From: a candidate division WOR-3 bacterium
GTDB taxonomy: Bacteria; Hydrothermota; Hydrothermia; Hydrothermales; JAJRUZ01
Direction: 5' to 3'
Length of the DNA stretch: 64,000 nucleotides
NCBI GenBank assembly: GCA_039803925.1
Contig: JBDRZL010000005.1
Location: 9,969-73,968, forward strand
Part shown: positions 1 through 64,000 of the stretch, in pieces
How the letters are laid out: each line of letters opens with the position of its first letter
How positions within the stretch are numbered: the first letter of the stretch is position 1
Translations under genes and position numbers: made by a program
Notes under the pieces: model-generated
Seen by the model: only the letters and a program-made list of their open reading frames with translations
Told to the model about the DNA's origin: nothing
The model's database searches: none

Positions 1-100
1 TTGAAACTTCCTTTTGGTCCATTCCTACTTTTTTTGCAATATCAGAAGGTCTCATTGGTTTTCCCTCTTTTTTTAGAATTTCTAAAATTTTTTCTTCCAT
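1..100 (-). CDS. HTH-type DNA-binding protein, N-terminal 33 aa only (gene runs off the window start)
   Basis: Reverse-strand ATG at 100 preceded by AAGGAGG. Translation MEEKILEILKKEGKPMRPSDIAKKVGMDQKEVS looks like a winged-helix or HTH N-terminus. Confidence 0.45.
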   Translation of the reverse strand, partial: MEEKILEILKKEGKPMRPSDIAKKVGMDQKEVS

Positions 101-162
101 ATTTCCCTCCTTTTAAATAAAGGATTTGAACCTTAAACTGGACTAAATTAGTCCTCTTTTAA

Positions 163-576
163 TTATAAAATTTTTTTATATCTTTTTGCAAGTTTATAAA
201 AATTTTCTTTTTTTAATTTTTTCTCAACATATTTTCTTATCTCAACCCATACGGGATGTACTGAGCATATGTTTGAAAGATTGCAGTACTTTTTTTCTAC
301 GGCGCAGATGTTCATTGCAAGAGATTTTTCAAAAATTAATATAATATCAAGGAGAGAAATTTCCTCTGGTTTCTTTGTTAAAGAATAACCTCCCTTTATA
401 CCTCTTATTGATTTCAATATTCTATTTTTTTTAAGTTTCTGGATTATCTTTGAAAGAAATTCTTTTGGAACAAGTGTTTTTTGTGATATTTCCTTTACAC
501 TATAAATTTTTTTATGATTCTGACTCATATAAAGAATTGTTCTTATCGCATAATCCGTTTCCCTTTTTATTCTCAT
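163..576 (-). CDS. Rrf2 family transcriptional regulator (IscR/NsrR-like, three Cys)
   Basis: N-terminus TDYAIRTILYMS is typical of Rrf2. Three Cys near the C-terminus are spaced as in Fe-S-binding Rrf2 members. The 137-aa length is typical for Rrf2. Confidence 0.7.
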   Translation of the reverse strand: MRIKRETDYAIRTILYMSQNHKKIYSVKEISQKTLVPKEFLSKIIQKLKKNRILKSIRGIKGGYSLTKKPEEISLLDIILIFEKSLAMNICAVEKKYCNLSNICSVHPVWVEIRKYVEKKLKKENFYKLAKRYKKIL

Positions 577-613
577 GTTTGAATTTTTAATTATAAATCA
601 CTATAATTTTTTT

Positions 614-2461
614 ATGAAAATATTTCTTTTTTTATTTTTCCTTTTAAGTTCAAATTATAAAAAAGATGAAGTAGTGGTAATATGTGAAGATGGTTTAAAA
701 ACTGAAGTTTTAAATCTGATTTCTGAAAAGGGTTTTAAAATTTCTTATGTGAGTAAATACCTTCCCTTTTTTGTTGTTAAATTTGATCCAGAAAAGGAAG
801 ATATTGAAAATGTAATAGAAAAATTGAAAAATTTAAAAGGTGTTAAAAGGGTAACAAAAAATGCCATCTTGAGACCTTTTTATATTCCTAATGACCCTTA
901 TTATCCTTATCAGTGGCACTTTAAAAAGATAGGAATGGAAACAGCCTGGAATTTTGGTTTTGGGAGTTCCTCAATTAAGGTTGCTGTGCTTGATGATGGA
1001 TTTGCTTACAGAAATGGTCCTATTCCTCCCTATGAGCAAAATGAGGTTATTAGTTCTGATGGTTATTATCACATAGCACCTGATTTACAGGGAATAAATA
1101 TTTTTGCTCTTTATGATTTTTACCATAATGACCCTTATCCTGACCCATCTTCACCTCATGGCACACATGTTTTGGGAACAATAGCACAGACTACTGATAA
1201 CAATATAGGAGTTGCGGGGATTGCACCTTCTGTATCCATTATTCTTGCTCAGGTTTTAGGTCCTCAGGGTGGAAGTGCTTCACAGATTGCAGAGGGTATT
1301 TCCTTTGGTGTCCAGAATGGTGCAAAAATTATAAATATGAGTCTTGGAGGACCACCGGGAGATTCAACAGGAATGAGTGTTATACATCTTGCTTTAAAAA
1401 ATGCTTACACTCAGGGTGTTTTATTAATAGCAGCTGCAGGCAATAGTTCTGTTTCAAAAATTTCTTATCCTGCTGGTTTTAAGGAATGTATTGCAGTGGG
1501 AGCAACAGATTACAGGGACTCCCTTTCCTATTATTCTCAATACGGTTTTGGTCTTGATATTGTAGCACCAGGAGGGGATTTAACTGTTGATAGAAATAAT
1601 GATCTTTACGCAGATGGAATTTTACAGAATACATGTTACGAATCACAGGGAAAACCTCGTGTTGATTCCTTTGCTTACTTTTTCTTTCAAGGAACATCAA
1701 TGGCTTCCCCTCATGTAGCTGGAATAGCAGCCCTTTGTCTTTCCCTTGACCAATATCTAACAAATCTTGATTTAAGGAGAATTTTGACCGGAACAGCAGT
1801 TGATCTTGGAAAAAAGGGTTATGATACAATTTATGGATTTGGAAGAATTTCTGCTGAAAAGGCAGTTTCCTTTTCTGCCCAAACTCAATACATTGTTTAT
1901 CCAGGAGATGCTGATGCAAATGGAATTGTTAATGAAATGGATGTCTTACCTCTTGGAATTTACTTTGGTTTAACAGGACCTGCAAGGAACCTTGGGGATA
2001 ATTTTTCCCCACAGCCTGCACAGAAATGGATTCCAAGAATGGCTACTTTTGCCGATTGTAACGGTGATGGAGTAATAAATGAACAGGATGTTTTAACAAT
2101 TGGTAAAAATTTTGGTCTAACTCATCCTTTAAATTATTTTGTAAATTCCTTTTCAACTTTTATTCCAGAAATTGAAGAAAAAAGTGATTTCTTTTATTTA
2201 CTTTACAGAGCAAGTAATAATAAAGAAATAAAAAAATTTTTATCTCAACTTTTGAATATTACTTATGAAGAGTCAGATGGTAAAATAGTTATTTTTGAAA
2301 GGAAAATTGAAGCCGATTTAAAGAAAATAAAAATTTTTGATATTTCAGGAAGAAAAATAAATTATAATAATTTTATTCCTTACAATTATAAAGGTATTTT
2401 CTTTATTTTATATAATAAAAAAGATAAAATTGATAAGGAAAAAAGGGTGATTGTAAAATGA
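614..2461 (+). CDS. Secreted subtilisin-like serine protease (S8) with two dockerin-like repeats and a T9SS C-terminal sorting domain
   Basis: Signal peptide MKIFLFLFFLLSS. Asp (VAVLDDGF), His (HGTHVLGT) and Ser (GTSMASPHVAG) catalytic motifs are present. Dockerin type I-like repeats DADANGIVNEMDV and DCNGDGVINEQDV. C-terminal tail DISGRKIN...RVIVK resembles Por_Secre_tail. The start was moved to the ATG at 614. Confidence 0.85.
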   Translation: MKIFLFLFFLLSSNYKKDEVVVICEDGLKTEVLNLISEKGFKISYVSKYLPFFVVKFDPEKEDIENVIEKLKNLKGVKRVTKNAILRPFYIPNDPYYPYQWHFKKIGMETAWNFGFGSSSIKVAVLDDGFAYRNGPIPPYEQNEVISSDGYYHIAPDLQGINIFALYDFYHNDPYPDPSSPHGTHVLGTIAQTTDNNIGVAGIAPSVSIILAQVLGPQGGSASQIAEGISFGVQNGAKIINMSLGGPPGDSTGMSVIHLALKNAYTQGVLLIAAAGNSSVSKISYPAGFKECIAVGATDYRDSLSYYSQYGFGLDIVAPGGDLTVDRNNDLYADGILQNTCYESQGKPRVDSFAYFFFQGTSMASPHVAGIAALCLSLDQYLTNLDLRRILTGTAVDLGKKGYDTIYGFGRISAEKAVSFSAQTQYIVYPGDADANGIVNEMDVLPLGIYFGLTGPARNLGDNFSPQPAQKWIPRMATFADCNGDGVINEQDVLTIGKNFGLTHPLNYFVNSFSTFIPEIEEKSDFFYLLYRASNNKEIKKFLSQLLNITYEESDGKIVIFERKIEADLKKIKIFDISGRKINYNNFIPYNYKGIFFILYNKKDKIDKEKRVIVK

Positions 2462-3177
2462 AAAAGTATATTATAATTTTCTCTTTTTTATTTTTCTTAT
2501 TCTGTAAGAAGGGAGAGCCAGAAGTTATAGTAAAAGTTATAAATTTAAAACCATTTTTTCTTGAGCTTTCCCTTGAAATCAAAAATTTTGATTATGTTGA
2601 TTCTGTAATTATAGTGAGATTCCAGGAACCTTATTCACCCTTGAAATTTTCTCATAGAGGTTTAATAAATAGTTTTAAAGATACTCTTTTAAACCCTGAT
2701 TTTGCCTATAAATATTTGATAAAAGTAAAAGGTTCAAATGTAAAGGAAACAAGTTTAAATGTAAAAACTCCTGTGCCTTCTGATTATATTTTAGTTCCTG
2801 AACCCATCTATCTTGAAACTGATAAAAGTTTTAATCTTTCTCTAAAAATTTATAACTGCAATAAAATTTTTGGTATTTCAGGGAGAATTCTTTTTGAGAA
2901 TTCCTTTTTAAAAGTGGATAGTTTAAAGAAGGGCTCAATATGGAGTCAGGATGATTTATTTTTCAGCACTGTGAAACAAGATACTATATTTTTTGCTGTT
3001 ACAAAAAAGAGGGGTGCTCTTTACTTTTCAGGTTCAGGAAAAGTTTTGAATGTTTATTTCTCAAAAAATAATACGGGGGTGTCAGATATAATTCCCTTAA
3101 AGATAGTTCTTACTGATTCTGATGGCAATTATCTTCCCTTACCAAAAATAAAAAGGGGTAAAATAATAATTAAATAA
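2458..3177 (+). CDS. Lipoprotein with cohesin-like beta-sandwich domain (putative partner of the upstream dockerin)
   Basis: Lipoprotein signal MKKYIIIFSFLFFLFCKK. The C-terminal half (ISGRILFENSFLKVDSLKKGS...GSGKVLNVYFSKNNTGVSDIIPLKIVLTDSDGNYLP) follows the cohesin pattern. The ATGA overlap with the protease stop suggests translational coupling. Confidence 0.4.
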   Translation: MKKYIIIFSFLFFLFCKKGEPEVIVKVINLKPFFLELSLEIKNFDYVDSVIIVRFQEPYSPLKFSHRGLINSFKDTLLNPDFAYKYLIKVKGSNVKETSLNVKTPVPSDYILVPEPIYLETDKSFNLSLKIYNCNKIFGISGRILFENSFLKVDSLKKGSIWSQDDLFFSTVKQDTIFFAVTKKRGALYFSGSGKVLNVYFSKNNTGVSDIIPLKIVLTDSDGNYLPLPKIKRGKIIIK

Positions 3178-3180
3178 AAG

Positions 3181-4371
3181 TTAAGAAAGTAAATTGTAAT
3201 AAATTTCCTCATATTTTTTAAAAATATTTTCAAAATATACTTTTTTTATTTTTTCTTTTATATTTTTTTCCATTTCTTTTATTTTTTCTTTATTTTTTAT
3301 TGCCTTTAAAATTTTCTCTTTTATTTCATGAGTATTGAAAGGATTCTTTATTATAAAACCTTCTTTTTCATTTTCAATTATTTCAGCGCTTCCGCAAAAT
3401 TTTTTATCAGAAACAATACAGGGTGTAAGACTTTTCATGGCTTCAAACACTACTATGGGACAGGGATCATAAAGGCTCGGGAAGATAAAAAAATCTGATG
3501 CTCTATAATAAAATGAGATATTTTTTTTAAATCCTAAGAATTTTATTTTATTTTCCAAGTTTAATTTTTTTACCAGATAAGGATAAGGGGAATTTTTTTC
3601 ATTTCCAATTATTAAAAGAAAAGCTTCATCATTTAAATCTCTAAAGGCTTTAATTAAAAATTCCACCCCCTTTCTGTTTGTTTTTATATCACCTGTAAAT
3701 AGGAAAATTGTTTTATTTTTCAAAGAGGGGTATTCTTTTAAAAGTTCTTCTTTTTCTTTTTCTGATTTAAAGGGAAATTCAGATGGATTAATGCCATTAT
3801 AAATTATTTCAATTTTTGAAGGATTAACTTTTGCGAAATTGATAAGTTCTTTTTTTATTTTTTCAGAAACAGCTATTATTATTTTTGATTTCTTGTAAAT
3901 AATTTTTTCAAGAAAAGAAAAAAAAACATAATTGAAAGAGTCATAAATTTTTCTTATCAAAGGAACTTTAAAAAATTTTAAATATCTTTTGTAAACAGAA
4001 TGAACAAATTGACAGGTATTTATGTGATGATAAGTAAAAATATTTGGACCTGAAACATGAATCAGATCAAATTTTTTTCTATTTCTTAAAACAAAGATTG
4101 TTGAAAAAATAAGAAATATTAATGATTTTAAAAAAATTGGTCTTTCAACAATTCTTTTAATTCTGTGAAATTCTGCTTTTTTTTCTATGATTTCAGGATC
4201 TGCACCGAAACCAAGAAGATGAACCTCATTTCCTTTTTCTAAAAAGTGTAATGCTAAATTGTAAATAAACTTAATTTCACCATTAGAATAGTTATTAAAT
4301 TCATGGGATATAAATAGAATTTTTAATTTTTTTTTGAAATTAAAACTCAAGTCCTCCTTCTCTTGCTCCAT
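3181..4371 (-). CDS. Glycosyltransferase family 4 (GT-B, group 1)
   Basis: C-terminal GT4 signature [28 protein letters not shown] and overall GT-B layout. The start is uncertain (ATG at 4371 or TTG at 4377), and either overlaps the 3' end of rplR. Confidence 0.7.
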
Positions 4372-4717
4372 CAGCAAGTGCTTTTACTCTTCCATGGTAT
4401 TTGTAACCGGCTCTATCAAAAACAACTTTTGTAATAGAAAGTTTTTTTGCCTTTTCTGCAATTAATTTACCTACTAAAAAAGCTTTTTTAACTTTACCCT
4501 TAATGTTTTTAATTTCATCTCTTATTTCAGGTGAAAGGTCAGAGGCTCCTGTTAATACTTTTGAGGGTCCAAAAGGTGGATCAATTATAATCTGTGCATA
4601 TATATGTTTTCTTGATTTATAAACACATAATCTTGGTCTTTCAGGTGTCCCAATTACTTTTTTTCTAACTCTTTTATGTCTTCTTTTTCGTCTTAATATT
4701 TTTTCTTTTACATCCAT
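4340..4717 (-). CDS. rplR: 50S ribosomal protein L18
   Basis: [17 protein letters not shown]...[25 protein letters not shown] is the canonical L18. Confidence 0.9.
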
Positions 4718-5268
4718 TATTTTGCCGCTCCTGCTTTTCCGGGTTTGAGCCTTATTACTTCATCTAAATATCTTATACCTTTACCTTTATAAGGATCCGG
4801 TTCCCTTATTCTTCTGATTTCTGCAGCTACCTGTCCCACTTTCTGCTTATCAATTCCTTCAATTCTTATTTTTATATTTTGTCCTTCTCTTTTTACTTCT
4901 GCTTTGATTCCCTCAGGAATTATATATTTCTTGGGTTCAGCATAACCAACATCAAGTATGAGTTCCTTTCCTTTTAAATCTGCCTTATAACCAGCACCCA
5001 CGACAAGAAGTTCCTTAACGTATCCTTCTGTAACACCTTTAATCATGTTATTTATCAGTGACCTTGTTGTTCCGTGCATTGCCTTAGCAATTTTTTCATC
5101 CTTTTTTCTTTTTACCCTGATCTCTCCATCCTTTATCTCCACTTCAACACTTTCGTGTATAACTTGCTTAAGTTCTCCTTTAGGACCTTTTACTTTTAAT
5201 ATATTACCGGTTAAATTAACCTCAACACCTTTCGGTATTAAAATCGGTTTTTTCCCTATTTTACTCAT
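4717..5268 (-). CDS. rplF: 50S ribosomal protein L6
   Basis: [17 protein letters not shown]... with both L6 alpha/beta repeats. The start was trimmed to the ATG at 5268. Confidence 0.9.
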
Positions 5269-5269
5269 T

Positions 5270-5665
5270 TTACCATACCTCACATAAAAGTTCACCACCA
5301 ATTTTTAATCTTCTTGCTTCTCTGTCTGTCATTATTCCTTTTGAAGTGGACAAAATTGCAATGCCCATTCCATTATTAACCCAGGGAATATTGTCCTTTT
5401 TTACATAAATTCTCCTTCCAGGTTTTGAAACTCTTTTGACATCAGTAATTAATGGATTACCCTCTTCATCGTATTTCAATTGTATTATTAATTCTTTTTT
5501 AACACCTTCACCCTTAATTTCATAATCATTAATAAATCCTTCCCTTTTCATTAATTCCGCTACCCTTTCAAGTAATTTTGAATAACTCACTCTAACTTTA
5601 TCTTTTTTTCTCATTAGTGCATTTTTAATTCTTATAAGCATATCAGAAATGCTATCATTAACCAT
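5270..5665 (-). CDS. rpsH: 30S ribosomal protein S8
   Basis: DSISDMLIRIKNA...GIAILSTSKGIMTDREARRLKIGGELLCEVW. Confidence 0.9.
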   Translation of the reverse strand: MVNDSISDMLIRIKNALMRKKDKVRVSYSKLLERVAELMKREGFINDYEIKGEGVKKELIIQLKYDEEGNPLITDVKRVSKPGRRIYVKKDNIPWVNNGMGIAILSTSKGIMTDREARRLKIGGELLCEVW

Positions 5666-5666
5666 T

Positions 5667-5855
5667 TTACCAGCTTGCCTTTTTTACACCGGGAATTAAA
5701 CCCTGAACTGCTAATTCTCTGAAGCATATTCTGCAAATACCGAATTTCCGCAGGTATCCTCTTGGTCTTCCACAAATTTTGCATCTGTTTCTGTACCTTA
5801 CTTTAAATTTTGGTTCATACATAAGCCATCGCATAACTTTAGCCTTTCTTGCCAC
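5667..5855 (-). CDS. rpsZ: 30S ribosomal protein S14 type Z (zinc-binding)
   Basis: 61 aa with CKICGRPRG...CRICFRE (CxxC...CxxC) and a KFKVR motif. Confidence 0.9.
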
Positions 5856-6408
5856 TTTTTACCTCCTTTTTTCTTTCAAAAGGAAATCCCAGTTCCTCCA
5901 AAAGCCTTAATGCCTCATAGTCAGTTTTTGCTGTTGTTACTATTGCAATATCCATACCGAAATTTACTTTTACCTTATCTATATCTACCTCTGGGAAAAC
6001 TATATATTCCTCAAGCCCAAAATTGTAGTTTCCTCTTCCATCAAATGAATTTCTTTTTAAACCTCTAAAATCTCTTACCCTGGGTAAGGCAAATGTTATT
6101 GTTCTGTCAATGAATTCATAAGCCCTTTTTCCTCTTAATGTTACCTTAACTCCTATGGGCATTCCTTTTCTCAACTTATAGGTTGCAACGTGTTTTTTGG
6201 CTCTTCTTATACTCGGCCATTGTCCTGTAATATTAGCAACTTCCTTCTGAATTATCTCTATTAATTTTGGGTCATTTACTGCTTCACCATATCCTACATT
6301 AACAACTACTTTTTCAATTCTGGGAACTTCAAAGGGATTTTTATATTTGAATTCCTTCATTAGCTTTGGAACCACATTTTTTTTATAATGTTCAAGTAAT
6401 CTTGCCAT
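5839..6408 (-). CDS. rplE: 50S ribosomal protein L5
   Basis: [20 protein letters not shown]...[21 protein letters not shown]. The start was set to the ATG at 6408. Confidence 0.9.
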
Positions 6409-6410
6409 TT

Positions 6411-6731
6411 TCACATCTTATCAATTGTTTCATTACATTTTTTACAGTATCTCACTTTTTTTTCTCCTTCAAACCTAAATCCCACTCTTGTTTTTTTTCC
6501 ACAATTGGGGCATAAAAGTGAGACATTTGATATATGAATGGGTGCAGGCATTTCAACTATACCATGGGGCCTATCAGCACTTATAAACCTTCTATGCCTT
6601 TTTACTATATTTACACCCTCCACTATTACTCTTTCTTTTTCCGGTAAAACCTTAATAACTTTACCAATTTTCCCTCTATCGTCTCCAGATATAACCATAA
6701 CTTGGTCGCCCTTTTTGATCTTCCTTGCCAT
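6411..6731 (-). CDS. rplX: 50S ribosomal protein L24 (KOW domain) with C-terminal CxxC...CxxC zinc-ribbon variant
   Basis: [25 protein letters not shown] is a KOW domain. The C-terminal region [30 protein letters not shown] has four Cys at positions that are non-Cys in the E. coli L24 alignment. Confidence 0.85.
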
Positions 6732-7100
6732 TTACCATACCTCCGGAGCAAGAGAAACAATTTTCATAAATCTCTTTTCCCTTAGTTCTCTTGCTACTGG
6801 ACCAAAGACTCTTGTTCCCTTTGGCTCCCCACTCGGATCAATAATAACTGCTGCATTATCATCAAATCTTATTGTTGAACCATCTTTTCTGTTTATTTCT
6901 TTTTTTGTTCTAACAATTACAACCCAAACCTTTTCACCTTCCTTTATCTGTGAGCCTGTACCTATTTTTTTGACAGTTGCTCTGCATATATCTCCTACAG
7001 TGCCATATTTTCTTGAACTCCCGCCAAGAACTCTAATTACCATTACTTCAAGAGCACCTGTATTGTCAGCAACTTTAAGTCTTGATTGCTGCTGTATCAT
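6732..7100 (-). CDS. rplN: 50S ribosomal protein L14
   Basis: [16 protein letters not shown]...[11 protein letters not shown]. Confidence 0.9.
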
Positions 7101-7375
7101 TTTTCTCCTCCTTCTTCCTCAAATCCTGGTGCCCTTTCAATTATTTCAACAACTCTCCATCTTTTCAATTTTGAAAGCGGTCTTGTTTCCATAATTCTTA
7201 CCTTATCTCCTATTTTACATTCATTTTTTTCATCATGAGCATAGAATTTTTTCCTTTTCTTTATTTCTTTTTTATACAAGGGATGCCTCACCCGTCTTTC
7301 TACAAGCACAACGACGGTTTTATCCATTTTATCAGAAACAACTATACCGGTAAATTCCTTCCTTTTTCCTTTCAT
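7097..7375 (-). CDS. rpsQ: 30S ribosomal protein S17
   Basis: [29 protein letters not shown]...[21 protein letters not shown]. Confidence 0.9.
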
Positions 7376-7511
7376 GGTTGTTTTAAAAGTTAAATTATAA
7401 GAGTTTATTTTTTAAAATTCAAGTATAAAATTATAACAAAATTTTTTTCAAAAATCAAATTTCTATAATAACTGAGTAATGGGAAAAGGTAAAAATTACC
7501 ATTATTCTATA

Positions 7512-7580
7512 ATTTTATGGTAGTGCGCAAAAATTCACTTATTGAGCCAAAAAAAATCAATATTTTTATGGTATTCTACA
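7512..7580 (+). promoter_or_regulatory. Conserved promoter-like element, copy A: TTGAGC(7542-7547)-N19-TATGGT(7567-7572)-ATTCTACA. Probable promoter of the Tad locus.
   Basis: Near-identical ~50-nt sequence also occurs at 46541-46590 and 47171-47215. It has a sigma70-like -35/-10 layout and sits about 75 nt upstream of the first Tad-locus gene. An upstream companion motif TTTTATGGTAGTGCGCAAAAATTCAC is shared with 46383-46423. Confidence 0.45.
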
Positions 7581-7656
7581 TAACCTTGACTTTTGTAAAA
7601 TTTTTTTTTAAAATTGTAGCTTGAAAATTTTTAATTTAAAATAATAAAATATTAAA

Positions 7657-8043
7657 ATGAAAACGATGAAAACGATCAGATGGGCTTTAATTTTGATTTT
7701 CAGTGGGGGATGCTTCTATTATTCCCCAGAGTCGGATCCTTATAAAATAGAAGTTCCTATTGAAGAAACTATGACTAAACCTGAGCTTCAAAAGGTTTCA
7801 CTTATGTTGGAGGTAATGGATGCAAAAACCATGCAAAATATTCCGGATGTTAAACTGGTTATACTTGGTACCCCTTTACCACCTTATACTCTTGAAAAGG
7901 GAAAGAAAGAATTAATAATTCCTCCTGGAAGATACAGATTTAAATTTTCTGCTAAAAATTATAAAGAGGTAATTAAAGAAATTAATGTTTTTCAAAATAC
8001 ATCACTTACCTTTTATCTTGAAAAAGAAGAGGTGGAAAAATGA
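7657..8043 (+). CDS. Small lipoprotein, first gene of the Tad locus (possible secretin pilotin or accessory)
   Basis: Signal peptide plus lipobox (LIFSGGC). 128 aa. Its stop overlaps the secretin start (ATGA). Confidence 0.5.
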   Translation: MKTMKTIRWALILIFSGGCFYYSPESDPYKIEVPIEETMTKPELQKVSLMLEVMDAKTMQNIPDVKLVILGTPLPPYTLEKGKKELIIPPGRYRFKFSAKNYKEVIKEINVFQNTSLTFYLEKEEVEK

Positions 8044-9338
8044 TTTTAAAACTGTTTATTGTTTCATATCTCGTATTATTTGAGGGATATTCAAAACTTT
8101 TTAAGTTTGTGAGACCCGTTAAAAGTGTTGCTATCGGCAATCCTGATATTTTGGGAATGAGACTCCTTTCTGACCGTGAGGTTTTACTGAATGCTCTGAA
8201 GGAAGGTGTAACAAATATGATTATTTTTACAGATAGAGGAACTCAGGAAATAGAATGTGTAATTAAAAAAAGAGATCCCCTCCAATTTTATAAACCTAAA
8301 ACTTTGAGGACTGATGTTTGGGTTCTTGAAGTGGAAAGAAATGTTAATTCAGATTATGGATGGGACTGGCTAAAGCAACTCGGATTTTCAGAATATAAAA
8401 TTCCAGAAACTTTTCCTCTTGATATTGGACCCATAAAGAGAACAACTAATTTATCAAGTACACTTAATTTTCTTGAGGAAAAGGGTATATTGAAAATTTT
8501 ATCAAATCCATCCCTTGTGGTTCTTGAAGACAAAACCTCAGAATTTCTGAGTGGAGGAGAGATACCTGTGGTTATAGCACAGGCACTTGGAACTGCTACT
8601 ATTGAATGGAAAGAATACGGTGTAAAACTTAAAATTTCAGGTAAACTTGATGATGAAGGTTATATAATATTAAATTTGGAACCAGAAATTTCTGATCTTG
8701 ATTATGCAAATGCTGTTACTTTTCAAGGTTATGTTATACCTGCTATAAGAAAGAATAATGCAAAAGTTGAAGTTAAACTCTTACCAGGTGAGAGTATTCT
8801 GATAGGGGGGTTAAAAAGGAAAAATGTTCAGGAATTTAGAAGTTATTTGCCAATCCTCGGTAAAATTCCTTTACTCGGGAAGCTACTATTTTCAAGGGTT
8901 ACTCGTAATGATGTTATAAAGGATGTGGTTTTTATTGTCACGCCTTATGTATTACCCTATGAAAGAGGAGCAGCACAGATTCATATTTTTAAAGGGACAA
9001 AAACAAAGGAATTTTATATTCCTACAAAAATTATTGATGGTAATACCTATTTTGAACTTTCAGATTTATTTAAAAAAGAACTTGATATATGGTATAAATG
9101 GATAGAGGAAGGAAAGTTAGCTGAAATAAATTTTGGTAAAAGAAAATCTTTTCTTTCAGTTGAAAAGTCAACTCTTGAAATAGATGGGGTTGCTTTTCCG
9201 CTTCAGCCTGAGGTGAAAATTCTTGATAAGGTTTTATTTGTTCCCTTTTCCTTTTTTGAAACAATTGGTTTATCAGGTTTCTGGGACGCTTACACAAATG
9301 ATTTCTATGTTCTTGAAACCTTGAAAGAAAAAGAGTAG
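8040..9338 (+). CDS. cpaC: Tad/Flp pilus secretin (CpaC/RcpA family) with C-terminal copper-amine-oxidase-N-like stalk domain
   Basis: N-terminal pilus-formation domain (VKSVAIGNPDILGMRLLSD...GTQEIECVI). Secretin core ending in LPILGKIPLLGKLLFSR...VVFIVTPYVL. The extra ~120-aa C-terminal domain (STLEIDGVAFPLQPEVKILDKVLFVPFSFFETIGLSGFWDAYTNDFYVLE) resembles Cu_amine_oxidN1. Confidence 0.75.
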   Translation: MILKLFIVSYLVLFEGYSKLFKFVRPVKSVAIGNPDILGMRLLSDREVLLNALKEGVTNMIIFTDRGTQEIECVIKKRDPLQFYKPKTLRTDVWVLEVERNVNSDYGWDWLKQLGFSEYKIPETFPLDIGPIKRTTNLSSTLNFLEEKGILKILSNPSLVVLEDKTSEFLSGGEIPVVIAQALGTATIEWKEYGVKLKISGKLDDEGYIILNLEPEISDLDYANAVTFQGYVIPAIRKNNAKVEVKLLPGESILIGGLKRKNVQEFRSYLPILGKIPLLGKLLFSRVTRNDVIKDVVFIVTPYVLPYERGAAQIHIFKGTKTKEFYIPTKIIDGNTYFELSDLFKKELDIWYKWIEEGKLAEINFGKRKSFLSVEKSTLEIDGVAFPLQPEVKILDKVLFVPFSFFETIGLSGFWDAYTNDFYVLETLKEKE

Positions 9339-9340
9339 TT

Positions 9341-11515
9341 ATGAAGAAATATGCTTTGATAGGTGCAAAGGGAGGTGTAGGTGTATCTGTTTTATCATCA
9401 CTTTTATCCTATGAAATCTCTCTGAAAAAAAAGAGTGTACTTTTAATTGAGGCAGAAAATCACGGGGATCTCCCCTACATTTTCGGATCAGATTCAAAGA
9501 AGAGTTTTAAAGAAGCCCTTGATAGTTTCAAAAAGGAGAAAAAGTTTAAAGGTGAATTTATATATGGCTATTCTTCTTATCCTTCAAAACTCCATATGAT
9601 ATTTTCTAAAACTGGTGAAATATGGGATAAAGAATATGATTTTATAGGTCCCTTATTAAAGAGAATTGAACCTGATTATGATTATGTGCTCTTTGATTGC
9701 GGGCACACCATTGATGAAAAAATTTTGAATATTCTTGATATTGTGGATCTTATTTTTGTTGTGATGAAGAATGATTTTCTATCACTTGCAAAGTCAAAGA
9801 ATTTAAGGGAAATTTTCAGATTAAGGTATTATCCTCCCCAGAAGATAGAATATGTAATAAACTTCTTTAATGAAGATGGAATTTCCTTGGAAGAAATAGA
9901 AAAGATTTTGGAAAAAGAGATTCTCTTTCTTTTGCCAGAAGATGAATCAATTTTGAGTGTAACAGAGTTTGGTTTTGATACGGGAAAAGAAAAAATTTCT
10001 CAGGTTTTTAAAGAGAAAATTAAAGAGATATCAGCTTTTATTTTAGGTGAATTAAGAAGAGAAGATTTTATGGAAAAAAGAAAGGAGGTAAAAAGAGACT
10101 TTTTAAGTGGTATTTTTAGAAGAAGGAAAAAAGAGGATAGGGATGAAAAAAAAGTAGCAGAAGTAGTGACTGAATCAAAACCAGGTGAAAGTGTTTTGGT
10201 GGAAGAAGTTGTAGAAGAGGTTCCCTATGAAGTAAAAAAGTTAATCCATGGACATATTGTTAAAGAAATGACATTATCTGGTGAACTTACAGCAACAGTA
10301 GAAAGTGCTACATATAGAGAAGAAATTAGAAAAAAGGTGGAAAAGTTAATAGTAGAAAAATTAGATGAATTTAATATTCCTTTACCATCTCAGGAAGTTA
10401 GAAAAAAATTTGTGGAGGATATGATAAAAGAAATACTCGGACTTGGCCCACTTGAAGATCTTCTCGCTGATCCTGAGGTTACTGAAATTATGGTTAATGC
10501 TCCTAATAAGATTTACATAGAAAAAGGAGGAAAAATTTATCTGACTGATAGAAGCTTTTTCAATGAAACTCAACTGAGGATGGTGATAGAAAGAATTGTT
10601 GCACCAATTGGAAGAAGAGTTGATGAGGCTTCTCCTCTATGTGATGCAAGATTACCAGATGGTTCAAGAGTAAATATAACACTTCCCCCTGTTTCTATTG
10701 ACAGTCCTACGATAACTATAAGAAAATTCAGGAAAGAACCTTTCACCTATCAGGATCTTGTTAATTTTGGTTCAATAGCAGATTTTATGGTTGATTTTTT
10801 AAAGGCTTGTGTCTATGTAAAGAAAAATATAGTTGTGGCAGGTGGAACTGGTTCAGGTAAAACAACCCTTTTAAATGTTTTATCTTCATTCATTCCTGAG
10901 GATGAAAGGATAGTTACAATTGAGGATACTGCTGAGCTAAGATTGCAGCAACCTCATATAGTAAGACTTGAAGCAAGACCACCCAACATAGAGGGAAGAG
11001 GAGAAATTACAATAAGAGATCTTGTTAGAAATGCTTTAAGAATGAGACCCGATAGGATAATAGTTGGTGAGTGTAGAGGGGGAGAAGCTCTTGATATGCT
11101 CCAGGCTATGAACACAGGTCATGAAGGCTCTCTTACAACGGTGCACGCTAACTCCCCTCGGGATACATTATACAGGCTTGAGACAATGGTTTTAATGGCT
11201 GGAACTGAGCTTCCTGTTTCAGCAATAAGAAATTACATAGCCTCAGCTATTGATTTTATAGTTTTTGTGGAAAGAATGAGAGATGGAAAAAGGAGGGTTA
11301 CAAAAATATCAGAGATTACAGGAATTGAGGGAGATATAATAACAATGCAGGATATATTTATTTTTAAACAGAAGGGAGTCTCCGAAAAAGGTGAGATAAT
11401 AGGTGAATTTATGGGGACTGGAATAAGACCAAAAGTTCACGAAGAGTTTGAAATTAAGGGTGTTAAAATTGATCAGAGTATATACTATAAAGGGAGGAAA
11501 GAGGAATCATGGTGA
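9341..11515 (+). CDS. cpaF: Fusion protein: CpaE-like ParA/MinD-fold domain with degenerate P-loop, joined to a CpaF/TadA secretion ATPase
   Basis: The N-terminal ~245 aa follows the CpaE pattern (GAKGGVGVS...YDYVLFDCGH...DLIFVVM) but has GVS where the canonical Walker A has GKT. A charged linker follows. The C-terminal ~420 aa is VirB11/CpaF-like (GGTGSGKTTLLN Walker A; IVGECRGGEALDMLQAMNTGHEGSLTTVHANSP). Confidence 0.8.
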   Translation: MKKYALIGAKGGVGVSVLSSLLSYEISLKKKSVLLIEAENHGDLPYIFGSDSKKSFKEALDSFKKEKKFKGEFIYGYSSYPSKLHMIFSKTGEIWDKEYDFIGPLLKRIEPDYDYVLFDCGHTIDEKILNILDIVDLIFVVMKNDFLSLAKSKNLREIFRLRYYPPQKIEYVINFFNEDGISLEEIEKILEKEILFLLPEDESILSVTEFGFDTGKEKISQVFKEKIKEISAFILGELRREDFMEKRKEVKRDFLSGIFRRRKKEDRDEKKVAEVVTESKPGESVLVEEVVEEVPYEVKKLIHGHIVKEMTLSGELTATVESATYREEIRKKVEKLIVEKLDEFNIPLPSQEVRKKFVEDMIKEILGLGPLEDLLADPEVTEIMVNAPNKIYIEKGGKIYLTDRSFFNETQLRMVIERIVAPIGRRVDEASPLCDARLPDGSRVNITLPPVSIDSPTITIRKFRKEPFTYQDLVNFGSIADFMVDFLKACVYVKKNIVVAGGTGSGKTTLLNVLSSFIPEDERIVTIEDTAELRLQQPHIVRLEARPPNIEGRGEITIRDLVRNALRMRPDRIIVGECRGGEALDMLQAMNTGHEGSLTTVHANSPRDTLYRLETMVLMAGTELPVSAIRNYIASAIDFIVFVERMRDGKRRVTKISEITGIEGDIITMQDIFIFKQKGVSEKGEIIGEFMGTGIRPKVHEEFEIKGVKIDQSIYYKGRKEESW

Positions 11516-12345
11516 CTTTAATTTTGATTATCCTTACAATTATAGGTGCTATTTATATTTTAATAATTTTTCTTGAAGAATTTTTTATCTATTATATAAG
11601 GAATATTCAGCAAAAACTGGATCCTGCTGATTTTCCTGTTAAAAATTTTATTTTACTCGAACTCAGACTTTTATTTGGTCTTTCCATTATTACATATCTC
11701 TTTCTAGGTAAAACTTTAGCAACTAAAATTTTTGTCATTCTTTTATTTACAGTTCTTATAATAATTTTCTTTCCTCAGTATGCTTATACGATAAGAAATA
11801 AATGGATAGAGAAATTTAATGACCAACTGGAGGAAGGGATGAGATTAATTGTGAGTGGATTGAGGGCTGGTCTTGGTTTTAATCACTGTTTGAGGATAGT
11901 GGTTCAGCAGATGCCTCCCCCAATGAAAACAGAATTTAAAAGGGTTCTTGATGAGGTCTCTCTTGGAGTACCTCTTGAAGAAGCTCTTCATCATCTGGAA
12001 GAAAGGATTCCTTCCAGAGAACTTAAAATATTTACAAGTGCGGTAATTTTGCAGAGGAAAACAGGTGGTTCTCTTGTGGATGTTCTTTCAGGTATAGCAG
12101 ATACAATAAAGGCAAGAAGAAGATTGAAGAGAAGGATAGATACACTTACTGCTGAAGGAAGGTTATCAGCTATAGTCCTTACTCTTTTACCCCTTTTTTT
12201 GTTAATTTTATTAAGAATAACACAACCAGACCTTTTTGCCCCTATGCTTGAAGAACCGATAGGTATTCTAATGCTTTTTATTGCAGCCTTCCTTGATTTA
12301 ATGGCAGCCCTTTGGATAAGAAAAATAATTACTATAGAAATATGA
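11509..12345 (+). CDS. tadB: Tad pilus inner-membrane platform protein TadB (T2SSF domain)
   Basis: T2SSF domain: GLRAGLGFNHCLRIV...ALHHLEERIPSRELKIFTSAVILQRKTGGSLVDVL. Flanking TM segments. Confidence 0.8.
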   Translation: MVTLILIILTIIGAIYILIIFLEEFFIYYIRNIQQKLDPADFPVKNFILLELRLLFGLSIITYLFLGKTLATKIFVILLFTVLIIIFFPQYAYTIRNKWIEKFNDQLEEGMRLIVSGLRAGLGFNHCLRIVVQQMPPPMKTEFKRVLDEVSLGVPLEEALHHLEERIPSRELKIFTSAVILQRKTGGSLVDVLSGIADTIKARRRLKRRIDTLTAEGRLSAIVLTLLPLFLLILLRITQPDLFAPMLEEPIGILMLFIAAFLDLMAALWIRKIITIEI

Positions 12346-13244
12346 TACTTTTAATTTTTATATTATCTTTTATTGCTTTTTATTACCTTGTTCTCGCTTT
12401 TATTCCTTCACCTGAAGAAGTGGCTTTATCTTCACGTCTCGAGAGATTAAGGAGAAGGAGGGTTAGAATTGAAATTGCCTCAAAAATTATTGCCTACCTG
12501 GCTCCCTTTGCTGAGATAATCGTTAAGATTTTAAAAAAATATTTACCAGAAGATTATTTAAATTCTCTTGAAAAGAAAATGGAAATGGCTGGAGAAAGAG
12601 GTAAATCAGTAGAAGCAGTTCTTATGGAAAAAGTAATAAGTGGTTTTGTATTTTACATTGTTTCAATTATAATAATGATACTTATTTTTAATGCACCTTT
12701 TTCTTTTAGTCTTATTATGGGATTTGTAGTTCTTTTTGCGGGATTTTTTTATAAGGATTTTAGTTTAAATCAGGAGATAAAAAGGAGACATTATTTAATA
12801 CAAAAAGATTTGGGTGATGCATTGGACCAATTAAACACCGCAGTACAAGCAGGCCTGGGATTCAATGCAGCTTTCCAGTATGTGACAGAGGCTATGCACC
12901 CATGTCCACTGAGAGAAGAATTTGCCTTAATGCTCTCTGAGCTTAGATTGGGTAAAAAAAGGACTGATGCTTTGAGAGCCCTTGCTGATAGAACTCAACA
13001 TCCGGATCTTACACTTGTTGCAATTACAATAGCCCATGGAGAAGAGCTTGGTGCCCCAATAACCCAGACATTAGCTTCTCTTGCTGATGAAGTTAGAAGG
13101 AAGAGATGGGATCAAGCAGAAGAAAGAGCTGCAAAAACCCCTGTTCTTATAGTAATACCCACTATACTTTTAATTTTACCTACCATATTTATTATAATTT
13201 TTGGCCCTTTTGTTTTATATTATCTATTCGGAGGAGGTATGTAA
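12312..13244 (+). CDS. tadC: Tad pilus inner-membrane platform protein TadC (T2SSF domain)
   Basis: DALDQLNTAVQAGLGFNAAFQYV...LRLGKKRTDALRALADRTQHPDLTLVAITIAHGEELGAPITQTL with TM helices. Confidence 0.8.
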   Translation: MDKKNNYYRNMILLIFILSFIAFYYLVLAFIPSPEEVALSSRLERLRRRRVRIEIASKIIAYLAPFAEIIVKILKKYLPEDYLNSLEKKMEMAGERGKSVEAVLMEKVISGFVFYIVSIIIMILIFNAPFSFSLIMGFVVLFAGFFYKDFSLNQEIKRRHYLIQKDLGDALDQLNTAVQAGLGFNAAFQYVTEAMHPCPLREEFALMLSELRLGKKRTDALRALADRTQHPDLTLVAITIAHGEELGAPITQTLASLADEVRRKRWDQAEERAAKTPVLIVIPTILLILPTIFIIIFGPFVLYYLFGGGM

Positions 13245-13245
13245 A

Positions 13246-14019
13246 ATGAAAGGTTTTTTATTTTTTATAATACTCACAAATCAGAGCCCTGAGGAAAGGG
13301 CTGATCTTTACATAAAGCTTGCGGATTATAAAAATGCTGTAATGGAGTATTCTGATTTGATTTTTAAAAAACCTGAAGATAAAAAATTAAGAGAAAAACT
13401 CTTATTCAGTGCAAATAAATATATTGAAAAAAATTTCCTGAAAATGGATAAAGAAATTTTGGAAAAGGCTTTATCAAAGTATAGAAATGGAGAGCTTGAT
13501 TCAGCTTTATATTTATCAAAAATTTTATACGATAAATTTTATTTTGAGCCAGAAGTAGTTACTTTTTATCAAAGATGCTTATGGACAGTTGATACTCTAA
13601 GAAAACTTTATTCCCTTTTAATAGATACTGAAAGGAAAAAAGATTATCAAGCAGCCCACAGGTATGCACTGGAGATTAAAAATATTTATCCCAGTTATCC
13701 TGAAATTGATGAAAAAATAAATTATTACTTTAGTAAAATACCGAAGGTTGAGGAAAAAAGACCCCTCGTAGTTGAAAGAAGGGAGGTAGTGAAAAAACCT
13801 GTTGAAAAACCTGTTGAAGCTGAAAAGGCTATTAAGGTGGAAGAAGATGTTCAGGCAAAAGTTCAGGAACTTTATAAAAGAGGTGTTACACTTTACAGTG
13901 AGGGAAAATTAGAAGAAGCAAGGGAAATTTTTAGAGAGATACTCAAAATTGATCCTCAAAATACAAAAGTAAGGAGAAATCTTGCAGTAATAGAAGAAAG
14001 ATTAAGGGGGAGAAGATAA
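13246..14019 (+). CDS. TPR-like repeat protein (TadD-like accessory?)
   Basis: Helical repeat sequence, C-terminal TPR-like segment LYSEGKLEEAREIFREILKIDPQNTKVRRNLAV. Sits in the Tad operon. Start set to ATG 13246. Confidence 0.45.
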   Translation: MKGFLFFIILTNQSPEERADLYIKLADYKNAVMEYSDLIFKKPEDKKLREKLLFSANKYIEKNFLKMDKEILEKALSKYRNGELDSALYLSKILYDKFYFEPEVVTFYQRCLWTVDTLRKLYSLLIDTERKKDYQAAHRYALEIKNIYPSYPEIDEKINYYFSKIPKVEEKRPLVVERREVVKKPVEKPVEAEKAIKVEEDVQAKVQELYKRGVTLYSEGKLEEAREIFREILKIDPQNTKVRRNLAVIEERLRGRR

Positions 14020-15302
14020 TGGAAAGAAAAAACTTTATTATTACAGGGCTTTTTATATCTGTAATTTCTTTAGTAGTTTTATTATATTTCTTTGGAAGGT
14101 GGGTTTTAAATGAAACAAATAGATGGCTAACAAGTGATGCGGAAAATTTTTCCAATGCAGTTTTTAGTAGTCTTGTGGAAAGTATAAAAATTCCCTGGGA
14201 AACAGGAGATGAGATAAGTTTAAGTTACATTGTGTCTCGTATGAAAAGGGAAAATAGAGATATTGAAGAAATTTCAATAATTGATAGAGAAAATACTATA
14301 ATTGCCCATACAAATACCGACTATATTTTGAGCAAATTTAAATTTCCTGATGAAGCTCCCTTTGATTTAAAAGGGGTTGGTTTTTCAATAAGGAATGATA
14401 AAGTATATATATTTAAGCCCACTTTAAGCACCCTTGGTGATACTTTAGGGTATATATACTTTACATTAAAACCAAGATCTTTAAGAGAGGGAAGAGATTC
14501 TTTAAGGAGGATTCTTTTTCTTTTTGTTGTAGCACTATCTGCACTTTTCCTCTTTTTATCTGCAATACTTGTTTTTATTTCCACTCCAGTTGAGAGAAGG
14601 AAAATAATTTATGAACCCAAATATTCTGATTTCCTTTCTTATCATATTCCTGAATCTGGTGGATATAAACCAGAGGGATGGTCCCTTTATCCTTTTTATG
14701 AAAAAGGAGAAATACCAAATATTTTTTATAAAGTTTTTAGAATTTCTCCTGAAAGATGGGGAATCTTTAGTTTCCAGATAATAAGTGGTGGTTATACTTG
14801 GTCAATTTTATTTCCCTTTATAAATTCTTTTCTCGATAAATACCTTTTCACAGAGGAGGACCCTTTTGTTGTTTTGAAAAATTTACAGGATGAATTTTCA
14901 AAGCTTATGATAAATGAAGGAATTGTTGAGGGTTCTCTTTTATTTTTTGATGAAGAAAAAGGAAAGATAAGAGGAGCAAGTTTTGGTGACCATATTCTTT
15001 ATAGAAAAAGAGAAAGTGAATTAATTCCAATCTATGAACCTGCTAAATTTTATGATTTTTCAAACAGAGTATCAGAAGTAAAGTATTTTGAAACTGAAAG
15101 AGAAGACTTTTTAATTTTAGTTACTGGTAATTTTTACAGATGGTTTAGATTTAATGAACTTATTGAAAAAATTAAAGATATAAGGGATGAAGAGGATATT
15201 AAAAAAGTTATTGAAAATTTTAAATTTTTGTATGAAGAAAGTAAAATTAAAGAAGGCATTTTGCTTTTATTCTTAAAGAAAATAAAGGAGGTAGAGGGAT
15301 GA
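14019..15302 (+). CDS. Membrane-anchored sensor-like protein with degenerate PP2C/SpoIIE-type phosphatase domain
   Basis: Two TM segments flank a ~135-aa extracytoplasmic domain. The C-terminal part follows a PP2C/SpoIIE-like pattern (GIFSFQIISGGY...GASFGDHILYRK...EDFLILVTGNFYR). Start overlaps the upstream stop. Confidence 0.35.
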   Translation: MERKNFIITGLFISVISLVVLLYFFGRWVLNETNRWLTSDAENFSNAVFSSLVESIKIPWETGDEISLSYIVSRMKRENRDIEEISIIDRENTIIAHTNTDYILSKFKFPDEAPFDLKGVGFSIRNDKVYIFKPTLSTLGDTLGYIYFTLKPRSLREGRDSLRRILFLFVVALSALFLFLSAILVFISTPVERRKIIYEPKYSDFLSYHIPESGGYKPEGWSLYPFYEKGEIPNIFYKVFRISPERWGIFSFQIISGGYTWSILFPFINSFLDKYLFTEEDPFVVLKNLQDEFSKLMINEGIVEGSLLFFDEEKGKIRGASFGDHILYRKRESELIPIYEPAKFYDFSNRVSEVKYFETEREDFLILVTGNFYRWFRFNELIEKIKDIRDEEDIKKVIENFKFLYEESKIKEGILLLFLKKIKEVEG

Positions 15303-17872
15303 ATTTATTTGTCCTTTTTCTTTTGTCCCAAACTATTTCAACACTTGTAGGAGGAGATTATATAAAGTCTTTTCATTCTGGAAAATATGTATACGAGGTC
15401 TCTCAGAGGGGTGTTGCTATTATAAATGTAGAAAAACCACAGGATCCTTTTACCGAATATGAAATACCAACACAGGGAATATCCCTGGATCTTGCAATCT
15501 CAGGTAATAATCTTTATATTCTTGATTCACAGGAAGGAATTATAGTTTATTCTTTAAAAGAGAGAGTTAAGAAAAATACATTCAAAGTTAAAAATGCAAA
15601 TTCAATTATTTCAATTCCTCCTTACTTATATGTCGGGACATCTGATGGTTTTATTGAAATATACGAAGTAAATGGATTTAATTTAAAGGGAAAAGGGAAA
15701 ATTAAGTTAAATGGGCCTCTAAATTCAATTCAAATTGCTCCACAGGGATTAGTAGCACTTGTTTCTGACTCAATTTTATCTCAGATTAAATTTTTGAAAG
15801 AAGGTAACATAACCATAGGTGAAGAATATGTATCTCCATCAAAGCTTACAAAATTTTTAGTTCTTGATACCATCATTTTATTTGGTAAAAAGGAAGGAGG
15901 ATTTTACCTTGGAAAGTTTTCAAAACCTTTTATAGAAATAGTAAAGGAAATTATTCCAACCTATGTAATTACAGGCCTTCAGATCTATGGTTCCCAGGTT
16001 TTTGTGGGAACAGAGGATGGAAGGTTATATCTACTTAGTTACCCTGATTTGAATATTATTTCAACAGCCCAATTGGTTGGTCAGATTAATGATTTTGTTG
16101 CTATTGGTAATATACTTATGGCTTCGGTTGGAAGAGCTGGTATTTCTGTTTTAAGATTACCAGATCTGGAAGAAATCAAAACTCTTGGTGGTTTTGGTTC
16201 CCTTGTATCTGCCAATGTAATGACAAAGGAAGTGCTTTATCTTCTTGATCCTCTTCTTGGAGTAAGATTTATATCTTTCTTTTCTCCCCACGATCCTCAA
16301 AAAGAAGAAGAAACTGAGCTTTTTGGAACTTTTGTGAAGATTTTAAAATTTAAAGATTTGATAATAGCAGTTATAAGGGAAGGTGGAATATGGATTTTAA
16401 ATGCTGATAGAATAAATGAGATAAAAGGGTTTCTCCCAATAGAGGGTTTTATTAATGATTGTATAGACATTGAAAATAAAATTTTTGTTGCTACTGAGAA
16501 GGGTATTATTGGTCTTGAATATAAAGATGGAAAACTATCTGAAACTTTTAATATTAAGACAGATGCGAAAACTTTAAAGTTAATTCAGATTGGTAAAAAA
16601 TTTGCAAGTCTTCAGGAAAATGGTCTTTTTATTTATGATTATGATGGTAAAATCATAGAGCACAAAATGGACATCTCTCCATACTTATACACCTTAAGAG
16701 GTAGAGAGGTTTTTATATGTGATATGACTGGTAAGATTTACAAATTTGAAGAGACACTTCAAAATATGAGTTTTCTTTTTTCTATAAAAGTTCCTGTTAC
16801 TGATTTTGTTGTTGGTAAAAACGAAATATATGTTGCCGATGCAACTAATAAAATAAAAGTTTACTCAATACCCGCAAAAAATTTGAAGTTCAGTTTTGAT
16901 TTACCTGAGCCAGTTTATTATTTAAAAATGAAATATCCTTATTTATTTATCTATGGTGGAAGCGATAGAATTTTCATATATAATGTTGGGAAGGATGTTC
17001 CTGAGTTTGTAAATAGTATAAGAACGAAGAAAGGTATAAGATCACTTGATTTTTCTGAATCAGGTATTTATGTTGGGGAAGAAAGATTTATAGAAACTTA
17101 CAGATTCTATAGATTTGAAGCACCAACAGAAATCTCATATTATTTAACTTACGGAGAACTTTACAGAGCGGTGCCTTTGAAAGAAGATAATGTCCTATAT
17201 ATTGCTGGAGGTTCTTCGGGTTTAATAGGAATTGATTTAACAAATATTTATTCTCCTGAACTCTTCTTTTATCACATACCTTCAGAGGGGGTAACTTATG
17301 ATATTCTGATTTCTCAGAGGTTTTTAATCTGTGCTAACCTTGAAGGAGGAATAGAGGTTTTTGAACTTCTCTCTAATAAAAAACCTAAGTTTTTTACAAG
17401 GATTAAGGGTGATGTTCTTTCAATTGATGTAGTTAATAATACTTTTCTGGTTGCTGGAGATAGAACGGGCATTGTAAAGGTTTATGATATGCGTGGAGGT
17501 GTTTTTTCAAAGATTTCAGAATTTTCTGAGTTTAAATTTCCTGTGCTTGATCTTGAATCATTTGGAAACTATGTTTATGCCTCTTTTGGGGATGAAGGTA
17601 TAGGAATAATTGATTTAAGTGTGCCTCACTTTCCGAGATTGAAAAAAATAATAAATCCTGGTTTTCCTGTATTTAGATTAAAAATTCTCGATGATAGAGT
17701 ATTTGCAATATGTGGTGCTTATGGTATTATTGAGTATAAACTAAAAGAAGATGGAGATTTAATTTATTTAAATCATATAGATACTCCCGGAAATGCCCAA
17801 GATGTAAATAAAATGGAGGATTATTATTTAATTTCTGATACTTATGGGCTTGAAATATATAAAAGGAGGTAA
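15299..17872 (+). CDS. Large beta-propeller repeat protein (LVIVD-type repeats) embedded in Tad locus
   Basis: 857 aa. N-terminal hydrophobic segment, then at least 12 repeats of G-hydrophobic-x-hydrophobic-hydrophobic-(D/N/E/S) blades (GIIVYSLKE, GFIEIYEV, GRLYLLSYPDLN, GISVLRLPDLEEI, GIEVFELLSN, GIVKVYDMRGG, GIGIIDLSVPHFP, GIIEYKLKEDGDL). ATGA overlap with the upstream gene. Confidence 0.55.
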   Translation: MNLFVLFLLSQTISTLVGGDYIKSFHSGKYVYEVSQRGVAIINVEKPQDPFTEYEIPTQGISLDLAISGNNLYILDSQEGIIVYSLKERVKKNTFKVKNANSIISIPPYLYVGTSDGFIEIYEVNGFNLKGKGKIKLNGPLNSIQIAPQGLVALVSDSILSQIKFLKEGNITIGEEYVSPSKLTKFLVLDTIILFGKKEGGFYLGKFSKPFIEIVKEIIPTYVITGLQIYGSQVFVGTEDGRLYLLSYPDLNIISTAQLVGQINDFVAIGNILMASVGRAGISVLRLPDLEEIKTLGGFGSLVSANVMTKEVLYLLDPLLGVRFISFFSPHDPQKEEETELFGTFVKILKFKDLIIAVIREGGIWILNADRINEIKGFLPIEGFINDCIDIENKIFVATEKGIIGLEYKDGKLSETFNIKTDAKTLKLIQIGKKFASLQENGLFIYDYDGKIIEHKMDISPYLYTLRGREVFICDMTGKIYKFEETLQNMSFLFSIKVPVTDFVVGKNEIYVADATNKIKVYSIPAKNLKFSFDLPEPVYYLKMKYPYLFIYGGSDRIFIYNVGKDVPEFVNSIRTKKGIRSLDFSESGIYVGEERFIETYRFYRFEAPTEISYYLTYGELYRAVPLKEDNVLYIAGGSSGLIGIDLTNIYSPELFFYHIPSEGVTYDILISQRFLICANLEGGIEVFELLSNKKPKFFTRIKGDVLSIDVVNNTFLVAGDRTGIVKVYDMRGGVFSKISEFSEFKFPVLDLESFGNYVYASFGDEGIGIIDLSVPHFPRLKKIINPGFPVFRLKILDDRVFAICGAYGIIEYKLKEDGDLIYLNHIDTPGNAQDVNKMEDYYLISDTYGLEIYKRR

Positions 17873-17875
17873 AAA

Positions 17876-19003
17876 ATGAGACCTAATGTAAGGAGACTTT
17901 TAATAGCTTTATCCCTGGCAGGGATAGCTGCACTTTTATTAATAAGTTATATTCAGGATGTAGAAAGGAAGACTCTAATGAAAGGTGCCCCTGAGAGAGT
18001 TCTTGTAGCAAAAAAAGATATAAGCGCAAGAACAATTATCTCAGAAGATCTTGTAGAATACAGAGAAATTCCTAAACCTTTTATAGAACCACTTGCAGTT
18101 TCAGATATAGGAGAGATTATAGGTATGGTTGCAATAACTGATATAAGAAAGGGGGAACAGATAACAAAAAATTTGCTTTTACCATTACAGACATGGACTG
18201 TTCTTTCTTCCTTTGTTCCCGAAGGTTTTAGAGCTATAACAATTCATGTGGATGAGGTTTCAGGAGTCGGAGGGTTAATACTTCCTGGAGATGAAGTAGA
18301 TGTAGTAGCAACCTTTTCTCTTGAAGATTTAAGGAGATATATTCCAGAACAGGAGCTTGAAAGATATTTAAGAAGTCCTCAACTTTACAGGGTAAGAGGA
18401 CCTTATTCTTCCTTTGCAACAATTACATATAAGGCAGTTAGAGTACTTGCAGTTGGAAGATCACTCCTTGCTTTGCCACCAACAGTTACAGAGAAAAAGA
18501 CAGGTTTTATGGGAATGCCAGAAACACAAGAATTAGAGAGGGTAACTTCAGTTACACTTGCGGTCCCAAAGGAAATTGTAAAAGAGCTTTCTCTTCTTGA
18601 GAAAATTTCAGATATAAGACTTGTTTTAAGGTCTGTGAGAGAGATAAAACTACCAGGTGAGGATACAATAATAGAAAAACCCTTAACTGTATTTGATATC
18701 TTAGAAAAATATAATCCAAAACCAAAACCTAAAAAAGTTGCGAAGGCAGCACCAACTCCAGAGGTTTCTCCTTATTCTTATATAAATATATATAAGAGAA
18801 CAGATTTGGAACAAGTAAAACTAAGAGGAAGTGAAGTAGTTGAACAAAAACCTTGGGGAGAAGGAAGAAGAAAAGGATTTGAACCTGGTCAAATTATGGA
18901 AACTTTTATGGGTTCTTATATGAAGGGAATAGAAAATGTTTTAAAGCAGGCAGGTGTTAAAGTCCCTGCTAATTTACAGGTTCCCTGCGATACCTGTTTT
19001 TGA
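17876..19003 (+). CDS. cpaB: Flp pilus assembly protein CpaB/RcpC (SAF domain)
   Basis: N-terminal TM followed by SAF-domain signature VLVAKKDISARTIISEDLVEYREIPK. Flp-pilus-assembly C-terminal domain. Confidence 0.7.
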   Translation: MRPNVRRLLIALSLAGIAALLLISYIQDVERKTLMKGAPERVLVAKKDISARTIISEDLVEYREIPKPFIEPLAVSDIGEIIGMVAITDIRKGEQITKNLLLPLQTWTVLSSFVPEGFRAITIHVDEVSGVGGLILPGDEVDVVATFSLEDLRRYIPEQELERYLRSPQLYRVRGPYSSFATITYKAVRVLAVGRSLLALPPTVTEKKTGFMGMPETQELERVTSVTLAVPKEIVKELSLLEKISDIRLVLRSVREIKLPGEDTIIEKPLTVFDILEKYNPKPKPKKVAKAAPTPEVSPYSYINIYKRTDLEQVKLRGSEVVEQKPWGEGRRKGFEPGQIMETFMGSYMKGIENVLKQAGVKVPANLQVPCDTCF

Positions 19004-20538
19004 TAAAATATATTAAAAAAATAAGTCCTGAAAAAATAGTTAAAAGATTCGAATATTTTGTAAAAAGGAAATCAAAAACTGAAGCCTTTTTAACTTTTTT
19101 ATCCTTTATAGGTTTAAGATTTTTCTTTGAAACTTTATTAGAATCTGCACATGCTGTTGAAAATAAATTTGATTTTATTTTACATTTTTACCTCTTTTTT
19201 ATAGCACTTTTCATTTTAATTTATATTTATTTAAGGTTTTTTTTTGAAAAAGAATTTATATTTAAACTTATATGTTATGGTTTTTTTATTATAATTTTAC
19301 CCCCTTTTGTTGATTTTATACTATCAGGTGGAAAAGGTTTTGTTTTGAGCTATTTAACAAAAACCTCACAAATACCTACTATATATTTTTCTCTCTTTAC
19401 TTCACCTTTCACAGTAACCTTTGGTGCAACACCAGGAATTAAAATTGAAGTTTTAATTATTGATTTTTTTCTTTCTATTTATCTTTTTTTTAGATTAAGT
19501 GGAATAAAAAAAAAGATTATACCGATTTTAAATTTTTTTATCTTTCCTTTTTTCCCTCTTCTTTTGAGCTCAATTTTTGCTATAGAAGAACTATATTATT
19601 ATTCACTTGTTACTCCGATTTTTATTGCAAAGCCTACAATTCCAAATCTTTTTTTTATAATAATAATCTTAGTTCTTTCTTTTTTTGCTTTTAAAGAATA
19701 TTTTCCAGAAAGAGTAAATATTTTTTCCTTTATATTTCCTTTTATAACTCTTTTAGTAATTGTTTTATATTCTATTAAAATTAGTGAATTTGTTCCGAGA
19801 TTTCTCTTTTTGCCTGGTAATATCCTTTATATTATATTACAAACTCTTTCGGTATTTTTTTTATATATATCCTTTAATAGAGAAAAATTGTACATTTTAC
19901 CTTTAGTCCTATCCTTTCTCTTGATTTCTATCCAATCTTCAGCTACAATAGTTGCTTTTTTTGTTTTTTCATTATGTTTTTATGTTTACAGAAATTACCC
20001 CTTCTTATATAACTTTTTGTTTTTAACTTATTCTTTAATTATAGGACTTACTTTCTTTGCTCTCGGAAGTAAAATTCCTTTTCCTGATTTTAAAAATCAT
20101 ATTTTCAGATTATCAGCGGATTTCTATAAGAAAGAGAAAAAATACTCTAAAGCAATTAATCTTTTATCAAAGATTTCCAAAAAAGAATTCTACGATTACT
20201 TTAAATTATCAGAGTTATCTTTTTTAAATGGGGATTTTATGGATTTTGATATTTTTCTTGAAATTTCACAGATTAAATATATTTCAGCCCCTCCTCACTA
20301 TAGATCAATAGATAATAGGGTAGATTTCTGGAAACTGGAAAAGGAAAGATTCTTGAAAGAAAAAGATTATTCCCTTTTATACATGACAGCACTCTCTGTT
20401 TTAAATCCAAGAGTTGAAAGTGAAAATATACTTAAATTTCTTTATGAATTGAGTGATAATATTGAAGAGAGAGAAAAATTAAAATTGAAAAAATTTTTAG
20501 CTATATATGGGTATAAAAAGTTTTCCACATACCCTTGA
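19000..20538 (+). CDS. Polytopic membrane protein (about 12 TM) with C-terminal soluble helical domain; unknown function
   Basis: Highly hydrophobic F/I/L-rich segments through about aa 360, then a charged helical C-terminal region. ATGA overlap with cpaB. Confidence 0.4.
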   Translation: MIKYIKKISPEKIVKRFEYFVKRKSKTEAFLTFLSFIGLRFFFETLLESAHAVENKFDFILHFYLFFIALFILIYIYLRFFFEKEFIFKLICYGFFIIILPPFVDFILSGGKGFVLSYLTKTSQIPTIYFSLFTSPFTVTFGATPGIKIEVLIIDFFLSIYLFFRLSGIKKKIIPILNFFIFPFFPLLLSSIFAIEELYYYSLVTPIFIAKPTIPNLFFIIIILVLSFFAFKEYFPERVNIFSFIFPFITLLVIVLYSIKISEFVPRFLFLPGNILYIILQTLSVFFLYISFNREKLYILPLVLSFLLISIQSSATIVAFFVFSLCFYVYRNYPFLYNFLFLTYSLIIGLTFFALGSKIPFPDFKNHIFRLSADFYKKEKKYSKAINLLSKISKKEFYDYFKLSELSFLNGDFMDFDIFLEISQIKYISAPPHYRSIDNRVDFWKLEKERFLKEKDYSLLYMTALSVLNPRVESENILKFLYELSDNIEEREKLKLKKFLAIYGYKKFSTYP

Positions 20539-20595
20539 CAAAAATACCCCTTTAAATTTATAATTATATTGAGGGTAAGATAGTGGGAGGTAAAA

Positions 20596-20769
20596 ATGAA
20601 GGTAATAAAATTAATATATAACGAAAAGGGTGAGGCCGCAGTTGAATATGCGGTCTTAATTGGAATTTTTGGATTTCTTGGTATTTTTCTATTAAATTAT
20701 GCTCTTTTCCTCCTCGGAAGTGATCTCCTTTATAAATGGTATAATTTTTTTTACTCATTAAAACCATGA
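20596..20769 (+). CDS. flp: Flp/Fap family pilin (57 aa)
   Basis: RBS GGAGG at 20586. MKVIKLIYNEKGEAAVEYAVLIGIF with the Flp motif G-x-A/T-A-V-E-Y-A then a hydrophobic helix. Below the ORF-track length cutoff. Confidence 0.7.
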   Translation: MKVIKLIYNEKGEAAVEYAVLIGIFGFLGIFLLNYALFLLGSDLLYKWYNFFYSLKP

Positions 20770-20918
20770 AAATCGTAAAAAGGGAAGAAGGTGCTGTTGC
20801 TATCGAGTATGCTCTTATTATAGGAGTGATTGCCCTATTTTCTTATTTGGCCTGGAAAATGTTAGGTTTTGTTTTAAGACTTGTTGTAATGAAGCTTTTA
20901 TATGTTTTATTATGGTAA
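20766..20918 (+). CDS. flp: Flp/Fap family pilin (50 aa)
   Basis: MKIVKREEGAVAIEYALIIGVIALF. ATGA overlap with the previous pilin. Confidence 0.7.
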   Translation: MKIVKREEGAVAIEYALIIGVIALFSYLAWKMLGFVLRLVVMKLLYVLLW

Positions 20919-20931
20919 AGGAGGTCTGAAT

Positions 20932-22347
20932 ATGAGTAAAAAAAGAAGAGGTCAGGTAATGGTAGAGGCAGCAATTGGTATGGCTTTATTTTTGATGCTC
21001 ACTCTTGGTGCCATTGAAACTGCAAGATTTGCTTTGAGGAGAATTCAGATTACTTATGCATCCTTTCAGGCAAATAGGGTTGCTATTGTAAATAAAGGTG
21101 ATACAACTGCTGTTAGAAAGGCACTTCAATCTATTTCAACACACATAAAAGATGCTAAATTTGAGTTAAAGGATGAAGGAGATGAATATTCTTTAGTTGT
21201 TAGAAGAACCTTTCACCCCTTGATTCCTTTTGTTAATGTGGATTCATTAGTTTTTGTAGGTTATTCAAGACTTCCGAAAGGTCATTTTCAGAATAAAGAA
21301 TTTCCTTATAAATATAAAGGTTATAGCACGTATTATCCTGCTTTATGGAATTCTTCAGATATGGAAGATGAAAAGGAAGCTGGAATTTTAACTTATGATA
21401 GGTATTTAAGGGCTTTTATAAGGTGTGAGAATAATAGGTATGAGAGGTGGAATCCTGGGTGGGGACCTTTTGGGGAATATGGTGGTGGAGGTGAAGCAGA
21501 AGTCAAGGTTGGTGGAAAGGATGAACCTAATGATCCTTTTCATCTTGGAACATGGTATCCACCTTATGGAATTCTGAGAAACAAAAATCCGGAGAAAGAT
21601 AGAACAGGAAATCAAGCTTTAATTGACCAGTATTATTTTGTTGAAGCAATGTTAATAGGACCATCTTTTTCTCCCTTTTTGACTTTTTATCCTGAGAATA
21701 AACCTTACTGGTCAAGGGCAATTACTGGATTTGGTCATGGTAATAATATAAATAAGGGTAGTGATGCTCATCCTTACAGGGGAGATTTCCTGGAATATTT
21801 TTATTCTCAGGGATATGCTATACCAGGATGGTTTGGTTTCTGGCCAAGGTATGAGGCATTATGGTGGACACCTGTAGGTTGTGCTGACCTTGTTACAGGA
21901 ATTTACTATATAGGAATGGGTAATCAGTGGTTTTCAGATCCATGGGGAGAGTATTACAAAGATGAGGACAATTATATTTCAGGGTGGGGAACAGCATATG
22001 CTGATGCCTGTTGGGATCCGATTCGTACTCCATGGGGATGTATCCCTGGAGCAGGAGTTGGTGATGATTTTCAATTTACAATTTTTAATGGATGGTTTGC
22101 AAATTACAGGGGAACCGGCTCACCCTGGGACTGGAAAGGGACAAGGAGACTTTATGATGCTGCTTTTTATGTAGCTACTTTTAATGAGATTGAATGGATA
22201 TATATGGTTGAAGGTTTTATGGTAGATCATCCTGATCACGGAAAATCTCTTCCTTTTAAGGATGATTTAAGGGGATGGGGGACAAAGTGGGATTGTTTAT
22301 GGTATGAAAGCCCATGGGATGAGTGGGATGGCACAGAAAAACAATAA
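20932..22347 (+). CDS. TadE-like pseudopilin with large Trp/Gly/Tyr/Pro-rich C-terminal domain
   Basis: RBS AAAGGAGG. N-terminus RRGQVMVEAAIGMALFLMLTLGAIE is the TadE motif. The C-terminal ~300 aa carries about 24 Trp (WNPGWGPF, GWFGFWPRYEALWW, SPWDWKG, RGWGTKWDCLWYESPWDEWDG). Confidence 0.6.
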   Translation: MSKKRRGQVMVEAAIGMALFLMLTLGAIETARFALRRIQITYASFQANRVAIVNKGDTTAVRKALQSISTHIKDAKFELKDEGDEYSLVVRRTFHPLIPFVNVDSLVFVGYSRLPKGHFQNKEFPYKYKGYSTYYPALWNSSDMEDEKEAGILTYDRYLRAFIRCENNRYERWNPGWGPFGEYGGGGEAEVKVGGKDEPNDPFHLGTWYPPYGILRNKNPEKDRTGNQALIDQYYFVEAMLIGPSFSPFLTFYPENKPYWSRAITGFGHGNNINKGSDAHPYRGDFLEYFYSQGYAIPGWFGFWPRYEALWWTPVGCADLVTGIYYIGMGNQWFSDPWGEYYKDEDNYISGWGTAYADACWDPIRTPWGCIPGAGVGDDFQFTIFNGWFANYRGTGSPWDWKGTRRLYDAAFYVATFNEIEWIYMVEGFMVDHPDHGKSLPFKDDLRGWGTKWDCLWYESPWDEWDGTEKQ

Positions 22348-22358
22348 GGAGGTGTGAT

Positions 22359-23378
22359 ATGAAGAAAAGAAAAGGTGCAATTTTAGTTTTTGGTATTTTT
22401 TTCATGTTGATAGTTTTTGCTGTTATGGGTTATGTTTATGAAATGGGAAGAATGACAATTGCAAAGATGAGGGCACAGAATGCGGCTGATGCTTCAGCAA
22501 TGGGAGCTCAAACTGTTCTTTCCAATTTAAGGAATATAGCAACAACTCATTATATGACAGCGGATCTTTTCAGAAGAATTGCAGTTACAACAACATCAAG
22601 AGATTTTCCTTTAAGTATGCCGTGGTTATATATATATCTTATAGGTTATTCCTGGTATAAGAAAGATCTTTTTGTTAATGATTTACCGGATGAAACTGCG
22701 GAAAACTTTGTTAAACTTTATCATTTTCTTTTTCATATTCAGGATTTTGCTGTTACAAGAATGCTTGCTGCTTATGATTCCAAAATATTTTTCAGAGATT
22801 TTATAAAAGAGGAAGCAGAGAATCATTTTCCAGTAACAAGAAATAGAATGAAATGGGTTGCTTGGTTTATGAGTTACTTTAATTTATATGATGAAAATCA
22901 GGTTGAAGGTAACGAAATTGGATGGGTCAATCTAAGATTTGATAAGAACGGTCCAGGGTGGGCTCCACCTGGTTTAAGGGTTGATTATGGTGAGGAAGTT
23001 GATGGGCCTAACCCCCACAGGAGAATAAGAAATAAGCATGATGAGATTGAAATTAATAAAAAACTTAGTAGAGCTTACAGTGAAGCTTATGTCCTTATAC
23101 CACCTTCCAATTTTTTGATGAGGACTTTTGTTTCAAGAAACTGGGGTAAAATTGGTGCAATTAAAGAACCTTTCAGTTTTCTTGAAGGTTTTCCATTTGT
23201 TGTTAGAAGTGATGCTGCTTCGGGTCCCAAAGAATTTTACATAAGAGTGGGTTTGCCAGATATTATACCTTTAATAGGCTCACTTCAGGAAGACGGATAT
23301 TGGACATTTCCACAGCTTATACCTACAATAAGAGTAGAAGGTAATAACCCCATTGAGGGTCAATGGCCTTATCATTAA
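22359..23378 (+). CDS. TadG-like protein (Flp pilus-assembly TadG N-terminal domain)
   Basis: RBS AAGGAGG. MKKRKGAILVFGIFFML...AKMRAQNAADASAMGAQTVL matches the TadG_N pattern (RxxLQNAADAAALAGA). Confidence 0.6.
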   Translation: MKKRKGAILVFGIFFMLIVFAVMGYVYEMGRMTIAKMRAQNAADASAMGAQTVLSNLRNIATTHYMTADLFRRIAVTTTSRDFPLSMPWLYIYLIGYSWYKKDLFVNDLPDETAENFVKLYHFLFHIQDFAVTRMLAAYDSKIFFRDFIKEEAENHFPVTRNRMKWVAWFMSYFNLYDENQVEGNEIGWVNLRFDKNGPGWAPPGLRVDYGEEVDGPNPHRRIRNKHDEIEINKKLSRAYSEAYVLIPPSNFLMRTFVSRNWGKIGAIKEPFSFLEGFPFVVRSDAASGPKEFYIRVGLPDIIPLIGSLQEDGYWTFPQLIPTIRVEGNNPIEGQWPYH

Positions 23379-23395
23379 ATAAAGGGGGTTTTAAA

Positions 23396-24154
23396 ATGAA
23401 GGGTAATAAGATAAAATTAAATAAGAGGAAAGGAACATTTCTGGTAGAACTTGCGATTATACTTCCTATTTTTGTTTTGCTTTTATCCTGGATTTTTATG
23501 TTAGGAATGATATTGCATAGGAAGCAGGTAGTAACTCTTGCAGCAAGAGCAGGAGCTCAGTATGCTGTTTATCCTGATCCTGTATATGGTGAGCGTATGG
23601 CAAAAATGGGGGTATGGATGGCTCTCTCTCAGGGTAAAAGAGATGAGGTTGAAAAGAGGGTTAAAGATGTTTTAAAAAGGAATGGTTTAAATCCAGATAA
23701 GGCAAAAATAAATATTGATTGGTTCCCAGTTCCTTTTGTTCCTCCTTTTAAAGAAGGAAGTGTTCAAAATCCTGGTCAAAACGGAAGAGCAACAGTTCAT
23801 GCTCTTTACACAGACATGTTAGGTGGAAACAACTGTAGCACAAGATGCCATTCAGGACTTGTCAGACAGGAACTTAAGAGAGAGTTTGATGATGATTCAA
23901 GGTATAGATACACAGAATACAGAATTCCATGTGATATATGGGTTGTTAAGGTAAAGGTGGAGTACCCACTTGGAGAATCAATACTCAATCTTTTAAATCC
24001 TATATTCAAATCAGTTGGATTTAAAGGTGATTTAAAACAAGGAAAAGTTGTTGCAAGTTGTGCATTTCCTGCTCCTATGCCTTTTGTCCATGTTGTTTTA
24101 AAAACACCACCCTTATATAAAGCATTATTTGACATTTCAACATACTTTAAGTAG
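23396..24154 (+). CDS. TadE-like pseudopilin
   Basis: KGTFLVELAIILPIFVLLLSWIF TadE motif. Four Cys in the soluble domain. Confidence 0.6.
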   Translation: MKGNKIKLNKRKGTFLVELAIILPIFVLLLSWIFMLGMILHRKQVVTLAARAGAQYAVYPDPVYGERMAKMGVWMALSQGKRDEVEKRVKDVLKRNGLNPDKAKINIDWFPVPFVPPFKEGSVQNPGQNGRATVHALYTDMLGGNNCSTRCHSGLVRQELKREFDDDSRYRYTEYRIPCDIWVVKVKVEYPLGESILNLLNPIFKSVGFKGDLKQGKVVASCAFPAPMPFVHVVLKTPPLYKALFDISTYFK

Positions 24155-24157
24155 AAT

Positions 24158-24664
24158 ATGAATATGATGAAAAAATTAATTCTAATTTTTTTAATAATGA
24201 TGTTAAACTGTAAGTTTAATAATCCTTTTTATCCAAAAGCTGAAATTGTTGTATCAAGTAATCTTCAGACTATAACTCTGAGTTATGAAATATCGCCAGG
24301 ACAAATAAGGTTAACATATCCAAAATTGAAATTATTTTTCAGAGAGATCTATGGTGGAACTTACGGAATAATTGACTCTGCAAGAGTTGATTACTATTAC
24401 CCAGGTTCAGATCCAATTAGAGATTCTATAGTTGAAACACTTCCCACTTACAGAAAAGGTATTTTACTTTATGTTCCACCTGACAATGAAGTTACAACTG
24501 AGTTTGATTTAGTTACAGATGATGTAGAAAATTTATTTGCCCCTAACAAAGGTAATTTTGAAGGTCCTCTCAATGCTATTATGACATTTTATGGAAAAGA
24601 TGGAAATGAACATAATTTTAAACTTTTTTTAACTTTTACTTTACAAAGAGTTATACCTGATTAA
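24158..24664 (+). CDS. Lipoprotein, Tad locus-associated, unknown function
   Basis: Signal peptide with lipobox MLNCK. 168 aa. Confidence 0.5.
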   Translation: MNMMKKLILIFLIMMLNCKFNNPFYPKAEIVVSSNLQTITLSYEISPGQIRLTYPKLKLFFREIYGGTYGIIDSARVDYYYPGSDPIRDSIVETLPTYRKGILLYVPPDNEVTTEFDLVTDDVENLFAPNKGNFEGPLNAIMTFYGKDGNEHNFKLFLTFTLQRVIPD

Positions 24665-24702
24665 ATGGGTTCAAATCCCAAAAAAACATAGGAGGTTTTA
24701 AG

Positions 24703-24873
24703 ATGAAGTTTTTAAGGTGTGAGAGAGGAGCGACAGCAGTGGAGTATGCGATGATAATAGGGCTTATAGCCCTATTTGCATTTGCTGCCTATAAGGCTCT
24801 TGGAAAGCAGGTTCAGAGGGTGATCCACGAAATGTGGAATAAGATGACAGAAGCCTCTGCTGGGCCTGAGTAA
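24703..24873 (+). CDS. flp: Flp/Fap family pilin (56 aa), copy 1 of duplicated pair
   Basis: RBS GGAGG. MKFLRCERGATAVEYAMIIGLIALFAFAAYKALGKQ... The upstream region and the gene together (24661-24873) are about 98% identical to 25101-25313. Confidence 0.75.
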   Translation: MKFLRCERGATAVEYAMIIGLIALFAFAAYKALGKQVQRVIHEMWNKMTEASAGPE

Positions 24874-24916
24874 TTTTATAAAATTTATGGGGTTCAAATC
24901 CCCCCTGCCCTTTAAG

Positions 24917-25093
24917 ATGATTATGCTAAAAAATATTCTGATAGATGAAAGGGCGGGGACGAGTGTGGAATATGGATTTCTTCTCGGAATTTCTGGTCTC
25001 TCTGCTTTTTATGCTTATGTTGCTAAAAAAGTAGAAGATTTAATAAATGAATTTACAACAAAGTTTTTTTATATATATGCTGGACCTCCATAA
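24917..25093 (+). CDS. flp: Flp/Fap family pilin (58 aa), divergent
   Basis: MIMLKNILIDERAGTSVEYGFLLGISGLSAF. No clear Shine-Dalgarno. Preceded by the GGTTCAAATCC motif. Confidence 0.55.
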   Translation: MIMLKNILIDERAGTSVEYGFLLGISGLSAFYAYVAKKVEDLINEFTTKFFYIYAGPP

Positions 25094-25142
25094 TAGATAT
25101 ATTTTAGGGTTCAAATCCCAAAAAAACATAGGAGGTTTTAAG

Positions 25143-25313
25143 ATGAAGTTTTTAAGGTGTGAGAGAGGAGCGACAGCAGTGGAGTATGCGATGATAATAG
25201 GGCTTATAGCCCTATTTGCATTTGCTGCCTATAAGGCTCTTGGAAAGCAGGTTCAGAGGGTGATCCACGAAATGTGGAATAAGATGACAGAAGCCTCTGC
25301 TGGACCTGAATGA
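25143..25313 (+). CDS. flp: Flp/Fap family pilin (56 aa), copy 2 of duplicated pair
   Basis: Identical to the 24703 gene except for the last codons. The ORF-track N-terminal extension from 25047 is an artifact. Confidence 0.75.
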   Translation: MKFLRCERGATAVEYAMIIGLIALFAFAAYKALGKQVQRVIHEMWNKMTEASAGPE

Positions 25314-25477
25314 TGAAGTTGTTAATAAGGGAAGAAAAAGGTGCATCTGCAGTTGAATATGCGATGCTTATAGGACTTATTTCTCTTTATGCTTTTGCAG
25401 CTTATAGAGCACTTTCAAGGGTGACTTATGCGGTAATAGAGCATATGTGGAATGAATTAACAAAAGCAGGGGGGTAA
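25310..25477 (+). CDS. flp: Flp/Fap family pilin (55 aa)
   Basis: MMKLLIREEKGASAVEYAMLIGLISLYAFAAYRAL. ATGA overlap with the previous pilin. Confidence 0.65.
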   Translation: MMKLLIREEKGASAVEYAMLIGLISLYAFAAYRALSRVTYAVIEHMWNELTKAGG

Positions 25478-25482
25478 TAACT

Positions 25483-25656
25483 ATGAAGAAATTTTTTAAA
25501 AATGAGAAAGGTGCTACTGCTGTTGAATATGCAATGATTATAGGGTTGATAGCATTATTTGCTTTTGCTGCTTATAAGGCACTTGGAAAAGAGGTTCACA
25601 GGATAATTGTATGGATGAAGTTTAAATTTATGACTATCCATGCTGGTCCTGAATGA
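25483..25656 (+). CDS. flp: Flp/Fap family pilin (57 aa)
   Basis: MKKFFKNEKGATAVEYAMIIGLIALFAFAAYKALGKE. Confidence 0.7.
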   Translation: MKKFFKNEKGATAVEYAMIIGLIALFAFAAYKALGKEVHRIIVWMKFKFMTIHAGPE

Positions 25657-26198
25657 TTTATGATATTATTAAGTTCCAAATTGTTGGACTTGTTGTGATA
25701 ATTTCAGTATATACTGATTTAAAATACGGTAAGATTTTTAATAAATTGACATTCCCTTTCTTTTTTACAGGATTTCTTTATAACTTTATGTTTAAAGGAT
25801 TTTCTGGTTTAGTTTCTTCCTTTATAGGTTTTTTGGTATCTTTTATTCCCTTTTTTATATTCTTTCAGCTGGGTGGGGTTGGTGGTGGTGATGTGAAACT
25901 TCTTGCAGGTATAGGTTCCTGGGTTGGTTATCCTCAGGTTCTTTGGATTATTTTTATGACTTCTATTTCAGGTCTTTTTATATCTATCTTGGTGAGTCTT
26001 TTTAAGGGTAAAATTGAATTTGTTTTAAAGGGTGCTTTTAGGGAAGGAAAAGAAAGTGTTAGAAATTTTATCTTTTCTCTATTTACTAAAAATCCAGAAT
26101 TTTTAGATAAAAATAGAGAATTTAAACTTTATGTTCCCTATTCTTTAGCCATAGCATCTGGGACTTTTTTAGGTTTAATAATTAATTTTTCACTATGA
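25653..26198 (+). CDS. tadV: Prepilin peptidase CpaA/TadV (A24 family)
   Basis: Multi-TM protein with the conserved second catalytic Asp in GGGDVKLLAGIG. ATGA overlap with the last flp gene. Confidence 0.75.
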   Translation: MIYDIIKFQIVGLVVIISVYTDLKYGKIFNKLTFPFFFTGFLYNFMFKGFSGLVSSFIGFLVSFIPFFIFFQLGGVGGGDVKLLAGIGSWVGYPQVLWIIFMTSISGLFISILVSLFKGKIEFVLKGAFREGKESVRNFIFSLFTKNPEFLDKNREFKLYVPYSLAIASGTFLGLIINFSL

Positions 26199-26284
26199 GA
26201 GTTCAAATCTCCCTAACCCGCATATATAAAAAAGAAATTAAAAAAGCGGGTTTAAAAGAGATTTTTATAATGGAGGTTTGAAGT

Positions 26285-29260
26285 ATGTATTTATTCTTTC
26301 TTATATCTTTTATCTCTTTAAATGGAGATTTTAACAGGGTTTATATTCCTTCAAAAGAACTTTTAAAACCTTGTGCTAAGTATGCCCCCTCTTATGCAAC
26401 TGAAATTTTAAATTCTGAGTTTGGAGAAAGTGCTTTCGTGTTATTTGGTAATTTTGGGTTTCCAAGACTTATTTCAAATTTTGAGCTCTCTGTTCCAGGG
26501 AAAAATGGACTGGAAAAAGCATATAACTTCTTAAGTTTAAAAGGGGAAGTATTAGGAATAGATTATAAGTATCTTTCCTTAATAAAGAGCATAGAAGATG
26601 AGTTAGGGTATACTCATGTAATTTTTGAGGAAGTTATAAATGGGATAAGGATTGAAAATTCTTTTGTAGGAGTTCATATAAATAAGAGAGGTAATGTTTA
26701 TTATGTCTCTTCTGATTACTTTCCTTATGATGGGACTCCTCTTAAAACTAATTCCAGAATAACAGAAAGAGAAGCTTTAAGTATTATTTATTCTGACCTT
26801 AGCTTAAAGGTTTTTCCAGAAGAGTATAAGAGCGAGCTTGTTTATTATCCTTATGAAAATTCCCTTATTCTTGTTTATAAAATAAGGTTTGTTTCAGAAT
26901 ATCCACTCGGTGATTTTGTTTATTACATTGATGCAATAAATGGTTCAATTGTTGAAAGGAGAAATGAATTAAAATCTGTTTATGGCTATGTATATGGATG
27001 GTGTTTCCCAAATACTGGTGCTGATGGACTTCAGAAGTATCCGATGGCAAACCAGTATGTTTATATTGGTTCTTCAACAGCCACAACAAATTCAAGTGGA
27101 TACTATTCAAGTTCAACTTCTGGAAACATAACAGCTTATCTTGAAGGTCCCTATGTTAAAGTTTTTAACGATGATAATCCACCTGGAAGAGCAGTTTTTA
27201 CTTCTTCTGGAGGTTCGGTAACATATACTGTTCAAAACGTATCTTACACATGGGATAATACTACCACTTCAACTGGTTTAACAGGTGATGATCAGACAAA
27301 GCAGTTTACTCTTCCCTTTTCTTTCCCCTTCTATGGAAAGAATTATTCATCAGTTTATATTTGCACAAATGGATTTTTAAGTTTTACTTCTAATTCAAAC
27401 AAGTATACACCTGACCCTATTCCCAATACCAATGCTCCAAATGCTCTTATAGCTGTTTTCTGGAGAGACCTTAATCCTGCTGCAGGTGGTGGTTCAATAA
27501 CCTATTATTCTGGTTCAGATAAGTTTGTTGTTACCTGGGATAACATTAAAAATTACAGTAATTCAAACAGACAGAGTTTTCAGGTGGTTTTGTATCCTAA
27601 TGGTAATATAGAATTTAGATATAAGTCAATAACCAATGACTATACAACTACAAGGGGTGTAGAAAATGAAAACGGAACAGCTGGTGTTACAGTTTCAACA
27701 CCTTCAAATAATACTGCATATAGATTAGTTCCGCAACAGGGTGGGGGAGGAAGTGAAGTTTCATGGGAGTGGAAGTATCCTTCTGACGAATCAACAGAGG
27801 GTAAACATACAACTGAGGTTATGGTGTTTTATCATGTGAACAAAATACATGATTTTTATAAAGGAACCTTCGGTTTTACAGGAATGGATTATCAGATTCA
27901 GGCAACTGTTTATTCTCACTCAGTGGACCAACATTATCAGGGAGCTAATGCTTATTATTATAATGGAACAATGCATTTTGGAAGGGGAAATTCAAGTTAT
28001 CAAATTCAGAATATGGCAAGGTCTGCTGATGTTATATACCATGAATACACGCATGGAGTTGTAGATAAGATTTATGCAAATGCAGGTGGTTTACCATATA
28101 GTGGACAGTCAGGTGCTATGAATGAAGCATGGGCTGATTATTGGGCATGCACTCAATCAGGTGACCCTGTTATGGGAGAATGGGTTATGCCATCCCAGTA
28201 CCAGAGAAATTTGCAGAATAATTATAAGTATCCTGATGACTGGGTGGGGGAGGTTCATGATGATTCAAGAATTTATTCAGGTGCATTATGGGATTTCAGG
28301 ACATATACTGATAAAACAACTGCTGATAGAGTAACGTGGAGAGCTTATACCTACTATCCAAAAGATTTTCTTGCTGGTAGAAATGCAATGATTCAGGCTG
28401 ATAAGGATCTCTATGGAGGTTCTCATGAAAGTCAAATAATTCAAGCTTTTGCAAGACACGGGATAGGTGGTTCAAGTGCAAGGTATGATATGAGGCAGGC
28501 TTCTTATTCATGGGTTACAACTTCAACACCTACAGGAATAACAGGTGATGATCAAACAATCAAATTCACCCTTCCTTTCTCATTCACTTTCTTTGGTTCC
28601 TCTTATTCTTCAGTATATGTTTGCAGTAACGGATGGCTTTCCTTCACCTCAAATTCTACATCCTATACACCTCAGAATATGCCCAATTCCACAGCTCCAA
28701 ATGCAGTTATTGCTCCTTACTGGAGAGACCTCTATCCACCTGATACAACTCAGGGAGCAAAGATAACCTATGCTTCCAATTCATCATATTTTGCTGTAAC
28801 CTGGTATAAAATTAAGAATTATTCTAATGCTAACAAACAAACCTTTCAGGCTATACTTTACAAAAATGGAACAATAAGGTTTAATTATCAGACTGTTACT
28901 GATGAATATACAACAGCTGTTGGTATTGAGGATGCAAATGGAGTTAATGCTTATCTTTATGCATATGGAACAGGAAGTGTCCTTCCAAGGAGTAACTCAG
29001 CAATAGAATTTGTTCCTCAATCTCAGGTTAGTGTGTTTGCATCAGCTGGAGAGAAGGGAGATATTAAATTTATTGGTAACAGGGAAGTTTATGAACTTAT
29101 TGAAAGCCCCTATTCAAAATTTGATGTATATGATGTTTCAGGTAGAAAGTTAAGTGTTTCAGAATTCAAAAAGATTAAAAATAATGGTTCAGGAGTTTAC
29201 TTCCTTATTCCCTATAATTACAAAGAGAAAAACATAAATAAAGTTGTGATTGTGAAATGA
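26285..29260 (+). CDS. Secreted thermolysin-like (M4/M36-type gluzincin) metalloprotease with duplicated ~150-aa accessory domains and a T9SS C-terminal sorting domain
   Basis: Signal peptide. HEYTHGV (HExxH) plus downstream GAMNEAWADYWA Glu-zincin motif. An N-terminal propeptide-like region. Two internal repeats, TG(L/I)TGDDQT..FTLPFSF.F.G..YSSVY.C.NG.LSFTSNS..YTP...PN..APNA.IA..WRDL, at about aa 320-470 and 740-890. C-terminal tail YDVSGRKLS...KVVIVK. Confidence 0.7.
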   Translation: MYLFFLISFISLNGDFNRVYIPSKELLKPCAKYAPSYATEILNSEFGESAFVLFGNFGFPRLISNFELSVPGKNGLEKAYNFLSLKGEVLGIDYKYLSLIKSIEDELGYTHVIFEEVINGIRIENSFVGVHINKRGNVYYVSSDYFPYDGTPLKTNSRITEREALSIIYSDLSLKVFPEEYKSELVYYPYENSLILVYKIRFVSEYPLGDFVYYIDAINGSIVERRNELKSVYGYVYGWCFPNTGADGLQKYPMANQYVYIGSSTATTNSSGYYSSSTSGNITAYLEGPYVKVFNDDNPPGRAVFTSSGGSVTYTVQNVSYTWDNTTTSTGLTGDDQTKQFTLPFSFPFYGKNYSSVYICTNGFLSFTSNSNKYTPDPIPNTNAPNALIAVFWRDLNPAAGGGSITYYSGSDKFVVTWDNIKNYSNSNRQSFQVVLYPNGNIEFRYKSITNDYTTTRGVENENGTAGVTVSTPSNNTAYRLVPQQGGGGSEVSWEWKYPSDESTEGKHTTEVMVFYHVNKIHDFYKGTFGFTGMDYQIQATVYSHSVDQHYQGANAYYYNGTMHFGRGNSSYQIQNMARSADVIYHEYTHGVVDKIYANAGGLPYSGQSGAMNEAWADYWACTQSGDPVMGEWVMPSQYQRNLQNNYKYPDDWVGEVHDDSRIYSGALWDFRTYTDKTTADRVTWRAYTYYPKDFLAGRNAMIQADKDLYGGSHESQIIQAFARHGIGGSSARYDMRQASYSWVTTSTPTGITGDDQTIKFTLPFSFTFFGSSYSSVYVCSNGWLSFTSNSTSYTPQNMPNSTAPNAVIAPYWRDLYPPDTTQGAKITYASNSSYFAVTWYKIKNYSNANKQTFQAILYKNGTIRFNYQTVTDEYTTAVGIEDANGVNAYLYAYGTGSVLPRSNSAIEFVPQSQVSVFASAGEKGDIKFIGNREVYELIESPYSKFDVYDVSGRKLSVSEFKKIKNNGSGVYFLIPYNYKEKNINKVVIVK

Positions 29261-29328
29261 AAAAAATATATTATATTACTAATAAAAAGGGTTCAAATCC
29301 CTTTTAAATTTAAAAAGGAGGTTTAAAT

Positions 29329-29997
29329 ATGAGGAAAATTTTTGCAGGAGCAATGATGCTCCTCCTTGTGCTTTCAGGATGTAAAAAGACAGAAGAAATT
29401 ACAGTTACCAAGGAACCTGGGATAAGGTTTGCAAGTGCAAGTGAAATAGAGGAGAGAGGTGGTTATGCAATTAATCAGGCTGATTTTGAAAAAGTTATTA
29501 ATGCAATGAGGAATGATGAAAGATTTTTGGAAGATATGAAAGCTCTTTCAGGTGGTGGGCTTGAATTTCCAATTCCATGTGATAGATTAATAAGATATAT
29601 TGAAGAACTTGTGGGAGTTGATCTTTCTAATGCAAGATGCAAGGCAAGGGGAAAATTCATGTATAAACCATCCTTTGACCTCTGGATTGCAGGACAGCTT
29701 GCTTATGCAATAGATTTATATGGTTATCTTGGAGCAGCCGGTTACGCAGGTTTTTCCGGTTCAATTGCTGGTGCACAGGAACTTGGGCTTTTGACAATAG
29801 TATATATAAACAATCAGCTGGATACAGTAATGATGAACTATAATTATAATGACAACTCCCATGTGGCTTTTAATGCTGGATTTGTGGTCTGGACAAGTGA
29901 AACTGGAGGAGTTTCTGTTGATATAACAACTGATCATCAGTTTTCTAACGGTCAATACGACTGGAACCCAGTTTTCCACGCTGTCTATCAGTTTTAA
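29329..29997 (+). CDS. Lipoprotein, unknown function
   Basis: RBS AAGGAGG. Signal peptide with lipobox LSGCKK. Preceded by the GGTTCAAATCC motif. Confidence 0.55.
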   Translation: MRKIFAGAMMLLLVLSGCKKTEEITVTKEPGIRFASASEIEERGGYAINQADFEKVINAMRNDERFLEDMKALSGGGLEFPIPCDRLIRYIEELVGVDLSNARCKARGKFMYKPSFDLWIAGQLAYAIDLYGYLGAAGYAGFSGSIAGAQELGLLTIVYINNQLDTVMMNYNYNDNSHVAFNAGFVVWTSETGGVSVDITTDHQFSNGQYDWNPVFHAVYQF

Positions 29998-30023
29998 GAG
30001 TAAGGCTTAAATTTTTTTATTTA

Positions 30024-30057
30024 TAAGGGGGGGTTAAATTCCCCCTTTTTATTTTTT
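30024..30057 (+). terminator. Rho-independent terminator
   Basis: GGGGGGG-TTAAATT-CCCCC stem-loop followed by a T-run (TTTTTATTTTTT), immediately after the 29997 stop. Confidence 0.7.
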
Positions 30058-31020
30058 ATGTATTTCTTTTTAATTACTATTGTTCTTTTAAAAGAAAAGG
30101 GTATTGTTAAAAATTGGTTTATCCATCAAAAGAAAGATAGTTTTATTATTTACTATACTATTGATAAAAATTTTGATAAATATGCTGAAGAGCTTAAAGT
30201 TTTACGATTTGATATTAAAAACATCAAGGTTAATTCAAAAAGAATATACCGAGATAAAAATGGAATAGGTGATATAAAAATAAAAAATGATACTTTGTTT
30301 TTTTCTCTTTATGATTATTTAAAGGATAAAAAAACAAAAAAATTAAAAAAAATTTTTGTTTATAAAAATGGGAAAATAAAAAAAATTTTTGAAGAAAAAA
30401 GAAAAAATTATTTTTTTTATAAATTTGATTTTTATGAAGACAAAGAAAATAAAGGTATATTAATAGATCAAAGAGGAAAAATAATTTTTTTAAGTAAAGA
30501 TAAAGAAAAAGAAATATCCACAGGGATTTTTCCGGTTTTTTTTAATTCTTATATTTTCTTTATACACGGGAAAGAAGAGGGAAAAGTTAATTCTCTATTC
30601 AAAATAAAAGAAGGTGAAGATAAAAAAGTTGTTTTTGATAGAGAAACAGTTCTTGAAATGGATAAAGAAAATAATTTTCTATTTTTTCTAACAGATAGTG
30701 ATAATGACCTATTGCCTGAAAAGATTTATATTATTGACTCTTTATTAAATTTAAATCTTCTTTTTGAATCAGAAAATCACATAATTATTAAACCATCCTT
30801 CTTTTTAAAAAAAGATACACTTTTTGCCTTATTAAGCTTATCTGAAGAGTTTATACCTGAAAAAATTCTTTTATTGAAAATTCATAAAAATAAAGAAATC
30901 AGTCAAAAAGAAATAATTAAAAGAAAAGGAATTGAAGGGAAATGGTTAAATTATCCCTATATTATCCTTCTTGAAAAGAAAGAGAATTATTCCCTTTTTG
31001 AACTTATTTCACTAAAATAA
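30058..31020 (+). CDS. Lys-rich hypothetical protein
   Basis: 320-aa ORF, low complexity (K/I/F-rich), no RBS at the predicted start. The start is uncertain. Confidence 0.3.
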   Translation: MYFFLITIVLLKEKGIVKNWFIHQKKDSFIIYYTIDKNFDKYAEELKVLRFDIKNIKVNSKRIYRDKNGIGDIKIKNDTLFFSLYDYLKDKKTKKLKKIFVYKNGKIKKIFEEKRKNYFFYKFDFYEDKENKGILIDQRGKIIFLSKDKEKEISTGIFPVFFNSYIFFIHGKEEGKVNSLFKIKEGEDKKVVFDRETVLEMDKENNFLFFLTDSDNDLLPEKIYIIDSLLNLNLLFESENHIIIKPSFFLKKDTLFALLSLSEEFIPEKILLLKIHKNKEISQKEIIKRKGIEGKWLNYPYIILLEKKENYSLFELISLK

Positions 31021-32803
31021 CCTTATGGGTCTTATTTTTATCCTTAATAAAAATAACTTTATTAATCTTCTGCGGTTCTGATTTTCTGCCACTAATATCA
31101 AAAAATTCTGGATTTTTGAGAAATCTTCTTATATCCTTAATGTCTTTTATAAAGGTTGGAACAGCAAGGCTTATGTTAGTTACAGTTTTTTCATTAATAT
31201 TTTGAACCCATTTTAATCCAGTTGATATCTTATAGAGTTTGTACCCCCCAATATTTACATAGGCATTTATGTATTCACCAATCTGTCTCCTTTCAACACA
31301 TATTCCTCTTACTTCGTCATCAAAGGTTCTATCTCCAAGAATATTTCCAGATTTTGTAAAGAGATTTATTTTATTTGAGCCTAATCCAGCCGAAATAAAA
31401 ATCGTATCATTTACTGCCTCAAGTGCACCTGCTATAAAATAAAGAGGTTGTGTTAAGGTAATTGAATCAATCTTTGGACTTATTTCATTTGATAAATCAA
31501 GTTTATAAATTCTATATTTTGAAGGGAAAATAGCCCTGTGAACAAAACATAAATTTGAACCCTGAGCATTTGAAAGAGCAAAAATTCTTAATCCGACCCC
31601 TTTTCCTACGAGATTAAAACTATCAATTAAGTTAAAATTAGGTGTGTAATGAACTATATAACACCAATTTATATTGGTTCCACTTATTCCTAACTGACTT
31701 GTATAAAAAGTTCCTGTTTCAATATCATAATATATTCCAAAGGGATTGTCAAAAGTTGAACCTTGAGAAAGATCTATTAATTTATACTTTGAAATTATAT
31801 TTCCATTTTCATTAATTGCAAAAACAGTATCTCTTGGAGAATTAACAATGTAAATACTATTTTCATTAGTTTTAAAGGTAATATCTTGAAAAGCGGAGTC
31901 ATTTCTCGGCAAAGGAATTTCCTTTATAATTGCTCCAAAAAAGGGCTTTGTTGTTGAATAAGCTTTAACAGTATCATTTGATGGGTCAGGATCCCCTGAA
32001 AGTTGTGTCCAAGCTAAAATACGATAAGTTTTTTGAGAAGAACCTGTAAAGTTATTTAATTGAACTGTATCCTTTTTTAAAGGTCCTATACTCACAAAAG
32101 AACTATCCCTATAAACCCTTGCGTTAGTTGAACTATCTCTTATTTCAGATTTAACATAAAAAATTTGCGGGGTATTTGAAAAATTTTCATATTCTATTAT
32201 AACAGGTGTTGGTGTATTTGGCTCAAAATATTCAAGTGGTGATAAGATTTTTTTAACTCCTACATCTCCTGAAAGTTTTGCTTCCACCTTTATAAAATCA
32301 ATCATAAAAAACCCTGTATCCTGAGCTGGTTTTGAATAAACAAAACCTATCTTAATACTGTCATAACTAACATAGGCCTGAAGATTTATAGAATCAATTT
32401 GATTTTCAAAAACAGGGTTTCCATTACCACCGTATGTTTTTAATACAGTCCAGGATCCCCATGTTCCACCTGAAAAAGGTCTTATTATTATTTCACCCTT
32501 TGAGATTATTATTGTATCCTTCATAAAAGAAACATTATAGTAAAGTTTGAGACCCTGTAAGTTGGTAGGTAAATCAATTGAAGGTGTTATTAGACTATCC
32601 TGATATATAACATGGTTTGTATCACATACTACATAATATAAGCCTTCCTGTGGTGGTTCAACAGGAAAATACTCCCCGTATTGTGCTATCCTCCAGGAAT
32701 AAGTTAAATTACCCCCATTACCTATATGCCATTTAGGAGGTATTACTCCACCTTCAAATCCCTCACTCAATAAAGTTAAGGTTGTAAGTATAATACTTAA
32801 CAT
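31004..32803 (-). CDS. Secreted hypothetical protein with T9SS C-terminal sorting domain
   Basis: Signal peptide MLSIILTTLTLLS. C-terminal FFDISGRKSEP...KVILVK tail. GGTTCAAATCC motif about 30 nt upstream (reverse strand). Confidence 0.6.
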   Translation of the reverse strand: MLSIILTTLTLLSEGFEGGVIPPKWHIGNGGNLTYSWRIAQYGEYFPVEPPQEGLYYVVCDTNHVIYQDSLITPSIDLPTNLQGLKLYYNVSFMKDTIIISKGEIIIRPFSGGTWGSWTVLKTYGGNGNPVFENQIDSINLQAYVSYDSIKIGFVYSKPAQDTGFFMIDFIKVEAKLSGDVGVKKILSPLEYFEPNTPTPVIIEYENFSNTPQIFYVKSEIRDSSTNARVYRDSSFVSIGPLKKDTVQLNNFTGSSQKTYRILAWTQLSGDPDPSNDTVKAYSTTKPFFGAIIKEIPLPRNDSAFQDITFKTNENSIYIVNSPRDTVFAINENGNIISKYKLIDLSQGSTFDNPFGIYYDIETGTFYTSQLGISGTNINWCYIVHYTPNFNLIDSFNLVGKGVGLRIFALSNAQGSNLCFVHRAIFPSKYRIYKLDLSNEISPKIDSITLTQPLYFIAGALEAVNDTIFISAGLGSNKINLFTKSGNILGDRTFDDEVRGICVERRQIGEYINAYVNIGGYKLYKISTGLKWVQNINEKTVTNISLAVPTFIKDIKDIRRFLKNPEFFDISGRKSEPQKINKVIFIKDKNKTHKVILVK

Positions 32804-32837
32804 TTTTTCCCCCTTTATAATGAAAAGGATTTGAACC

Positions 32838-34799
32838 TCATTTAATCTTTATGAATTTATAAAGAGTTTTTCCTTTTTTTATTATATAAATTCCAGAATT
32901 TTTTATATCTATCTTCCTTCCAAGAAGGTTATAAGAATTTTTTTCTTTTTTTAAGAATTCAGGTAAATATAAAAGCCCAATTCTCTTTTCTTTTTCATTT
33001 TCTCTTGAAATAAAACTTACTTCTGATATGTATGTTATATGCGGGTTAACAATACTTATCCCAAGTGGACCAAGAGAAGTGTAAAGGAATCCGTTTAAAT
33101 AAAAAAGCCCCCTTGGCTCTCCAAAGAGGATTTTATATTCTGTTTCTGTAGGGTTATATGGGTCAGTTATTGAAATTTTTCTTAAACCGTAAACTTGCCC
33201 ATCTGCAACTATCAGGGTATCCTGTCTTATAAATTCAACATCAAATCCAAAACCAGGTGTTGAAAAATTGCTGTAAAATTGGGGTGCTGTTATATTTGTA
33301 ATATCCCATAAAGAAAGTCCACCGGTCCATCCTTCTGCAACAGCAAGTTTGCTTCCATTTATCTTTAAAGATTGTGCAAAACCATAGGAAGGAAGATTTG
33401 TTATCAAGATAATATTGTTTGTATCTGAAATATCAAAAATTTTGGTTCCTGAATTTCCATCTGCTAATAAAAGGTAATTAGGAGGATAAAATAAAACATC
33501 TTCTCCACTCCCTGATGTAGGATAATTGATAATTTCCCGTGGCTTTGTAGGGTTAGACACATTTAAAATAGAAAAACCATATCCTGGACCGTTCGCTGTG
33601 TAGAGATAAGGGAAATTTAGTGAAAGAGATTTCGCATATCCATTTACTGCTACATAACCCATCTCAACCGGTGAATATATATTTTTAATTTTAAAAACCT
33701 TAACACCCTCAAAACCATCTGCAACATAAAGTAAAGTATCTCCATATACTTCAATATCAAAAGATGTTCCTGATGTTTCAATTGAATTCATATAAAAGGG
33801 TTTTTGCTTATTCCTTACATTTAAAAAGAAAACACCACCTAATCCCGATGCCAAAACAAGGATTGAATCGGAAATTACTTTGGTTCTGTATGTAATCTGA
33901 GGAGTTGAAAAAGTATCAAGGGTAAAAAGGGTTGGATAAGAAAGGGTAATAAGACCGAGATCAAGGTCAGCTGCATAAATATAAGATCCTGATTTTGTTA
34001 GAGAAACACAGTTAGAAAAGAAGTAGCTATGGGCCAATTCATTTCCATTTGTAAAATTGTAAGTGGCAACTCCAGAGAAAGAAAGGGCAACTATTAAAGT
34101 ATTTCCAAAAAGCTCAAAATTTTGTCCAAATCCAGTTGTTTGAAATCCGTATAAATATTGAGGTGTTGAAGGGTTTTGAATTCTAAAGATTTTAAAAGAA
34201 TCACCTGTTAAAACAAAGAGAGAATCGTTTCTTTTATAAATATCCTGGAAAAATAGAGATGTTTTTAATTTGCTATAAACTGAAGGTGTCACAGGATTTT
34301 GTAAGTTTAATATATAAATAGTATCACCTGAAACAGCAAAACCTAAATTGGAAAATATTTCTATTCTGTTTATATAGGAGGGTAATGAATAAGTAAATAG
34401 AGTTTCAGGTGAATTTGGTGTATTCAGATTAAAAATTTTTATTTTTCCAGAAGATACACCATAACCATAAGGGAAAAGGTTTTCGTAAGACCTTATTTCA
34501 TTACTTGAATAGTTTCCTATAAGTTGGGGATTATTTAGATTTTGAATATTAAAAATTCTGATTCCAAACTCACCTGAAAGAAATACTGTATCACCTATGA
34601 AGTCAATATCAAAAATTGTGCCCTCAAGACTTATTTCTTTTTTAAATTGAGGTATACCTGTCCCAAATCTGTATGTTAAAACAGTTCCACCTGAAGCAAG
34701 ATATAAAAGTGTGTCTTTTTTTAAAATAAACCTTGAATTGCCAGCTGTCCAGTAAGAAATTGGAGTTATATTAAATAGAAAAAAAATTAAAATTTGCAT
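32838..34799 (-). CDS. Secreted LVIVD-repeat beta-propeller protein with T9SS-like C-terminal domain
   Basis: Signal peptide. At least 12 LVIVD-type blades (GIRIFNIQNLNNPQLIG, GKIKIFNLNTPNSPE, GDTIYILNLQNPVTPS, GVKVFKIKNIYSPVEMG, GFSILNVSNPTKPREI, GLSLWDITNITAPQF). C-terminal LLGRKIDIKNSGIYIIKKGKTLYKFIKIK. Confidence 0.6.
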   Translation of the reverse strand: MQILIFFLFNITPISYWTAGNSRFILKKDTLLYLASGGTVLTYRFGTGIPQFKKEISLEGTIFDIDFIGDTVFLSGEFGIRIFNIQNLNNPQLIGNYSSNEIRSYENLFPYGYGVSSGKIKIFNLNTPNSPETLFTYSLPSYINRIEIFSNLGFAVSGDTIYILNLQNPVTPSVYSKLKTSLFFQDIYKRNDSLFVLTGDSFKIFRIQNPSTPQYLYGFQTTGFGQNFELFGNTLIVALSFSGVATYNFTNGNELAHSYFFSNCVSLTKSGSYIYAADLDLGLITLSYPTLFTLDTFSTPQITYRTKVISDSILVLASGLGGVFFLNVRNKQKPFYMNSIETSGTSFDIEVYGDTLLYVADGFEGVKVFKIKNIYSPVEMGYVAVNGYAKSLSLNFPYLYTANGPGYGFSILNVSNPTKPREIINYPTSGSGEDVLFYPPNYLLLADGNSGTKIFDISDTNNIILITNLPSYGFAQSLKINGSKLAVAEGWTGGLSLWDITNITAPQFYSNFSTPGFGFDVEFIRQDTLIVADGQVYGLRKISITDPYNPTETEYKILFGEPRGLFYLNGFLYTSLGPLGISIVNPHITYISEVSFISRENEKEKRIGLLYLPEFLKKEKNSYNLLGRKIDIKNSGIYIIKKGKTLYKFIKIK

Positions 34800-34847
34800 A
34801 TTTTTACCTCCTTATTAACTATCCTTTATTTTACGAAATATTAATTT

Positions 34848-36245
34848 TTATTTCAATTCAAAAATAGTAAAGTTTTCGTCTTTATAAATTACTTTAAGGT
34901 AAGGTATTGAAAGGAGTTTTTTGGTCAAAATCATTTTATTTTCAGTTAATATAAAATTAGGCTTATATTTTTTTATATAAGTTTCAGGATTAATTTCAAG
35001 GTTCCAGAATTTGAAAAATTCTTCAAGGAATTGTGTTTTTACACTAAGTCTTCCATCAACAGCAATTTTAAATTCAGGATAAAGAAAATATTCAACAAAT
35101 CCTCCCCTGTCAGAAGGACATAATATATTTCCACCTTCCCTTTTATTTTTTAGAAATAGAGCTGCTTTTACAGGAAAGAAATTTTCATCAATAAAGATTT
35201 TCTTTTCCTGTAAAAAAATTTTTATCACTAAAAAAATGTTTATAATTAACAGAAAAATTTTCAAAAATATTTTATTTTCAAAAAAATCAAATTTTAATTT
35301 AAATTTTGATATTTTGTTAAAGTAAGAAGGAATTATAAAGGTTGAAATTGTTGCGAAAAGAGGAATGTTTCTTACATGTTTCAAAGAAAAGTAAAAGAAT
35401 AGAATTATTAAAAGAGCATGATAAAATTCTTTTTTTGATGGTGAAATTAAAAATATTGTAAGTAAAAATAAAATAAAAATAAAAGAAATTATATAATAAA
35501 AATTTTTTTCAATCAGAACTGGAATAAAAATTGTCTCCCATTCTGTTATATACTTTGACCATATAACTATTTTCTCTGTAAATGCTTTGTAAATATATTC
35601 AAAATATTTAAGATGATAGGGATTGAAAATTATTATTAAAGTTATGCTTAAAATTGTGTAAATAAATAAAATTATTGTTTTTTTAAAATTTTTCTTAATC
35701 AAAAGATTTAAGATATATATAACACAAATTCCTATTGGTGCTATTATACCTGCGTGAAATAAAGAAAAAAAAGTTAAAACAGGAATAGTCAAAAAATAAA
35801 TTTCTTTTTCAAGGATTATTAAAATCAAAATAGTTGATAGGTATGTAAAAATATGGGGTCTTAACATTGTTCCCCAGAAAAATAAGGTATAAATGGGTAT
35901 ATATATAATTAAAAAATTTAAAATAACTTGAGTTTTTCTTTTAATTAAATAAATAATTAAAAAAAATAAAAGACTTAATAAAAAATTTTTTAAAAAATAC
36001 ACACCTTTATCACCGAACTTTTTATAAATTAAATAAAGTAAAGATTCAAAATATAGGGAATGAGCAATCCACTCTTCTTGGGGTAAAAAGATATAATCAT
36101 TTTGGGGTAATTTATGATTTTCAACAAAATATTTTCCATCCATTAAATACCAGAAAAAGTCAGGACATGCTTCAACTTTACTTGCTTTATAAACTGATAA
36201 TAAAAAAATAAATGATAAAAATAAAAAGCTACCCTTTAATCGCAT
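34848..36245 (-). CDS. Polytopic membrane protein (possible GT-C type glycosyltransferase)
   Basis: 465 aa with many TM helices and a C-terminal soluble domain. No specific catalytic motif recognised. Confidence 0.35.
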   Translation of the reverse strand: MRLKGSFLFLSFIFLLSVYKASKVEACPDFFWYLMDGKYFVENHKLPQNDYIFLPQEEWIAHSLYFESLLYLIYKKFGDKGVYFLKNFLLSLLFFLIIYLIKRKTQVILNFLIIYIPIYTLFFWGTMLRPHIFTYLSTILILIILEKEIYFLTIPVLTFFSLFHAGIIAPIGICVIYILNLLIKKNFKKTIILFIYTILSITLIIIFNPYHLKYFEYIYKAFTEKIVIWSKYITEWETIFIPVLIEKNFYYIISFIFILFLLTIFLISPSKKEFYHALLIILFFYFSLKHVRNIPLFATISTFIIPSYFNKISKFKLKFDFFENKIFLKIFLLIINIFLVIKIFLQEKKIFIDENFFPVKAALFLKNKREGGNILCPSDRGGFVEYFLYPEFKIAVDGRLSVKTQFLEEFFKFWNLEINPETYIKKYKPNFILTENKMILTKKLLSIPYLKVIYKDENFTIFELK

Positions 36246-36780
36246 TCAAAAATTCATTTTTAATTTCTGATTCCTTAAAATTTCCAAGCATTTTACTTGT
36301 TATAAGTTTTGCACTTTTGTTTTTAACTCCCCTTATAACTGTGCATAAATGAATGGCATCAACAACTATTCCAAAACCTTTTGGTTCAATTTTTTTAAAA
36401 AGAAAATCAGAAATCTGGTCAGTTAACCTTTCCTGAACCTGCAACCTCTTTGAAAATACTTCAACAATTCTTGGAATTTTTGAAAGACCTATAAGTTTTT
36501 TTTCAGGAATAAAGCCTATGTGAATTTTACCAAAAAAGGGAATCAGATGATGCTCACATAAACTGGCAAAATCAATATCCTTCACAATAACCATCTGATA
36601 AGTATCTGAATAAAATAAAGCTTTTTCAACAATTTTATCTGGATTAATTCTATAGCCTTCTGTCAGTTCCATAAGCATTTTTAAAAATCTTTGAGGAGTA
36701 GCTTTAAGCCCTTCCCTTTCAGGGTTTTCACCAACAAGTTTTAAAATTTCCTTTATATAATTTTTGAATTTTTCTTCCAT
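36229..36780 (-). CDS. folE: GTP cyclohydrolase I
   Basis: ASLCEHHLIPFFGKIHIGFIP...IPRIVEVFSKRLQVQERLT. Confidence 0.85.
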   Translation of the reverse strand: MEEKFKNYIKEILKLVGENPEREGLKATPQRFLKMLMELTEGYRINPDKIVEKALFYSDTYQMVIVKDIDFASLCEHHLIPFFGKIHIGFIPEKKLIGLSKIPRIVEVFSKRLQVQERLTDQISDFLFKKIEPKGFGIVVDAIHLCTVIRGVKNKSAKLITSKMLGNFKESEIKNEFLNAIKG

Positions 36781-36825
36781 TGTTTGAAAAATTTTCCGCT
36801 ATTTATTTATCATATTTCAATATTT

Positions 36826-37683
36826 ATGAGTGCTAAATTAATAACCCAGTATGAAAAATTATTCATAGGTACTGCGGGAGTTCCTGAATCTGCAAAGGAT
36901 TCCTCCACAGAATCAGGAATAATAAGAATAAGGGAACTTAATCTTGATTGTATGGAGGTTGAGTTTGTAAAGGGTGTCAGGATAAAAGAGGAAAGAGCAA
37001 TAAAAATAAAGGAACTTGCTGAAGAAAAAAAAGTTTTTTTATCTATCCATGCTCCTTATTGGATAAATTTAAATACAAAAGAAAAGAGTAAATTTAAAAA
37101 CAGTTTGAAACATATATACGATTCTGCAAAAATAGGTTATCTTATGGGTGCCTATGAGATATGTTTTCATTCCGCTTATCTCCACGGAGATGATTTAAAA
37201 AGTGTAAGAAAAAAAGTAAAAGAAGCATTATTATATATTCTTGAAAAATTAGATAAGGAAAATGTAAAGGTAAGACTTAGACCTGAAACAATGGGAAAAC
37301 CAACACAATATGCAGACCTTGAAGAATTGCTTGAACTTTCCCTTGAATTTAAAGGTGAAGTTGAGCCCTGTCTTGATTTTGCACATCTTTATGCAAGGTC
37401 CCTTGGTAAGATAAATGGTTATAATGAATTTCTAAAAATTATAGAGGAATATGAAAAGGCACTGGGTAAAGATTCTTTAAAAAGAATGCATATTCATATT
37501 TCAGGAATGGAGTATGGGGAAAAAGGAGAAAAAAAACATTTAATTTTTAAAAAGTCAAAATTTAAGTATAAGGATGCATTAAAGGTTTTAAAAGAAAAAG
37601 ATGTAAGAGGATTTTTAATTTGTGAGAGTCCTGTGCTTGAAAAGGATGCTTTGATTTTAAAAAGAGAGTATAAAAAAATTTAA
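36826..37683 (+). CDS. AP endonuclease family 2 / endonuclease IV-like TIM-barrel protein
   Basis: LSIHAPYWINL (compare Nfo HASYLINL). ...RLRPETMGK...HIHISGMEYGEKGEKKH metal-site residues. Start set to ATG 36826. Confidence 0.55.
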   Translation: MSAKLITQYEKLFIGTAGVPESAKDSSTESGIIRIRELNLDCMEVEFVKGVRIKEERAIKIKELAEEKKVFLSIHAPYWINLNTKEKSKFKNSLKHIYDSAKIGYLMGAYEICFHSAYLHGDDLKSVRKKVKEALLYILEKLDKENVKVRLRPETMGKPTQYADLEELLELSLEFKGEVEPCLDFAHLYARSLGKINGYNEFLKIIEEYEKALGKDSLKRMHIHISGMEYGEKGEKKHLIFKKSKFKYKDALKVLKEKDVRGFLICESPVLEKDALILKREYKKI

Positions 37684-37689
37684 GTTTTT

Positions 37690-39069
37690 ATGACCTCAAT
37701 TCCTTTTCTCTCTGCTGATTTTTATGCAGAAACAATTTATTCAATAAAAATTGCAGAAGGTTTATTTTTTAAGTTGAACCCTGAAGAGGGATTTTCCAAT
37801 TTTCCTTCCGGTTATTTGCACCCCTTTATTTATGCTCTTTTATATTTCTTGAGCTTTAAAAACAAAGACCTTTTCATAGTCTATACATACATCTTTAATA
37901 CTCTTATTTTTATCCTAACAATTTTTGTTATTAAAAATTTTTATAAAAAATTTTTCATGGAAAAAAGTAATATTCCAGTTATTCTTTTAATTTTATCTGT
38001 TCCCTTTACATTTAATTTTTATCTAACCTTAAATTTCCCCCTTTATACACTTTTCTTTTATCTTTCTCTTTACTTTCTTGATAAAAAAAAATTTTTTATT
38101 CTTTTTTATTTATTTTTAGTCCTAACAAGACCAGAGGGAATTATTCTTTTTCCTTTCTACATCTTATATAAGTTTTATAAAGATAAAAGATTTGATAATA
38201 TTTTTTTTATTTTAACTTTAATTTTAATTTCCCTTTTTCCCTTTTTAATTAATAAAATTTTAACAGGTTACTTTACTACACTTGCTTTAAGGGCACAGAG
38301 TATTTTTTTTAATTATGAATTTAAGAGTGCTTTAATTACAGGTTTTAAAACTTTTTTTAAACATCTGGCAGCAATTTTTTTGGGGTTTCCAATTTTAAAT
38401 ATAAAAATTTCTGAATATCTTTCAAGTATAATTTATCCACCTCTTTTTCTTTTTTTTGTTATATTTTATCTCTTTAAAGAAAAAAATTTTTTAATAACAT
38501 TTTTATTTATTTTATTTCTTTTAATACTTTTTCTTGATAGTTTTACAATTTTTACTGGAATTCATTTTTCGAGACACATTGCTTATTTTTATCCAGCTTT
38601 AATCTTATTTTTTTATAAGGGTTTAAAATATATAAGAAATTTTCTTCCTTATTTTTATTTTATTTATTTTCTTTTTTCTTTCTTTCCTTTTTTGAGCACT
38701 TTAAAAATTGATTTAGAGACCTCAAAAACTTTTAAAATTAATGCTTTAAAAGCAGGTTCTCTGATCCCTGATAAAAGTGAGGTTCTTCTCTATAGTGACC
38801 CTTATTTCTTTTTTTACAATATTGATAGATTAAAGATAAACTTTCTTTCTCCTTCTTTTAACCCTATATGTGCAAAAAAAATTGAAAATTTTATTGATAA
38901 AGATAAGTTAGAAAGAAAATACATTTATGTTATTAACACTTATTACAGTAATGCAGAGTATTATTATGATACTAAAGAAAGATTAATTTTAAAGAAACTA
39001 ATTGATAGTATTTTTACCGATACTCTTTACAGAGAAAAAAATTTTATTTTACTTAAAAGAAAAAATTAG
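37690..39069 (+). CDS. Polytopic membrane protein (possible GT-C/ArnT-like glycosyltransferase)
   Basis: 459 aa, at least 10 TM helices. An LVLTRPEGIILFPFY segment resembles a GT-C family loop. Confidence 0.35.
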   Translation: MTSIPFLSADFYAETIYSIKIAEGLFFKLNPEEGFSNFPSGYLHPFIYALLYFLSFKNKDLFIVYTYIFNTLIFILTIFVIKNFYKKFFMEKSNIPVILLILSVPFTFNFYLTLNFPLYTLFFYLSLYFLDKKKFFILFYLFLVLTRPEGIILFPFYILYKFYKDKRFDNIFFILTLILISLFPFLINKILTGYFTTLALRAQSIFFNYEFKSALITGFKTFFKHLAAIFLGFPILNIKISEYLSSIIYPPLFLFFVIFYLFKEKNFLITFLFILFLLILFLDSFTIFTGIHFSRHIAYFYPALILFFYKGLKYIRNFLPYFYFIYFLFSFFPFLSTLKIDLETSKTFKINALKAGSLIPDKSEVLLYSDPYFFFYNIDRLKINFLSPSFNPICAKKIENFIDKDKLERKYIYVINTYYSNAEYYYDTKERLILKKLIDSIFTDTLYREKNFILLKRKN

Positions 39070-39131
39070 AGATTATAGAGAATTATCAATTATTTTTTTC
39101 ATAAAATTTATTTTAAAAAGGAGGAAAAAAA

Positions 39132-40058
39132 TTGTTTAGAGAAATTTTTTTATATTTATCCAGTAAAGACAATTTAAAAAATTACATTGAAAAGTTTCCA
39201 CCTTCAAAAAAGCTTGTGGAAAGATTTGTTGCTGGTGAAAATCTTTATGATGCCGTTAATGCCATAAAAAATTTAAATTCAAAGAAAATTTCCTGTACCC
39301 TTGATAAACTGGGTGAAAGTTTAACTGATGAAGAAAAAATAAAGGTTGTAATTGATGATTATAAAAATATGTTAAAAATAATAAGGGAGGAAAATCTTGA
39401 TTCTACAATTTCTATTAAATTAACTCATCTTGGACTTTTAATCTCTGAAAATTTAGCCTATCAATCTGTAAGAGAAATCGTTAAATATGCAAAGGAAATG
39501 AACAATAGAGTTTGTATTGATATGGAAAATTCACCTTTTACAGAAAAGACAATAAATATTTACGAAAAGATTTTTAAAGAATTTGGAAATGTTGGTGTTG
39601 CAATACAGAGTTATTTGAAAAGAACTCTTTCTGATTTAGAAAGGCTTTCTTCAATGGGAGCGGAAATAAGATTGTGTAAAGGAGCATATAAAGAGCCAAG
39701 GGAAATTGCCTATCAGAAAAAAAGGGATGTTGATGAAAATTATAAAAAAGCGCTTTTAATACTTTTTTCAAAGGAATCAATTGAAAAAGGGACATACCCC
39801 TGTGTTGCTACTCATGATGAAAAACTTATTAATTTCACTTATGAACTTGTTAAGAAGAATAATATTTCTCCTCTTAAATTTGAATTTCAGATGTTATATG
39901 GAATAAGAAGGGATTTGCAGGAAAAAATTGTAAGAGACGGTTTTAAAGTAAGGGTTTATGTGCCTTTTGGAAAGGATTGGTTCCCTTATTTTATGAGGAG
40001 ACTTGGAGAAAGACCCGCAAATTTATTTTTTGTTGTAAAAAATATATTTAAGTCATGA
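39132..40058 (+). CDS. Proline dehydrogenase family protein
   Basis: RVCIDMENSPFTEKTINIY...GVAIQSYLKRTLSDLERL...AEIRLCKGAYKEP (PRODH family). TTG start 7 nt after AAAGGAGG. Confidence 0.7.
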   Translation: MFREIFLYLSSKDNLKNYIEKFPPSKKLVERFVAGENLYDAVNAIKNLNSKKISCTLDKLGESLTDEEKIKVVIDDYKNMLKIIREENLDSTISIKLTHLGLLISENLAYQSVREIVKYAKEMNNRVCIDMENSPFTEKTINIYEKIFKEFGNVGVAIQSYLKRTLSDLERLSSMGAEIRLCKGAYKEPREIAYQKKRDVDENYKKALLILFSKESIEKGTYPCVATHDEKLINFTYELVKKNNISPLKFEFQMLYGIRRDLQEKIVRDGFKVRVYVPFGKDWFPYFMRRLGERPANLFFVVKNIFKS

Positions 40059-40477
40059 TTATATTTTTATTTTCCTTTTATTTTTATACCAATTTACTTT
40101 TTCCCATTTCAAAACCAAATGAAAAACCTGGAATTGGGAGGGAATTTGTTTTTATATATGGAATAAAAAAATTTAATTTTTATTTTGATTATTCTGAAAT
40201 TGAAGTTTCATCAGGGACAGATATTTTTGTTAAAAATTATGAAGCAGGCTTTTATATTAAATTTTTAATTAAAAATCTGATAAATATTTCCCTTCATCCC
40301 GGTTTTGTTTATGGTGTAAAAGAGAAAAAAAATCTAACTGAAAAAGGTTACTTTTCTTCCTTTAATTTTTTAATAACTTTAAAAAGGGAAATTTTTCCAT
40401 TTCTGGGAATGAAGTCATTTTATGATGGGAAAACTTTTTTAAATTATTTGAAATTAGGTTTATTTTTTGAATTTTGA
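40055..40477 (+). CDS. Hypothetical protein (beta-rich, ends in Phe; possible small outer-membrane protein)
   Basis: 140-aa ORF with alternating hydrophobic pattern and C-terminal LGLFFEF. Confidence 0.3.
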   Translation: MIIFLFSFYFYTNLLFPISKPNEKPGIGREFVFIYGIKKFNFYFDYSEIEVSSGTDIFVKNYEAGFYIKFLIKNLINISLHPGFVYGVKEKKNLTEKGYFSSFNFLITLKREIFPFLGMKSFYDGKTFLNYLKLGLFFEF

Positions 40478-40878
40478 TGAGGAGTTTAAAAAAATTTTTA
40501 AGAAAATTATTTTTAAGAATATTTAAGCTAAATCCAGAAAAAAAATTTATTTCTTTGCCTTTAAGTCTTAAAAACTTTGATAAAGTAATAGTTATACATG
40601 ATGGTGAAGAAAAAGAAATTGAAAAAATTTTAGAGGAAATGAATTTTAAAAACTATTTTGTAATAAAATTAGATAAAAAAAATGAGGATTTGTTTCTTGA
40701 AAAGATAACAAAAAAAACTTTAGTAATAGATTTATGTAAAGTTTCACAGAATATTTTTCTAAAATATCTTTCCAAAGATTTTCCTGTTTTAGGTATAAGA
40801 AGGGATTTAACCATTTCCCTTCCCGGTAGAGATTATCATAATTTTTTTGAGAATTTTTTGAAAATTCAGGGTCTTTAA
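40474..40878 (+). CDS. Hypothetical protein
   Basis: 134-aa ORF, ATGA-coupled to the upstream gene. No recognisable motifs. Confidence 0.3.
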   Translation: MMRSLKKFLRKLFLRIFKLNPEKKFISLPLSLKNFDKVIVIHDGEEKEIEKILEEMNFKNYFVIKLDKKNEDLFLEKITKKTLVIDLCKVSQNIFLKYLSKDFPVLGIRRDLTISLPGRDYHNFFENFLKIQGL

Positions 40879-40919
40879 TTTTTTTAATTTTTAAGTTATA
40901 ATAAATATTTGATTTTGAA

Positions 40920-41375
40920 ATGAAAAAAATAATAGAGAAAGATATTTTGGTTAATAAAAAGGCAAAATCTGATTATGAAATTTTTGATACCTATATATGT
41001 GGAATTGTTTTAAAGGGAGCTGAGGTGAAGTCTTTAAGAGATGGAAGGGCTTCTATAAAGGATGCTTATGTAAAAATTGAAAATGGGGAAGCCTATATAT
41101 ATAAATTTCATATTTCACCCTATCCACCTGCTTTTAAATTTTTCCCTGATCCTGAGAGAAAAAAGAAACTTTTACTTACAAAAAGAGAGATTAAAAGGTT
41201 GATTGGTAAATGGAAGGAAAAAGGACTTGTTTTAATCCCTTTAAGGGTTTTTTTTAAAGGAAAATGGGCTAAAATAGAAATAGCGCTTGCGAGAAAGAAG
41301 AGAAAATATGAGAAAAAGGAATTGATTAAAAAGAGGGAAATGGAAAGAGAATTGAAAAGGGAGATGTTAAGGTGA
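40920..41375 (+). CDS. smpB: SsrA-binding protein SmpB
   Basis: YICGIVLKGAEVKSLRDGRASIKDAYV...KLLLTKREIKRLIGKWKEKGLVLIPLRVFFK. Confidence 0.85.
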   Translation: MKKIIEKDILVNKKAKSDYEIFDTYICGIVLKGAEVKSLRDGRASIKDAYVKIENGEAYIYKFHISPYPPAFKFFPDPERKKKLLLTKREIKRLIGKWKEKGLVLIPLRVFFKGKWAKIEIALARKKRKYEKKELIKKREMERELKREMLR

Positions 41376-42469
41376 TTCTTTTAATATTTATAAATATACT
41401 TTTAAACCCACCCGAAATAGTTCAAAAAAAGGATACAGTTTATATTACCTTTGATGTAAAAGGTCCTCTTAAATACGAAAAATCTTTAAAGGAACAAAAA
41501 TTAGAAATTAAAATAAGGGATATAGATTCTGTTTTTCCCTTTTCTTCAAAATTGAGTAATCCAATTTTAAAGGGTATTGAAATAAAAAAAATTGAAGGTG
41601 ATGCTTTGATTCTTCTTGAATTAAGTTTCCTTTGTAAAAATTATAGAATAGAGAACAAAAGAGATTATTTTAGATTAACTTTAAGGGGGAATGTTCCTGA
41701 TAGTTTATTTAAGGCTGAGGAAAAAAGAGAAAAAACTAAGCCAATTACTGAAAATAAAAAAATGAGAGCTATAAAAAGAATTGTAATAGACCCTGGTCAT
41801 GGAGGAAGAGATTATGGAGCAGTAAGTAAAAAAGGAACAAAGGAAAAGGATATTAATTTAAAGGTAGCAAAATTTTTAAGAGAGGAACTTAAAAAAGAGG
41901 GTTTTGAGGTTTTTCTGACAAGGGAAGAAGACACCTTTATAACTCTTTCTGATAGAACAAAATTCGCCAATAAAATAGGTGCTGATCTTTTTATTTCTCT
42001 TCACTGTAATGCTTCACCGAGAGTTACTGAAACCTCAAATGGAGTTGAAGTTTATTTTCTTTCTGAAGCAAAGACTGACTGGGAAAGAGCTGTTGCTGCT
42101 CTTGAAAATGCTTCTTTGAAATACGAGTATCCTAATGAAAAGGTTCCGGATGGTATTATTGAGGCTATTCTTATGGATATGGCTCAAACTGAATATTTGT
42201 ATGAATCCCAGAAACTTGCAGAGGTATTGCAGAAATCAATTTCCAAGGAATTGAATATACAAGATAGGGGTGTCAAGCAGGCAGGTTTTTATGTATTGAA
42301 TGGATGTTATTCACCTGCTGTTCTTGTTGAGATGGGTTTTATAACAACACCTTCTGATGAAAAACTTTTAAAAGATGAGAAATATCAGAAAAATCTTACA
42401 AAGGCAATAGTCCAGGGTGTAAAAAAATTTAAAGAGTGGTTTGAAAAAACTTCCAATTTTACTCAATAA
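41372..42469 (+). CDS. N-acetylmuramoyl-L-alanine amidase (Amidase_3) with N-terminal AMIN-like domain
   Basis: IVIDPGHGGRDYGAV...DLFISLHCNAS...GVEVYFLS. The N-terminal beta-rich domain looks AMIN-like. Confidence 0.75.
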   Translation: MILLIFINILLNPPEIVQKKDTVYITFDVKGPLKYEKSLKEQKLEIKIRDIDSVFPFSSKLSNPILKGIEIKKIEGDALILLELSFLCKNYRIENKRDYFRLTLRGNVPDSLFKAEEKREKTKPITENKKMRAIKRIVIDPGHGGRDYGAVSKKGTKEKDINLKVAKFLREELKKEGFEVFLTREEDTFITLSDRTKFANKIGADLFISLHCNASPRVTETSNGVEVYFLSEAKTDWERAVAALENASLKYEYPNEKVPDGIIEAILMDMAQTEYLYESQKLAEVLQKSISKELNIQDRGVKQAGFYVLNGCYSPAVLVEMGFITTPSDEKLLKDEKYQKNLTKAIVQGVKKFKEWFEKTSNFTQ

Positions 42470-42475
42470 TTTTAA

Positions 42476-43666
42476 ATGGAAACAGAAAAAACTTTAATTT
42501 TCAAGTTAAAAAAAGAGGAAATTTCTCCTCTTATTGAAAGGATCTCAAAAGAGTATCAGAAAAATGTAAAAATTCAGGGTTTCAGGCCTGGAAAGGCTCC
42601 TATTGAAATTGTAAAGGCAAAATATAAAAAGGAAATAGAGGAAGATAGTTTAGAGGAATATATAAGGGAAAAAGTTTTAGAGGAAGTAAAAAAAGAGAAT
42701 TCAAAACTTGCTTCACCTATTTATATAAAGGATAAAAAGATTTCTGGTGATGAATTTGAAATTACTGTTTCTTTTGAAATTCTTCCTTCTTTTGATGTTA
42801 GAGGATTTGAAAATATCAAAGTTGAAAAAAGGATTAGAAGAGCTTCACCTGATGAAATAGAAAAAAGGTTAAAGAAGTACCAGGAGTCTCTTGCTGAGTT
42901 AAGGGATAAAGAGGAAGGAGTAAAGGAAGGTGATTTTATTGTATTAAAATATAATGTTAATGATATTTCAGGCAGAGAGGTTTTAAAGGACAAAACGGAA
43001 TCTTTTAGGTTTATAAGGGGAAATATTCCAGAGGAATTTTATAGAGAGATTGAAGGTAAAAAGAGAGGAGAACATTTTAAGGTAGCAAGAAACGAAAAAA
43101 ACGGAACCTTTATATACGAGGGGAATATTCTTTCTGTTAAAGAAGTAATACTACCGCCTATTGACGATGAATTTGCAAGGATGTTTGAAATGGAAAGTCT
43201 TGAGGATTTTAAGAAGAAAATCGGGGAGGAAATTGCTGAAGATTTAAAAAGAGAAGCTGAAGAAGAGTTTGAAAATAAAATACTTGAAGAACTTTCAAGG
43301 ATAAATAAAGTTCCTGTTCCAAGATATTATGTAGAGGAGGAATTAAGAGGAATTATTTCAAGGTATGGATTGAAGGAAGAAGAAGTGAATGAGAGATTTG
43401 AGGAATTTTATAAAGTTGCTGAGGAAAAGATTAGAAGAAGATTACTTCTTGAAAGGCTTGCAGAGCAGCTTAAAATTGAGGTAAAAAAAGAAGAGATAGA
43501 GGAAGAGATAAAGAGACTTGCAAGAGATTACAGAATGGATTTCGAAGTTCTTAAAAAAAGACTTGAAGAAAGAAACGTTCTTATAGAGATTGAATATTCA
43601 ATTAAAAGAAAAAGAGCTATGGAGTTTTTAAAAAATAATGTTAAAATGGAGGTGATAATAGAATGA
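42476..43666 (+). CDS. tig: Trigger factor
   Basis: N-terminal ribosome-binding domain ([25 protein letters not shown]), a PPIase-like middle region and a C-terminal helical domain. Followed by clpP-clpX. Confidence 0.8.
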
Positions 43667-44262
43667 AAAACCAAACAATACCATTTGTTATAGAGCAAAC
43701 AGGAAGATATGAAAGGGCATACGATATTTATTCCCGTCTTTTAAAGGATAGGATTGTTTTTCTTGGTATGCCTATAGATGACCAGGTGGCAAATCTTGTA
43801 ATTGCTCAGCTTCTTTATCTTGAAGCAGAAAATCCAAAGAAAGATATATATCTTTACATAAATTCTCCGGGTGGTTATATAACATCTGGTCTTGCCATTT
43901 ATGATACAATTCAGTATATAAGGCCTGATGTTAATACAATATGCATAGGAATGGCGGCAAGTATGGCAGCAGTTTTACTTGCAGCAGGAACAAAAGGTAA
44001 AAGGTATGCATTACCCCACTCAAGAATTATGATTCATCAGCCTTTTGGTGGAGTTCAGGGACAGGCAATTGATATTAAAATTCATGCAGAGGAAATAATG
44101 AGGATGAGGGATATGTTAAATGAAATTCTTGCAAAACATACAGGCCAGCCAAAGGAAAAAATAGAAAAGGATACTGATAGAAATTATTTTATGTCACCAC
44201 AGGAAGCACTTAATTATGGTCTTGTAGATGAGATTATAACTTCAAGAAAAGAACTAAAATGA
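43663..44262 (+). CDS. clpP: ATP-dependent Clp protease proteolytic subunit
   Basis: [63 protein letters not shown]. Confidence 0.9.
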
Positions 44263-45476
44263 GGGAGAAGAGGTTAATTCCAGGGAAAGAAATTAGGTGT
44301 TCTTTCTGTGGAAGAGCAGAGGCACAGGCAAGAAGGCTCTTTTCAGGGGCAGGTGCTTTTATTTGTGATGACTGTGTTAAATTCTGTTATGAATTAATGT
44401 TTGAGGAGGAAAAGGATAGAAAACTAAAGACAGATTTTTATTTTTCAATACCGAGTCCACAAGAAATAAAAAGAGAACTTGATAAATATGTTGTAGGGCA
44501 TGAAAGGGCAAAGAAGATTTTATCTGTTTCTGTTTATCAGCACTATAAGAGGATAGTTTTGAATGATAAAAATATTGAAAAGAGTAATGTTCTTTTAATA
44601 GGACCAACAGGAACAGGTAAAACTCTTCTTGCAAAAACACTTGCAAAAATTCTTTCTGTTCCTTTTGCTCATGTTGATGCAACTCCTTTAACAGAGGCTG
44701 GTTATGTTGGGGAGGATGTAGAAAATATTCTTTTGAGATTATTGCAGGCAGCAGATTTTGAAATAAGAAAAGCAGAAAGGGGTATTATTTATATTGATGA
44801 GATAGATAAAATTGCAAGAAAAGGAGATTCACCTTCAATAACAAGGGATGTTGGAGGTGAAGGTGTTCAGCAGGCTCTTTTGAGAATTCTTGAAGGGACA
44901 ATTGCAAATGTTCCACCTCAGGGAGGTAGAAAACACCCTGAGCAGGCTTTTATTCCAATGGATACTACGGGTATTCTATTTATATGTGGAGGAACATTTG
45001 TTGGACTTGAGAAAATAATTGAAAATAGAAAGTTAAAAAGTTCGCTTGGTTTTATTAAGAAGGATGAACACAGTGAAAGGTATTTTGATATTCTTCCTGA
45101 TGATATAATTGAATACGGTTTTATTCCTGAATTTGTTGGAAGGTTACCTCTTATTGTAACTCTTGACGAGCTCACAGAGGATGAGCTTTATAGGATTCTT
45201 GATGAACCTGAGAATGCTATTTTAAAGCAGTATGAAAAGATTTTTGAGAGTGAAGGTATAAAACTAATTTTTAAGGAAGGTTTAAAGAGAGAAATAGCAA
45301 GGAGAGCAAAAAAACTTGGTATGGGTGCAAGGGGTTTAAGGATTTTTATTGAGAATCTTTTATTTGATGCTATATATAGATTGCCTTCTTTTAGGGGAAA
45401 ATATAAGTATTGTATAGTGGATGAAAGTTCTTTTGATACAAAAAAAGTTAAATTTACAAATAAAATAAATTTTTAA
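44259..45476 (+). CDS. clpX: ATP-dependent Clp protease ATP-binding subunit ClpX
   Basis: Zinc finger CSFCGR...CDDC. Walker [25 protein letters not shown]. Confidence 0.9.
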
Positions 45477-45499
45477 TTTCAGATTAAGTTCTTTAAATT

Positions 45500-46084
45500 A
45501 TGGAAATAAAGCCAGTTTATCTTATGCAGCCAATACCATATTTTGGAGAAGAGCTTGATTATCAAAATTTTATATGTGAGCCTAAAATAGATGGGTGGAG
45601 AATGCAAGTTTTAAGGTATTTAAACGGAAAAATTGAGTTCTGGGGGAGAAGACTTGAAAAAATTCCAAACTGGACTTATAGACTTAATTATCTTATTGAA
45701 ATTGCTGAAAAGTTTTTACCTCCTGGCACAATACTTGATAGTGAACTTTATGATGAAAGGGGGAGAAGGTTTATTCCTTCATTATTTACAAAAAAGGGTG
45801 GAAAGCCGATCATTTATGTGTTTGATATTTTATTTTATAAGGGTGAAAAAGTTTATGAGAGGAAATTGATGGAAAGGAAGAAAATTCTTGAAAGTATAAA
45901 TTTTTTACCTCCCTTTAAATTGATTGAATATAAAAAAATAATTAGTAAAGATGATATTTTTAATTTTTTAAAAGAGGCAAAGGAAAAAGGTAATGAAGGT
46001 ATAATATTAAAACACATAAAGTCAAAATATATAATTTTAGAAGAAGGTCCTTCTTCAACAGAATTCTGGATAAAAATTAAATAA
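45500..46084 (+). CDS. Stand-alone ATP-dependent DNA/RNA ligase nucleotidyltransferase (adenylation) domain, no OB domain
   Basis: Motif I KIDGWR. Motif III ILDSELY. Motif IIIa YVFDILFY. Motifs IV/V NEGIILKHIKSK. Only 194 aa. Confidence 0.5.
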   Translation: MEIKPVYLMQPIPYFGEELDYQNFICEPKIDGWRMQVLRYLNGKIEFWGRRLEKIPNWTYRLNYLIEIAEKFLPPGTILDSELYDERGRRFIPSLFTKKGGKPIIYVFDILFYKGEKVYERKLMERKKILESINFLPPFKLIEYKKIISKDDIFNFLKEAKEKGNEGIILKHIKSKYIILEEGPSSTEFWIKIK

Positions 46085-46382
46085 TAGCAATTTGAAAAAT
46101 TTTAAGAGATAAATTAACATGTTATAATCTGAAAGAAATAGAAAAAATATATGATAAGATAGAGGCTAAAAAGATTAAGATTATATAGTTTTATGAAAAA
46201 TATGATATGGAGAAAGGTTAAAGTAGAGGAGGAATTAAATATAGGTTACCATTTTTTTGAAAATTTTCAGCTGGGAAGTCACACTTTTTAAGGTATAAAG
46301 TAAAAGCATTTTTAGAATATTATTTCTATTATGCCTAATATATCCTTCACCCTTAATTTTCAAAAAACAAAGGCTTTATAAT

Positions 46383-46423
46383 TTTATGGTAGCCGCACCC
46401 TTCAGGGTGCGAAAAAATTCGCA
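46383..46423 (+). promoter_or_regulatory. Conserved intergenic motif with GC-rich hairpin (CGCACCC-TTCA-GGGTGCG)
   Basis: ATTTTATGGTAGCCGCACCCTTCAGGGTGCGAAAAAATTCGC. The same framework without the hairpin insert occurs at 7513-7539. The 7-bp perfect stem lies in a region otherwise about 20% GC. Confidence 0.35.
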
Positions 46424-46540
46424 ATCAAATTTTCTGAAAAATAGACAACAAAGCAACAGAAATGCTTTTGGATTTAAAAAAATTGCGGTATATTTATGGA
46501 AGAAAAATTAAAAACATTTTGTCGTAGGCCCCCTTGTAAT

Positions 46541-46590
46541 CTTATTGAGCAAGAAAAATTCAATATTGTATAGTATTCTGCAGATATTTG
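46541..46590 (+). promoter_or_regulatory. Conserved promoter-like element, copy B: TTGAGC(46545-46550)-N18-TATAGT(46569-46574)-ATTCTGCA
   Basis: Aligns with 7538-7580 and 47169-47215. About 45 nt upstream of the 46624 start. Confidence 0.45.
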
Positions 46591-46623
46591 AATTTTTCGT
46601 TTATTTTTTTTATAATTTAAAAT

Positions 46624-47052
46624 ATGAAAATAATAACTATTCCAAAGGTATTAAGGGAAAAACTTGGGGATGATGGAGTTGATGCATTAATTGAGCTTTT
46701 AAATGCTTCTAATGAAAAACTGAAAATTGATTTAATTGAGTTACAGACTGAAAAATATGAAAGGAGACTTGCTGAAGAAACAGCAAAGATTGATAAAAGG
46801 ATAACTGAAGAAACAGCAAAGATTGATAAAAGGATAACTGAAGAAACTGCAAGACTTGATAAAAGAATTACTGAAGAAACTGCAAGACTTGATAAAAGAA
46901 TTACTGAGGAGATTTCAAAATTAAGAGCTGAATTTAATGAAAAAATTTCAAAAACTTATGCGAACATAATAAAATGGATGTTTATATTCTGGGTAGGACA
47001 GATAAGTGTTATGACTTTAATATTTTTTTCCTTTTTAAAATTTATTAGATAA
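46624..47052 (+). CDS. Coiled-coil protein with four tandem 11-aa repeats (ITEETAKIDKR) and a C-terminal TM helix; resembles DUF1640-type proteins
   Basis: 33-nt DNA tandem repeats span 46795-46925. C-terminal hydrophobic tail WMFIFWVGQISVMTLIFFSF. Confidence 0.55.
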   Translation: MKIITIPKVLREKLGDDGVDALIELLNASNEKLKIDLIELQTEKYERRLAEETAKIDKRITEETAKIDKRITEETARLDKRITEETARLDKRITEEISKLRAEFNEKISKTYANIIKWMFIFWVGQISVMTLIFFSFLKFIR

Positions 47053-47168
47053 TGATAAAAAGGAAAATTGAGGCGAAATGCGAAGGATTTTATGAGAAAA
47101 TGCTTATGTTGAGAGATTTAAAGAGGACTATATAATAACATTTTGTATGTAGTAGGCACTCCTAAAAA

Positions 47169-47215
47169 TTTATTGAACCAGAAAAATTTAATATTGTTAT
47201 GGTATTCTACAACAA
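47169..47215 (+). promoter_or_regulatory. Conserved promoter-like element, copy C: TTGAAC(47173-47178)-N19-TATGGT(47198-47203)-ATTCTACA. No downstream plus-strand ORF.
   Basis: Third copy of the element. It points toward the 3' end of the convergent minus-strand gene 47347-49920. Confidence 0.35.
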
Positions 47216-47346
47216 TCGAAAAAGTATTTTTTCTCCCTTTTGATTTCTTGCTTTTAAAAAAAATTAAATCTAAGGCGAGCATTAAAATATGATATAGTTA
47301 TAAAATATCAAGGGATAAAAAAAATTTTTACTTCAGCAATATTTCT

Positions 47347-49920
47347 TTATTTCAAAAATACAAATTTTTTTCTTATTTTATTTTGTGATATTTTGCCCTC
47401 TATAAAATAAGTACCCGAAGGAATTTTTTTATCTAATTTTATTCTGATTTTGCCAGGGGGATAGAAGCCCTTTATTAAATAATCAATTTTTCTTCCTGAA
47501 ACATCAACAATGCTAAGTTCAACAAAACTTTTTGTAATACCGCCTAATCTTTTAATACCTTTTTCCTCTTGAATATTTAATACAAAATAAATTTTTCCAT
47601 CTTCGTATACGATTATCATATCACCCGGTTTTACATCATATTTGGCAAGACTATCAATACTATATCCTATTTTGAGAGGGAAAAGAACCACTCTATCATT
47701 ATATGTATCAGTTACATAAAGGAATTTTTTATCTATTGATAAACCCTTGGGCTGTTTTAAACCATTTTCTAATTTCTTTCCATAAATGTTTAATAAAACA
47801 TTTCCGAATTTATCAAACTTCTGAATTCTGTTATTATGCTGATCTGAGACATAAAGGGAACTATCCATGTCTATTACAATATCGTAAGGATGAGAGAATT
47901 CACCTCGCTCTACGCCTTCCTTTCCTATTGTTTTTTTAAATTTTCCATTAATATTAAAAACTTCTACTCTGTTATTCTGTCTGTTTGCAATGTATATTAA
48001 AGTATCAAGAATGAAAATGCCGTGGGGCTGGTTAAGTTTTCCAGTTGTATCTCCATATTCACCAAATGATCTTATATAATTACCCTGCTGATCAAAAACA
48101 TTTATTCTGTGGTGATGTATATCCGAAACATAGATATTTCCATTTTTATCAAAAGAAACACCACCAGTTTGGTTAAATATATGTGGGCCACCGAATTCAA
48201 AAAGGTAATTGCCTTTTAAATCAAAAATTTCAATTCTTGAATTATTTCTATCAGATACAAAGAGTTTATTTTTGTAATAAGATATGAAATCGGGCTGTAT
48301 GAATTCACCTTTATTTTTTCCGTGTTTTCCAAATGTTAAAATAAAATTACCATATTTATTGAATTTCTGAACTCTGTCATTTTGAGAGTCAGCAATATAT
48401 ATGAATTGAGAATCAACTGCTAAATCACATGGGAGTCTTAATTGTGAAGGATTAAGTCCTTTTTCACCAATTTTAAGCACTGGTTTTGGTTCACCAGCAT
48501 ATATAAGGACCTCATCGGTAGAAATGTTGTTGGAAAAATCACTTGCTATAAGAATGATTTTATATAATCCTTCTTCAACTGAGTCAGCATTAAAAATTGC
48601 AAGTGGTTCATTTATTTTTTCTTGTGTTCCAAATGATGCATAAACTAAAGAATCCTTAGTATTTTTTATCCATATGTAATAGTATTTTAGATAGGAATTA
48701 TCCTTTACTCTTCCGCATATTTTTATTTTTCCATTTACAAATGTGCTATCAGGAGGTGATATAATTTTACATTCAGGGGGTATGTTATCAGTTATTTCTC
48801 CTATCTGAAAAGCCATTATTCCTGATTTTGGACCCCATTTTTCCGCTGCAAACAGTTTATCTTTATAAATATGGATTCCTGTTAAATAGTTAAATTTCCC
48901 CAGTCCTATTCCATTTTCTCCATATGTCCATACAGTATCACTTAAATCAGGATAAAATTTAATTATTTTATCGTGTCTAACTGATGCATACACAAATCCT
49001 GCATCATCAACATCAATCATAAAAGGAAGCCCCTGCCTTTTACCTATTCTTCTTCTTTTTTCAAAAAAATTGAAGGAATTTATAATTTTTTTTACACCTG
49101 ATGAGTCTTTAAACATTACAATTCTCCCATTTCCCGGGTCAGATACATATATTATATTATTATTTACACCGTTTTCCTTTCCCACAACAACATCCTGTGG
49201 TGCTACAAAAAATAACATTTTTCCCCATCTCCTTGGAGATCCGCATACATATCCATATTTTCCAAAGGAATCAACAACTATTCCATCATATGTGAATTTA
49301 AATATTTTTCTTTTAGACATATCAGTTACAAAAAGTTTATCATCTTCCTGAATTTCTGGTGTTCCATTATCAGAGTAATCAATACCCCAGGGTGTTATTA
49401 ATATACCTTCCCCAAAAGTTTTAAGGAAATAAGGAACCGGTATTTTAATTTTTCCCCAGGATACAGGGATTTCTAAAATTTTTATTTCCCACATTGATAT
49501 TCTTCCATTTCCAGGGTCAGATATATAAAAATAGGGGAATTTACCGTCAATGTCTATATTTCCTTTAAACTGGTGGGGCTGTGTTCCAAATTCTCCAAAC
49601 CATCCAATATCTTCCGCTCCTTCAAAAGTGAAGCAGATTCTTACTTTATAATCTGTTACAAAAATCATTTTCCCTGCTGGTGTTTCAATTACACAGATAT
49701 TATAGTGGAGAAAAAAGAATTCACATCCTTTATAAATCTGGCAAGCAATTTCCTTGCAGAATTTGTCAATTCTCTGTGGCTCTGTAACAAGTGGAATGGG
49801 AGTAAGTTTTGCTTGTGGATTTTTTAATATTTTTAAATAGTCCTTATTTTCAGTAAAGAGAGGAGATTTAATTAATGGGTAAGGAGTAAGGGATATTTTA
49901 TTGATATGGAATTTTTTCAA
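47347..49920 (-). CDS. NHL-repeat beta-propeller protein with T9SS C-terminal sorting domain
   Basis: Multiple NHL repeats (YVSDQHNNRIQKFDKFGN, YVTDTYNDRVVLF, YIADSQNDRVQKFNKYGN, FVSDRNNSRIEIFDLKGN, YVSDIHHHRINVFDQQGN, YIANRQNNRVEVFNINGK) forming probably two propellers. C-terminal VDVSGRKIDY...KKFVFLK. The predicted TTG start gives no obvious signal peptide, so the N-terminus is uncertain. Confidence 0.6.
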   Translation of the reverse strand: MKKFHINKISLTPYPLIKSPLFTENKDYLKILKNPQAKLTPIPLVTEPQRIDKFCKEIACQIYKGCEFFFLHYNICVIETPAGKMIFVTDYKVRICFTFEGAEDIGWFGEFGTQPHQFKGNIDIDGKFPYFYISDPGNGRISMWEIKILEIPVSWGKIKIPVPYFLKTFGEGILITPWGIDYSDNGTPEIQEDDKLFVTDMSKRKIFKFTYDGIVVDSFGKYGYVCGSPRRWGKMLFFVAPQDVVVGKENGVNNNIIYVSDPGNGRIVMFKDSSGVKKIINSFNFFEKRRRIGKRQGLPFMIDVDDAGFVYASVRHDKIIKFYPDLSDTVWTYGENGIGLGKFNYLTGIHIYKDKLFAAEKWGPKSGIMAFQIGEITDNIPPECKIISPPDSTFVNGKIKICGRVKDNSYLKYYYIWIKNTKDSLVYASFGTQEKINEPLAIFNADSVEEGLYKIILIASDFSNNISTDEVLIYAGEPKPVLKIGEKGLNPSQLRLPCDLAVDSQFIYIADSQNDRVQKFNKYGNFILTFGKHGKNKGEFIQPDFISYYKNKLFVSDRNNSRIEIFDLKGNYLFEFGGPHIFNQTGGVSFDKNGNIYVSDIHHHRINVFDQQGNYIRSFGEYGDTTGKLNQPHGIFILDTLIYIANRQNNRVEVFNINGKFKKTIGKEGVERGEFSHPYDIVIDMDSSLYVSDQHNNRIQKFDKFGNVLLNIYGKKLENGLKQPKGLSIDKKFLYVTDTYNDRVVLFPLKIGYSIDSLAKYDVKPGDMIIVYEDGKIYFVLNIQEEKGIKRLGGITKSFVELSIVDVSGRKIDYLIKGFYPPGKIRIKLDKKIPSGTYFIEGKISQNKIRKKFVFLK

Positions 49921-49983
49921 TTCATAAGGTAAAATATCATTTTTTTTATTTCCTGCAAGGAATATAAAATAAAAATAAAAGAT

Positions 49984-50895
49984 TCATTTTGCCTTTCTTA
50001 TTTTACCCCATATTTTTATTGCATTTTTTCTTTCCATTTCAAGAATCGGGTTATCTGAATATTTCTTCTCAATATAATCGTAAACAATTTTACTTTTTTC
50101 ATCTTCCATATCACGAAGGTAGCCGTAAGTCAATAAAGTATACTGTGATTTTGGATAATAAGTAAATAATGTATCAAGTATTGAAATAATCTCATTTATT
50201 CTTCTTTCCTTTATATAAATTTGGGAAAGTTTATAATAAAAAAGGGGAAGAAATTCTTTTTTTCTGTATTTTTTTATAAACTCCCTTAAATCCGATTCTG
50301 AGTATTTAAAGTATCCTTTACCTTCTATCCATAGACCAAAGGAAAGTATTCTAACAATCTTACTAAGTTCAGGATCTTCTATACTTTTAAACCTTATAGT
50401 ATCGTTTACCTCATACTCTAAATCCTCAACATGAAATCCCCAGTATGAAAGATTTTTATCTTCTGTTTTTAAAATAATTCTTTTAAAGTAGTATGTTTTT
50501 TTAAAATTAAAAACGAGATCTTTGGAACTCCCAAAAACGAAAACAGAATCCTTAGGCATTAAAGTGAATTTAAAGTCATTCACCCACTTCCAGGCTCCGG
50601 CAGATTTTTCATTAGGTTTGGGCATGAAGGGTCTAAAATAGTAAATAGATGGATCAAAAACAATTTTTCCATCTTCATCATAGATATCTAACCATATACA
50701 GGTAAAGTTTGGAAGGGGTAAGTAAGACCACATCCACGGCAAAAATATGGTAACAGGATTTTCGGAGATATTCTTTAATACAGCGTAGAAGAGTATTTCT
50801 TCTTCTTTATAATACTCTTTTTTTCTTTCAAAAATTCCCCCTCTTAGAGAGAGGGAATGATTTAATAAGGTGAATAAAAGTAAAAAATTTATCAT
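49984..50895 (-). CDS. Secreted hypothetical protein
   Basis: Signal peptide MINFLLLFTLLNHSLS. 303 aa with a helical (TPR-like?) C-terminus. Confidence 0.4.
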   Translation of the reverse strand: MINFLLLFTLLNHSLSLRGGIFERKKEYYKEEEILFYAVLKNISENPVTIFLPWMWSYLPLPNFTCIWLDIYDEDGKIVFDPSIYYFRPFMPKPNEKSAGAWKWVNDFKFTLMPKDSVFVFGSSKDLVFNFKKTYYFKRIILKTEDKNLSYWGFHVEDLEYEVNDTIRFKSIEDPELSKIVRILSFGLWIEGKGYFKYSESDLREFIKKYRKKEFLPLFYYKLSQIYIKERRINEIISILDTLFTYYPKSQYTLLTYGYLRDMEDEKSKIVYDYIEKKYSDNPILEMERKNAIKIWGKIRKAK

Positions 50896-50898
50896 TCA

Positions 50899-51138
50899 TC
50901 ATCCTCCCTTTTTCCTTATAGCTGTGTCAAGTTTTGCAGTATCAAACCTTGGATATATCAAAAAAGAAGTGTATGGTGTATCTAAAATTTTAGGTAAACT
51001 TACATCAACAGTATTAGTGTGATCCCTTAATGGAGCTCCTATTATGTGCCAAACACCATTTCCTGGACCTTGCTCTGTCCCTTCTTTTTTCGTTTCACAA
51101 AAATAAAAAATCATAATAGTATAAATAATAAATACCAT
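50899..51138 (-). CDS. Small hypothetical lipoprotein-like protein
   Basis: Hydrophobic N-terminus MVFIIYTIMIFYFCE. The ORF could start at 51162 instead. Confidence 0.25.
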   Translation of the reverse strand: MVFIIYTIMIFYFCETKKEGTEQGPGNGVWHIIGAPLRDHTNTVDVSLPKILDTPYTSFLIYPRFDTAKLDTAIRKKGG

Positions 51139-51224
51139 TTTATTAAATCCTGAACCCCTCATAATAAATTATACTTTTTTTTCAAAAAAATCAAGTTTCT
51201 ATAAAACAGAGCAAAATTAAGACC

Positions 51225-52259
51225 TTACTTTCTCCTTTTTTCAAACTTTTTTAATTGTTTTTTAAAAAATTCATTTTCGGGTTCTTTTTCAAGGGCTTTT
51301 TTTTCCCAGTAAATTGCCTTCTCATAATCACCTGCTGCAAAATATGCCTCTGCTAAGGTATCCATTATATTCGGGTCATCTGGATCAAGTTCTAATGCCC
51401 TTTTAGCAGCCTCTATCGTCTCCTCAGGAAAAACCTTTCTCAAAGCAAATTCCCAGGCAAGAGAATTGTAAACTTCAGGAGATTTAATATCACTTTTTAA
51501 TGCCTTCTTTAGGAGTTCATGTGCTCTTTCAAGAAAAATCCTTTCCTTTTTCTTTTCTTCCTTAGAAAGTCTTAAATAAGCAGGAGCAAGAAAAACAAAC
51601 TGCCACATTTCATACTGCCTTTTAAGTTCCTTAACTGGCTCAGGATTATCAACAACTTTTAAATCAAGGAGCCTATCGTCAACACCCTCATATCCACCCC
51701 TTTTCCTTACAACATACAAAGCAGCAGACTGTTTACCTCTTTTATCTCCTCCTTTTGCTTCACCAGCCTCAAGAGCTAAAAGAAGCCTTTCAGCAAGTGG
51801 TAACCCCTTTGTGTTTTCAAAAACAATGAGCATTGTATCAATAACTTTTTCACTTACAAGAATATTTCCCTGAACAGCAACATACATTTTATTTTTGTGA
51901 CCTGCCCAGAATATTGTTGATTTACCTGTAAAAGAAGCAGAATTTCCCCATCTATCAACAATTCCAACCTGTCTATCTTGGGGTGAAGTATCTCTTTCAA
52001 GAATTATTTTTAAAACTTCATCAGCTTTTTTACCTTTTCTTAAAAGTTCAAGTGCCCATGGACCAAAATAGGGATTTACAAGGGCCTGGGTAGCAACAGC
52101 ACCTACATTTGCCTCAAGCCATGGCACAATATACCCTACATCAAAAACTCTTGAAGCAACAGCAACTCCCCATTCCTCTGTCTCAGGATCCATAGCCACA
52201 ATTGAAAAAGTATTTGTTTCTCCCTTTATAGAAAAAATAAGTAAAATTAAAAGTTTCAT
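51225..52259 (-). CDS. DUF1028 (Ntn-hydrolase-like) family protein with C-terminal TPR repeats
   Basis: After a signal-like N-terminus comes TFSIVAMD, the family-defining nucleophile motif. The C-terminus is TPR-like (AEAYFAAGDYEKAIYWEKKALEKEP). Confidence 0.5.
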   Translation of the reverse strand: MKLLILLIFSIKGETNTFSIVAMDPETEEWGVAVASRVFDVGYIVPWLEANVGAVATQALVNPYFGPWALELLRKGKKADEVLKIILERDTSPQDRQVGIVDRWGNSASFTGKSTIFWAGHKNKMYVAVQGNILVSEKVIDTMLIVFENTKGLPLAERLLLALEAGEAKGGDKRGKQSAALYVVRKRGGYEGVDDRLLDLKVVDNPEPVKELKRQYEMWQFVFLAPAYLRLSKEEKKKERIFLERAHELLKKALKSDIKSPEVYNSLAWEFALRKVFPEETIEAAKRALELDPDDPNIMDTLAEAYFAAGDYEKAIYWEKKALEKEPENEFFKKQLKKFEKRRK

Positions 52260-52293
52260 ATTTTATATCTTCCTTTAAAGAATTTTAAAAAAA

Positions 52294-52674
52294 TTATTTT
52301 CCTATTTCCCCTTCACCGAAAAGTGCAATTTTGAGTATTTCGTAAGATAAAAGAGCACATTTCATTCTTACAGGAGAAAGTTCAATTCCAAGGCTTTTTA
52401 AATGTTCATCTTTTGTATAATTTTTCAGTTCTTCAATTTTTTTGCCTTTTATATATTCTGTAAGAATAGAAGCAGCAGCTTGAGAAATTGCACAACCCCT
52501 TCCTTTAAACTTTACATCCTCAATAACACCATCTTTTATCTTAAACTGCATTTTTATTTCATCACCACAGAAAGGGTTCCCCCCCTCATAAACTATATCA
52601 GGATTTACCATTTCTCCATAATTCCTGGGGTTTTTATAATGGTCAAGTATAATTTCGTAAATTTCTTCAATCAT
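52294..52674 (-). CDS. Fe-S cluster assembly scaffold, NifU/IscU/SufU-like
   Basis: NPFCGDE, GRGCAIS and RMKCA conserved-Cys motifs. Confidence 0.75.
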   Translation of the reverse strand: MIEEIYEIILDHYKNPRNYGEMVNPDIVYEGGNPFCGDEIKMQFKIKDGVIEDVKFKGRGCAISQAAASILTEYIKGKKIEELKNYTKDEHLKSLGIELSPVRMKCALLSYEILKIALFGEGEIGK

Positions 52675-52683
52675 TTTTTAATT

Positions 52684-53850
52684 TTAAACCTTTTCATAAA
52701 AATTTTTCATTTCATTTATTATACTTCTCGCTATAACAATTTTCTGTATTTCACTTGTTCCTTCATAAATCTCTGTAACCTTTGCAGCCCTAAATAATCT
52801 CTGAACATCATGTTCCCTTGAATAACCAAGAGACCCATGAATCTGAAGAGCTTTATCAGTAACCCACATTGCTGTTTCTGATCCGTAAAGTTTAGCCATT
52901 GATGACCACTCAGAAAATTTCTCTCCCTTCTGTTTTAAATAGGCTGCTTTATAAGTTAAAAGCCTTGCTGCCTCAATCCTTGTTCTCATTTCAGCAAGAT
53001 AAAACTGAATTGCTTGATGCTCATAAAGTTTTTTCCCGAAGGTTTCCCTCTCAAAGGAAAATTTTACTGCATGTTCAAAAGCACCCTGTGCAATTCCAAC
53101 TGCCTGAGCCGCTATCCCTATTCTTCCAGCATCTAAAACACTCATCGCAATTTTAAAACCCTCTCCTTCATTACCGAGCCTCATATCTTCAGGAATTACA
53201 TAATCCTCAAAGGTTAATTCACAGGAGTAAGCTGCCCTTATACCGAGTTTTTTTTCAGGTGGTGATTTTATAATTCCCTTTTTTTCAGTATCTACAATAA
53301 AACATGTTATCCCGTGATGTTTTTTTTCAGGTTCAGTAACAGCAAAAAGCAAAATATATTTAGCATGAGAACCATTTGTAACCCATACTTTTTTCCCATT
53401 TATTACATATTCATTTCCTTTTTTTATTGCTCTTGTTTTTAAATTTGAAGCATCACTTCCTGCATGAGGTTCAGTTAAGGAAAAGGCTCCAATTCTTTCG
53501 CCTTTTGCTATGATAGGTAAAATTTTCCTTTTCTGTTCCTCTGTTCCAAATTTATAAATTCCATAACAGAAAAGGGAATTATTAACTGACATAATAACAC
53601 CATGAGAAGGACAAACCCTTGATATTTCCTCAACAGCAATTGCATAGGATATTGAATCCATACCAGCACCACCGTATTCTTCCGGTATTTCCATTCCCAT
53701 TAATCCCAGTTCCCCCATTTTTTTTATATTTTCTTCTGGAAAAATTTCTTCTTCATCAATCTTATTAGCAATTGGTTCTATCTCATTTTTAACAAAGTCT
53801 CTAACCATATCCCTTATCATTTTATGTTCTTCTTTAAGTTCAAAATCCAT
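52684..53850 (-). CDS. Acyl-CoA dehydrogenase (short/butyryl-chain type)
   Basis: Full ACAD fold: N-terminal helical, middle beta, and C-terminal ...IYEGTSEIQKIVIAR. Confidence 0.85.
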   Translation of the reverse strand: MDFELKEEHKMIRDMVRDFVKNEIEPIANKIDEEEIFPEENIKKMGELGLMGMEIPEEYGGAGMDSISYAIAVEEISRVCPSHGVIMSVNNSLFCYGIYKFGTEEQKRKILPIIAKGERIGAFSLTEPHAGSDASNLKTRAIKKGNEYVINGKKVWVTNGSHAKYILLFAVTEPEKKHHGITCFIVDTEKKGIIKSPPEKKLGIRAAYSCELTFEDYVIPEDMRLGNEGEGFKIAMSVLDAGRIGIAAQAVGIAQGAFEHAVKFSFERETFGKKLYEHQAIQFYLAEMRTRIEAARLLTYKAAYLKQKGEKFSEWSSMAKLYGSETAMWVTDKALQIHGSLGYSREHDVQRLFRAAKVTEIYEGTSEIQKIVIARSIINEMKNFYEKV

Positions 53851-53905
53851 ATTAATTGGTTTTTTTAGAAAGGAATAGAACCTTTAAAAATTTAATTATA
53901 TTGAT

Positions 53906-54808
53906 TTAAGAGGTCCAGAATAAAATTTTCTTTTTTAAAATTTTTCTTTTTATTTTATTTATATTGGCTTTTGTTATTAAATAACCCTTTTCAACAAATT
54001 CATCTATTTTATCAAAATCAGCCCAGGATAAATTCTGTGTATCAAAGGTAATAAGAAAATCGGATTCTTTAATTTCTCTTTCTTCAAAATAAACCCTGTG
54101 AAACTGTAAAATTCTCTGATAGAATTCATAACCACCTCTAAAATCTTTTCTGGTTTCAATTTCATTTTTAACTCTTGAAGTTATTATAAATCTTGGATTA
54201 TATAATTTTTTCAAAAAATATACCGGTGAATTTGAGATTACACCACCATCAACTAAAATTCTTCCTTCCTTTTTAAGGGGAGGTAAAAATCCAGGTATTG
54301 CTGAAGTTGCAATTACCGCATCTTTTACTAATCCTTCATTTATATAAACATATTCTCCTTTAACAAGATCAAAGGCAGTAACAAAAGTTTTTAGTTTTAA
54401 ATCTTCAAACCTTAAATCCCCAAAAATTTCTTCTGCTGCTTCATAGGTTTCTTTTAAAGGAATAACTGATTCTGACAAAAAAGCTTTAGCAAGATTTATT
54501 CTTTCCACTATGGCATCGTGTATTCTCTTAAAAATATTTTTTTCCTCTCTTGTAAAAACATCAAAACCAAGTTTTTTTAGAATTCCCCTTTCAATGCTTT
54601 CTTTTATTTTATCATAAACAAATTTCCAGGAAAGTTTATAGGAGTAAAGAATTCCTATAATTCCTCCAATACTTGTTCCCCCAATACATTCTGGTTTTAT
54701 ACCCTCTTCCTCCATTGCTTTTAAAAAACCAATATGAACTAAACCCCTTGCACCACCTCCAGAGAGAGAAAAGGAAAAAAAAGGTCTTTTTGAAAAAATT
54801 TTTCTCAT
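53906..54808 (-). CDS. Patatin-like phospholipase
   Basis: GGGARG oxyanion motif and GTSIG nucleophile motif (FSLSGGGARGLVHIGF...GGTSIGGIIG). Catalytic Asp in DGGV. Confidence 0.8.
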   Translation of the reverse strand: MRKIFSKRPFFSFSLSGGGARGLVHIGFLKAMEEEGIKPECIGGTSIGGIIGILYSYKLSWKFVYDKIKESIERGILKKLGFDVFTREEKNIFKRIHDAIVERINLAKAFLSESVIPLKETYEAAEEIFGDLRFEDLKLKTFVTAFDLVKGEYVYINEGLVKDAVIATSAIPGFLPPLKKEGRILVDGGVISNSPVYFLKKLYNPRFIITSRVKNEIETRKDFRGGYEFYQRILQFHRVYFEEREIKESDFLITFDTQNLSWADFDKIDEFVEKGYLITKANINKIKRKILKKKILFWTS

Positions 54809-54918
54809 TTTTGTTTATTATTATAAGTTTAAAAAAATTTGAAATAAATAAAAAAATAAGATATAATAAAACTCTGAAACTTTAATTTTGAAAATATTTG
54901 GTCAAAAGGAGGTAAAAA

Positions 54919-55266
54919 ATGCGAGTTAAAAGTGGACCAAAAACAAGGAGAAGACATAAAAAAATAAGGGAAATGGCAAAAGGTTATTACGGACAAAAAA
55001 GTAAAACCTTTAGAAAGGCTAATGAGGCAGTTTTGAAATCCCTAAGATATGCTTACAGACACAGAAAGGAGAAAAAGAGAGAATTTAGGAGACTTTGGAT
55101 AGCAAGGATAAATGCAGCCTGTAGAAATCTTGGTGTTAAATACAATGAATTTGTTCACAATTTAAAAGAAAAGGGTATATTATTAAATAGAAAGATGTTA
55201 GCCTATCTTGCAGTTAATGAACCAGAAAGTTTTAAAGAAATTGTTGAAAAAGCTATGGCAAGTTAA
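54919..55266 (+). CDS. rplT: 50S ribosomal protein L20
   Basis: RVKSGPKTRRRHKKIREMAKGYYG...RRLWIARINAACR. RBS AAAGGAGG. Confidence 0.9.
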   Translation: MRVKSGPKTRRRHKKIREMAKGYYGQKSKTFRKANEAVLKSLRYAYRHRKEKKREFRRLWIARINAACRNLGVKYNEFVHNLKEKGILLNRKMLAYLAVNEPESFKEIVEKAMAS

Positions 55267-56249
55267 TGGAAATTGAGAAACTCAAAGAAGAAGTTAAAAG
55301 AAATTTAGAAAAGGTAAAAAATAAAGAGGATTTAGAAGAAATAAGAATTAAATATCTTGGCAGAAAGGGAATTCTAAAAGAATCCTTTGACAAACTAAAA
55401 GATATTGAGCCTGAAAAAAGAAAAGAATTGGGAAAATTATTAAATGAAGTAAAAGAGTTTCTTGAAAGGGAAATAGAGTTAAGAAAAAAAGAATTTGAGA
55501 TTAAAAGGAAAAAAGATATAGACCCGACTTTACCTGGTTTATTAAAAAAGAGAGGTTTTTTACATATTTTAAAAGAGGAGATTAAAAGAATAGAGGAAAT
55601 TTTTGTTGGACTTTCCTTTGAAGTAGAAACCGGTCCTGAGATTGAGTCTGAATTTAATAATTTTGAAGCATTAAACATTCCGGAATGGCATCCTGCAAGG
55701 GATATGCAGGCAACCCTTTTTCTTGAAAGAAAAGGATTTTTACTAAGAACCCACACTTCACCAATTCAAATAAGGGTAATGTTAAGAAAAAAACCACCAA
55801 TTAGAATAATAGCCCCAGGTAGGGTCTATAGACGTGATAACTTTGATGCTTCCCATTCTCCTGTATTCCATCAGGTGGAAGGGCTTTACATTAATAAAAA
55901 TGTAAGTTTTTCAAATTTAAAAGGAACAGTTGAGCTATTTCTGAAAGAATATTTTGAAAAGAAGGATCTTGAAATAAAATTTGAACCATCTTACTTTCCT
56001 TTTACAGAACCTTCTGCTGAAGTTTCTATATTATGGGATACAGGTGAAGGAAAAAGATTTCTTGAAATTGCAGGCTGCGGAATGGTTCACCCCAATGTTT
56101 TAAAAAATTGTAACATTAATCCTGAAGAGTGGAATGGATATGCTTTTGGAATGGGAGTTGAAAGACTTGTTATGGTTAAATACAAAATACCTGATATAAG
56201 ACTTTTTTATGAAAATGAAAGAAGTTTTCTAAAACAATTTTCAATATGA
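55266..56249 (+). CDS. pheS: Phenylalanine--tRNA ligase alpha subunit
   Basis: Class II aaRS core: FNNFEALNIPEWHPARDMQATLFLE, RTHTSPIQIR, GCGMVHPNVL, FGMGVERL. Confidence 0.9.
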   Translation: MEIEKLKEEVKRNLEKVKNKEDLEEIRIKYLGRKGILKESFDKLKDIEPEKRKELGKLLNEVKEFLEREIELRKKEFEIKRKKDIDPTLPGLLKKRGFLHILKEEIKRIEEIFVGLSFEVETGPEIESEFNNFEALNIPEWHPARDMQATLFLERKGFLLRTHTSPIQIRVMLRKKPPIRIIAPGRVYRRDNFDASHSPVFHQVEGLYINKNVSFSNLKGTVELFLKEYFEKKDLEIKFEPSYFPFTEPSAEVSILWDTGEGKRFLEIAGCGMVHPNVLKNCNINPEEWNGYAFGMGVERLVMVKYKIPDIRLFYENERSFLKQFSI

Positions 56250-58570
56250 AGGTAACATATAACTGGTTAAAAGAATATGTTGATTTAAATATTTCCCCAA
56301 AGGAGCTTTTAGAAATTTTTGGAAAACTCGGAATGCCTGTTGAAGAATTCACTGATTTTAGAAAAGGAAAAGAAAATTTAATGGTAGCAGTAATTGAAGA
56401 TATTGAAAGGCATAAAAAGAAAGATAATCTTTTTGTTTTAAATCTAAGAACAAAAAAGGGAAACTTTAAGACTATTTCAGGAGCTCCTTTCCTTGAAAAA
56501 GGTAAAAAAGTTATCTTTGCTCCAAAAGGAACTATCCTGAAAGATTACATTGTTGAAGAAAAAGTTATAAGAGGAGAAGAATCTCTTGGCACAATTGTTT
56601 CAGAGGAGGAACTATCCCTTGCTGATAAAAGTGAAACAGTTATTTTTCTTGATGAAAAGATAAGTTTAGAAGATGACCCTTTAGAGATTCTTGGATTAAA
56701 TGATTACATTTATGAGCTTGAAATTTACCCTAATAGACCTGATTTACTTTCTGTAATTGGAATTGCAAGGGATATTTCTGCGTATTTGAATCTTGAATTA
56801 AAAATACCTGAAATTAAGAAGATTAAAGAAGAGGAAATAGATTTTAAAATTGAAATTGAAGAAAATGCTCCATGTGATAGATATGTGGGTTTAATTATTA
56901 AGGATATAAAAGTAAAGGAAAGTTCTTCAAAAATTAAATACAGGTTAAATTTATGTGGAATAAGAGCAATAAATTCAGTTGTTGATGCTACAAACTATGT
57001 GATGCTTGAAACAGGTCATCCCTTACATGCCTTTGATTTAAATAAGATTAGAGAAAAAATTATAGTAAGAAATGCTAAAAAGGGAGAGAAAATTTTATGT
57101 CTTGATTCAAAATTGAGGGAACTGGATGATGAGGTTATGGTTATTGCTGATAGAGAAAAGCCCCTTGCAATTGCAGGTGTAATAGGTGGTGAAGAATCAG
57201 GAGTAAGGGAAGATACAAGAGATATTTTATGTGAGAGTGCCTTTTTTGAAAAGATAAATATAAGAAAAACAGGTAAAAAACTTAACATTCAGACAGAATC
57301 CTCTTACAGGTTTGAAAGGGGTGCTGATTTTGAAATGGTTTATTACGCAGCTTGCAGATTAAGAGATTTAATTCTTGAAACATCAGGTGGTATTCCCTTT
57401 AAACCTATTGATGTTATAAAAAATGAATATAAAAAGAAAAAAGTTTTTTTAAAAGAAGAAAAATTGAAAAGAATTCTTGGGAACGAGTTTTCTCTTGAAA
57501 AATCAAAAGAAATTCTTGAAAGGCTCTATATAAAATCTAATTTAAATAATGGTATTTTAGAGGCAGAGATACCAAGTTTCAGAAGGGATATTGAAATTGA
57601 AGAAGATTTGATAGAAGAGGTTGCAAGAATTTATGGTTATGAGAATTTTAAATCAGAGGCAGAAGAAGTTTCTTCTTTTATAGGAAAAAGAGATGTTACA
57701 GAGGATAGGATAAGGGAGCATTTTAAGGGTGAGGGATTTCTTGAATGTGTCAATATTTCTTTAATTGAAGAAAAGGAGGCAAATTTATTTTCTGAAAAAT
57801 ATTTAAAAATAAAGAATCCCCTTTCTGAAAGATTTTCTGTTTTAAGATCATCACTTTTGCCTTCTCTTCTTTTTTCCTTAAAAAACAATTTAAGAAAAAA
57901 TGAGAAAATTCAAAAACTATTTGAAATAGGTAAGGTTTTTTATGAAGATTATAGTGAAGAAAAGAAACTTGGTTTACTTTTAGCAGATGTTAAGGAGGAA
58001 AATTGGTTAAAAAGTAAAGAAGTTGAACCCTATTTTGAATTAAAGGGAATTTTAGAAAGTTTTTTTGAGAATTTTGAGGACAGTTTATATTTTGTTGAGG
58101 AGAATTTTTCCTTTTTTGAGTATGGGGCAAAAATTATAATAGATGATAAAGAAATAGGTTTTATAGGAGAGGTAAAAGAGGAAATTTTAAAATATTATGA
58201 TTTAAAAGTTCAGAGTGTTTATTCTGAAATTTCCCTTGATAAAATAAAATTAAAAGATACTTTAGTTTTTAAACCACTTTTCTTATATCCTTCTCTTTCA
58301 AGGGATCTTTCTTTTGTTGGTTCAGAGGAAATAAGAGCTCAGGAATTAATTAAGGCTTTAAAGGAGTTAAAAAGAGAAACTTTAATTGAAAAGTTTGTTC
58401 TTTTTGATGTTTATAAAGGGAAACCCTTAAAAGAAGGAGAGAAAAATTTTACATTCAGAGTATTTTTTAGAAGTATGGATAAAACTCTTTCTGAAAGGGA
58501 TGTGGACAAAGAGGTAGAAAAAATAGTAAAATATATAGAAGAAAAAACAGGATATAGGTTAAGGGGATAG
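56246..58570 (+). CDS. pheT: Phenylalanine--tRNA ligase beta subunit
   Basis: N-terminal tRNA-binding domain, B3/B4 and B5 domains, and a C-terminal FDX-like domain. ATGA-coupled to pheS. Confidence 0.85.
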   Translation: MKVTYNWLKEYVDLNISPKELLEIFGKLGMPVEEFTDFRKGKENLMVAVIEDIERHKKKDNLFVLNLRTKKGNFKTISGAPFLEKGKKVIFAPKGTILKDYIVEEKVIRGEESLGTIVSEEELSLADKSETVIFLDEKISLEDDPLEILGLNDYIYELEIYPNRPDLLSVIGIARDISAYLNLELKIPEIKKIKEEEIDFKIEIEENAPCDRYVGLIIKDIKVKESSSKIKYRLNLCGIRAINSVVDATNYVMLETGHPLHAFDLNKIREKIIVRNAKKGEKILCLDSKLRELDDEVMVIADREKPLAIAGVIGGEESGVREDTRDILCESAFFEKINIRKTGKKLNIQTESSYRFERGADFEMVYYAACRLRDLILETSGGIPFKPIDVIKNEYKKKKVFLKEEKLKRILGNEFSLEKSKEILERLYIKSNLNNGILEAEIPSFRRDIEIEEDLIEEVARIYGYENFKSEAEEVSSFIGKRDVTEDRIREHFKGEGFLECVNISLIEEKEANLFSEKYLKIKNPLSERFSVLRSSLLPSLLFSLKNNLRKNEKIQKLFEIGKVFYEDYSEEKKLGLLLADVKEENWLKSKEVEPYFELKGILESFFENFEDSLYFVEENFSFFEYGAKIIIDDKEIGFIGEVKEEILKYYDLKVQSVYSEISLDKIKLKDTLVFKPLFLYPSLSRDLSFVGSEEIRAQELIKALKELKRETLIEKFVLFDVYKGKPLKEGEKNFTFRVFFRSMDKTLSERDVDKEVEKIVKYIEEKTGYRLRG

Positions 58571-58606
58571 GGTTCTATTCCCCGGTTAGGTTTAAGGAGG
58601 AACTGG

Positions 58607-58795
58607 ATGGATGAAATTTTGATTATGCTTGAAAACAAAATTGAGGAACTTATTTTAAAACTTAAAGAATTTAAAGATTATAAGGAGAAAGTTCAGCATC
58701 TTGAAAGGGAAAATGCTGAATTAAAGGAAAAATTGAATAATGTTCTTGCAAGGATTGAGAGTCTCGTTAATAAGATAAAAGAGGTAGAGGGTTAG
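58607..58795 (+). CDS. Small coiled-coil protein, ZapB-like
   Basis: 62-aa heptad-repeat protein (LERENAELKEKLNNVLARIESL) directly upstream of zapA. Confidence 0.45.
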   Translation: MDEILIMLENKIEELILKLKEFKDYKEKVQHLERENAELKEKLNNVLARIESLVNKIKEVEG

Positions 58796-58796
58796 A

Positions 58797-59060
58797 TTGG
58801 AAAGAATAAGGGAAGTTGTGATAAGAGGAAAAAAATATGAAGTAAGAACTGATTTATCTGATGAGGATTTAAAAAATGTTGTGAATATAGTCAACGATAT
58901 CCTACTTGAAAGTGAAAAAAGCACTGTGACACCTGATTTTGAAGTTATAAGTATCTTAGCTCTTCTTTCCCTTGCTGAAAAAGTATATTTTTGCGAAAAA
59001 AAATTTGATTTAGCCCAAAAAAAAGTTTATAGTTTAATCAGGAGGATAGAGAATATATAA
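58797..59060 (+). CDS. zapA: Cell division protein ZapA
   Basis: VVIRGKKYEVRTDLSDEDLKNVVNIVNDIL...ISILALLSLAEK. TTG start. Conserved pheST-zapA synteny. Confidence 0.6.
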   Translation: MERIREVVIRGKKYEVRTDLSDEDLKNVVNIVNDILLESEKSTVTPDFEVISILALLSLAEKVYFCEKKFDLAQKKVYSLIRRIENI

Positions 59061-59077
59061 AATGAAGGAGATGAAAA

Positions 59078-60367
59078 ATGCTTTTTATGGAAAAAGAAAA
59101 AAAGGATTTTGTTCCTTTAGCCTGGCGGGTTTCACCAAAAACCTTAGAGGAGTTTGTAGGACAAGAGCATATAATTGGGGAAAATGCCCCTTTAAGAAAA
59201 TTACTTGAAAAGGGTAAGTTATTTTCTTCCATATTTTACGGTCCGCCAGGAGTAGGAAAAACAAGTCTTGCAAAATTAATTGCAAGATATATAGATGTTC
59301 CTTTTTATCACTTAAATGCTTCAACTTGTGGTGTTAAGGAGGTAAAAAAAGTATTAGAGGAAGCAGAGAGGTATTTAAAAACAAATGGTAAGGCACCTCT
59401 TTTATTTATAGATGAAATTCACAGGTTTAATCGCTTGCAACAGGAAATTCTCCTTTCATCAGTAGAAGAAGGGAAAATTATTTTTATCGGTGCTCTTGTT
59501 TTAAATCCTTTTTTTGTTCTTGATAAGGCTCTTATTTCAAGGACTTATGTTTTTGAATTTAAACCCCTTTCTGAAGAAGATTTAGTTAAGATTTTAAAAA
59601 GAGCTTTAAAGGAATATCCTGAGATTGAGGTAAAGGAAGAACTTCTTTTAAGATTAGCATCTTTTTCCGAAGGTGATGCAAGGAGAGCCCTTAATTTACT
59701 TGAAATACTCATTGAGACAAAGAATGGTAAGGGTGAAATTAAAATGGAAGACCTTGAAAATTTCAATTTTTATTTCAGGTATGATAAAAAGCAAGACGAA
59801 CATTATGATTTTATTTCAGCCTATATTAAATCAATGAGAGGTTCTGATGCAGATGCAGCTCTTTATTACCTTTTTAGAATGCTTGAAGCAGGTGAGGATC
59901 CAAGATTTATTTTTAGGAGAATGCTTATTTTTGCCTGTGAGGATGTGGGGTTATCTGATCCTTATGCAATAGTTTTAATAACTTTACTTGCAAATGCTTT
60001 TGAAATGGTTGGATTGCCTGAGGGCGAGTTTTTTTTAAGTATGGGAACAATTTACCTTTCCCTTGCGTCAAAATCAAATAGTGTATTAATTTCTATGTCA
60101 AATGCAAAAAAATATGTAAGTGAGAAAAAAATAAGTGAGGTCCCTTTACATTTAAGGGACTCCCACTATCCTTCAGCAAAAAAACTTGGAAGGGGGATAG
60201 GTTATCTATACCCCCACTCAGACCCTGAAGCTATTTATCAAAAATATATGAAAGAATTTTTCCCTATTGTTTTTTTAAAGGGAATCGGTAAGGAAAAAGA
60301 CTTACTTTTAAAACTCAAGGAAATAAGATATAAAAGATATAAATATAAAGAAGGAGGTGAAAAATGA
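59078..60367 (+). CDS. rarA: Replication-associated recombination protein A (AAA+ ATPase RarA/MgsA)
   Basis: Walker A GPPGVGKTSLAKLIA. Walker B LFIDEIHRFN. MgsA C-terminal helical domain. Confidence 0.85.
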   Translation: MLFMEKEKKDFVPLAWRVSPKTLEEFVGQEHIIGENAPLRKLLEKGKLFSSIFYGPPGVGKTSLAKLIARYIDVPFYHLNASTCGVKEVKKVLEEAERYLKTNGKAPLLFIDEIHRFNRLQQEILLSSVEEGKIIFIGALVLNPFFVLDKALISRTYVFEFKPLSEEDLVKILKRALKEYPEIEVKEELLLRLASFSEGDARRALNLLEILIETKNGKGEIKMEDLENFNFYFRYDKKQDEHYDFISAYIKSMRGSDADAALYYLFRMLEAGEDPRFIFRRMLIFACEDVGLSDPYAIVLITLLANAFEMVGLPEGEFFLSMGTIYLSLASKSNSVLISMSNAKKYVSEKKISEVPLHLRDSHYPSAKKLGRGIGYLYPHSDPEAIYQKYMKEFFPIVFLKGIGKEKDLLLKLKEIRYKRYKYKEGGEK

Positions 60368-61917
60368 TACTCTTAATTATCTCTATTTTTTCTCTGCTTT
60401 CAGGAATTATAACGGGTTATATTGTTTCAAAATATATTATAGAGAATTCTTTAAAGAAGAAGAAAGAAGACTCTAAATCTATTATAGAGGAAGCAAAAAG
60501 AATGAGAGAAGAAATTATAGCAAAAGCAAAATCTGAGGCTGAAGAGATTGCAAGGAAGGAGAGGGAAAAGGTTGATTTACAGTATGCAAAGGCAAGAAGG
60601 GAATTAGAAAAATTCAAAAAGGAGCTTCAGGATAAGGAGTACCAAATAGAAAGAAAAGCAGAACTTATTTTAAGAAAGGAAGAGGAACTTAAGGTAAAAG
60701 AAAAGGAAATTTCTGAAAAGGAAAGAATTTTAAGATCAAAGATGGAAAGGTTAGAACAGACATTAACTGAGGAAATGAAGAAACTGGAAGAAATCTCTGG
60801 AATGACCCGTGAGCAGGCAAAAAGAGAACTTCTTAAAATCATTGAAGCAGAAGCAAGACTTGAAGGTGCTCAGCTTATCCACAGGATAAGAGAGGAGGCA
60901 AAACAGAATGCTCAAAGGGAGGCAACAAAAATTATAATTACAGCTATGCAGAGACTTGCTTCACAGGTCTCCTCAGAATCTTCTGTTACAGTTATACCCC
61001 TTGCCTCTGATGAAATAAAAGGTAGAATTATAGGAAGGGAAGGTAGAAATATTAGAACCTTTGAATCTCTGACAGGTGTGGAAGTGATTGTTGATGATAC
61101 ACCGGGTGCTGTTATTTTATCTTCCTTTGACCCTGAAAGAAGGGAAATTGCGAGAATCTCAATGGAAAGGCTTATTGCAGACGGAAGAATTCACCCTGCA
61201 AGAATTGAAGAAGTTGTTAAAAGAACTGAGGAAGAATTTCATGAATATATTAGAATAATAGGTGAGGAAACTATTCTTGAACTTGGTTTAAGAGGGATGC
61301 ATCCAGAACTATTGAGGTATGTTGGAAAGTTGAAATTTAGGTCCTCCTTTGGTCAGAATCTTCTACTTCATTCAAAAGAAGTTGCACAACTTGCAGGTAT
61401 GATAGCAGGTGAGCTTGATTTAGATGTAGAGATTGCAAAAAGAGCTGCTCTTTTACATGATATTGGAAAAGTTGCTGATCCTTCATACGAGGGTCCTCAT
61501 GCTCTTATAGGTGCACAGATAGCAAAGAGATATGGTGAAAGTGATCTTGTAGCAAATGCAATAGCTTCCCATCATGAGGATGTTGAACCTGAATCCCCTT
61601 ATGGTCCTCTTATAGCAGCAGCTGATGCTATTTCAGGTTCAAGACCAGGAGCAAGAAGGGAAACTGTTGAGGCATATATAAAAAGAATAGAAAAGCTTGA
61701 GGAAATTGCCACTTCTTTTGATGGAGTTGAAAAAGCTTATGCACTCCAGGCTGGTAGAGAATTGAGAATTATTGTTCAGGCTGAAAGAGTTTCTGATGCA
61801 GAGGCTTTTGAACTTTCAAGAACCATTGCAAAGAAAATAGAGGAAGAAGTGAAGTTTCCTGGTCAGATTAAAGTAACTGTTATAAGGGAGGTAAGAGCTG
61901 TAAGTTTTGCGAGGTAA
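60364..61917 (+). CDS. rny: Ribonuclease Y
   Basis: N-terminal TM, coiled-coil, KH domain (IGREGRNIRTFESLTGVEV) and HD domain (LLHDIGKV...HHE). Confidence 0.9.
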   Translation: MILLIISIFSLLSGIITGYIVSKYIIENSLKKKKEDSKSIIEEAKRMREEIIAKAKSEAEEIARKEREKVDLQYAKARRELEKFKKELQDKEYQIERKAELILRKEEELKVKEKEISEKERILRSKMERLEQTLTEEMKKLEEISGMTREQAKRELLKIIEAEARLEGAQLIHRIREEAKQNAQREATKIIITAMQRLASQVSSESSVTVIPLASDEIKGRIIGREGRNIRTFESLTGVEVIVDDTPGAVILSSFDPERREIARISMERLIADGRIHPARIEEVVKRTEEEFHEYIRIIGEETILELGLRGMHPELLRYVGKLKFRSSFGQNLLLHSKEVAQLAGMIAGELDLDVEIAKRAALLHDIGKVADPSYEGPHALIGAQIAKRYGESDLVANAIASHHEDVEPESPYGPLIAAADAISGSRPGARRETVEAYIKRIEKLEEIATSFDGVEKAYALQAGRELRIIVQAERVSDAEAFELSRTIAKKIEEEVKFPGQIKVTVIREVRAVSFAR

Positions 61918-61920
61918 TAT

Positions 61921-63093
61921 TTGAAAAAGAGAAAATCAATAGAGGTTAAAATCGGGAATATAATAATAGGTGGGGGAAGACTTCCTGTTATACAATCTAT
62001 GACAGATACACAAACCTCTGATATAGAAAGCACAGTTAAAGAGGTGATTGAACTTATTGAGGCTGGCAGTGAAATGGTAAGAATAACTGTAAATACAGAG
62101 GAAGCTGCTAAGTCTATACCTGAGATAATAAGTATATTGAGGGATAAGGGGTATAGTAATCCGATCATTGGTGATTTTCATTTTAATGGTCATATACTCC
62201 TAAGAAAATATAAAAAAGTTAGTGAGATGCTTGATAAATACAGAATAAATCCAGGAACAACAGGAAAAGAGGAAAACTTTGTGGAGATGATAAAAATAGC
62301 AATTGATAATGATAAACCTGTGAGAATTGGTGTAAACTGGGGTTCAATTGATAAATTCCTTCTTACAAAAAATATGGAATTAAATTCAAAAAGAAAAAAA
62401 CCCTATGATTTTAAAAGAGTTTTACTTGATACTGCAGTAGAATCGGTAGTTTTATCAGCTGAAAAAGCTTTAGAAATTGGTTTGAAGGAAAATAAAATTG
62501 TTTTATCCTGCAAGGTTTCTGAGGTTAACGAACTTATTTATGTTTATGAGGAGCTTGCAAAAAAGGTAAAATTTGCTCTTCATCTCGGATTAACAGAAGC
62601 TGGTTCGGGATTAAAAGGTATTATTTCTTCCTCCATAGGTATAGGTAGCCTGCTTTTAAAGGGTATAGGTGATACAATAAGGGTTTCTTTAACACCTAAA
62701 TTAAATGAGAAGAGAACAAAAGAAGTAGAAGTGGCAAAGGAGATTTTACAATCTCTTGGTTTAAGAAGATTTAAGGCAGAAATTACTTCCTGTCCAGGTT
62801 GTGGAAGAACAAAGTCCTCTTATTTTAGAGAAATTGCTGAAAAAGTAAGTCTCTATCTCGAGGAAAAATCAAAGGTAGATGATAGGTATAAAAATTTAAA
62901 AGTTGCCGTAATGGGTTGTGTTGTAAATGGTCCAGGTGAATCAAAATTTGCTGATATTGGTCTTTCTCTTCCAGGTATCGGTGAAAAAAAAGCTGCAATT
63001 TATGTTAAAGGAAAGTTTAAAAAAAGTATTGAAATTGAAAAAGCAGAAGAGGAACTTATAAGTGAAATTGAAAACTTTATAAAAAATAACTAA
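61921..63093 (+). CDS. ispG: 4-hydroxy-3-methylbut-2-en-1-yl diphosphate synthase
   Basis: IIGGGRLPVIQSMTDT...CPGCGRT...MGCVVNGPGE. [4Fe-4S] Cys ligands. Confidence 0.9.
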   Translation: MKKRKSIEVKIGNIIIGGGRLPVIQSMTDTQTSDIESTVKEVIELIEAGSEMVRITVNTEEAAKSIPEIISILRDKGYSNPIIGDFHFNGHILLRKYKKVSEMLDKYRINPGTTGKEENFVEMIKIAIDNDKPVRIGVNWGSIDKFLLTKNMELNSKRKKPYDFKRVLLDTAVESVVLSAEKALEIGLKENKIVLSCKVSEVNELIYVYEELAKKVKFALHLGLTEAGSGLKGIISSSIGIGSLLLKGIGDTIRVSLTPKLNEKRTKEVEVAKEILQSLGLRRFKAEITSCPGCGRTKSSYFREIAEKVSLYLEEKSKVDDRYKNLKVAVMGCVVNGPGESKFADIGLSLPGIGEKKAAIYVKGKFKKSIEIEKAEEELISEIENFIKNN

Positions 63094-63105
63094 AAAGGAG
63101 GTGAT

Positions 63106-64000
63106 ATGTTTAAAAGTTTATATAAAAAACTTTTATTTTTTTTAATCACTTTTAATTTTCTTTTTTCTCAAATAGGCCCAACTTTTGGTATAAGAGAAAA
63201 TCCACCTATGGTATATGCACTTATAAATGCTAAAATAATAGTAAAGTCAGGTTTAGTAATTGAAAATGGTAAAATTGTGATAAGGAAGGGGATTATTGAA
63301 AGTGTAGGGAAGGATATTGAGATACCACCTGATGCCTATGTTATTGACCTTAAAGGAAAATGGGTTTATCCAGGATTTATAGAACCCTATTTTATTTATA
63401 AGGGTGAAAAGAAAATTGAAACTACTTCAGGTTCTACTTACTCATTTTTCTCAGGTTCAAAGGAAAAAAAGCAAATTAAAAAGGGTGTTTATTACTGGAA
63501 TGATAATGTAAATCCACAGGTAGATATAGCAGATATATATTTTCCTGATGAAAAGATTATAAAGGATTATCTTTCAAATGGTTTTACAGCAGCACTTATT
63601 GTTCCTGAAAAGGGTATTTTTAAAGGTAAAAGCAGTCTATTTTCCCTTTTAAATGAAAAACCTAGTTTAACCCTTTTAAAGAAAGATGTTTTCGAACATA
63701 TAAGTTTTGAAGTAAGAGAAGATGAAGATTATCCGAATTCTCTGATGGGTGCTATTGCTTTAATAAGACAGGTTTTTTATGATGTTATATGGCATAAAAA
63801 GGTATGGGAGAATTACGAGAAAAATAAAAGTAAGAAAAAGCCGGAGTTTATAAAGAATTTAAAAGACCTTGAAGATTTCCTTTATGGTAAAAAGAAAGTA
63901 ATTTTTGAAACCAAGGATGACCTTTATCTTTACAGGGCAAAAAAAATAGCAAGTGAATTTAATCTTGATTATGCTGTCCTTGGTTCAGGTTATGAATACA
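63106..64000 (+). CDS. Secreted amidohydrolase-family protein (partial, continues beyond window)
   Basis: RBS AAAGGAGG. Signal peptide, then an amidohydrolase N-terminal composite-domain pattern ALINAKIIV...GKIVIRKGIIESVG...YVIDLKGKWVYPGFIEPY. Confidence 0.5.
   Translation, partial: MFKSLYKKLLFFLITFNFLFSQIGPTFGIRENPPMVYALINAKIIVKSGLVIENGKIVIRKGIIESVGKDIEIPPDAYVIDLKGKWVYPGFIEPYFIYKGEKKIETTSGSTYSFFSGSKEKKQIKKGVYYWNDNVNPQVDIADIYFPDEKIIKDYLSNGFTAALIVPEKGIFKGKSSLFSLLNEKPSLTLLKKDVFEHISFEVREDEDYPNSLMGAIALIRQVFYDVIWHKKVWENYEKNKSKKKPEFIKNLKDLEDFLYGKKKVIFETKDDLYLYRAKKIASEFNLDYAVLGSGYEY

Follow-up and report, generated by a model that had tools for sequence, protein, structure and literature searches.

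The locus for the adhesive Tad/Flp pilus of a hot-spring bacterium of candidate division WOR-3 (Hydrothermales), analyzed here in a 64,000-nt stretch of contig JBDRZL010000005.1 (the window), carries two large genes, ORF1 and ORF2, between the platform genes and cpaB, which raises the question of what the two proteins do in a pilus machine. An earlier note on the sequence claimed that they have no counterpart in model Tad systems. Three sources agree with it: the curated TFF-SF Tad model contains only tadA/B/C/Z, rcpA/B/C, flp, and tadD/E/F/V (PMC6668835), neither ORF matches any Tad/Flp family of Pfam or NCBIfam, and both are missing from the three nearest outgroup Tad loci (found via CpaB, 30-34% identity), where cpaB adjoins cpaC. 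In our reading, to which we give about an even chance, ORF1 and ORF2 are co-inherited accessory proteins of the Tad (type IVc) pilus machine, specific to the WOR-3/Hydrothermales lineage, and form a noncatalytic trans-envelope adaptor or scaffold.

Gene Order and Junctions

The complete Tad/Flp locus extends from 7657 to 26198 (table 1). Within a window of ~31% GC, ORF1 and ORF2 are the longest possible ORFs at their positions, start with ATG and are real genes, preceded by TadB, TadC, and a TPR protein and followed by CpaB. The TPR/ORF1 junction is TAATG (1-nt overlap, GGGGGAG ahead), the ORF1/ORF2 junction is ATGA (4-nt overlap, AAGGAGG ahead), and a 3-nt spacer separates ORF2 from cpaB (AGGAGG ahead), that is, Shine-Dalgarno motifs accompany overlapping or abutting codons from the TPR gene to cpaB. 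The tight gene junctions behind the translational coupling that had been proposed are real and recur in orthologous loci. Promoter-like sites are located at 7586-7650, ahead of the first operon gene, and a scan of the operon for internal promoter or terminator signals gave none above shuffle expectation. The region of 14-18 kb shows no mobile-element signature and no composition break.

The Tad locus of the WOR-3 lineage is rearranged: cpaB lies apart from cpaC, CpaE and CpaF are fused, and CpaB is C-terminally extended, running ~100 aa past the end of the CpaB model. The fusion is also found in the related loci L001 and L002; its CpaE part starts at the P-loop domain, with no receiver-like N-domain ahead of it. 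The secretin carries an unusual C-terminal Cu_amine_oxidN1-like domain (Pfam Cu_amine_oxidN1 1e-7). Both the 128-aa first-gene protein and, after cpaB, the 512-aa polytopic protein (no family match in Pfam/NCBIfam) keep their positions in L001, L002, L008, and L010. Judging from orthologue lengths, the true start of tadC is likely ATG 12342, overlapping the tadB stop (orthologues of 300-301 aa), and that of the TPR gene ATG 13246 (245-253 aa). In NCBIfam the TPR protein has weak TPR matches only.

Table 1. Features of the Tad locus, of ORF1, and of ORF2 (window coordinates)
Feature	Position	Strand	Evidence
First operon gene, 128-aa small protein, CarboxypepD_reg-like fold, lipobox-like FSGGC near N-terminus	7657-8043	+	Pfam CarbopepD_reg_2 1.3e-5
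Secretin CpaC/RcpA, 432 aa	8040-9338	+	Pfam Secretin 1.3e-32, T2SS-T3SS_pil_N 2e-13
CpaE (ParA/MinD-like)-CpaF (TadA ATPase) fusion, 724 aa	9341-11515	+	Pfam AAA_31 res 2-152 (2.4e-10), T2SSE res 367-641 (1.3e-63)
TadB/CpaG platform protein	11509-12345	+	Pfam T2SSF 1.6e-21
TadC/CpaH platform protein	12312-13244	+	Pfam T2SSF 5.4e-20
TPR protein, TadD/pilotin-like position	13201-14019	+	Pfam TPR_14 1.7e-9, TPR_2 6e-8
ORF1, putative inner-membrane Cache-like/pseudo-PP2C protein, 427 aa	14019-15302	+	Sequence, profile, and structure searches
ORF1 TM helix 1, res 6-24	14034-14090	+	Kyte-Doolittle 19-residue window, 2.64; AF2 long helix 3-53
ORF1 periplasmic domain, res 25-168, Cache/PAS-like (tentative)	14091-14522	+	Profile evidence
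ORF1 TM helix 2, res 169-187	14523-14579	+	Kyte-Doolittle 2.93
ORF1 cytoplasmic PP2C/SpoIIE-fold domain, res 216-424	14664-15290	+	AF2 pLDDT 70-90; Foldseek; profiles; motif alignment
ORF2, putatively exported LVIVD-type multi-propeller protein, 857 aa	15299-17872	+	Sequence, repeat parse, structure and profile searches
ORF2 short hydrophobic N-terminus, res 1-17	15299-15349	+	Sequence and family alignment; cleavage possible between TIS and T
ORF2 blades 1-7, first propeller, res 21-298 (boundaries approximate)	15359-16192	+	AF2 DSSP strands, manual parse
ORF2 blades 8-15, second propeller region, res 299-619 (boundaries approximate)	16193-17155	+	AF2 strands, repeat parse
ORF2 blades 16-21, third propeller, res 620-857	17156-17869	+	pLDDT ~90; Pfam LVIVD res 756-784
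CpaB/RcpC, 375 aa	17876-19003	+	TIGR03177 4.6e-39 (res 8-271), Pfam RcpC 2e-20, SAF 2.5e-12
512-aa polytopic (~10 TM) membrane protein, helical C-terminal tail, last gene of first transcription unit	19000-20538	+	
Perfect sigma-70 consensus TTGACA-18-TATAAT, ahead of pilin and minor-pilin genes	20535-20564	+	12/12 matches; consensus match only
Rest of Tad locus	20596-26198	+	Pfam TadE 6e-7 and 3e-8, Tad 1e-7, Flp_Fap 5e-8, Peptidase_A24 8e-20; translations
Two Flp-like genes	20596-20918	+	
TadE-like gene	20902-22347	+	
TadG-like gene	22323-23378	+	
TadE-like gene	23363-24154	+	
168-aa lipoprotein-like ORF	between the preceding and following rows	+	
Five further Flp pilin genes	24703-25656	+	
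Prepilin peptidase	25653-26198	+	

ORF1, a PP2C Fold without Catalytic Residues

The two-TM topology and the degenerate SpoIIE/PP2C domain already suggested for ORF1 were borne out by searches with its fold and its family profile and by an alignment of the motifs. TM helix 2 is almost invariant in the nine closer family members. The periplasmic domain is tentatively Cache-like, an assignment that comes from profiles and not from the 3D model (AF2 confidence <50). Pfam dCache_1, sCache_4, and Cache_WalK appear sub-threshold in 3, 2, and 3 of 10 members, respectively (best 7e-4). The family profile matches protein P0022 (library-wide E 1.2e-4), which in turn matches sCache_3_2 (28.5 bits vs. a cut-off of 28.4), and hhalign gave 93.9% against P0022 and 86.8% against the periplasmic domain of the sensor phosphatase P0021.

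In the case of the cytoplasmic domain, Foldseek returned 142 PDB matches at E<=1e-3, the best 50 of which are all PP2C-fold chains: RsbX 3w40 (TMt 0.76, E 6e-9), and further SpoIIE 5mqh, RssB 3es2 and 3f79, and Stp1. The family profile matches the SpoIIE-domain proteins P0021 and P0023 (library-wide E 3e-5 and 6e-4; hhalign 86-91% for the PP2C domain), and its periplasmic as well as its cytoplasmic half reaches genuine sensor phosphatases with a SpoIIE domain. A Pfam scan of ORF1 gave no SpoIIE match even at E<=1.

The catalytic motifs are replaced throughout. GGDxxD has become P233-N-I-F-Y-K238 (aspartates to I235/K238), aDvxGHG F252-Q-I-I-S-G-G258 (aspartate to Q253), TDG T369-G-N371 (aspartate to G370), and EDD K411-E-G413 (aspartates to E412/G413). 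Since the metal-binding aspartates are lost from all four motifs in 10/10 members, ORF1 would be a pseudophosphatase; the most divergent member, P0019, differs slightly in having E at 253 and E-N at 412/413. Positions close to the lost motifs are invariant (G258, Y259, W261, R374, W375, and E412), as is typical of a pseudoenzyme with a retained binding surface. HAMP is absent, and the linker between TM2 and the PP2C domain comprises only ~28 residues, predicted to be disordered.

ORF2, a Multi-Propeller Protein

ORF2 was thought to possess an N-terminal anchor. Its N-terminus (MNLFVLFLLSQTIS followed by TLVGGDY) has a hydrophobic core of just 7-9 residues that scored below a TM helix, and its reading frame allows no upstream extension; it is more probably a Sec signal peptide than a membrane anchor, with the basic n-region missing in most orthologues. 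No prepilin-type leader and no lipobox were found in the sequence.

The propeller assignment of ORF2 holds, with a blade number larger than the at least 12 previously counted. The protein is all-beta (72 predicted strands, AF2 DSSP), the manual parse gives ~20-21 four-stranded blades of ~40 aa each, and the periodicity at lag 40-42 has a z of ~3. In the model the blades seem to form about three propellers, with a low-confidence break at 297-333 and an unreliable inter-propeller arrangement (pTM 0.39). The second region has sub-threshold Pfam matches to Beta-prop_ACSF4 (res 391-561) and PorZ_N_b_propeller (res 385-446). The third is the best-predicted portion, with the clearest LVIVD-like repeats; a repeat HMM, seeded from these same blades, matches five times in succession (iE 1e-16 to 1e-21), and the protein ends with its last blade. 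Similarly to LVIVD (PF08309) proteins, ORF2 has ~40-residue four-stranded blades with the signature G-x-h-Y-h-A-x(3-5)-G-h-x-h-h-D-h-s-x-P. Unlike PF08309 members, the window protein scores under the gathering score (16.5 vs. 20.2 bits); all ten family members match at E<=0.01 (best 4.8e-8). A distant LVIVD paralogue is present elsewhere in the window, outside the Tad locus (32838-34799, profile E 4e-19).

The best PDB matches are the 21-blade triple-propeller proteins DDB1/SF3B130 (E 1e-22). DDB1, of the DDB1/SF3B130/CPSF160 group, has three seven-bladed propellers against the 20-21 blades of ORF2, but with TM-scores of 0.2-0.33 the match concerns gross architecture only and homology is not claimed; DDB1-type proteins are eukaryotic nuclear scaffolds, unlike the bacterial ORF2. 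The remote-homology results are thus consistent with a PP2C fold in ORF1 and a propeller in ORF2.

Conservation, Selection, and Distribution

All distinct related loci that were inspected (L001/L009, L002/L012, L004, L008, and L010) have the order TadC-TPR-ORF1-ORF2-CpaB, of which L003 shows a part; L013 and L014 were retrieved through ORF2 homology only. The pair stands beside Tad genes in all the inspected loci, the point that the earlier note had asked to be checked. Lengths stay constant within 3 aa across ten orthologues. Synteny and overlapping or abutting codons persist even at 37-39% identity, a distance at which TadB/TadC still share 59-60% and CpaB 52%. When 1.84 billion proteins were searched by profile, full-length ORF1 turned up in only two clusters, and these are confined to WOR-3/Hydrothermales. 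One outgroup Tad locus bears three FHA-domain proteins.

Against L008 (dS ~0.65), dN/dS is 0.077 for ORF1 and 0.096 for ORF2, compared with 0.069 for CpaB and 0.06-0.10 for minor pilins; core components (motor, platform, and secretin) have 0.035-0.043. Both genes are under purifying selection of a strength similar to that on CpaB and minor pilins. Their rate of evolution is about double that of the core motor/platform genes, which would be expected of accessory or regulatory proteins as much as of structural ones.

Comparison with Known Systems

ORF1 shares the plan TM-periplasmic Cache-like domain-TM-PP2C with the membrane Cache-HAMP-SpoIIE sensor phosphatases of the SpoIIE/RsbU/RsbX type (PF07228); it aligns by profile over both halves with one of them (P0021), and its fold matches RsbX, SpoIIE, and Stp1. 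It differs from them in having no HAMP, no Pfam SpoIIE match, and four replaced Asp motifs, and in being encoded inside a pilus machine operon and not beside STAS/anti-sigma partners. The RssB-type PP2C pseudophosphatase adaptors are, like ORF1, PP2C folds without a catalytic metal center and presumably protein-binding. TAB1 and PHLPP2 are eukaryotic cases. These adaptors are soluble proteins of proteolysis or kinase signaling, whereas ORF1 is membrane-anchored with a periplasmic sensor-like domain; none of them is known to be anchored in this way or tied to a type IV filament machine. The pseudophosphatase character of PHLPP2 is documented (PMC12002173).

Tad systems are reported to link their outer- and inner-membrane subcomplexes by diverse, nonhomologous connectors, such as CpaI, which is missing in many species (PMC13170226). 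The linking of motor/platform to secretin is the role that ORF1/ORF2 may share with PilM-N-O-P (T4aP), GspL-M-C (T2SS), and CpaB-CpaI (Caulobacter Tad). These combine periplasmic partners with inner-membrane proteins that place one domain in the cytoplasm and one in the periplasm, and their genes also lie between platform and secretin-associated genes. Their domains are actin-like, ferredoxin-like, HR, or beta-sandwich, against the Cache, PP2C, and propellers of ORF1/ORF2; with no sequence or fold relationship, the likeness would be one of functional analogy only.

Exported propellers serve envelope machines in PilY1/PilC (T4aP tip-associated), BamB (8-blade OM assembly lipoprotein), and PorZ (T9SS double propeller). 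ORF2 reaches 21 bits with the PorZ model and 19.6 bits with the BamB model (cut-offs 260 and 423 bits), and it differs in blade number, gene context, and the absence of lipobox, vWA, and CTD.

Possible Functions of ORF1 and ORF2

As accessory subunits, the two proteins could work as follows. ORF1, seemingly descended from ordinary Cache-(HAMP)-SpoIIE sensor phosphatases by loss of the HAMP linker and the metal-binding aspartates, would sit in the inner membrane with a cytoplasmic N-terminus, TM1, a ~145-aa periplasmic Cache-like domain, TM2, and a cytoplasmic PP2C fold. Since every metal-binding aspartate is gone, it would not dephosphorylate and would act through binding, its pseudophosphatase domain docking on a partner in the cytoplasm, for which the CpaE-CpaF fusion motor and the TadB/TadC platform are the most plausible candidates. 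ORF2 would leave via Sec and fold its ~21 LVIVD-type blades into about three propellers, a large periplasmic interaction platform joining the periplasmic domain of ORF1 to the CpaB/secretin conduit. The pair might thereby fill the role held by PilM/N/O/P, GspL/M/C, or CpaI in other type IV filament machines. We infer the periplasmic location of ORF2, the attachment of both proteins to the machine, and the identity of their partners.

The Cache-TM-PP2C architecture is signaling by origin, which counts against a scaffold, as does the LVIVD paralogue elsewhere in the window, since such propellers are then not intrinsically pilus parts. A close rival, possible but less probable in our judgment, is that ORF1 remains a signal transducer that acts by binding: its Cache-like domain would sense a small ligand, the envelope state, or ORF2 (as co-receptor or surface/tension sensor), and the signal would pass through TM2 to the pseudo-PP2C domain, which sequesters or releases a partner such as the CpaE-CpaF motor or a STAS-type protein. 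Pilus extension/retraction or assembly would thus be switched on or off, with ORF1/ORF2 dispensable for assembly as such. The homology of the architecture and of both domains to genuine sensor phosphatases and the faster evolution of both genes relative to core components agree with this. Known PP2C pseudophosphatase domains are regulated adaptors, and the RssB C-terminal domain, itself an adaptor, is among the structural matches of ORF1. Because an outgroup Tad locus has three FHA-domain proteins, Ser/Thr-phospho-type signaling modules appear to be recruited to Tad loci. However, the HAMP linker has given way to the short segment predicted to be disordered, the Cache assignment is sub-threshold, a partial scan of ~40 window ORFs gave no STAS, anti-sigma, or kinase partner, and a partner of 857 aa encoded in an overlapping frame would be unnecessary for a regulator.

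It is improbable that ORF2 serves as an exported adhesin, as a pilus-associated factor like PilY1/PilC, or as a surface LVIVD protein, with ORF1 as its dedicated membrane partner or chaperone. The Pfam description does place LVIVD repeats on the cell surface of bacteria and archaea, propellers are used by T4aP tip adhesins such as PilY1, and a second LVIVD protein is encoded outside the Tad locus. Yet ORF2 lies in the machine operon between the platform/TPR genes and cpaB, away from the Flp/TadE/TadG genes and their separate consensus promoter; besides having no prepilin-type leader, it showed no vWA domain, PilY1/Neisseria_PilC match, T9SS CTD, or PEP-CTERM in Pfam and sequence searches. Still less credible is an unrelated insertion with no link to the pilus, or its variant in which ORF1 is an active phosphatase with a noncanonical site. 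The absence of the pair from all other Tad systems sampled and of any detectable homology to Tad families would fit an insertion, but position, length, and codon-overlap junctions are kept at 37-39% identity, selection is at the CpaB level, and the region is free of mobile-element signatures and composition breaks; the loss of 4/4 metal-binding motifs, including the aspartates bridging both metals, speaks against the active enzyme.

In line with the accessory-subunit reading, the one WOR-3 isolate in culture has a diderm envelope and pili and is nonmotile (PMC12285271). The ORF1/ORF2 locus is a variant of a known Tad system, in which we infer the function of the two proteins to be that of accessory subunits.

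Gene Order of the Tad Locus

The window (GC content of ~31%) carries a complete Tad/Flp (type IVc) pilus locus, in which the expected components, as recognized by Pfam and NCBIfam, are clustered. The matched families are T2SSE (1.3e-63), AAA_31 (2.4e-10), T2SSF (twice), Secretin (1.3e-32), TIGR03177 (4.6e-39), Flp_Fap (5e-8), TadE (twice), Tad, and Peptidase_A24 (8e-20). All genes of the locus are on the plus strand. It starts with a small CarboxypepD_reg-like lipoprotein, followed by the secretin CpaC/RcpA and a fusion of CpaE (ParA/MinD) with CpaF (T2SSE ATPase). In the middle part TadB, TadC, a TPR protein, ORF1, ORF2, CpaB, and a 512-aa polytopic membrane protein succeed one another, and the end is composed of Flp-like pilins, TadE/TadG-type pseudopilins, five more Flp genes, and the prepilin peptidase. 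An earlier note had pointed to ORF1 and ORF2 as genes without counterpart in model Tad systems, and the coordinates that it assigned to them were exact.

Coordinates of the Tad locus, its components, and other features of the window
Feature	Position	Strand	Length (aa)	Remark
Tad/Flp locus	7657-26198	+		
Secretin CpaC/RcpA	8040-9338	+	432	Short
CpaE-CpaF fusion	9341-11515	+	724	
tadC, start	12312 as called; 12342 likely (ATG)	+		Called start probably too far upstream
TPR gene, start	13201 as called; 13246 likely (ATG)	+		Called start probably too far upstream
ORF1	14019-15302	+	427	
ORF2	15299-17872	+	857	
CpaB	17876-19003	+		
Polytopic membrane protein	19000-20538	+	512	Overlaps the cpaB stop
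Sigma-70 consensus	20535-20564	+		TTGACA-18 nt-TATAAT (12/12)
Flp-type pilin genes, first group	20596-20918	+		
Flp-type pilin genes, second group	24703-25656	+		
Flp copies with identical mature sequences	24703-24873; within 25047-25313	+		
Metalloprotease	26285-29260	+	991	Thermolysin/fungalysin type (M4/M36), two NIDO domains
ORF without assignment	31004-32803	-		
LVIVD-repeat protein	32838-34799	-	653	
ORF without assignment	34848-36245	-		
NHL-repeat protein	47347-49920	-	857	

The TPR gene overlaps ORF1 by 1 nt (TAATG), ORF1 overlaps ORF2 by 4 nt (ATGA), and ORF2 is separated from cpaB by a 3-nt spacer; an AGGAGG-like motif is located ahead of all three junctions. With the likely starts of tadC and of the TPR gene, all genes between 7657 and 20538 would abut or overlap their neighbor by ≤4 nt. 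These starts agree with the lengths of the orthologues of the two products, 300-301 aa (TadC) and 245-253 aa (TPR protein). ORF1 and ORF2 are members of the machine operon and not of the pilin operon, and they are co-inherited with the former.

The perfect sigma-70 consensus is located directly upstream of the first Flp-like gene, which suggests a transcription unit of their own, with strong expression, for the pilin and minor-pilin genes. Seven Flp-type pilin genes are found in two groups, and the identical mature sequences of two copies in the second group are an indication of recent tandem duplication. The 512-aa protein, whose ~10 TM helices are followed by a helical (TPR-like?) tail at the C-terminus, had no match in Pfam or NCBIfam and is kept at the same position in all related loci. 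It is a third component of this Tad operon without a family, and a pilin-modifying or O-antigen-ligase-like enzyme is our guess. The metalloprotease gene lies directly downstream of the prepilin peptidase, and in the related locus L001 a NIDO-matching gene likewise follows the Tad locus.

Distribution and Selection of ORF1 and ORF2

Word-indexed protein searches recovered nine close homologues of each gene (62-96% identity), all from MAGs of candidate division WOR-3/"Ca. Hydrothermales", an order now placed by NCBI under Caldifarciminales. Their lengths differ by ≤3 aa. In comparison with L008, the locus of the closest separate species (dS ~0.6-0.8, unsaturated), dN/dS was 0.077 for ORF1 and 0.096 for ORF2. 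The respective values were 0.069 for CpaB, 0.06-0.10 for the pseudopilins, and 0.035-0.043 for CpaEF, TadB, TadC, and the secretin. These low ratios show that ORF1 and ORF2 are real genes under strong purifying selection. In speed of evolution they match the peripheral components of the Tad system and exceed the core ~2 times.

All distinct related loci that were inspected, namely L001/L009, L002/L012, L004, L008, and L010, share the order TadB-TadC-TPR-ORF1-ORF2-CpaB, and the short contig L003 shows part of it; two loci retrieved via ORF2 homology (L013 and L014) were left out of this comparison. The junctions in the related loci overlap or are 1-2 nt apart. In the most distant locus, L004, identity to the window is 37% for ORF1, 39% for ORF2, 60% for TadB, 59% for TadC, and 52% for CpaB.

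The only carriers of the pair were three GTDB species representatives (species-representative scan) and three loci of the JGI metagenome scan, all from the same lineage, and at the sensitivity of these two scans no distant Tad-linked relatives were detected. The exhaustive search of 1.84 billion representative proteins with the ORF1 family profile returned only two full-length clusters, its own and that of the divergent orthologue P0019 (36% identity).

The CpaB proteins that come next in similarity share only 30-34% identity with that of the window. In the outgroup Tad loci reached through them (L005, L006, and L007), ORF1 and ORF2 are both absent and the cpaB-cpaC adjacency is canonical. This absence indicates that the pair is a lineage-specific acquisition. 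In L005, which is the nearest outgroup locus (CpaB 34% identity), three consecutive FHA/Yop-YscD_cpl-domain proteins (L005:1307-5398) are placed between tadC and flp, and they are another case of signalling-type domains recruited into Tad loci.

The presence of ORF1 and ORF2 coincides with the separation of cpaB from cpaC, a receiver-less fused CpaE, an extended CpaB, and a Cu_amine_oxidN1-like tail of the secretin. The CpaE-CpaF fusion, kept in all Hydrothermales loci, has a K/E-rich linker between the ParA/MinD-like part and the TadA ATPase; in its CpaE part the P-loop domain comes first, and the receiver-like N-domain that the CpaE of the outgroup L006 has is missing. The C-terminal domain of the secretin (residues 322-423, E 1e-7) is an unusual end for RcpA/CpaC. 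CpaB extends ~100 aa (residues 272-375) past the TIGR03177 model; there, a PK-rich linker leads to a small C-terminal module with a terminal CDTCF. Most CpaB proteins of the outgroup have a length of 220-300 aa. This extension could be a docking site for ORF2.

Topology and Fold of ORF1

Hydropathy analysis of ORF1 showed two TM helices (residues 6-24 and 169-187). In the AF2 model, which was built from a nine-sequence alignment, residues 36-160 have a pLDDT <50 and residues 216-424 a pLDDT of 70-90. Foldseek against the PDB gave 142 matches at E ≤ 1e-3, of which the best 50 are all PP2C-fold chains; RsbX 3w40 (TM 0.76, prob 1.00), SpoIIE 5mqh, Stp1, tPphA, the C-terminal domain of RssB, and plant PP2Cs were among these 50. 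The C-terminal domain thus has the PP2C fold, an alpha-beta-beta-alpha sandwich.

At the level of sequence, the SpoIIE/PP2C (PF07228) models gave no match at E ≤ 1 for the window ORF1 and none at E ≤ 0.1 for any of the ten family members; NCBIfam returned no PP2C/SpoIIE match, and the family profile found nothing at E ≤ 10 among the PDB sequences. The same profile reached two genuine SpoIIE-domain sensor phosphatases, P0021 (E 3e-5) and P0023 (E 6e-4), and a Cache-bearing fragment, P0022 (E 1.2e-4), all weak and library-significant.

The C-terminal domain was aligned to SpoIIE domains with hhalign and MAFFT. Opposite the motif GGDxxD, ORF1 has P-N-I235-F-Y-K238; F-Q253-I-I-S-G-G stands for a-D-v-x-G-H-G, T-G370-N for T-D-G, and K-E412-G413 for E-D-D. 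The metal-coordinating aspartates of these four PP2C motifs are missing in all ten family members, with slightly different substitutions in P0019, and residues G258, Y259, W261, R374, W375, and E412 near the lost motifs are invariant. The loss of the aspartates next to invariant residues indicates a pseudophosphatase with a conserved surface at the former active site. Judging from its sequence, ORF1 resides in the inner membrane, with one domain in the periplasm and the other in the cytoplasm, and it should be incapable of phosphatase activity.

The periplasmic domain (residues 25-168) is probably Cache-like. The topology, with ~140 aa between the two TM helices, fits Cache, and so does the order of the secondary structure elements (a long helix at the N-terminus, followed by an alpha/beta core), although in a part of the model with pLDDT <50. 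Several family members showed matches to Cache models, all below the gathering score (dCache_1 14.5 vs. 45 bits; sCache_4 at best 19.9 vs. 22.1; Cache_WalK 13-14 vs. 27). With hhalign, the domain scored 93.9% against P0022, a fragment which itself barely passes sCache_3_2 (28.5 vs. 28.4 bits), and 86.8% against the sensor domain of P0021. The architecture of P0021 is TM-sensor-TM-HAMP-SpoIIE, and since both halves of ORF1 align to it, ORF1 is best seen as a derivative of an ordinary sensor phosphatase, with HAMP and catalysis lost in ORF1. P0021, the closest active relative, was rejected as a member of a Tad locus because its neighbors are TPR, SurA/rotamase, and BamA-like genes; the ancestor of ORF1 was thus a generic sensor phosphatase. 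No STAS or anti-sigma kinase partner of a partner-switching system was found among the ~40 window ORFs scanned, which included only part of the small ORFs.

Propeller Blades of ORF2

The N-terminus of ORF2, MNLFVLFLLSQTISTLVGGDY, has a hydrophobic core of 7-9 residues followed by the small residues T-I-S; it stays below the score of a TM helix, and no upstream extension of the ORF is possible. The hydrophobic stretch that the earlier note took for an anchor is present, and it is more likely a short Sec signal peptide.

The rest of the protein is all-beta; the AF2 model, which has a mean pLDDT of 65.5 and reaches ~90 in the C-terminal third, shows 72 strands. It was parsed into 21 units of ~40 aa with an LVIVD-like signature, and the autocorrelation of hydrophobic residues and glycine peaks at a lag of 40-42 (z ~3). 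Foldseek gave 1900 propeller-type matches at E ≤ 1e-3. The Pfam LVIVD model (PF08309) scored 16.5 bits in the window ORF2 against a cut-off of 20.2; at E ≤ 0.01 it matched each of the ten family members (best 4.8e-8). Matches to many generic propeller models were also obtained. ORF2 accordingly consists of tandem four-stranded blades of ~40 aa which form propellers. The propeller of the earlier note is retained and its count of at least 12 blades is replaced by 20-21. A repeat HMM iterated from the C-terminal blades recovered nine of the ~21, so the count rests on the AF2 strands and manual parsing. Conservation is even across all blades.

DDB1 and SF3B130, triple-propeller proteins of 21 blades, gave the best Foldseek matches (E 1e-22). 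With TM-scores of only 0.2-0.33 and a model pTM of 0.39, these matches support only the multi-propeller plan and the blade count, and homology to DDB1/CPSF160 was rejected as unsupported.

Two other propeller ORFs are found in the window, both on the minus strand. The 653-aa LVIVD protein (Pfam LVIVD 32 bits; ORF2-family HMM E 4e-19) has a short hydrophobic N-terminus like that of ORF2 and is clustered with two ORFs without assignment; it is a distant ORF2 paralogue that lies apart from the pilus genes. The other 857-aa ORF was rejected as a paralogue, being an NHL-repeat propeller (2.5e-23) with a BLASTP E of 0.07 to ORF2, and the equal length is a coincidence.

Discussion

Neither ORF1 nor ORF2 matched a Tad/Cpa/Rcp family in Pfam or NCBIfam at E ≤ 1, and the curated TFF-SF Tad model contains no component like them (PMC6668835). 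Full-text literature searches found no report of PP2C, pseudophosphatase, or propeller parts of Tad machines. The Cache, PP2C, and LVIVD propeller folds are ordinary and pseudo-PP2C adaptor domains are already known; hence, what is described here is a Tad system whose accessory parts include two new families, both restricted to a small thermophilic clade. The observation of the earlier note is confirmed, and its interpretation of the two proteins as possible regulatory or scaffold components is supported.

In the most likely reading, ORF1 and ORF2 together would serve as a trans-envelope adaptor or scaffold without catalysis. The dead PP2C domain of ORF1 would dock on the CpaE-CpaF motor or on the platform, and the propellers of ORF2 would be a periplasmic platform between the sensor-like domain of ORF1 and the CpaB/secretin conduit. 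Such a role would be functionally analogous to that of PilMNOP, GspLMC, and the CpaB-CpaI bridge. According to the in situ structure from Caulobacter, Tad systems use differing connectors and many are without CpaI; the first in situ Tad structures date only from 2025-26, and species differences among connectors are stressed (PMC13170226).

The main alternative is that ORF1 is still a signalling protein which regulates the motor by binding and not by catalysis, with ORF2 as a co-sensor. It overlaps with the reading of an adaptor or scaffold, and in both the mechanism is only what we infer. An adhesin or PilY1-like factor is a less likely identity for ORF2: the vWA and sorting domains are absent, there is no Neisseria_PilC match, and the gene is placed in the platform/cpaB block, apart from TadE/G/Flp, whereas PilY1/PilC tip adhesins are neighbors of minor pilins. 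ORF2 is also distinct from BamB (19.6 vs. 423 bits; no lipobox, and no Cys among the first 20 residues) and from PorZ (21.2 vs. 260 bits; no T9SS C-terminal domain). That the two genes are an unrelated pair of hitch-hikers is likewise less likely, as it is contradicted by their conserved position and by selection.

The pair could, though we consider this improbable, be an unrecognised kind of trans-envelope control module for a type IV filament machine. ORF1, docked on the CpaE-CpaF motor, would directly couple to it the state of a giant periplasmic triple-propeller ring and would gate extension and retraction by binding, without phosphotransfer. In this lineage the receiver-less CpaE/TadZ-like part is fused to the single bifunctional ATPase, and the task of docking on the motor would pass to the membrane pseudophosphatase; the state of the ring could be, for instance, pilus occupancy, tension, or ligand binding. 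If true, Tad machines would gain their first described pseudoenzyme subunit and their first propeller scaffold.

The linkage of the Tad motor to the secretin and the switching of a single ATPase between extension and retraction are still being worked out. In this lineage, a dead PP2C sensor and a propeller of ~21 blades sit where other type IV filament machines encode alignment proteins. Since only a few uncultured thermophiles have these families, their practical impact is limited. WOR-3 has a single isolate in culture, strain sy37, a diderm and piliated bacterium without motility (PMC12285271), which may offer an experimental route if it carries the locus. Two families now annotated only as "hypothetical" are defined, by which the annotation of WOR-3/Hydrothermales genomes would improve, and bacteria would provide a further example of a machine that has taken in a pseudoenzyme as one of its subunits. 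This deep-branching thermophilic lineage is a natural experiment in the recruitment of new parts by a machine.

Follow-up and report, generated by a model that had tools for sequence, protein, structure and literature searches.

The pilin genes lying between positions 20596 and 25656 of the 64,000-nt stretch of DNA analysed here (the window) are part of a tight-adherence (Tad) pilus gene cluster of the ordinary type, whose host is an uncultured hot-spring bacterium of candidate division WOR-3. They probably make up the pilin section of a full Tad locus (type IVc, Flp pilus) and include an old array, flp1-flp2-flp3-flp4-flp5, whose flp3 has recently been converted by flp1. If so, the locus provides a clean, dated case of concerted evolution in a Tad pilin array, in which an old gene pair has been homogenised together with its 5' UTR, and this homogenisation is seen in a single lineage of a phylum with hardly any cultured members. 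The known workings of Tad pili are unchanged by these results.

The assignment of the locus is based on its gene content, all features being encoded on the + strand. The upstream machinery identified by Pfam matches (8040–19003) comprises a secretin, a TadZ–TadA fusion, TadB, TadC, and TPR, unknown, beta-propeller and RcpC/CpaB proteins. The ORF at 8040–9338 matches Secretin and T2SS-T3SS_pil_N, as an RcpA/CpaC secretin does, while the ORF at 9341–11515 carries AAA_31/CbiA at its N-terminus and T2SSE at its C-terminus, indicating a TadZ–TadA fusion. The T2SSF platform proteins TadB and TadC are encoded by two ORFs, 11509–12345 and 12312–13244, both matching PF00482, and RcpC/CpaB is represented by the ORF at 17876–19003 (RcpC and SAF). 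Pseudopilins of the TadE/TadF/TadG kind are indicated by two matches to PF07811 and one to PF13400; they include a 471-aa TadE-like protein (20932–22347, starting as called in MAGs; PF07811 TadE, E 6.4e-7), a 339-aa TadG-like protein (22359–23378; PF13400 Tad, E 1.1e-7) and a second TadE-like protein of 263 or 252 aa (23363–24154; PF07811, E 2.7e-8). The tad genes thus named lie upstream of a dedicated TadV/CpaA-type prepilin peptidase of 181 aa that contains the A24 domain only (25653–26198; Peptidase_A24, PF01478, E 7.8e-20), and whose gene begins at the flp5 stop. In source records this peptidase is named 'A24 family peptidase' or 'prepilin peptidase CpaA', and the records from WOR-3/Ca. 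Hydrothermales label the pilins 'Flp family type IVb pilin'.

Seven Flp-type prepilin genes are present inside the tad locus, two at 20596–20918 and five at 24703–25656, and the two arrays of 50–58-aa products described in the initial annotation are therefore confirmed; all seven fall within the range of small prepilins (about 50–80 aa). The G-x4-E-Y motif followed by a hydrophobic stretch was found in six of the seven, flp2 having A-x4-EY, in keeping with the G/xxxxEY motif, short basic leader and hydrophobic helix described for Flp prepilins (PMC5430801). The first pair consists of flpA (20596–20769), which carries the G-x4-EY motif and encodes a very hydrophobic Flp-like prepilin of 57 aa (MKVIKLIYNEKG/EAAVEY...), and flpB (20766–20918, Flp-like, 50 aa), the start of which overlaps the flpA stop (ATGA). 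The second array opens with flp1 (24703–24873, 56 aa), preceded by a strong Shine–Dalgarno sequence, and continues with flp2 (24917–25093), a divergent Flp-like gene without a Shine–Dalgarno sequence that encodes 58 aa (56 from 24923), and flp3 (25143–25313, 56 aa), whose TGA stop overlaps the ATG of flp4 (25310–25477, 55 aa, ending in AGG); flp5 (25483–25656, 57 aa) is the last. In Flp2 the cleavage region reads ERA/GTSVEYG, with Ala rather than Gly at −1, whereas the orthologue in the related locus L018 has G.

Against the Pfam gathering threshold of 32.2 bits for PF04964 (Flp/Fap pilin), flp1 and flp3 (33.0) and flp5 (36.9) score above, flp4 (24.6) and flpB (24.4) score below, and flpA and flp2 had no Pfam match. 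In profile–profile comparison (hhalign), the flpA orthologues matched the Flp1/3/4/5 profile with 96.7 % probability (E 3.6e-10, 23 columns) and flp2 matched the Flp profile with 97.5 % (E 5.8e-12, 54 columns). Orthologues of all seven occur in distant relatives: identities are 71–96 % for flpA (in L018, L019, L024 and L020), 64–92 % for flpB, 62 % for flp2 (at the same place in L018), 76–83 % for flp4 and 72–93 % for flp5. Taken together, the PF04964 scores, the profile matches and these orthologues place the Flp assignment beyond chance. An NCBIfam search returned no model for the seven small proteins, a 165-aa ORF, a 512-aa membrane protein or a 427-aa ORF. Pili have been observed on the cultured WOR-3 isolate sy37 (PMC12285271), which is another organism.

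The central feature of the second array is an exact repeat. Positions 24667–24863 and 25107–25303 are identical over 197 nt (0 differences) with a period of 440 nt, and the repeat search recovered the same element as family D1 (208 nt, 99 %). The first copy (24667–24873) contains a hairpin, a 5' UTR with AGGAGG and flp1, and the second (25107–25313) contains hairpin H3, the 5' UTR and flp3. The copies differ at 24864/25304 (G/A), 24870/25310 (G/A) and 24872/25312 (A/G); two of these changes are synonymous and one alters the stop codon (TAA to TGA), so that Flp1 and Flp3 are 100 % identical as proteins. All three fall in the final 10 nt of the 207; three random hits would do so with a probability of (10/207)^3, about 1e-4. 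The near-identity and the 3'-end position of the three differences had been recognised previously for a block starting at 24661 and 25101; that start requires correction, the identity beginning 6 nt later, at 24667, and five of the six bases at 24661–24666 being different.

Independent contigs indicate that the 440-nt repeat unit did not arise through spurious expansion during assembly. Such an expansion, or a chimera of two strains, with flp1-flp4-flp5 as the true array, is extremely improbable. It would fit the 3-gene form lacking the 440-nt unit in four MAG contigs (L001–L004, 95–99.98 % identity) and the presence of all five genes on one contig only in the window, among the assemblies in the collection. 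However, both unique junctions recur in further MAG contigs from the same species, contradicting the artefact that had been raised in the initial annotation: junction A, joining copy 1 to flp2, and junction B, joining flp2 to copy 2, are both exact in L005, which terminates 127 nt into copy 2, and junction B is further present in L006/L012 and in L011 and five similar contigs. Contig ends also lie at k-mer distances within the repeat. Short-read contigs break exactly there, the Logan contigs L014 and L015 beginning at 25274, 30 nt before the first copy-specific base, which is the break expected for k = 31. The conserved place of the flp2 orthologue in L018 likewise argues against an artefact, as does the collapsed contig L002, whose hybrid tail (GGG...GAATGA) suggests that its sample contained reads from both copies. 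The 3-gene form in L001–L004 reflects either assembler collapse or a true deletion by recombination across the repeat. As the 197-nt repeat causes contigs to break off or collapse in MAGs of this species, pilin copy numbers taken from such MAGs are unreliable.

The comparison with relatives indicates that the five-gene array itself is old. L018, with a peptidase only about 62 % identical, has flpA-flpB and later flp1-flp2-flp3-flp4-flp5-peptidase, including the same flp3/flp4 ATGA overlap. In a core comparison of 27 codons (81 nt), flp1 and flp3 differ at 14 positions in L018 (all silent), at 15 in L019 and at 15 in L020, but at 0/81 in the window, where flp1 and flp5 differ at 16/81 with 0 aa changes. 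A diverged flp3-type gene occupies the flp3 position in both L019 and L020; in the latter, whose flanks are about 95 % identical to the window, it follows the same flp1-flp2 spacer. The proposal of a recent duplication is thus not upheld, a flp1/flp3 pair with flp2 between being already present, with diverged copies, in L018.

A recent tandem duplication arising de novo is a rival explanation, but an unlikely one. In this scenario, the hairpin-UTR-flp1 unit of a flp1-(flp2)-flp4-flp5 ancestor was duplicated by unequal crossing-over, with no older flp3 at that place. Arrays of the 1-4-5 type do exist in three relatives (L024, L027 and L029) and in same-species contigs, the 13-nt hairpins could give microhomology, and in the peptidase tree used for polarising array gain and loss, bootstrap support for the deep branching order was below 25 % for every grouping. 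A peptidase-profile search of genome contigs yielded 3 loci and a metagenome scan 80, only L027–L029 of the latter being close enough for array comparison. Given the low support and the three 1-4-5 arrays, flp2/flp3 may have been gained by transfer instead of common ancestry. On the other hand, de novo duplication is opposed by L018, which has these five genes in identical order, with the flp2 orthologue between flp1 and flp3 and the ATGA overlap, by the diverged flp3-type gene of L020, and by the bunching of the three differences at the 3' end.

The best reading of these sequences is therefore that flp1 recently converted flp3, 5' UTR included. In this respect the ongoing gene conversion proposed initially fares better than duplication, the array being old and the window copies identical at all 81 core positions. 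The clustering of the three differences at the 3' end is what would be expected at the end of a conversion tract. The tract would span about 200 nt, opening at the conserved hairpin of the intergenic spacer, taking in the 5' UTR and ending no more than 10 nt short of the stop, and copying would have been non-reciprocal, flp1 being written over the old paralogue flp3 recently in the window lineage; its own last bases and the ATGA overlap with flp4 would be all that flp3 retained. The same event would have given rise to the 197-nt direct repeat. The direction of copying is indicated by the shared sequence, which is of flp1 type (82 % to L018 Flp1 versus 75 % to L018 Flp3, and 95 % to L024 Flp1), and by the match of the repeat UTR to the flp1 UTR of L020. 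Nine silent codons separate flp1 of the window from that of L003, and the conversion appears to be younger than that split. As flp3 of L018 has no upstream hairpin, the conversion requires the assumption that the ancestor shared by the window and L020 carried the 5' homology.

Concerted evolution of bacterial duplicates by gene conversion is well established, for example for Salmonella tufA/tufB and rRNA operons. The window resembles these cases in that non-reciprocal recombination has kept or made old paralogues alike even at silent sites and the tract ends abruptly, but here the tract takes in the 5' UTR and replaces a functionally distinct pilin variant 440 nt away. A search of the literature returned no paper describing gene conversion between flp genes.

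Of all proteins of the locus, mature Flp1 shows the strongest conservation. It is 98–100 % identical in L024 and L029, although the peptidases of the compared lineages are only 61–66 % identical; for L024 the identity is 100 %, with a peptidase identity of about 61 % and 17 of 57 codons silently different. Horizontal transfer was rejected as the source of this near-identity, 17–19 of 57 codons differing silently. The data lend no support to the pilin diversification proposed for the flp1/flp3 pair, a divergent paralogue having been erased and mature Flp1 being near-invariant. Two identically expressed flp1 cistrons would likely mean a higher Flp1 dose and loss of the Flp3 variant; it is thus plausible that Flp1 has been doubled in dose, perhaps with some benefit, and not diversified. 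This suggests that selection acts on the amount of a near-invariant major pilin, not on variety. Variation within the cassette falls on the adjacent 165-aa protein and on Flp3/Flp4.

Conversion among paralogous pilin genes also occurs in Neisseria pilE/pilS, and the identical pair might be a snapshot of programmed pilin variation, with paralogues serving as donor cassettes that rewrite an expressed gene. That one conversion event occurred, that L002 has another tract end and that array content varies among closely related lineages (the flanks of L003 and L020 match at about 100 %, the segment 24097–25616 at 75–92 %) accord with this idea, which is still highly improbable. Only a single event is seen, the paralogue cores of L018, L019 and L020 are not mutual mosaics, and mature Flp1 has stayed nearly invariant while silent sites diverged. 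Promoterless truncated silent cassettes as in pilE/pilS were not found, all seven genes being complete ORFs with start codons whose proteins are conserved across distant relatives. Nor was a hypervariable mosaic expressed pilin, mature Flp1 being 98–100 % identical across lineages; unlike in Neisseria, conversion here concerns the gene with the highest conservation.

Under the preferred reading, the seven prepilins would be cut after the Gly (Ala in Flp2) of G/xxxxEY by the A24 peptidase encoded directly downstream, and assembled by the TadZ-TadA/TadB/TadC motor through the RcpA-type secretin. flp1 probably encodes the major pilin, a role to which its ribosome-binding site, the strongest of the set, and the almost invariant mature sequence both point. 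FlpA and FlpB, whose genes presumably share a transcript with those of the TadE/TadG pseudopilins, starting at a conserved promoter, would be minor or alternative subunits, as would Flp2, Flp4 and Flp5. The promoter 5' of flpA is of the sigma-70 type (TTGACA-18-TATAAT, 20535–20564, consensus 12/12), and CCCTTGACA-17/18-TATAAT is kept at this place in L020, L018, L019, L024 and L029. A second promoter-like sequence (TTGACA-17-TAGAAT, 24129–24157, 11/12), kept in L020 and similar in L024, abuts the ATGs of a 165–168-aa ORF with a hydrophobic N-terminus (24158–24664) and possibly gives rise to a leaderless transcript. This ORF, which matched no Pfam or NCBIfam model, is the gene of the locus that diverges most among closely related lineages (74 % to the L020 copy, against 93–99 % for the flanking proteins).

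The flp-tad loci of Aggregatibacter actinomycetemcomitans and Haemophilus ducreyi contain flp-1/flp-2 or flp1-3, tadV, rcpCAB and tadZABCDEFG. The window shares with them tandem small Flp prepilins with G/xxxxEY, a dedicated A24 peptidase that lacks a methyltransferase domain, the RcpA secretin, RcpC, TadZ/A/B/C and TadE/F/G pseudopilins, but differs in placing the machinery first and the pilins and peptidase last, in its TadZ–TadA fusion, in the 2 + 5 split of its pilins, in several family-less genes and in its thermophilic WOR-3 host. Tandem flp arrays are already known: 'Candidatus Liberibacter asiaticus', an alphaproteobacterial insect and plant pathogen, has six or more side by side, the consecutive, differentially expressed genes flp1–flp5 and flp7 (RS02385–RS02410), with no identical pair reported (PMC8312247), and a five-gene array by itself is thus not unusual. 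Bdellovibrio and Bacteriovorax have several flp paralogues per genome, found via the GXXXXEY motif, with some deviant N-termini and roles that are not interchangeable; some lie outside the tad locus, unlike the window genes, all seven of which are inside it (PMC5430801).

A 13-nt hairpin, RGG-TTCAAAT-CCY, precedes flp1, flp2 and flp3 and recurs co-oriented in other intergenic spacers. H1 (GGG-TTCAAAT-CCC, 24667–24679) forms the 5' boundary of the 197-nt identity, and H2 (24890–24902) lies between flp1 and flp2. The hairpin resembles a tRNA T-arm. As part of a tRNA gene it was rejected, ARAGORN having found no tRNA in the window, and as a sigma-70 promoter it was rejected by inspection, a −10 element at the right spacing being absent. 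An Rfam search of 20000–30500 (E <= 1) returned only a chance miRNA match and assigned neither the hairpins nor the UTRs to a known RNA family. The hairpin makes a weak free-standing terminator (dG at 70 C between about 0 and −1.9 kcal/mol); the instance at 30025 is the only one in the window with a T-run. It is conceivable, if doubtful, that the hairpin is an undescribed protein-recognised WOR-3 RNA element that sets cistron dose, and perhaps also a recombination break point. Were this the case, it might set the relative amounts of pilin and other cistrons via mRNA processing or stabilisation, and as a break point it might drive the gain, loss and conversion of flp cistrons.

All seven small ORFs of 50-58 aa that the initial annotation had assigned to Flp pilins were found, two of them (flpA and flpB) in a first array at 20596-20918 and five (flp1 to flp5) in a + strand array at 24703-25656, while scanning the entire window for the motif yielded no further pilin candidates. 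The pilin motif was likewise recovered, as G-x4-EY followed by a hydrophobic stretch in six of the seven and with Ala for Gly in flp2. In Pfam searches PF04964 scored above threshold for flp1/flp3 and flp5, below it for flp4 and flpB, and did not match flpA or flp2; profile–profile comparison linked flpA (96.7 % probability) and flp2 (97.5 %) to the other Flps. The flp2 gene (24917-25093) has no Shine-Dalgarno sequence and encodes Ala, not Gly, at the predicted cleavage position; its product is nonetheless 62 % identical to its orthologue in L018, the corresponding locus of Ca. Hydrothermales DT_Bin_18, with an invariant FFYIY-x-GPP end. The C-terminal ends (AGPE in Flp1/3 and Flp5, AGPP in Flp2, AGG in Flp4) are the same in L018 and three further relatives' loci (L019, L024 and L029), and the Gly-Pro-rich tail of the paralogues (A/P-G-P-E, G-P-P or A-G-G) is kept across distant relatives.

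The near-identical block reported for flp1 and flp3, with three differences at its 3' end, was confirmed, although its start had been placed 6 nt too early. Positions 24667-24863 and 25107-25303 are exactly identical over 197 nt, and the differences 3' of them (GGG/GGA, GAG/GAA and TAA/TGA, flp1/flp3) leave the two proteins identical. The possibility that the duplicate is an assembly artefact was assessed by searching public assemblies for the exact Flp1, Flp2, Flp4 and peptidase sequences and aligning the contigs to the window. One MAG contig of the same species (GCA_039803845.1) runs from flp1 through the junction to flp2 and that from flp2 to the second copy, ending 127 nt inside the latter, whereas L006/L012 (GCA_039803785.1), as well as L011 (GCA_039803965.1) and five similar contigs, start within flp2 and continue through the second junction into flp3, flp4 and flp5. 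Two Logan contigs (L014 and L015) have their first base at 25274, 30 nt 5' of the first copy-specific base, which is the break expected for k = 31 if the reads hold both tails. As both junctions were recovered in independent contigs, we conclude from these assemblies that this species truly carries the duplicate. On the other hand, the 440-nt unit is absent from four MAG contigs (L001-L004), in which the repeat is joined straight to flp4; this three-gene form may represent either assembly collapse or true deletion. In one such case (L002/L009, GCA_039803885.1) the tail at the equivalent of 25304-25312 is a hybrid, GGG...GAATGA, which matches copy 1 at the first of the three variable sites and copy 2 at the other two. 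The simplest explanation is that both copies were represented among the reads or that the tract ended at another point; the other three-gene contigs have a pure copy-2 tail.

The pair had been attributed to recent duplication or ongoing gene conversion, of which the latter is favoured. L018, whose peptidase is only 62–64 % identical, already contains flpA-flpB followed by flp1-flp2-flp3-flp4-flp5-peptidase and has the flp3/flp4 ATGA overlap in common with the window; among other relatives, L019 and L020 hold flp1, 3, 4 and 5, and L024, L027 and L029 hold flp1, 4 and 5. Over the 27-codon core (81 nt) identical in protein, flp1 and flp3 differ at 14 of 81 nt in L018 and at 15 of 81 in both L019 and L020, and the window's flp1 and flp5 at 16 of 81, compared with 0 of 81 for the window's flp1 and flp3. 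The flp1 of L003 differs from that of the window by nine silent codon changes, though this contig is ~95 % identical to the window. The sequence common to both copies, including the UTR, is of the flp1 type, and all three differences fall in the final 10 of 207 nt, as expected for the end of a conversion tract, whose 5' end falls on the first nucleotide of a conserved hairpin. On the basis of the L018 gene order, the core counts, the flp1-type sequence and UTR and the clustered differences, the best reading is that flp1 sequence was recently copied over a long-standing flp3. De novo duplication in the window's lineage, against which the pair in L018 speaks, stays a minority alternative because the peptidase tree gave no supported deep branching order for these lineages.

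Overwriting of flp3 by flp1 would yield a second flp1 cistron with an identical UTR, and thereby more Flp1 and loss of the Flp3 variant. Mature Flp1 shows no changes relative to L024 and one relative to L029, while silent sites have diverged and the peptidases are 61–66 % identical; together with the perfect AGGAGG ribosome-binding site of flp1, this near-invariance suggests that Flp1 is the major pilin. The conversion would amount to dosage or homogenization, and the pilin diversification earlier proposed for the pair is not upheld, since the Flp3 variant is erased and mature Flp1 is almost invariant. Nor does the locus show the features that define a variation system of the pilE/pilS type. 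A literature search on gene conversion among flp genes found no paper, but bacterial paralogues are well known to undergo concerted evolution. Tandem or multiple flp genes have been described before: Ca. Liberibacter asiaticus has six in a row (PMC8312247), Bdellovibrio and Bacteriovorax each have several (PMC5430801), and Bradyrhizobium has paralogues (PMC12918737).

As judged from the alignments, the real variability lies outside the flp1/flp3 pair. Between the window and L020, protein identity is 93–99 % in the flanks, 86 % for Flp1, 78 % for Flp4 and 74 % for the 165-aa ORF adjoining the array, which diverges more than any other protein of the locus. L003 and L020 have ~100 % identical flanks and are 75–92 % identical across 24097-25616, a stretch covering the flp array and the 165-aa ORF in which L003 matches the window at 98–99 %. 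This pattern looks like a cassette-like allelic replacement in which recombination exchanged the entire transcription unit; alternatively, the MAG contig may be chimeric.

A perfect TTGACA-18-TATAAT promoter upstream of flpA is kept in five relatives. Within 24129-24167, a promoter-like TTGACA-17-TAGAAT abuts the ATG cluster (24158, 24164 and 24167) of the 165/168-aa ORF, which suggests that its mRNA may be leaderless; the layout is similar in L020 and L024. The hairpin GGG-TTCAAAT-CCC precedes flp1, flp2 and flp3, and that upstream of flp1 is kept in L018, L019, L020 and L024. Its tRNA T-arm-like consensus, RGG-TTCAAAT-CCY, occurs 11 times in the window with up to two mismatches (1.7 expected): on the - strand at 121-133, 5691-5703 and 32826-32838, and also 18874-18886, and on the + strand at 24667, 24890, 25107, 26199, 29289, 30031 and 58570. 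All but one of the 11 copies lie in intergenic spacers and point in the same direction as the genes, usually just 3' of a stop codon and 25–40 nt upstream of the next ATG, and compensatory stem changes (AGG/CCT, GAG/CTC) are found in four of the seven two-mismatch variants. No Rfam family matches the hairpin, and it is only weakly stable at 70 °C.

The arrays belong to a predicted complete Tad pilus locus on the + strand (8040-26198), in which domain searches recovered the components that define a Tad system. The secretin (8040-9338), which ends in a Cu_amine_oxidN1 domain resembling the N-terminal part of copper amine oxidases, is followed by a single 724-aa ORF (9341-11515) joining TadZ (ParA/MinD-like AAA_31/CbiA domain) to TadA (T2SSE ATPase), by TadB and TadC, by a TPR protein, an unknown protein and a beta-propeller protein, and by RcpC/CpaB (17876-19003). 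Next come a 512-aa polytopic membrane protein (19000-20538) directly upstream of flpA, flpA and flpB, three TadE/TadG-type pseudopilins, the 165-168-aa ORF, itself without family, flp1 to flp5 and, as the last gene, an A24 prepilin peptidase (25653-26198). No family could be assigned to the 512-aa protein, a 427-aa ORF (14019-15302) or the 857-aa beta-propeller protein (15299-17872), the last with sub-threshold WD40-like matches only; all three genes are kept in close relatives. The window has a G+C content of 30.8 %, and its proteins match MAGs labelled candidate division WOR-3 or 'Candidatus Hydrothermales'; the first cultured WOR-3 bacterium is a diderm in which pili were seen (PMC12285271), which fits a secretin-containing Tad system. 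Downstream of the peptidase, beyond the hairpin variant GAG-TTCAAAT-CTC, lies a 991-aa metalloprotease of the M4/M36 type that contains NIDO-like repeats (26285-29260); it follows the peptidase in all the close relatives that were compared (L001-L004, L006 and L020-L023).

Follow-up and report, generated by a model that had tools for sequence, protein, structure and literature searches.

A tryptophan-rich C-terminal module on a TadE-family pseudopilin in the Tad pilus locus of a WOR-3/Hydrothermales bacterium

Classical TadE and TadF proteins are short (roughly 150-200 aa) and consist of a pilin module only. TadE/F/G-type trios have been modelled as pilus tips that display variable domains (PMC12075869, PMC11870444). 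In the published tips, the large distal domain is located on the TadG/KilN/CpaL subunit and is often a vWA domain (PMC12075869, PMC11870444). Recent work proposes such minor-pilin tips and their variable domains as the source of Tad pilus specificity; few of these domains have been characterized, and those are on the TadG-type subunit. Modular pilins are widespread, and many of their modules have no database signatures (PMC8179133). Ligand binding has been demonstrated for the vWA module of PilB and the lectin module of PilC from Streptococcus sanguinis, both of which are type IVa-like pilins (IPR012902) (PMC8179133, PMC9934059). Cells of one cultured WOR-3 strain have a diderm envelope and bear pili (PMC12285271).

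In the present study, we analyzed a Tad/Flp pilus locus from a WOR-3/Hydrothermales bacterium. The locus is complete, and all its parts lie within positions 8040-26198 of the window (the whole 64-kb stretch of DNA analyzed). The features are summarized in Table 1. The gene order of the upstream assembly machinery (8040..20538, plus strand) is conserved in seven loci (L001-L007). Two small Flp-type genes directly precede the gene of interest, hereafter TadE-W, and the same pair precedes the distant L009 orthologue. The genes for TadE-W, a TadG-like pseudopilin, and a second TadE-family pseudopilin are adjacent and syntenic in eight loci, and TadE-W is the first of the three. The TadG-like protein matched PF13400 only, with no vWA match; it has nine homologues, and these are co-distributed with those of TadE-W, on contigs of matching lengths. 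The second TadE-family pseudopilin retains Glu+5 and is syntenic in all loci examined. The putative lipoprotein that follows had no match in Pfam or NCBIfam. In the downstream array of Flp-type genes, the third gene matched PF04964 and encodes a protein identical to the product of the first. Directly after tadV lies the gene for a 991-aa M4/M36-NIDO protease, and a large protease gene occupies this place in all loci examined, the distant L009 among them.

Table 1. Features of the Tad locus and of TadE-W (positions in the window; arrows mark predicted cleavage sites)
Feature	Position	Strand	Evidence or remarks
Secretin RcpA/CpaC	8040-9338	+	Pfam
TadZ-TadA fusion ATPase	9341-11515	+	Pfam
TadB	11509-12345	+	Pfam
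TadC	12312-13244	+	Pfam
TPR TadD-like protein	13201-14019	+	Pfam
427-aa protein, function not assigned	14019-15302	+	
857-aa beta-propeller protein	15299-17872	+	Pfam
RcpC/CpaB	17876-19003	+	Pfam
512-aa polytopic membrane protein	19000-20538	+	
Flp-type pilin, 57 aa, G↓EAAVEY	20596-20769	+	ORF, class III motif scan
Flp-type pilin, 50 aa, G↓AVAIEY	20766-20918	+	ORF, motif scan; Flp_Fap match below cutoff
Ribosome-binding site AAGGAGG	20918..20924	+	7 nt 5' of the ATG at 20932; read from the sequence
TadE-W gene, 471-aa TadE-family modular pseudopilin	20932..22347	+	ORF, PF07811, orthologues, dN/dS
Basic leader peptide MSKKRRG, aa 1-7	20932..20952	+	TadV predicted to cleave after Gly7
Pilin module, aa 8-118, hydrophobic alpha1 helix and small beta-sheet	20953..21285	+	PF07811, NF041390, AF2
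Conserved core part 1, aa 119-282	21286..21777	+	Alignment invariants
Variable segment, most Trp-dense, aa 283-400, 11 Trp	21778..22131	+	Block identity, gap fraction, dN
Conserved C-terminal part, aa 401-471, 7 Trp	22132..22344	+	Alignment invariants
TadG-like pseudopilin, 339 aa	22359..23378	+	PF13400; leader MKKRKG↓AILVF, Phe at +5
Second TadE-family pseudopilin, 253 aa	23393..24154	+	PF07811, 34.3 bits; leader ...KRKG↓TFLVE
Putative lipoprotein, conserved, 168 aa	24158..24664	+	N-terminal signal containing Cys; orthologues have a G-C lipobox; syntenic
Five-gene Flp-type pilin array (24703-24873, 24917-25093, 25143-25313, 25310-25477, 25483-25656)	24703..25656	+	ORFs, G↓xxxVEY motifs
TadV/CpaA-type prepilin peptidase (Peptidase_A24)	25653..26198	+	PF01478, E=7.8e-20

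TadE-W is a real, single gene. Its ORF translates to 471 aa plus the stop codon, and an identical protein carries the NCBI name 'TadE family protein'. A longer ORF beginning at 20902 is an alternative start that was not used among the orthologues. The architecture of a pilin module followed by a W-rich module is common to approximately 13 orthologues (39-94% identity), and both architecture and synteny were the same throughout the nine database homologues and seven loci; PF07811 was a precomputed match in all nine homologues. The initial annotation proposed a large non-pilin module on a TadE pseudopilin, and this was confirmed as one conserved ORF with the same fusion in the orthologues. It also named a frameshift that merges two genes as a possible artefact. 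We rejected a frameshift or assembly error joining a TadE gene to the one downstream because the extra module sits in a conserved single ORF: the ORF has a strong ribosome-binding site, is uninterrupted in independent assemblies from several samples, and shows dN/dS values of 0.02-0.17 in every region, with purifying selection running across the module junction.

The N terminus had been described as a TadE prepilin-like segment, which was borne out by the PF07811 match at aa 7-47 (29.9 bits, above the Pfam gathering threshold of 22.9), a class III signal peptide, and the location in a Tad locus with TadV. The match to NF041390 (TadE_Rv3655c, aa 11-104) was weak. The signal peptide reads MSKKRRG↓QVMVE (also MSKKRRG↓QVMVEAAIGMALFLMLTLGAI), with Gly at -1 and Glu at +5; in the ten aligned sequences, position -1 is Gly or Ala and Glu+5 (E12) is invariant. 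The only hydrophobic segment in the hydropathy profile spans aa 7-31. AlphaFold2 (AF2) modelled the pilin module as a helix (3-53) and three strands (76-81, 85-94, and 106-115) at pLDDT 50-67, and the module does not contain Trp. A word-index search with the N-terminal 118 aa returned only five candidates and one fragment and was uninformative for TadE lengths. Judged by these signatures, TadE-W is a bona fide TadE-family pseudopilin, and we infer that TadV removes the seven-residue leader. Precedent for leader cleavage by TadV, and for the requirement for a TadE-like pseudopilin in pilus biogenesis, is reportedly found in the work of Tomich et al. in 2006.

The C-terminal module (aa 119-471, approximately 350 aa) accounts for three quarters of the protein. 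It is acidic and non-repetitive, has many aromatic and Gly residues, and contains 6-7% Trp. Part 1 of its conserved core (aa 119-282; block identity 0.56-0.85) carries the motifs PKGxxQNK, GILTYDR, GGxGEAE, FHLGxWYPPxGILRN, and KPYxSRAITGFGHGxN. The C-terminal part (aa 401-471) carries WKGTRRLYDAAF, HG, KDDLRG, and WxC, and its invariant residues are W401, R405-D409, H436, K443-L446, W453, and C455. Charged or polar invariants across the module are D156, E166, E171, E188, D197, H204, D232, H269, D409, H436, D444, and D445. The intervening segment (aa 283-400) has a block identity of 0.34-0.58; in the pairs L006/L007 and L004/L005, it showed 2-8 times the dN of the pilin module or core. In a short subfamily (P0007-P0009), it is mostly deleted or replaced, with a gap fraction of up to 0.95. 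The identity of the whole module (47-60%) against that of the neighboring proteins (62-67%) indicates only modestly faster divergence. This modest divergence and the strong purifying selection are unlike a rapidly diversifying adhesin.

The composition of the module was compared with that of the 54 other ORFs in the 64-kb window (18,907 aa). TadE-W contains 23 Trp residues, none in aa 1-130 and all 23 in aa 131-471 (6.7%), whereas Trp accounts for 0.72% of the other ORFs and 2.8% of the richest of these; the binomial probability of at least 23 Trp in 341 aa is approximately 2e-15. The enrichment claimed in the initial annotation was confirmed, although its count of approximately 24 Trp (approximately 8%) in the last 300 or so residues was slightly high: the final 301 aa contain 22 (7.3%). 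The abundance of Gly, Tyr, Pro, and Asp was also verified, at 12.3% (42/341), 8.5% (29/341), 7.0% (24/341), and 7.6% (26/341) against 6.3, 4.9, 4.0, and 4.6% in the window, respectively. The statement that codon usage in this genome disfavors Trp was loosely worded and was not confirmed as such: since Trp has a single codon, the quantity that is low is Trp usage, at approximately 31% GC. The clustered WxxW and GW motifs on which a carbohydrate- or surface-binding role had been based occurred at chance level against shuffled sequences: GW 5 against 2.75 expected (P=0.12), WG 5 against 2.8, and WxxW 1 against 1.44. WxxxW was marginal (4 against 1.45, P=0.046). Internal repeats were absent from TadE-W (self-alignment score 44 against a shuffle mean of 42.7 +/- 6.2). 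Trp content ranged between 4.5 and 7.3% in all homologues, only three Trp are invariant, and lineage-specific insertions contain 11.3% Trp. Trp richness thus appears to be kept under selection as a composition. Most Trp columns are exchanged with Phe or Tyr among the homologues, which fits a buried aromatic core and a binding platform equally.

Searches for relatives of the module returned only its own family. An exhaustive HMM search with the module profile against 1.84 billion representatives recovered two clusters, both of this family. No Pfam family matched the module at E values of up to 10 in eight family members, NCBIfam and PHROGs contained nothing that matched it, and tblastn against phages and plasmids was empty. 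PDB searches with phmmer and hmmsearch gave no match (best profile E=0.86). Tryptophan-rich minor pilins were not found among the best-ranked matches of a literature search. The search for homologs that had been suggested therefore identified approximately 13 orthologues of the same lineage and nothing outside it. The suggested structure prediction did not yield a usable fold: AlphaFold2 gave a pLDDT of 36.8 with the full-length alignment (10 sequences) and 30.3 with the module-only alignment (8 sequences), and the module was unusable in both. Foldseek with the full-length, low-confidence model had no match in the PDB at E<=0.001. An origin from either neighboring pseudopilin was rejected. BLASTP weakly linked the module to the TadG-like neighbor (E=0.016), but the hhalign probability was 0.6%, and it was 0.2% for the second TadE-like neighbor; neither protein is homologous to the module. 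As far as profile and sequence searches detect, the module is an orphan without relatives outside the approximately 13 orthologues of its lineage. An ordinary known module, whether of a lectin family as raised in the initial annotation or of the CBM or GW type, was ruled out by the empty Pfam and HMM searches and the absence of repeats; no lectin, CBM, or other binding family matched.

We speculate, with about even confidence, that TadE-W is a modular minor pilin of the Tad priming or tip complex that displays the W-rich module outside the cell and contacts a ligand through its variable, Trp-dense segment. Since TadE-W heads a row of three neighboring minor-pilin genes, as in the Myxococcus and Caulobacter tip models, a location at the pilus tip is reasonable by analogy. 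Of the initial proposal of a pilus tip adhesin, the tip location is thus retained as drawn from the gene trio, whereas its carbohydrate-module basis is lost with the chance-level W motifs; we use 'adhesin' and carbohydrate binder as hypothetical labels. After TadV has cut off the leader, the TadG-like subunit would probably enter first and occupy the apex, because it has Phe and not Glu at +5. By analogy with GspK and CpaL, it is more likely than TadE-W, which retains Glu+5, to be the apical subunit. The placement of the large distal domain on the TadG-type subunit in the published tips counts against the displayed-module reading of TadE-W. The W-rich module would thereby be exposed. Its conserved, polar-rich core (aa 119-282 and 401-455) may provide the fold and a docking surface, and the indel-prone segment at aa 283-400, in which Trp density is highest, may be the part that faces outward and contacts an external ligand. 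The most plausible candidate, as yet unproven, would be a glycan, or some other surface, held by aromatic stacking.

A more far-reaching proposal, which we regard as tentative and somewhat doubtful, is that the module has a new fold and founded a class of pilus-displayed domains. It would combine a Trp binding surface, possibly with a His/Asp/Glu metal site, and recognize environmental ligands from a TadE-type subunit. The hosts are thermophilic WOR-3/Hydrothermales bacteria, and the ligand may be a glycan, a mineral or sulfur surface, or a partner cell.

A structural scaffold is an unlikely alternative to the displayed binding module. The extension would wrap or lock the TadG-like and second TadE-like subunits and steady the priming complex at high temperatures without a ligand of its own, and its Trp residues would serve aromatic cores and protein-protein interfaces. 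The TadE-, TadG-, TadE-type gene order mirrors kilL-kilN-kilM, and the extended C-terminal regions of KilL wrap their partners in the Myxococcus tip models (PMC12075869). The strong purifying selection, the large invariant polar and aromatic core, the exchange of Trp columns mainly with Phe and Tyr, the strict co-distribution of TadE-W with its TadG-like partner, and the hot environments of these organisms are also consistent with a scaffold. However, the 350-aa module is larger than either partner, and the variation in aa 283-400, while the partners stay 62-67% identical, suits an outward surface better than an interface.

The invariant His, Asp, Glu, and Arg residues of the module could alternatively form a catalytic or metal site. 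We consider it improbable that the core is a metal-dependent catalytic domain that uses His204, His269, His436, and acidic residues, such as a pilus-displayed or periplasmic hydrolase acting on polymers or on prey or host envelopes. Invariant charged and polar residues are unusually numerous in the module, modular pilins with peptidase modules exist (PMC8179133), and secreted proteases are encoded in the Tad locus. However, the module has no sequence or profile similarity to any enzyme family and no recognizable catalytic motif.

The minor pseudopilin tips of T2SS (GspK/I/J) bind substrates. A similar secretion-machine pseudopilus, in which the W-rich module contacts the 991-aa M4/M36-NIDO protease as cargo, has little probability in our assessment. 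In its favor, all loci examined, L009 included, have the large protease gene after tadV; however, synteny by itself does not prove secretion. Moreover, the seven Flp-type major-pilin genes, RcpC, the TadZ-like ATPase, and the TadD-like protein are typical of pilus-forming Tad systems, and pili were observed on a cultured WOR-3 bacterium (PMC12285271). The last explanation, a frameshift or misassembly or an ordinary lectin, CBM, or GW-type domain, is hardly credible: only the length of TadE-W, unusual among TadE proteins, speaks for it, and against it stand an uninterrupted ORF in independent assemblies (39-94% identity), a junction under purifying selection, zero Pfam families at E values of up to 10, an empty exhaustive HMM search, and the absence of repeats.

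The TadE-W locus is a clean natural example of a modular Tad tip candidate in a barely studied thermophilic phylum. Its large module is carried by the TadE-type subunit, is an extreme compositional outlier, at approximately nine times the local Trp frequency, and has no detectable relatives outside its lineage among 15 billion proteins. If it is a new binding fold, it would enlarge the catalogue of pilus-tip modules and provide a clue to the attachment targets of uncultured bacteria. If it is a scaffold only, it would be a lineage-specific curiosity.

CBMs, GW modules, choline- and glucan-binding repeats, and PF07483 (W_rich_C) share aromatic and Gly richness and a predicted extracellular site with the module. 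However, TadE-W has no profile match to them, no repeats, and chance-level GW and WxxW motifs, and the resemblance is compositional only. The Trp content of such aromatic-rich modules is well below 6-7%. Modular type IV pilins, such as PilB and PilC, have the same layout as TadE-W, with a small N-terminal pilin module and a bulky C-terminal module; from this layout, a functional module would be expected to be shown at the tip. However, the modules of PilB and PilC are recognizable, whereas TadE-W is a Tad pseudopilin that carries a module without a signature. TadE/TadF of Aggregatibacter actinomycetemcomitans and CpaJ/CpaK of Caulobacter share PF07811, a basic leader, Gly-1, and Glu+5 with TadE-W. 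Further shared features are a position in a tad locus next to a TadG-like gene, a short leader suited to TadV/CpaA, and an expected role in the priming of pilus assembly. In contrast, TadE-W has 471 aa and an extra module of approximately 350 aa. Similar to the TadE-W locus, the Myxococcus KilL/KilM/KilN and Caulobacter CpaJ/CpaK/CpaL tips are encoded by three adjacent TadE/TadG/TadE-type genes, one of which lacks Glu+5. They also have at least one subunit with a large domain that lacks known homologues, and adjacent small Flp-type minor pilins. In the present locus, however, the largest module is found on the Glu+5 TadE-type subunit, and the TadG-like protein, at 339 aa, is small.

TadE-W, the first of three pseudopilin genes in a Tad locus, encodes a TadE-type pseudopilin carrying a grafted module of ~350 aa. 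The initial annotation placed the gene at 20932-22347, which is exactly the ORF, and its proposal of a TadE-like prepilin N-terminus agrees with the Pfam TadE match (Table) and a class III signal peptide (MSKKRRG/QVMVEAAIGMALFLMLTLGAI). This N-terminal stretch is the sole hydrophobic segment of TadE-W. All homologues have Gly or Ala at -1, and Glu+5 is invariant. In the AF2 model, the pilin module forms a long helix (residues 3-53) and three strands (pLDDT 50-67). TadE-W belongs to the TadE pseudopilin family on all sequence and context criteria that were applied.

A longer frame from ATG 20902 was disfavored by the ribosome-binding site and the orthologue starts; the Met equivalent to ATG 20932 is the start in all orthologues. 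The homologue search suggested in the initial annotation, performed on 5.8 billion proteins, identified nine homologues at 39-93% identity, each with full-length coverage and a TadE domain. Genome and metagenome scans revealed further loci in WOR-3 and 'Candidatus Hydrothermales' MAGs. The NCBI entry identical to TadE-W is named 'MAG: TadE family protein [candidate division WOR-3 bacterium]'. Nei-Gojobori dN/dS was 0.05-0.09 in all four TadE-W regions between the window and the related locus L001 (dS about 0.6), and 0.02-0.17 between two other related loci, L006 and L007. Therefore, a non-coding artefact or a frameshift merging two genes, which the initial annotation had regarded as a potential refutation, is excluded.

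Trp is absent from residues 1-130 and occurs 23 times in residues 131-471 (6.7%; 22 in the last 301 residues, 7.3%), versus 0.72% in the 54 other window ORFs (18,907 residues; window GC about 31%). Finding at least 23 Trp in 341 residues has a binomial P of about 2e-15, and the second ORF in Trp content, at 2.8%, adjoins TadE-W. Residues 131-471 are also rich in Gly (12.3%, 42/341, vs 6.3% in the window), Tyr (8.5%, 29/341, vs 4.9%), Pro (7.0%, 24/341, vs 4.0%), and Asp (7.6%, 26/341, vs 4.6%). These statistics confirm the compositional observation, including the abundance of Gly/Tyr/Pro/Asp; only the earlier count of about 24 Trp is corrected to a total of 23. From the PKG motif (residue 115) to the C-terminus, 21.6% of residues are aromatic, and the protein is acidic from residue 119 (49 Asp+Glu vs 31 Lys+Arg). 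The reported clustering of WxxW/GW motifs did not hold. Compared with 5,000 shuffled versions of the C-terminal part, GW (5 vs 2.75 expected, P=0.12), WG (5 vs 2.8), PW (4 vs 1.6), and WxxW (1 vs 1.44) were all at expectation, and WxxxW alone was marginal (4 vs 1.45, P=0.046). No internal repeats were detected (top self-alignment score 44 vs 42.7 +/- 6.2 in shuffles).

The core contains invariant D156, R157, E166, E171, E188, D197, H204, R216, D232, K257, R262, H269, and N272 in its first part and R405, R406, D409, H436, K443, D444, D445, and C455 in its second. Its motifs include GILTYDR, GGxGEAE, FHLGxWYPPxGILRN, SRAITGFGHGxN, RRLYDAAF, and KDDLRG. The variable segment is the long segment densest in Trp (11 Trp). 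It is mostly deleted or replaced in a short subfamily (P0007-P0009), and in the pairs L006/L007 and L004/L005 its dN exceeds that of the pilin module or core by a factor of 2-8. The C-terminal part contains 4.5-7.3% Trp in every homologue. However, only W208, W401, and W453 are invariant, with four more nearly so. Trp occurs in at least one sequence at 55 alignment columns, most of which exchange it with Phe or Tyr, and lineage-specific insertions (columns missing from the query) contain 11.3% Trp (11/97). The Trp richness of the module is a selected composition.

Features of the Tad locus, in gene order with the secretin first (nt of the window; residues refer to TadE-W)
Feature	Position	Remarks
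Secretin	8040-9338	Secretin and T2SS-T3SS_pil_N domains
TadZ-like/TadA fusion ATPase	9341-11515	724 aa
TadB, TadC, then TPR TadD-like protein	after fusion ATPase	
427-aa protein	in 14019-20538	N-terminal TM segment; no Tad family assignment
857-aa beta-propeller protein	in 14019-20538	weak WD40/LVIVD/PorZ-like matches
RcpC/CpaB	between 857-aa and 512-aa proteins	
512-aa polytopic membrane protein	in 14019-20538	no family match
Two small Flp-type genes	20596-20769, 20766-20918	directly upstream of TadE-W
Ribosome-binding site AAGGAGG	20918-20924	7 nt 5' of ATG 20932
TadE-W ORF	20932-22347 (+)	471 codons and stop
Pilin module	residues 1-118	Pfam TadE aa 7-47; weak NCBIfam TadE_Rv3655c match aa 11-104
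Strongly conserved core of module	residues 119-282, 401-455	alignment invariants
Variable segment of module	residues 283-400	lowest conservation in protein; block identity 0.34-0.58
TadG-like pseudopilin	22359-23378	PF13400; next after TadE-W
TadE-like 2 (second TadE-family pseudopilin)	23393-24154	
Putative lipoprotein	between TadE-like 2 and downstream Flp-type genes	168 aa
Five Flp-type genes	24703-25656	
Prepilin peptidase TadV	25653-26198	
M4/M36 (thermolysin/fungalysin) metalloprotease	26285-29260	991 aa, secreted-type; FTP propeptide and NIDO domains; after tadV

The locus is a complete Tad/Flp (type IVc) pilus locus. Gene order is kept in seven related loci, and the pseudopilin-to-protease part also in L009, the locus with the most distant orthologue. 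The secretin ends in a Cu_amine_oxidN1 (copper amine oxidase N-terminal-like) domain. The fusion joins a TadZ/CpaE-like ParA/MinD-type ATPase (AAA_31, CbiA) to a TadA/CpaF secretion ATPase (T2SSE); these are, as a rule, separate genes. None of the three conserved genes for the 427-aa, 857-aa, and 512-aa proteins within the operon is assigned to a Tad family. The 857-aa and 512-aa genes are syntenic in every related locus reaching them (L001-L003, L005-L007), and the 427-aa gene is present in L001-L003, the only loci extending so far upstream. Flp-type genes total seven. Identical 56-aa proteins from 24703-24873 and 25143-25313 imply that about 440 bp were recently duplicated in tandem. All loci reaching past tadV (L002, L003, L004, L006, L007, L009) have a large ORF of comparable size at the protease position, and its similarity was confirmed by sequence in L003 and L009 (66-67% identity). 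The protease may be functionally linked to the Tad system. Upstream of the locus, 575-2461 encodes an S8 subtilase that has a dockerin type I domain; a 653-aa LVIVD-repeat protein (32838-34799, minus strand) lies among several large minus-strand ORFs without family match (31004-36245).

The leaders of the TadG-like protein (MKKRKG/AILVF) and TadE-like 2 (KRKG/TFLVE) carry Phe and Glu, respectively, at +5. Both proteins are moderately Trp-enriched (1.5-2.8% vs the 0.72% background). The nine TadG-like homologues lie on contigs that agree in length with those bearing the TadE-W homologues. This distribution is as narrow as that of TadE-W; thus, the pseudopilin trio is a lineage-specific set.

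An exhaustive search of 1.84 billion cluster representatives with a module-only profile returned only its own two clusters. No match was found in Pfam (E up to 10, 8 members), NCBIfam, PHROGs, PDB (sequence and profile), phage genomes, or plasmids; the already-described module, such as a lectin family, that the initial annotation had anticipated as a counterargument did not emerge. Derivation from the TadG-like protein or TadE-like 2 was rejected (hhalign probabilities 0.6% and 0.2%). The suggested structure prediction failed (AlphaFold2 pLDDT 36.8 and 30.3 with the two alignments), and Foldseek with the low-confidence model gave no significant match. Therefore, no fold is assigned to the module.

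TadV-type peptidases reportedly process Flp, TadE, and TadF, according to what is relayed of the 2006 work of Tomich. TadE-W is very probably a pseudopilin, the leader of which TadV would cleave. The pilin module would then join the TadG-like protein and TadE-like 2, priming Flp polymerization, with the TadG-like protein (Phe+5) as the apical subunit by analogy with CpaL/GspK. Work on CpaL/GspK gave both the G/A-X4-F/E consensus and the idea that a subunit without Glu+5 comes first, at the apex (PMC11870444). Piliation needs TadE/F/G-type minor pilins, which in AlphaFold models form a tip complex exposing variable domains (PMC12075869; PMC11870444). The priming complex of TadE-W would similarly end up at the pilus tip and display the W-rich module, which we regard as somewhat probable. 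The conserved core would supply the fold and docking, and the variable Trp-dense segment the contact surface; glycan or surface binding is a tentative suggestion. We consider the chances of the composite proposal to be even. One WOR-3 bacterium in culture is diderm and bears pili (PMC12285271).

Among other explanations, a purely structural wrap or scaffold similar to KilL is unlikely. The invariant His/Asp/Glu residues may alternatively serve a metal-dependent enzyme, and the co-encoded protease may be served by a secretion-type machine with TadE-W at its pseudopilus tip; we regard both as improbable. A fast-evolving adhesin conflicts with the strong purifying selection on TadE-W and with the identity of the module (47-60%), which diverges only modestly faster than its neighbors (TadG-like, TadE-like 2, TadV, and protease; 62-67% in the same genome pairs); moreover, Trp/Phe/Tyr exchange is also compatible with a buried aromatic core. 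An artefact or known module is scarcely credible given the dN/dS values and database searches.

Modular pilins expose functional modules, probably at the pilus tip, and many of these have no database signature (PMC8179133). TadE-W is predicted to act like a modular minor pilin. By now, variable modules at the tips of Tad pili are an expected theme. The striking points are the composition of the module and the total absence of relatives or a predictable fold. In described Tad tips, the large module belongs to the TadG/KilN/CpaL subunit, whereas here it resides on a Glu+5 TadE-type subunit, and the TadG-like protein has no vWA or other recognizable C-terminal domain. Unlike described Tad tips, the TadE-W locus lacks a vWA domain and carries a compositionally extreme orphan module.
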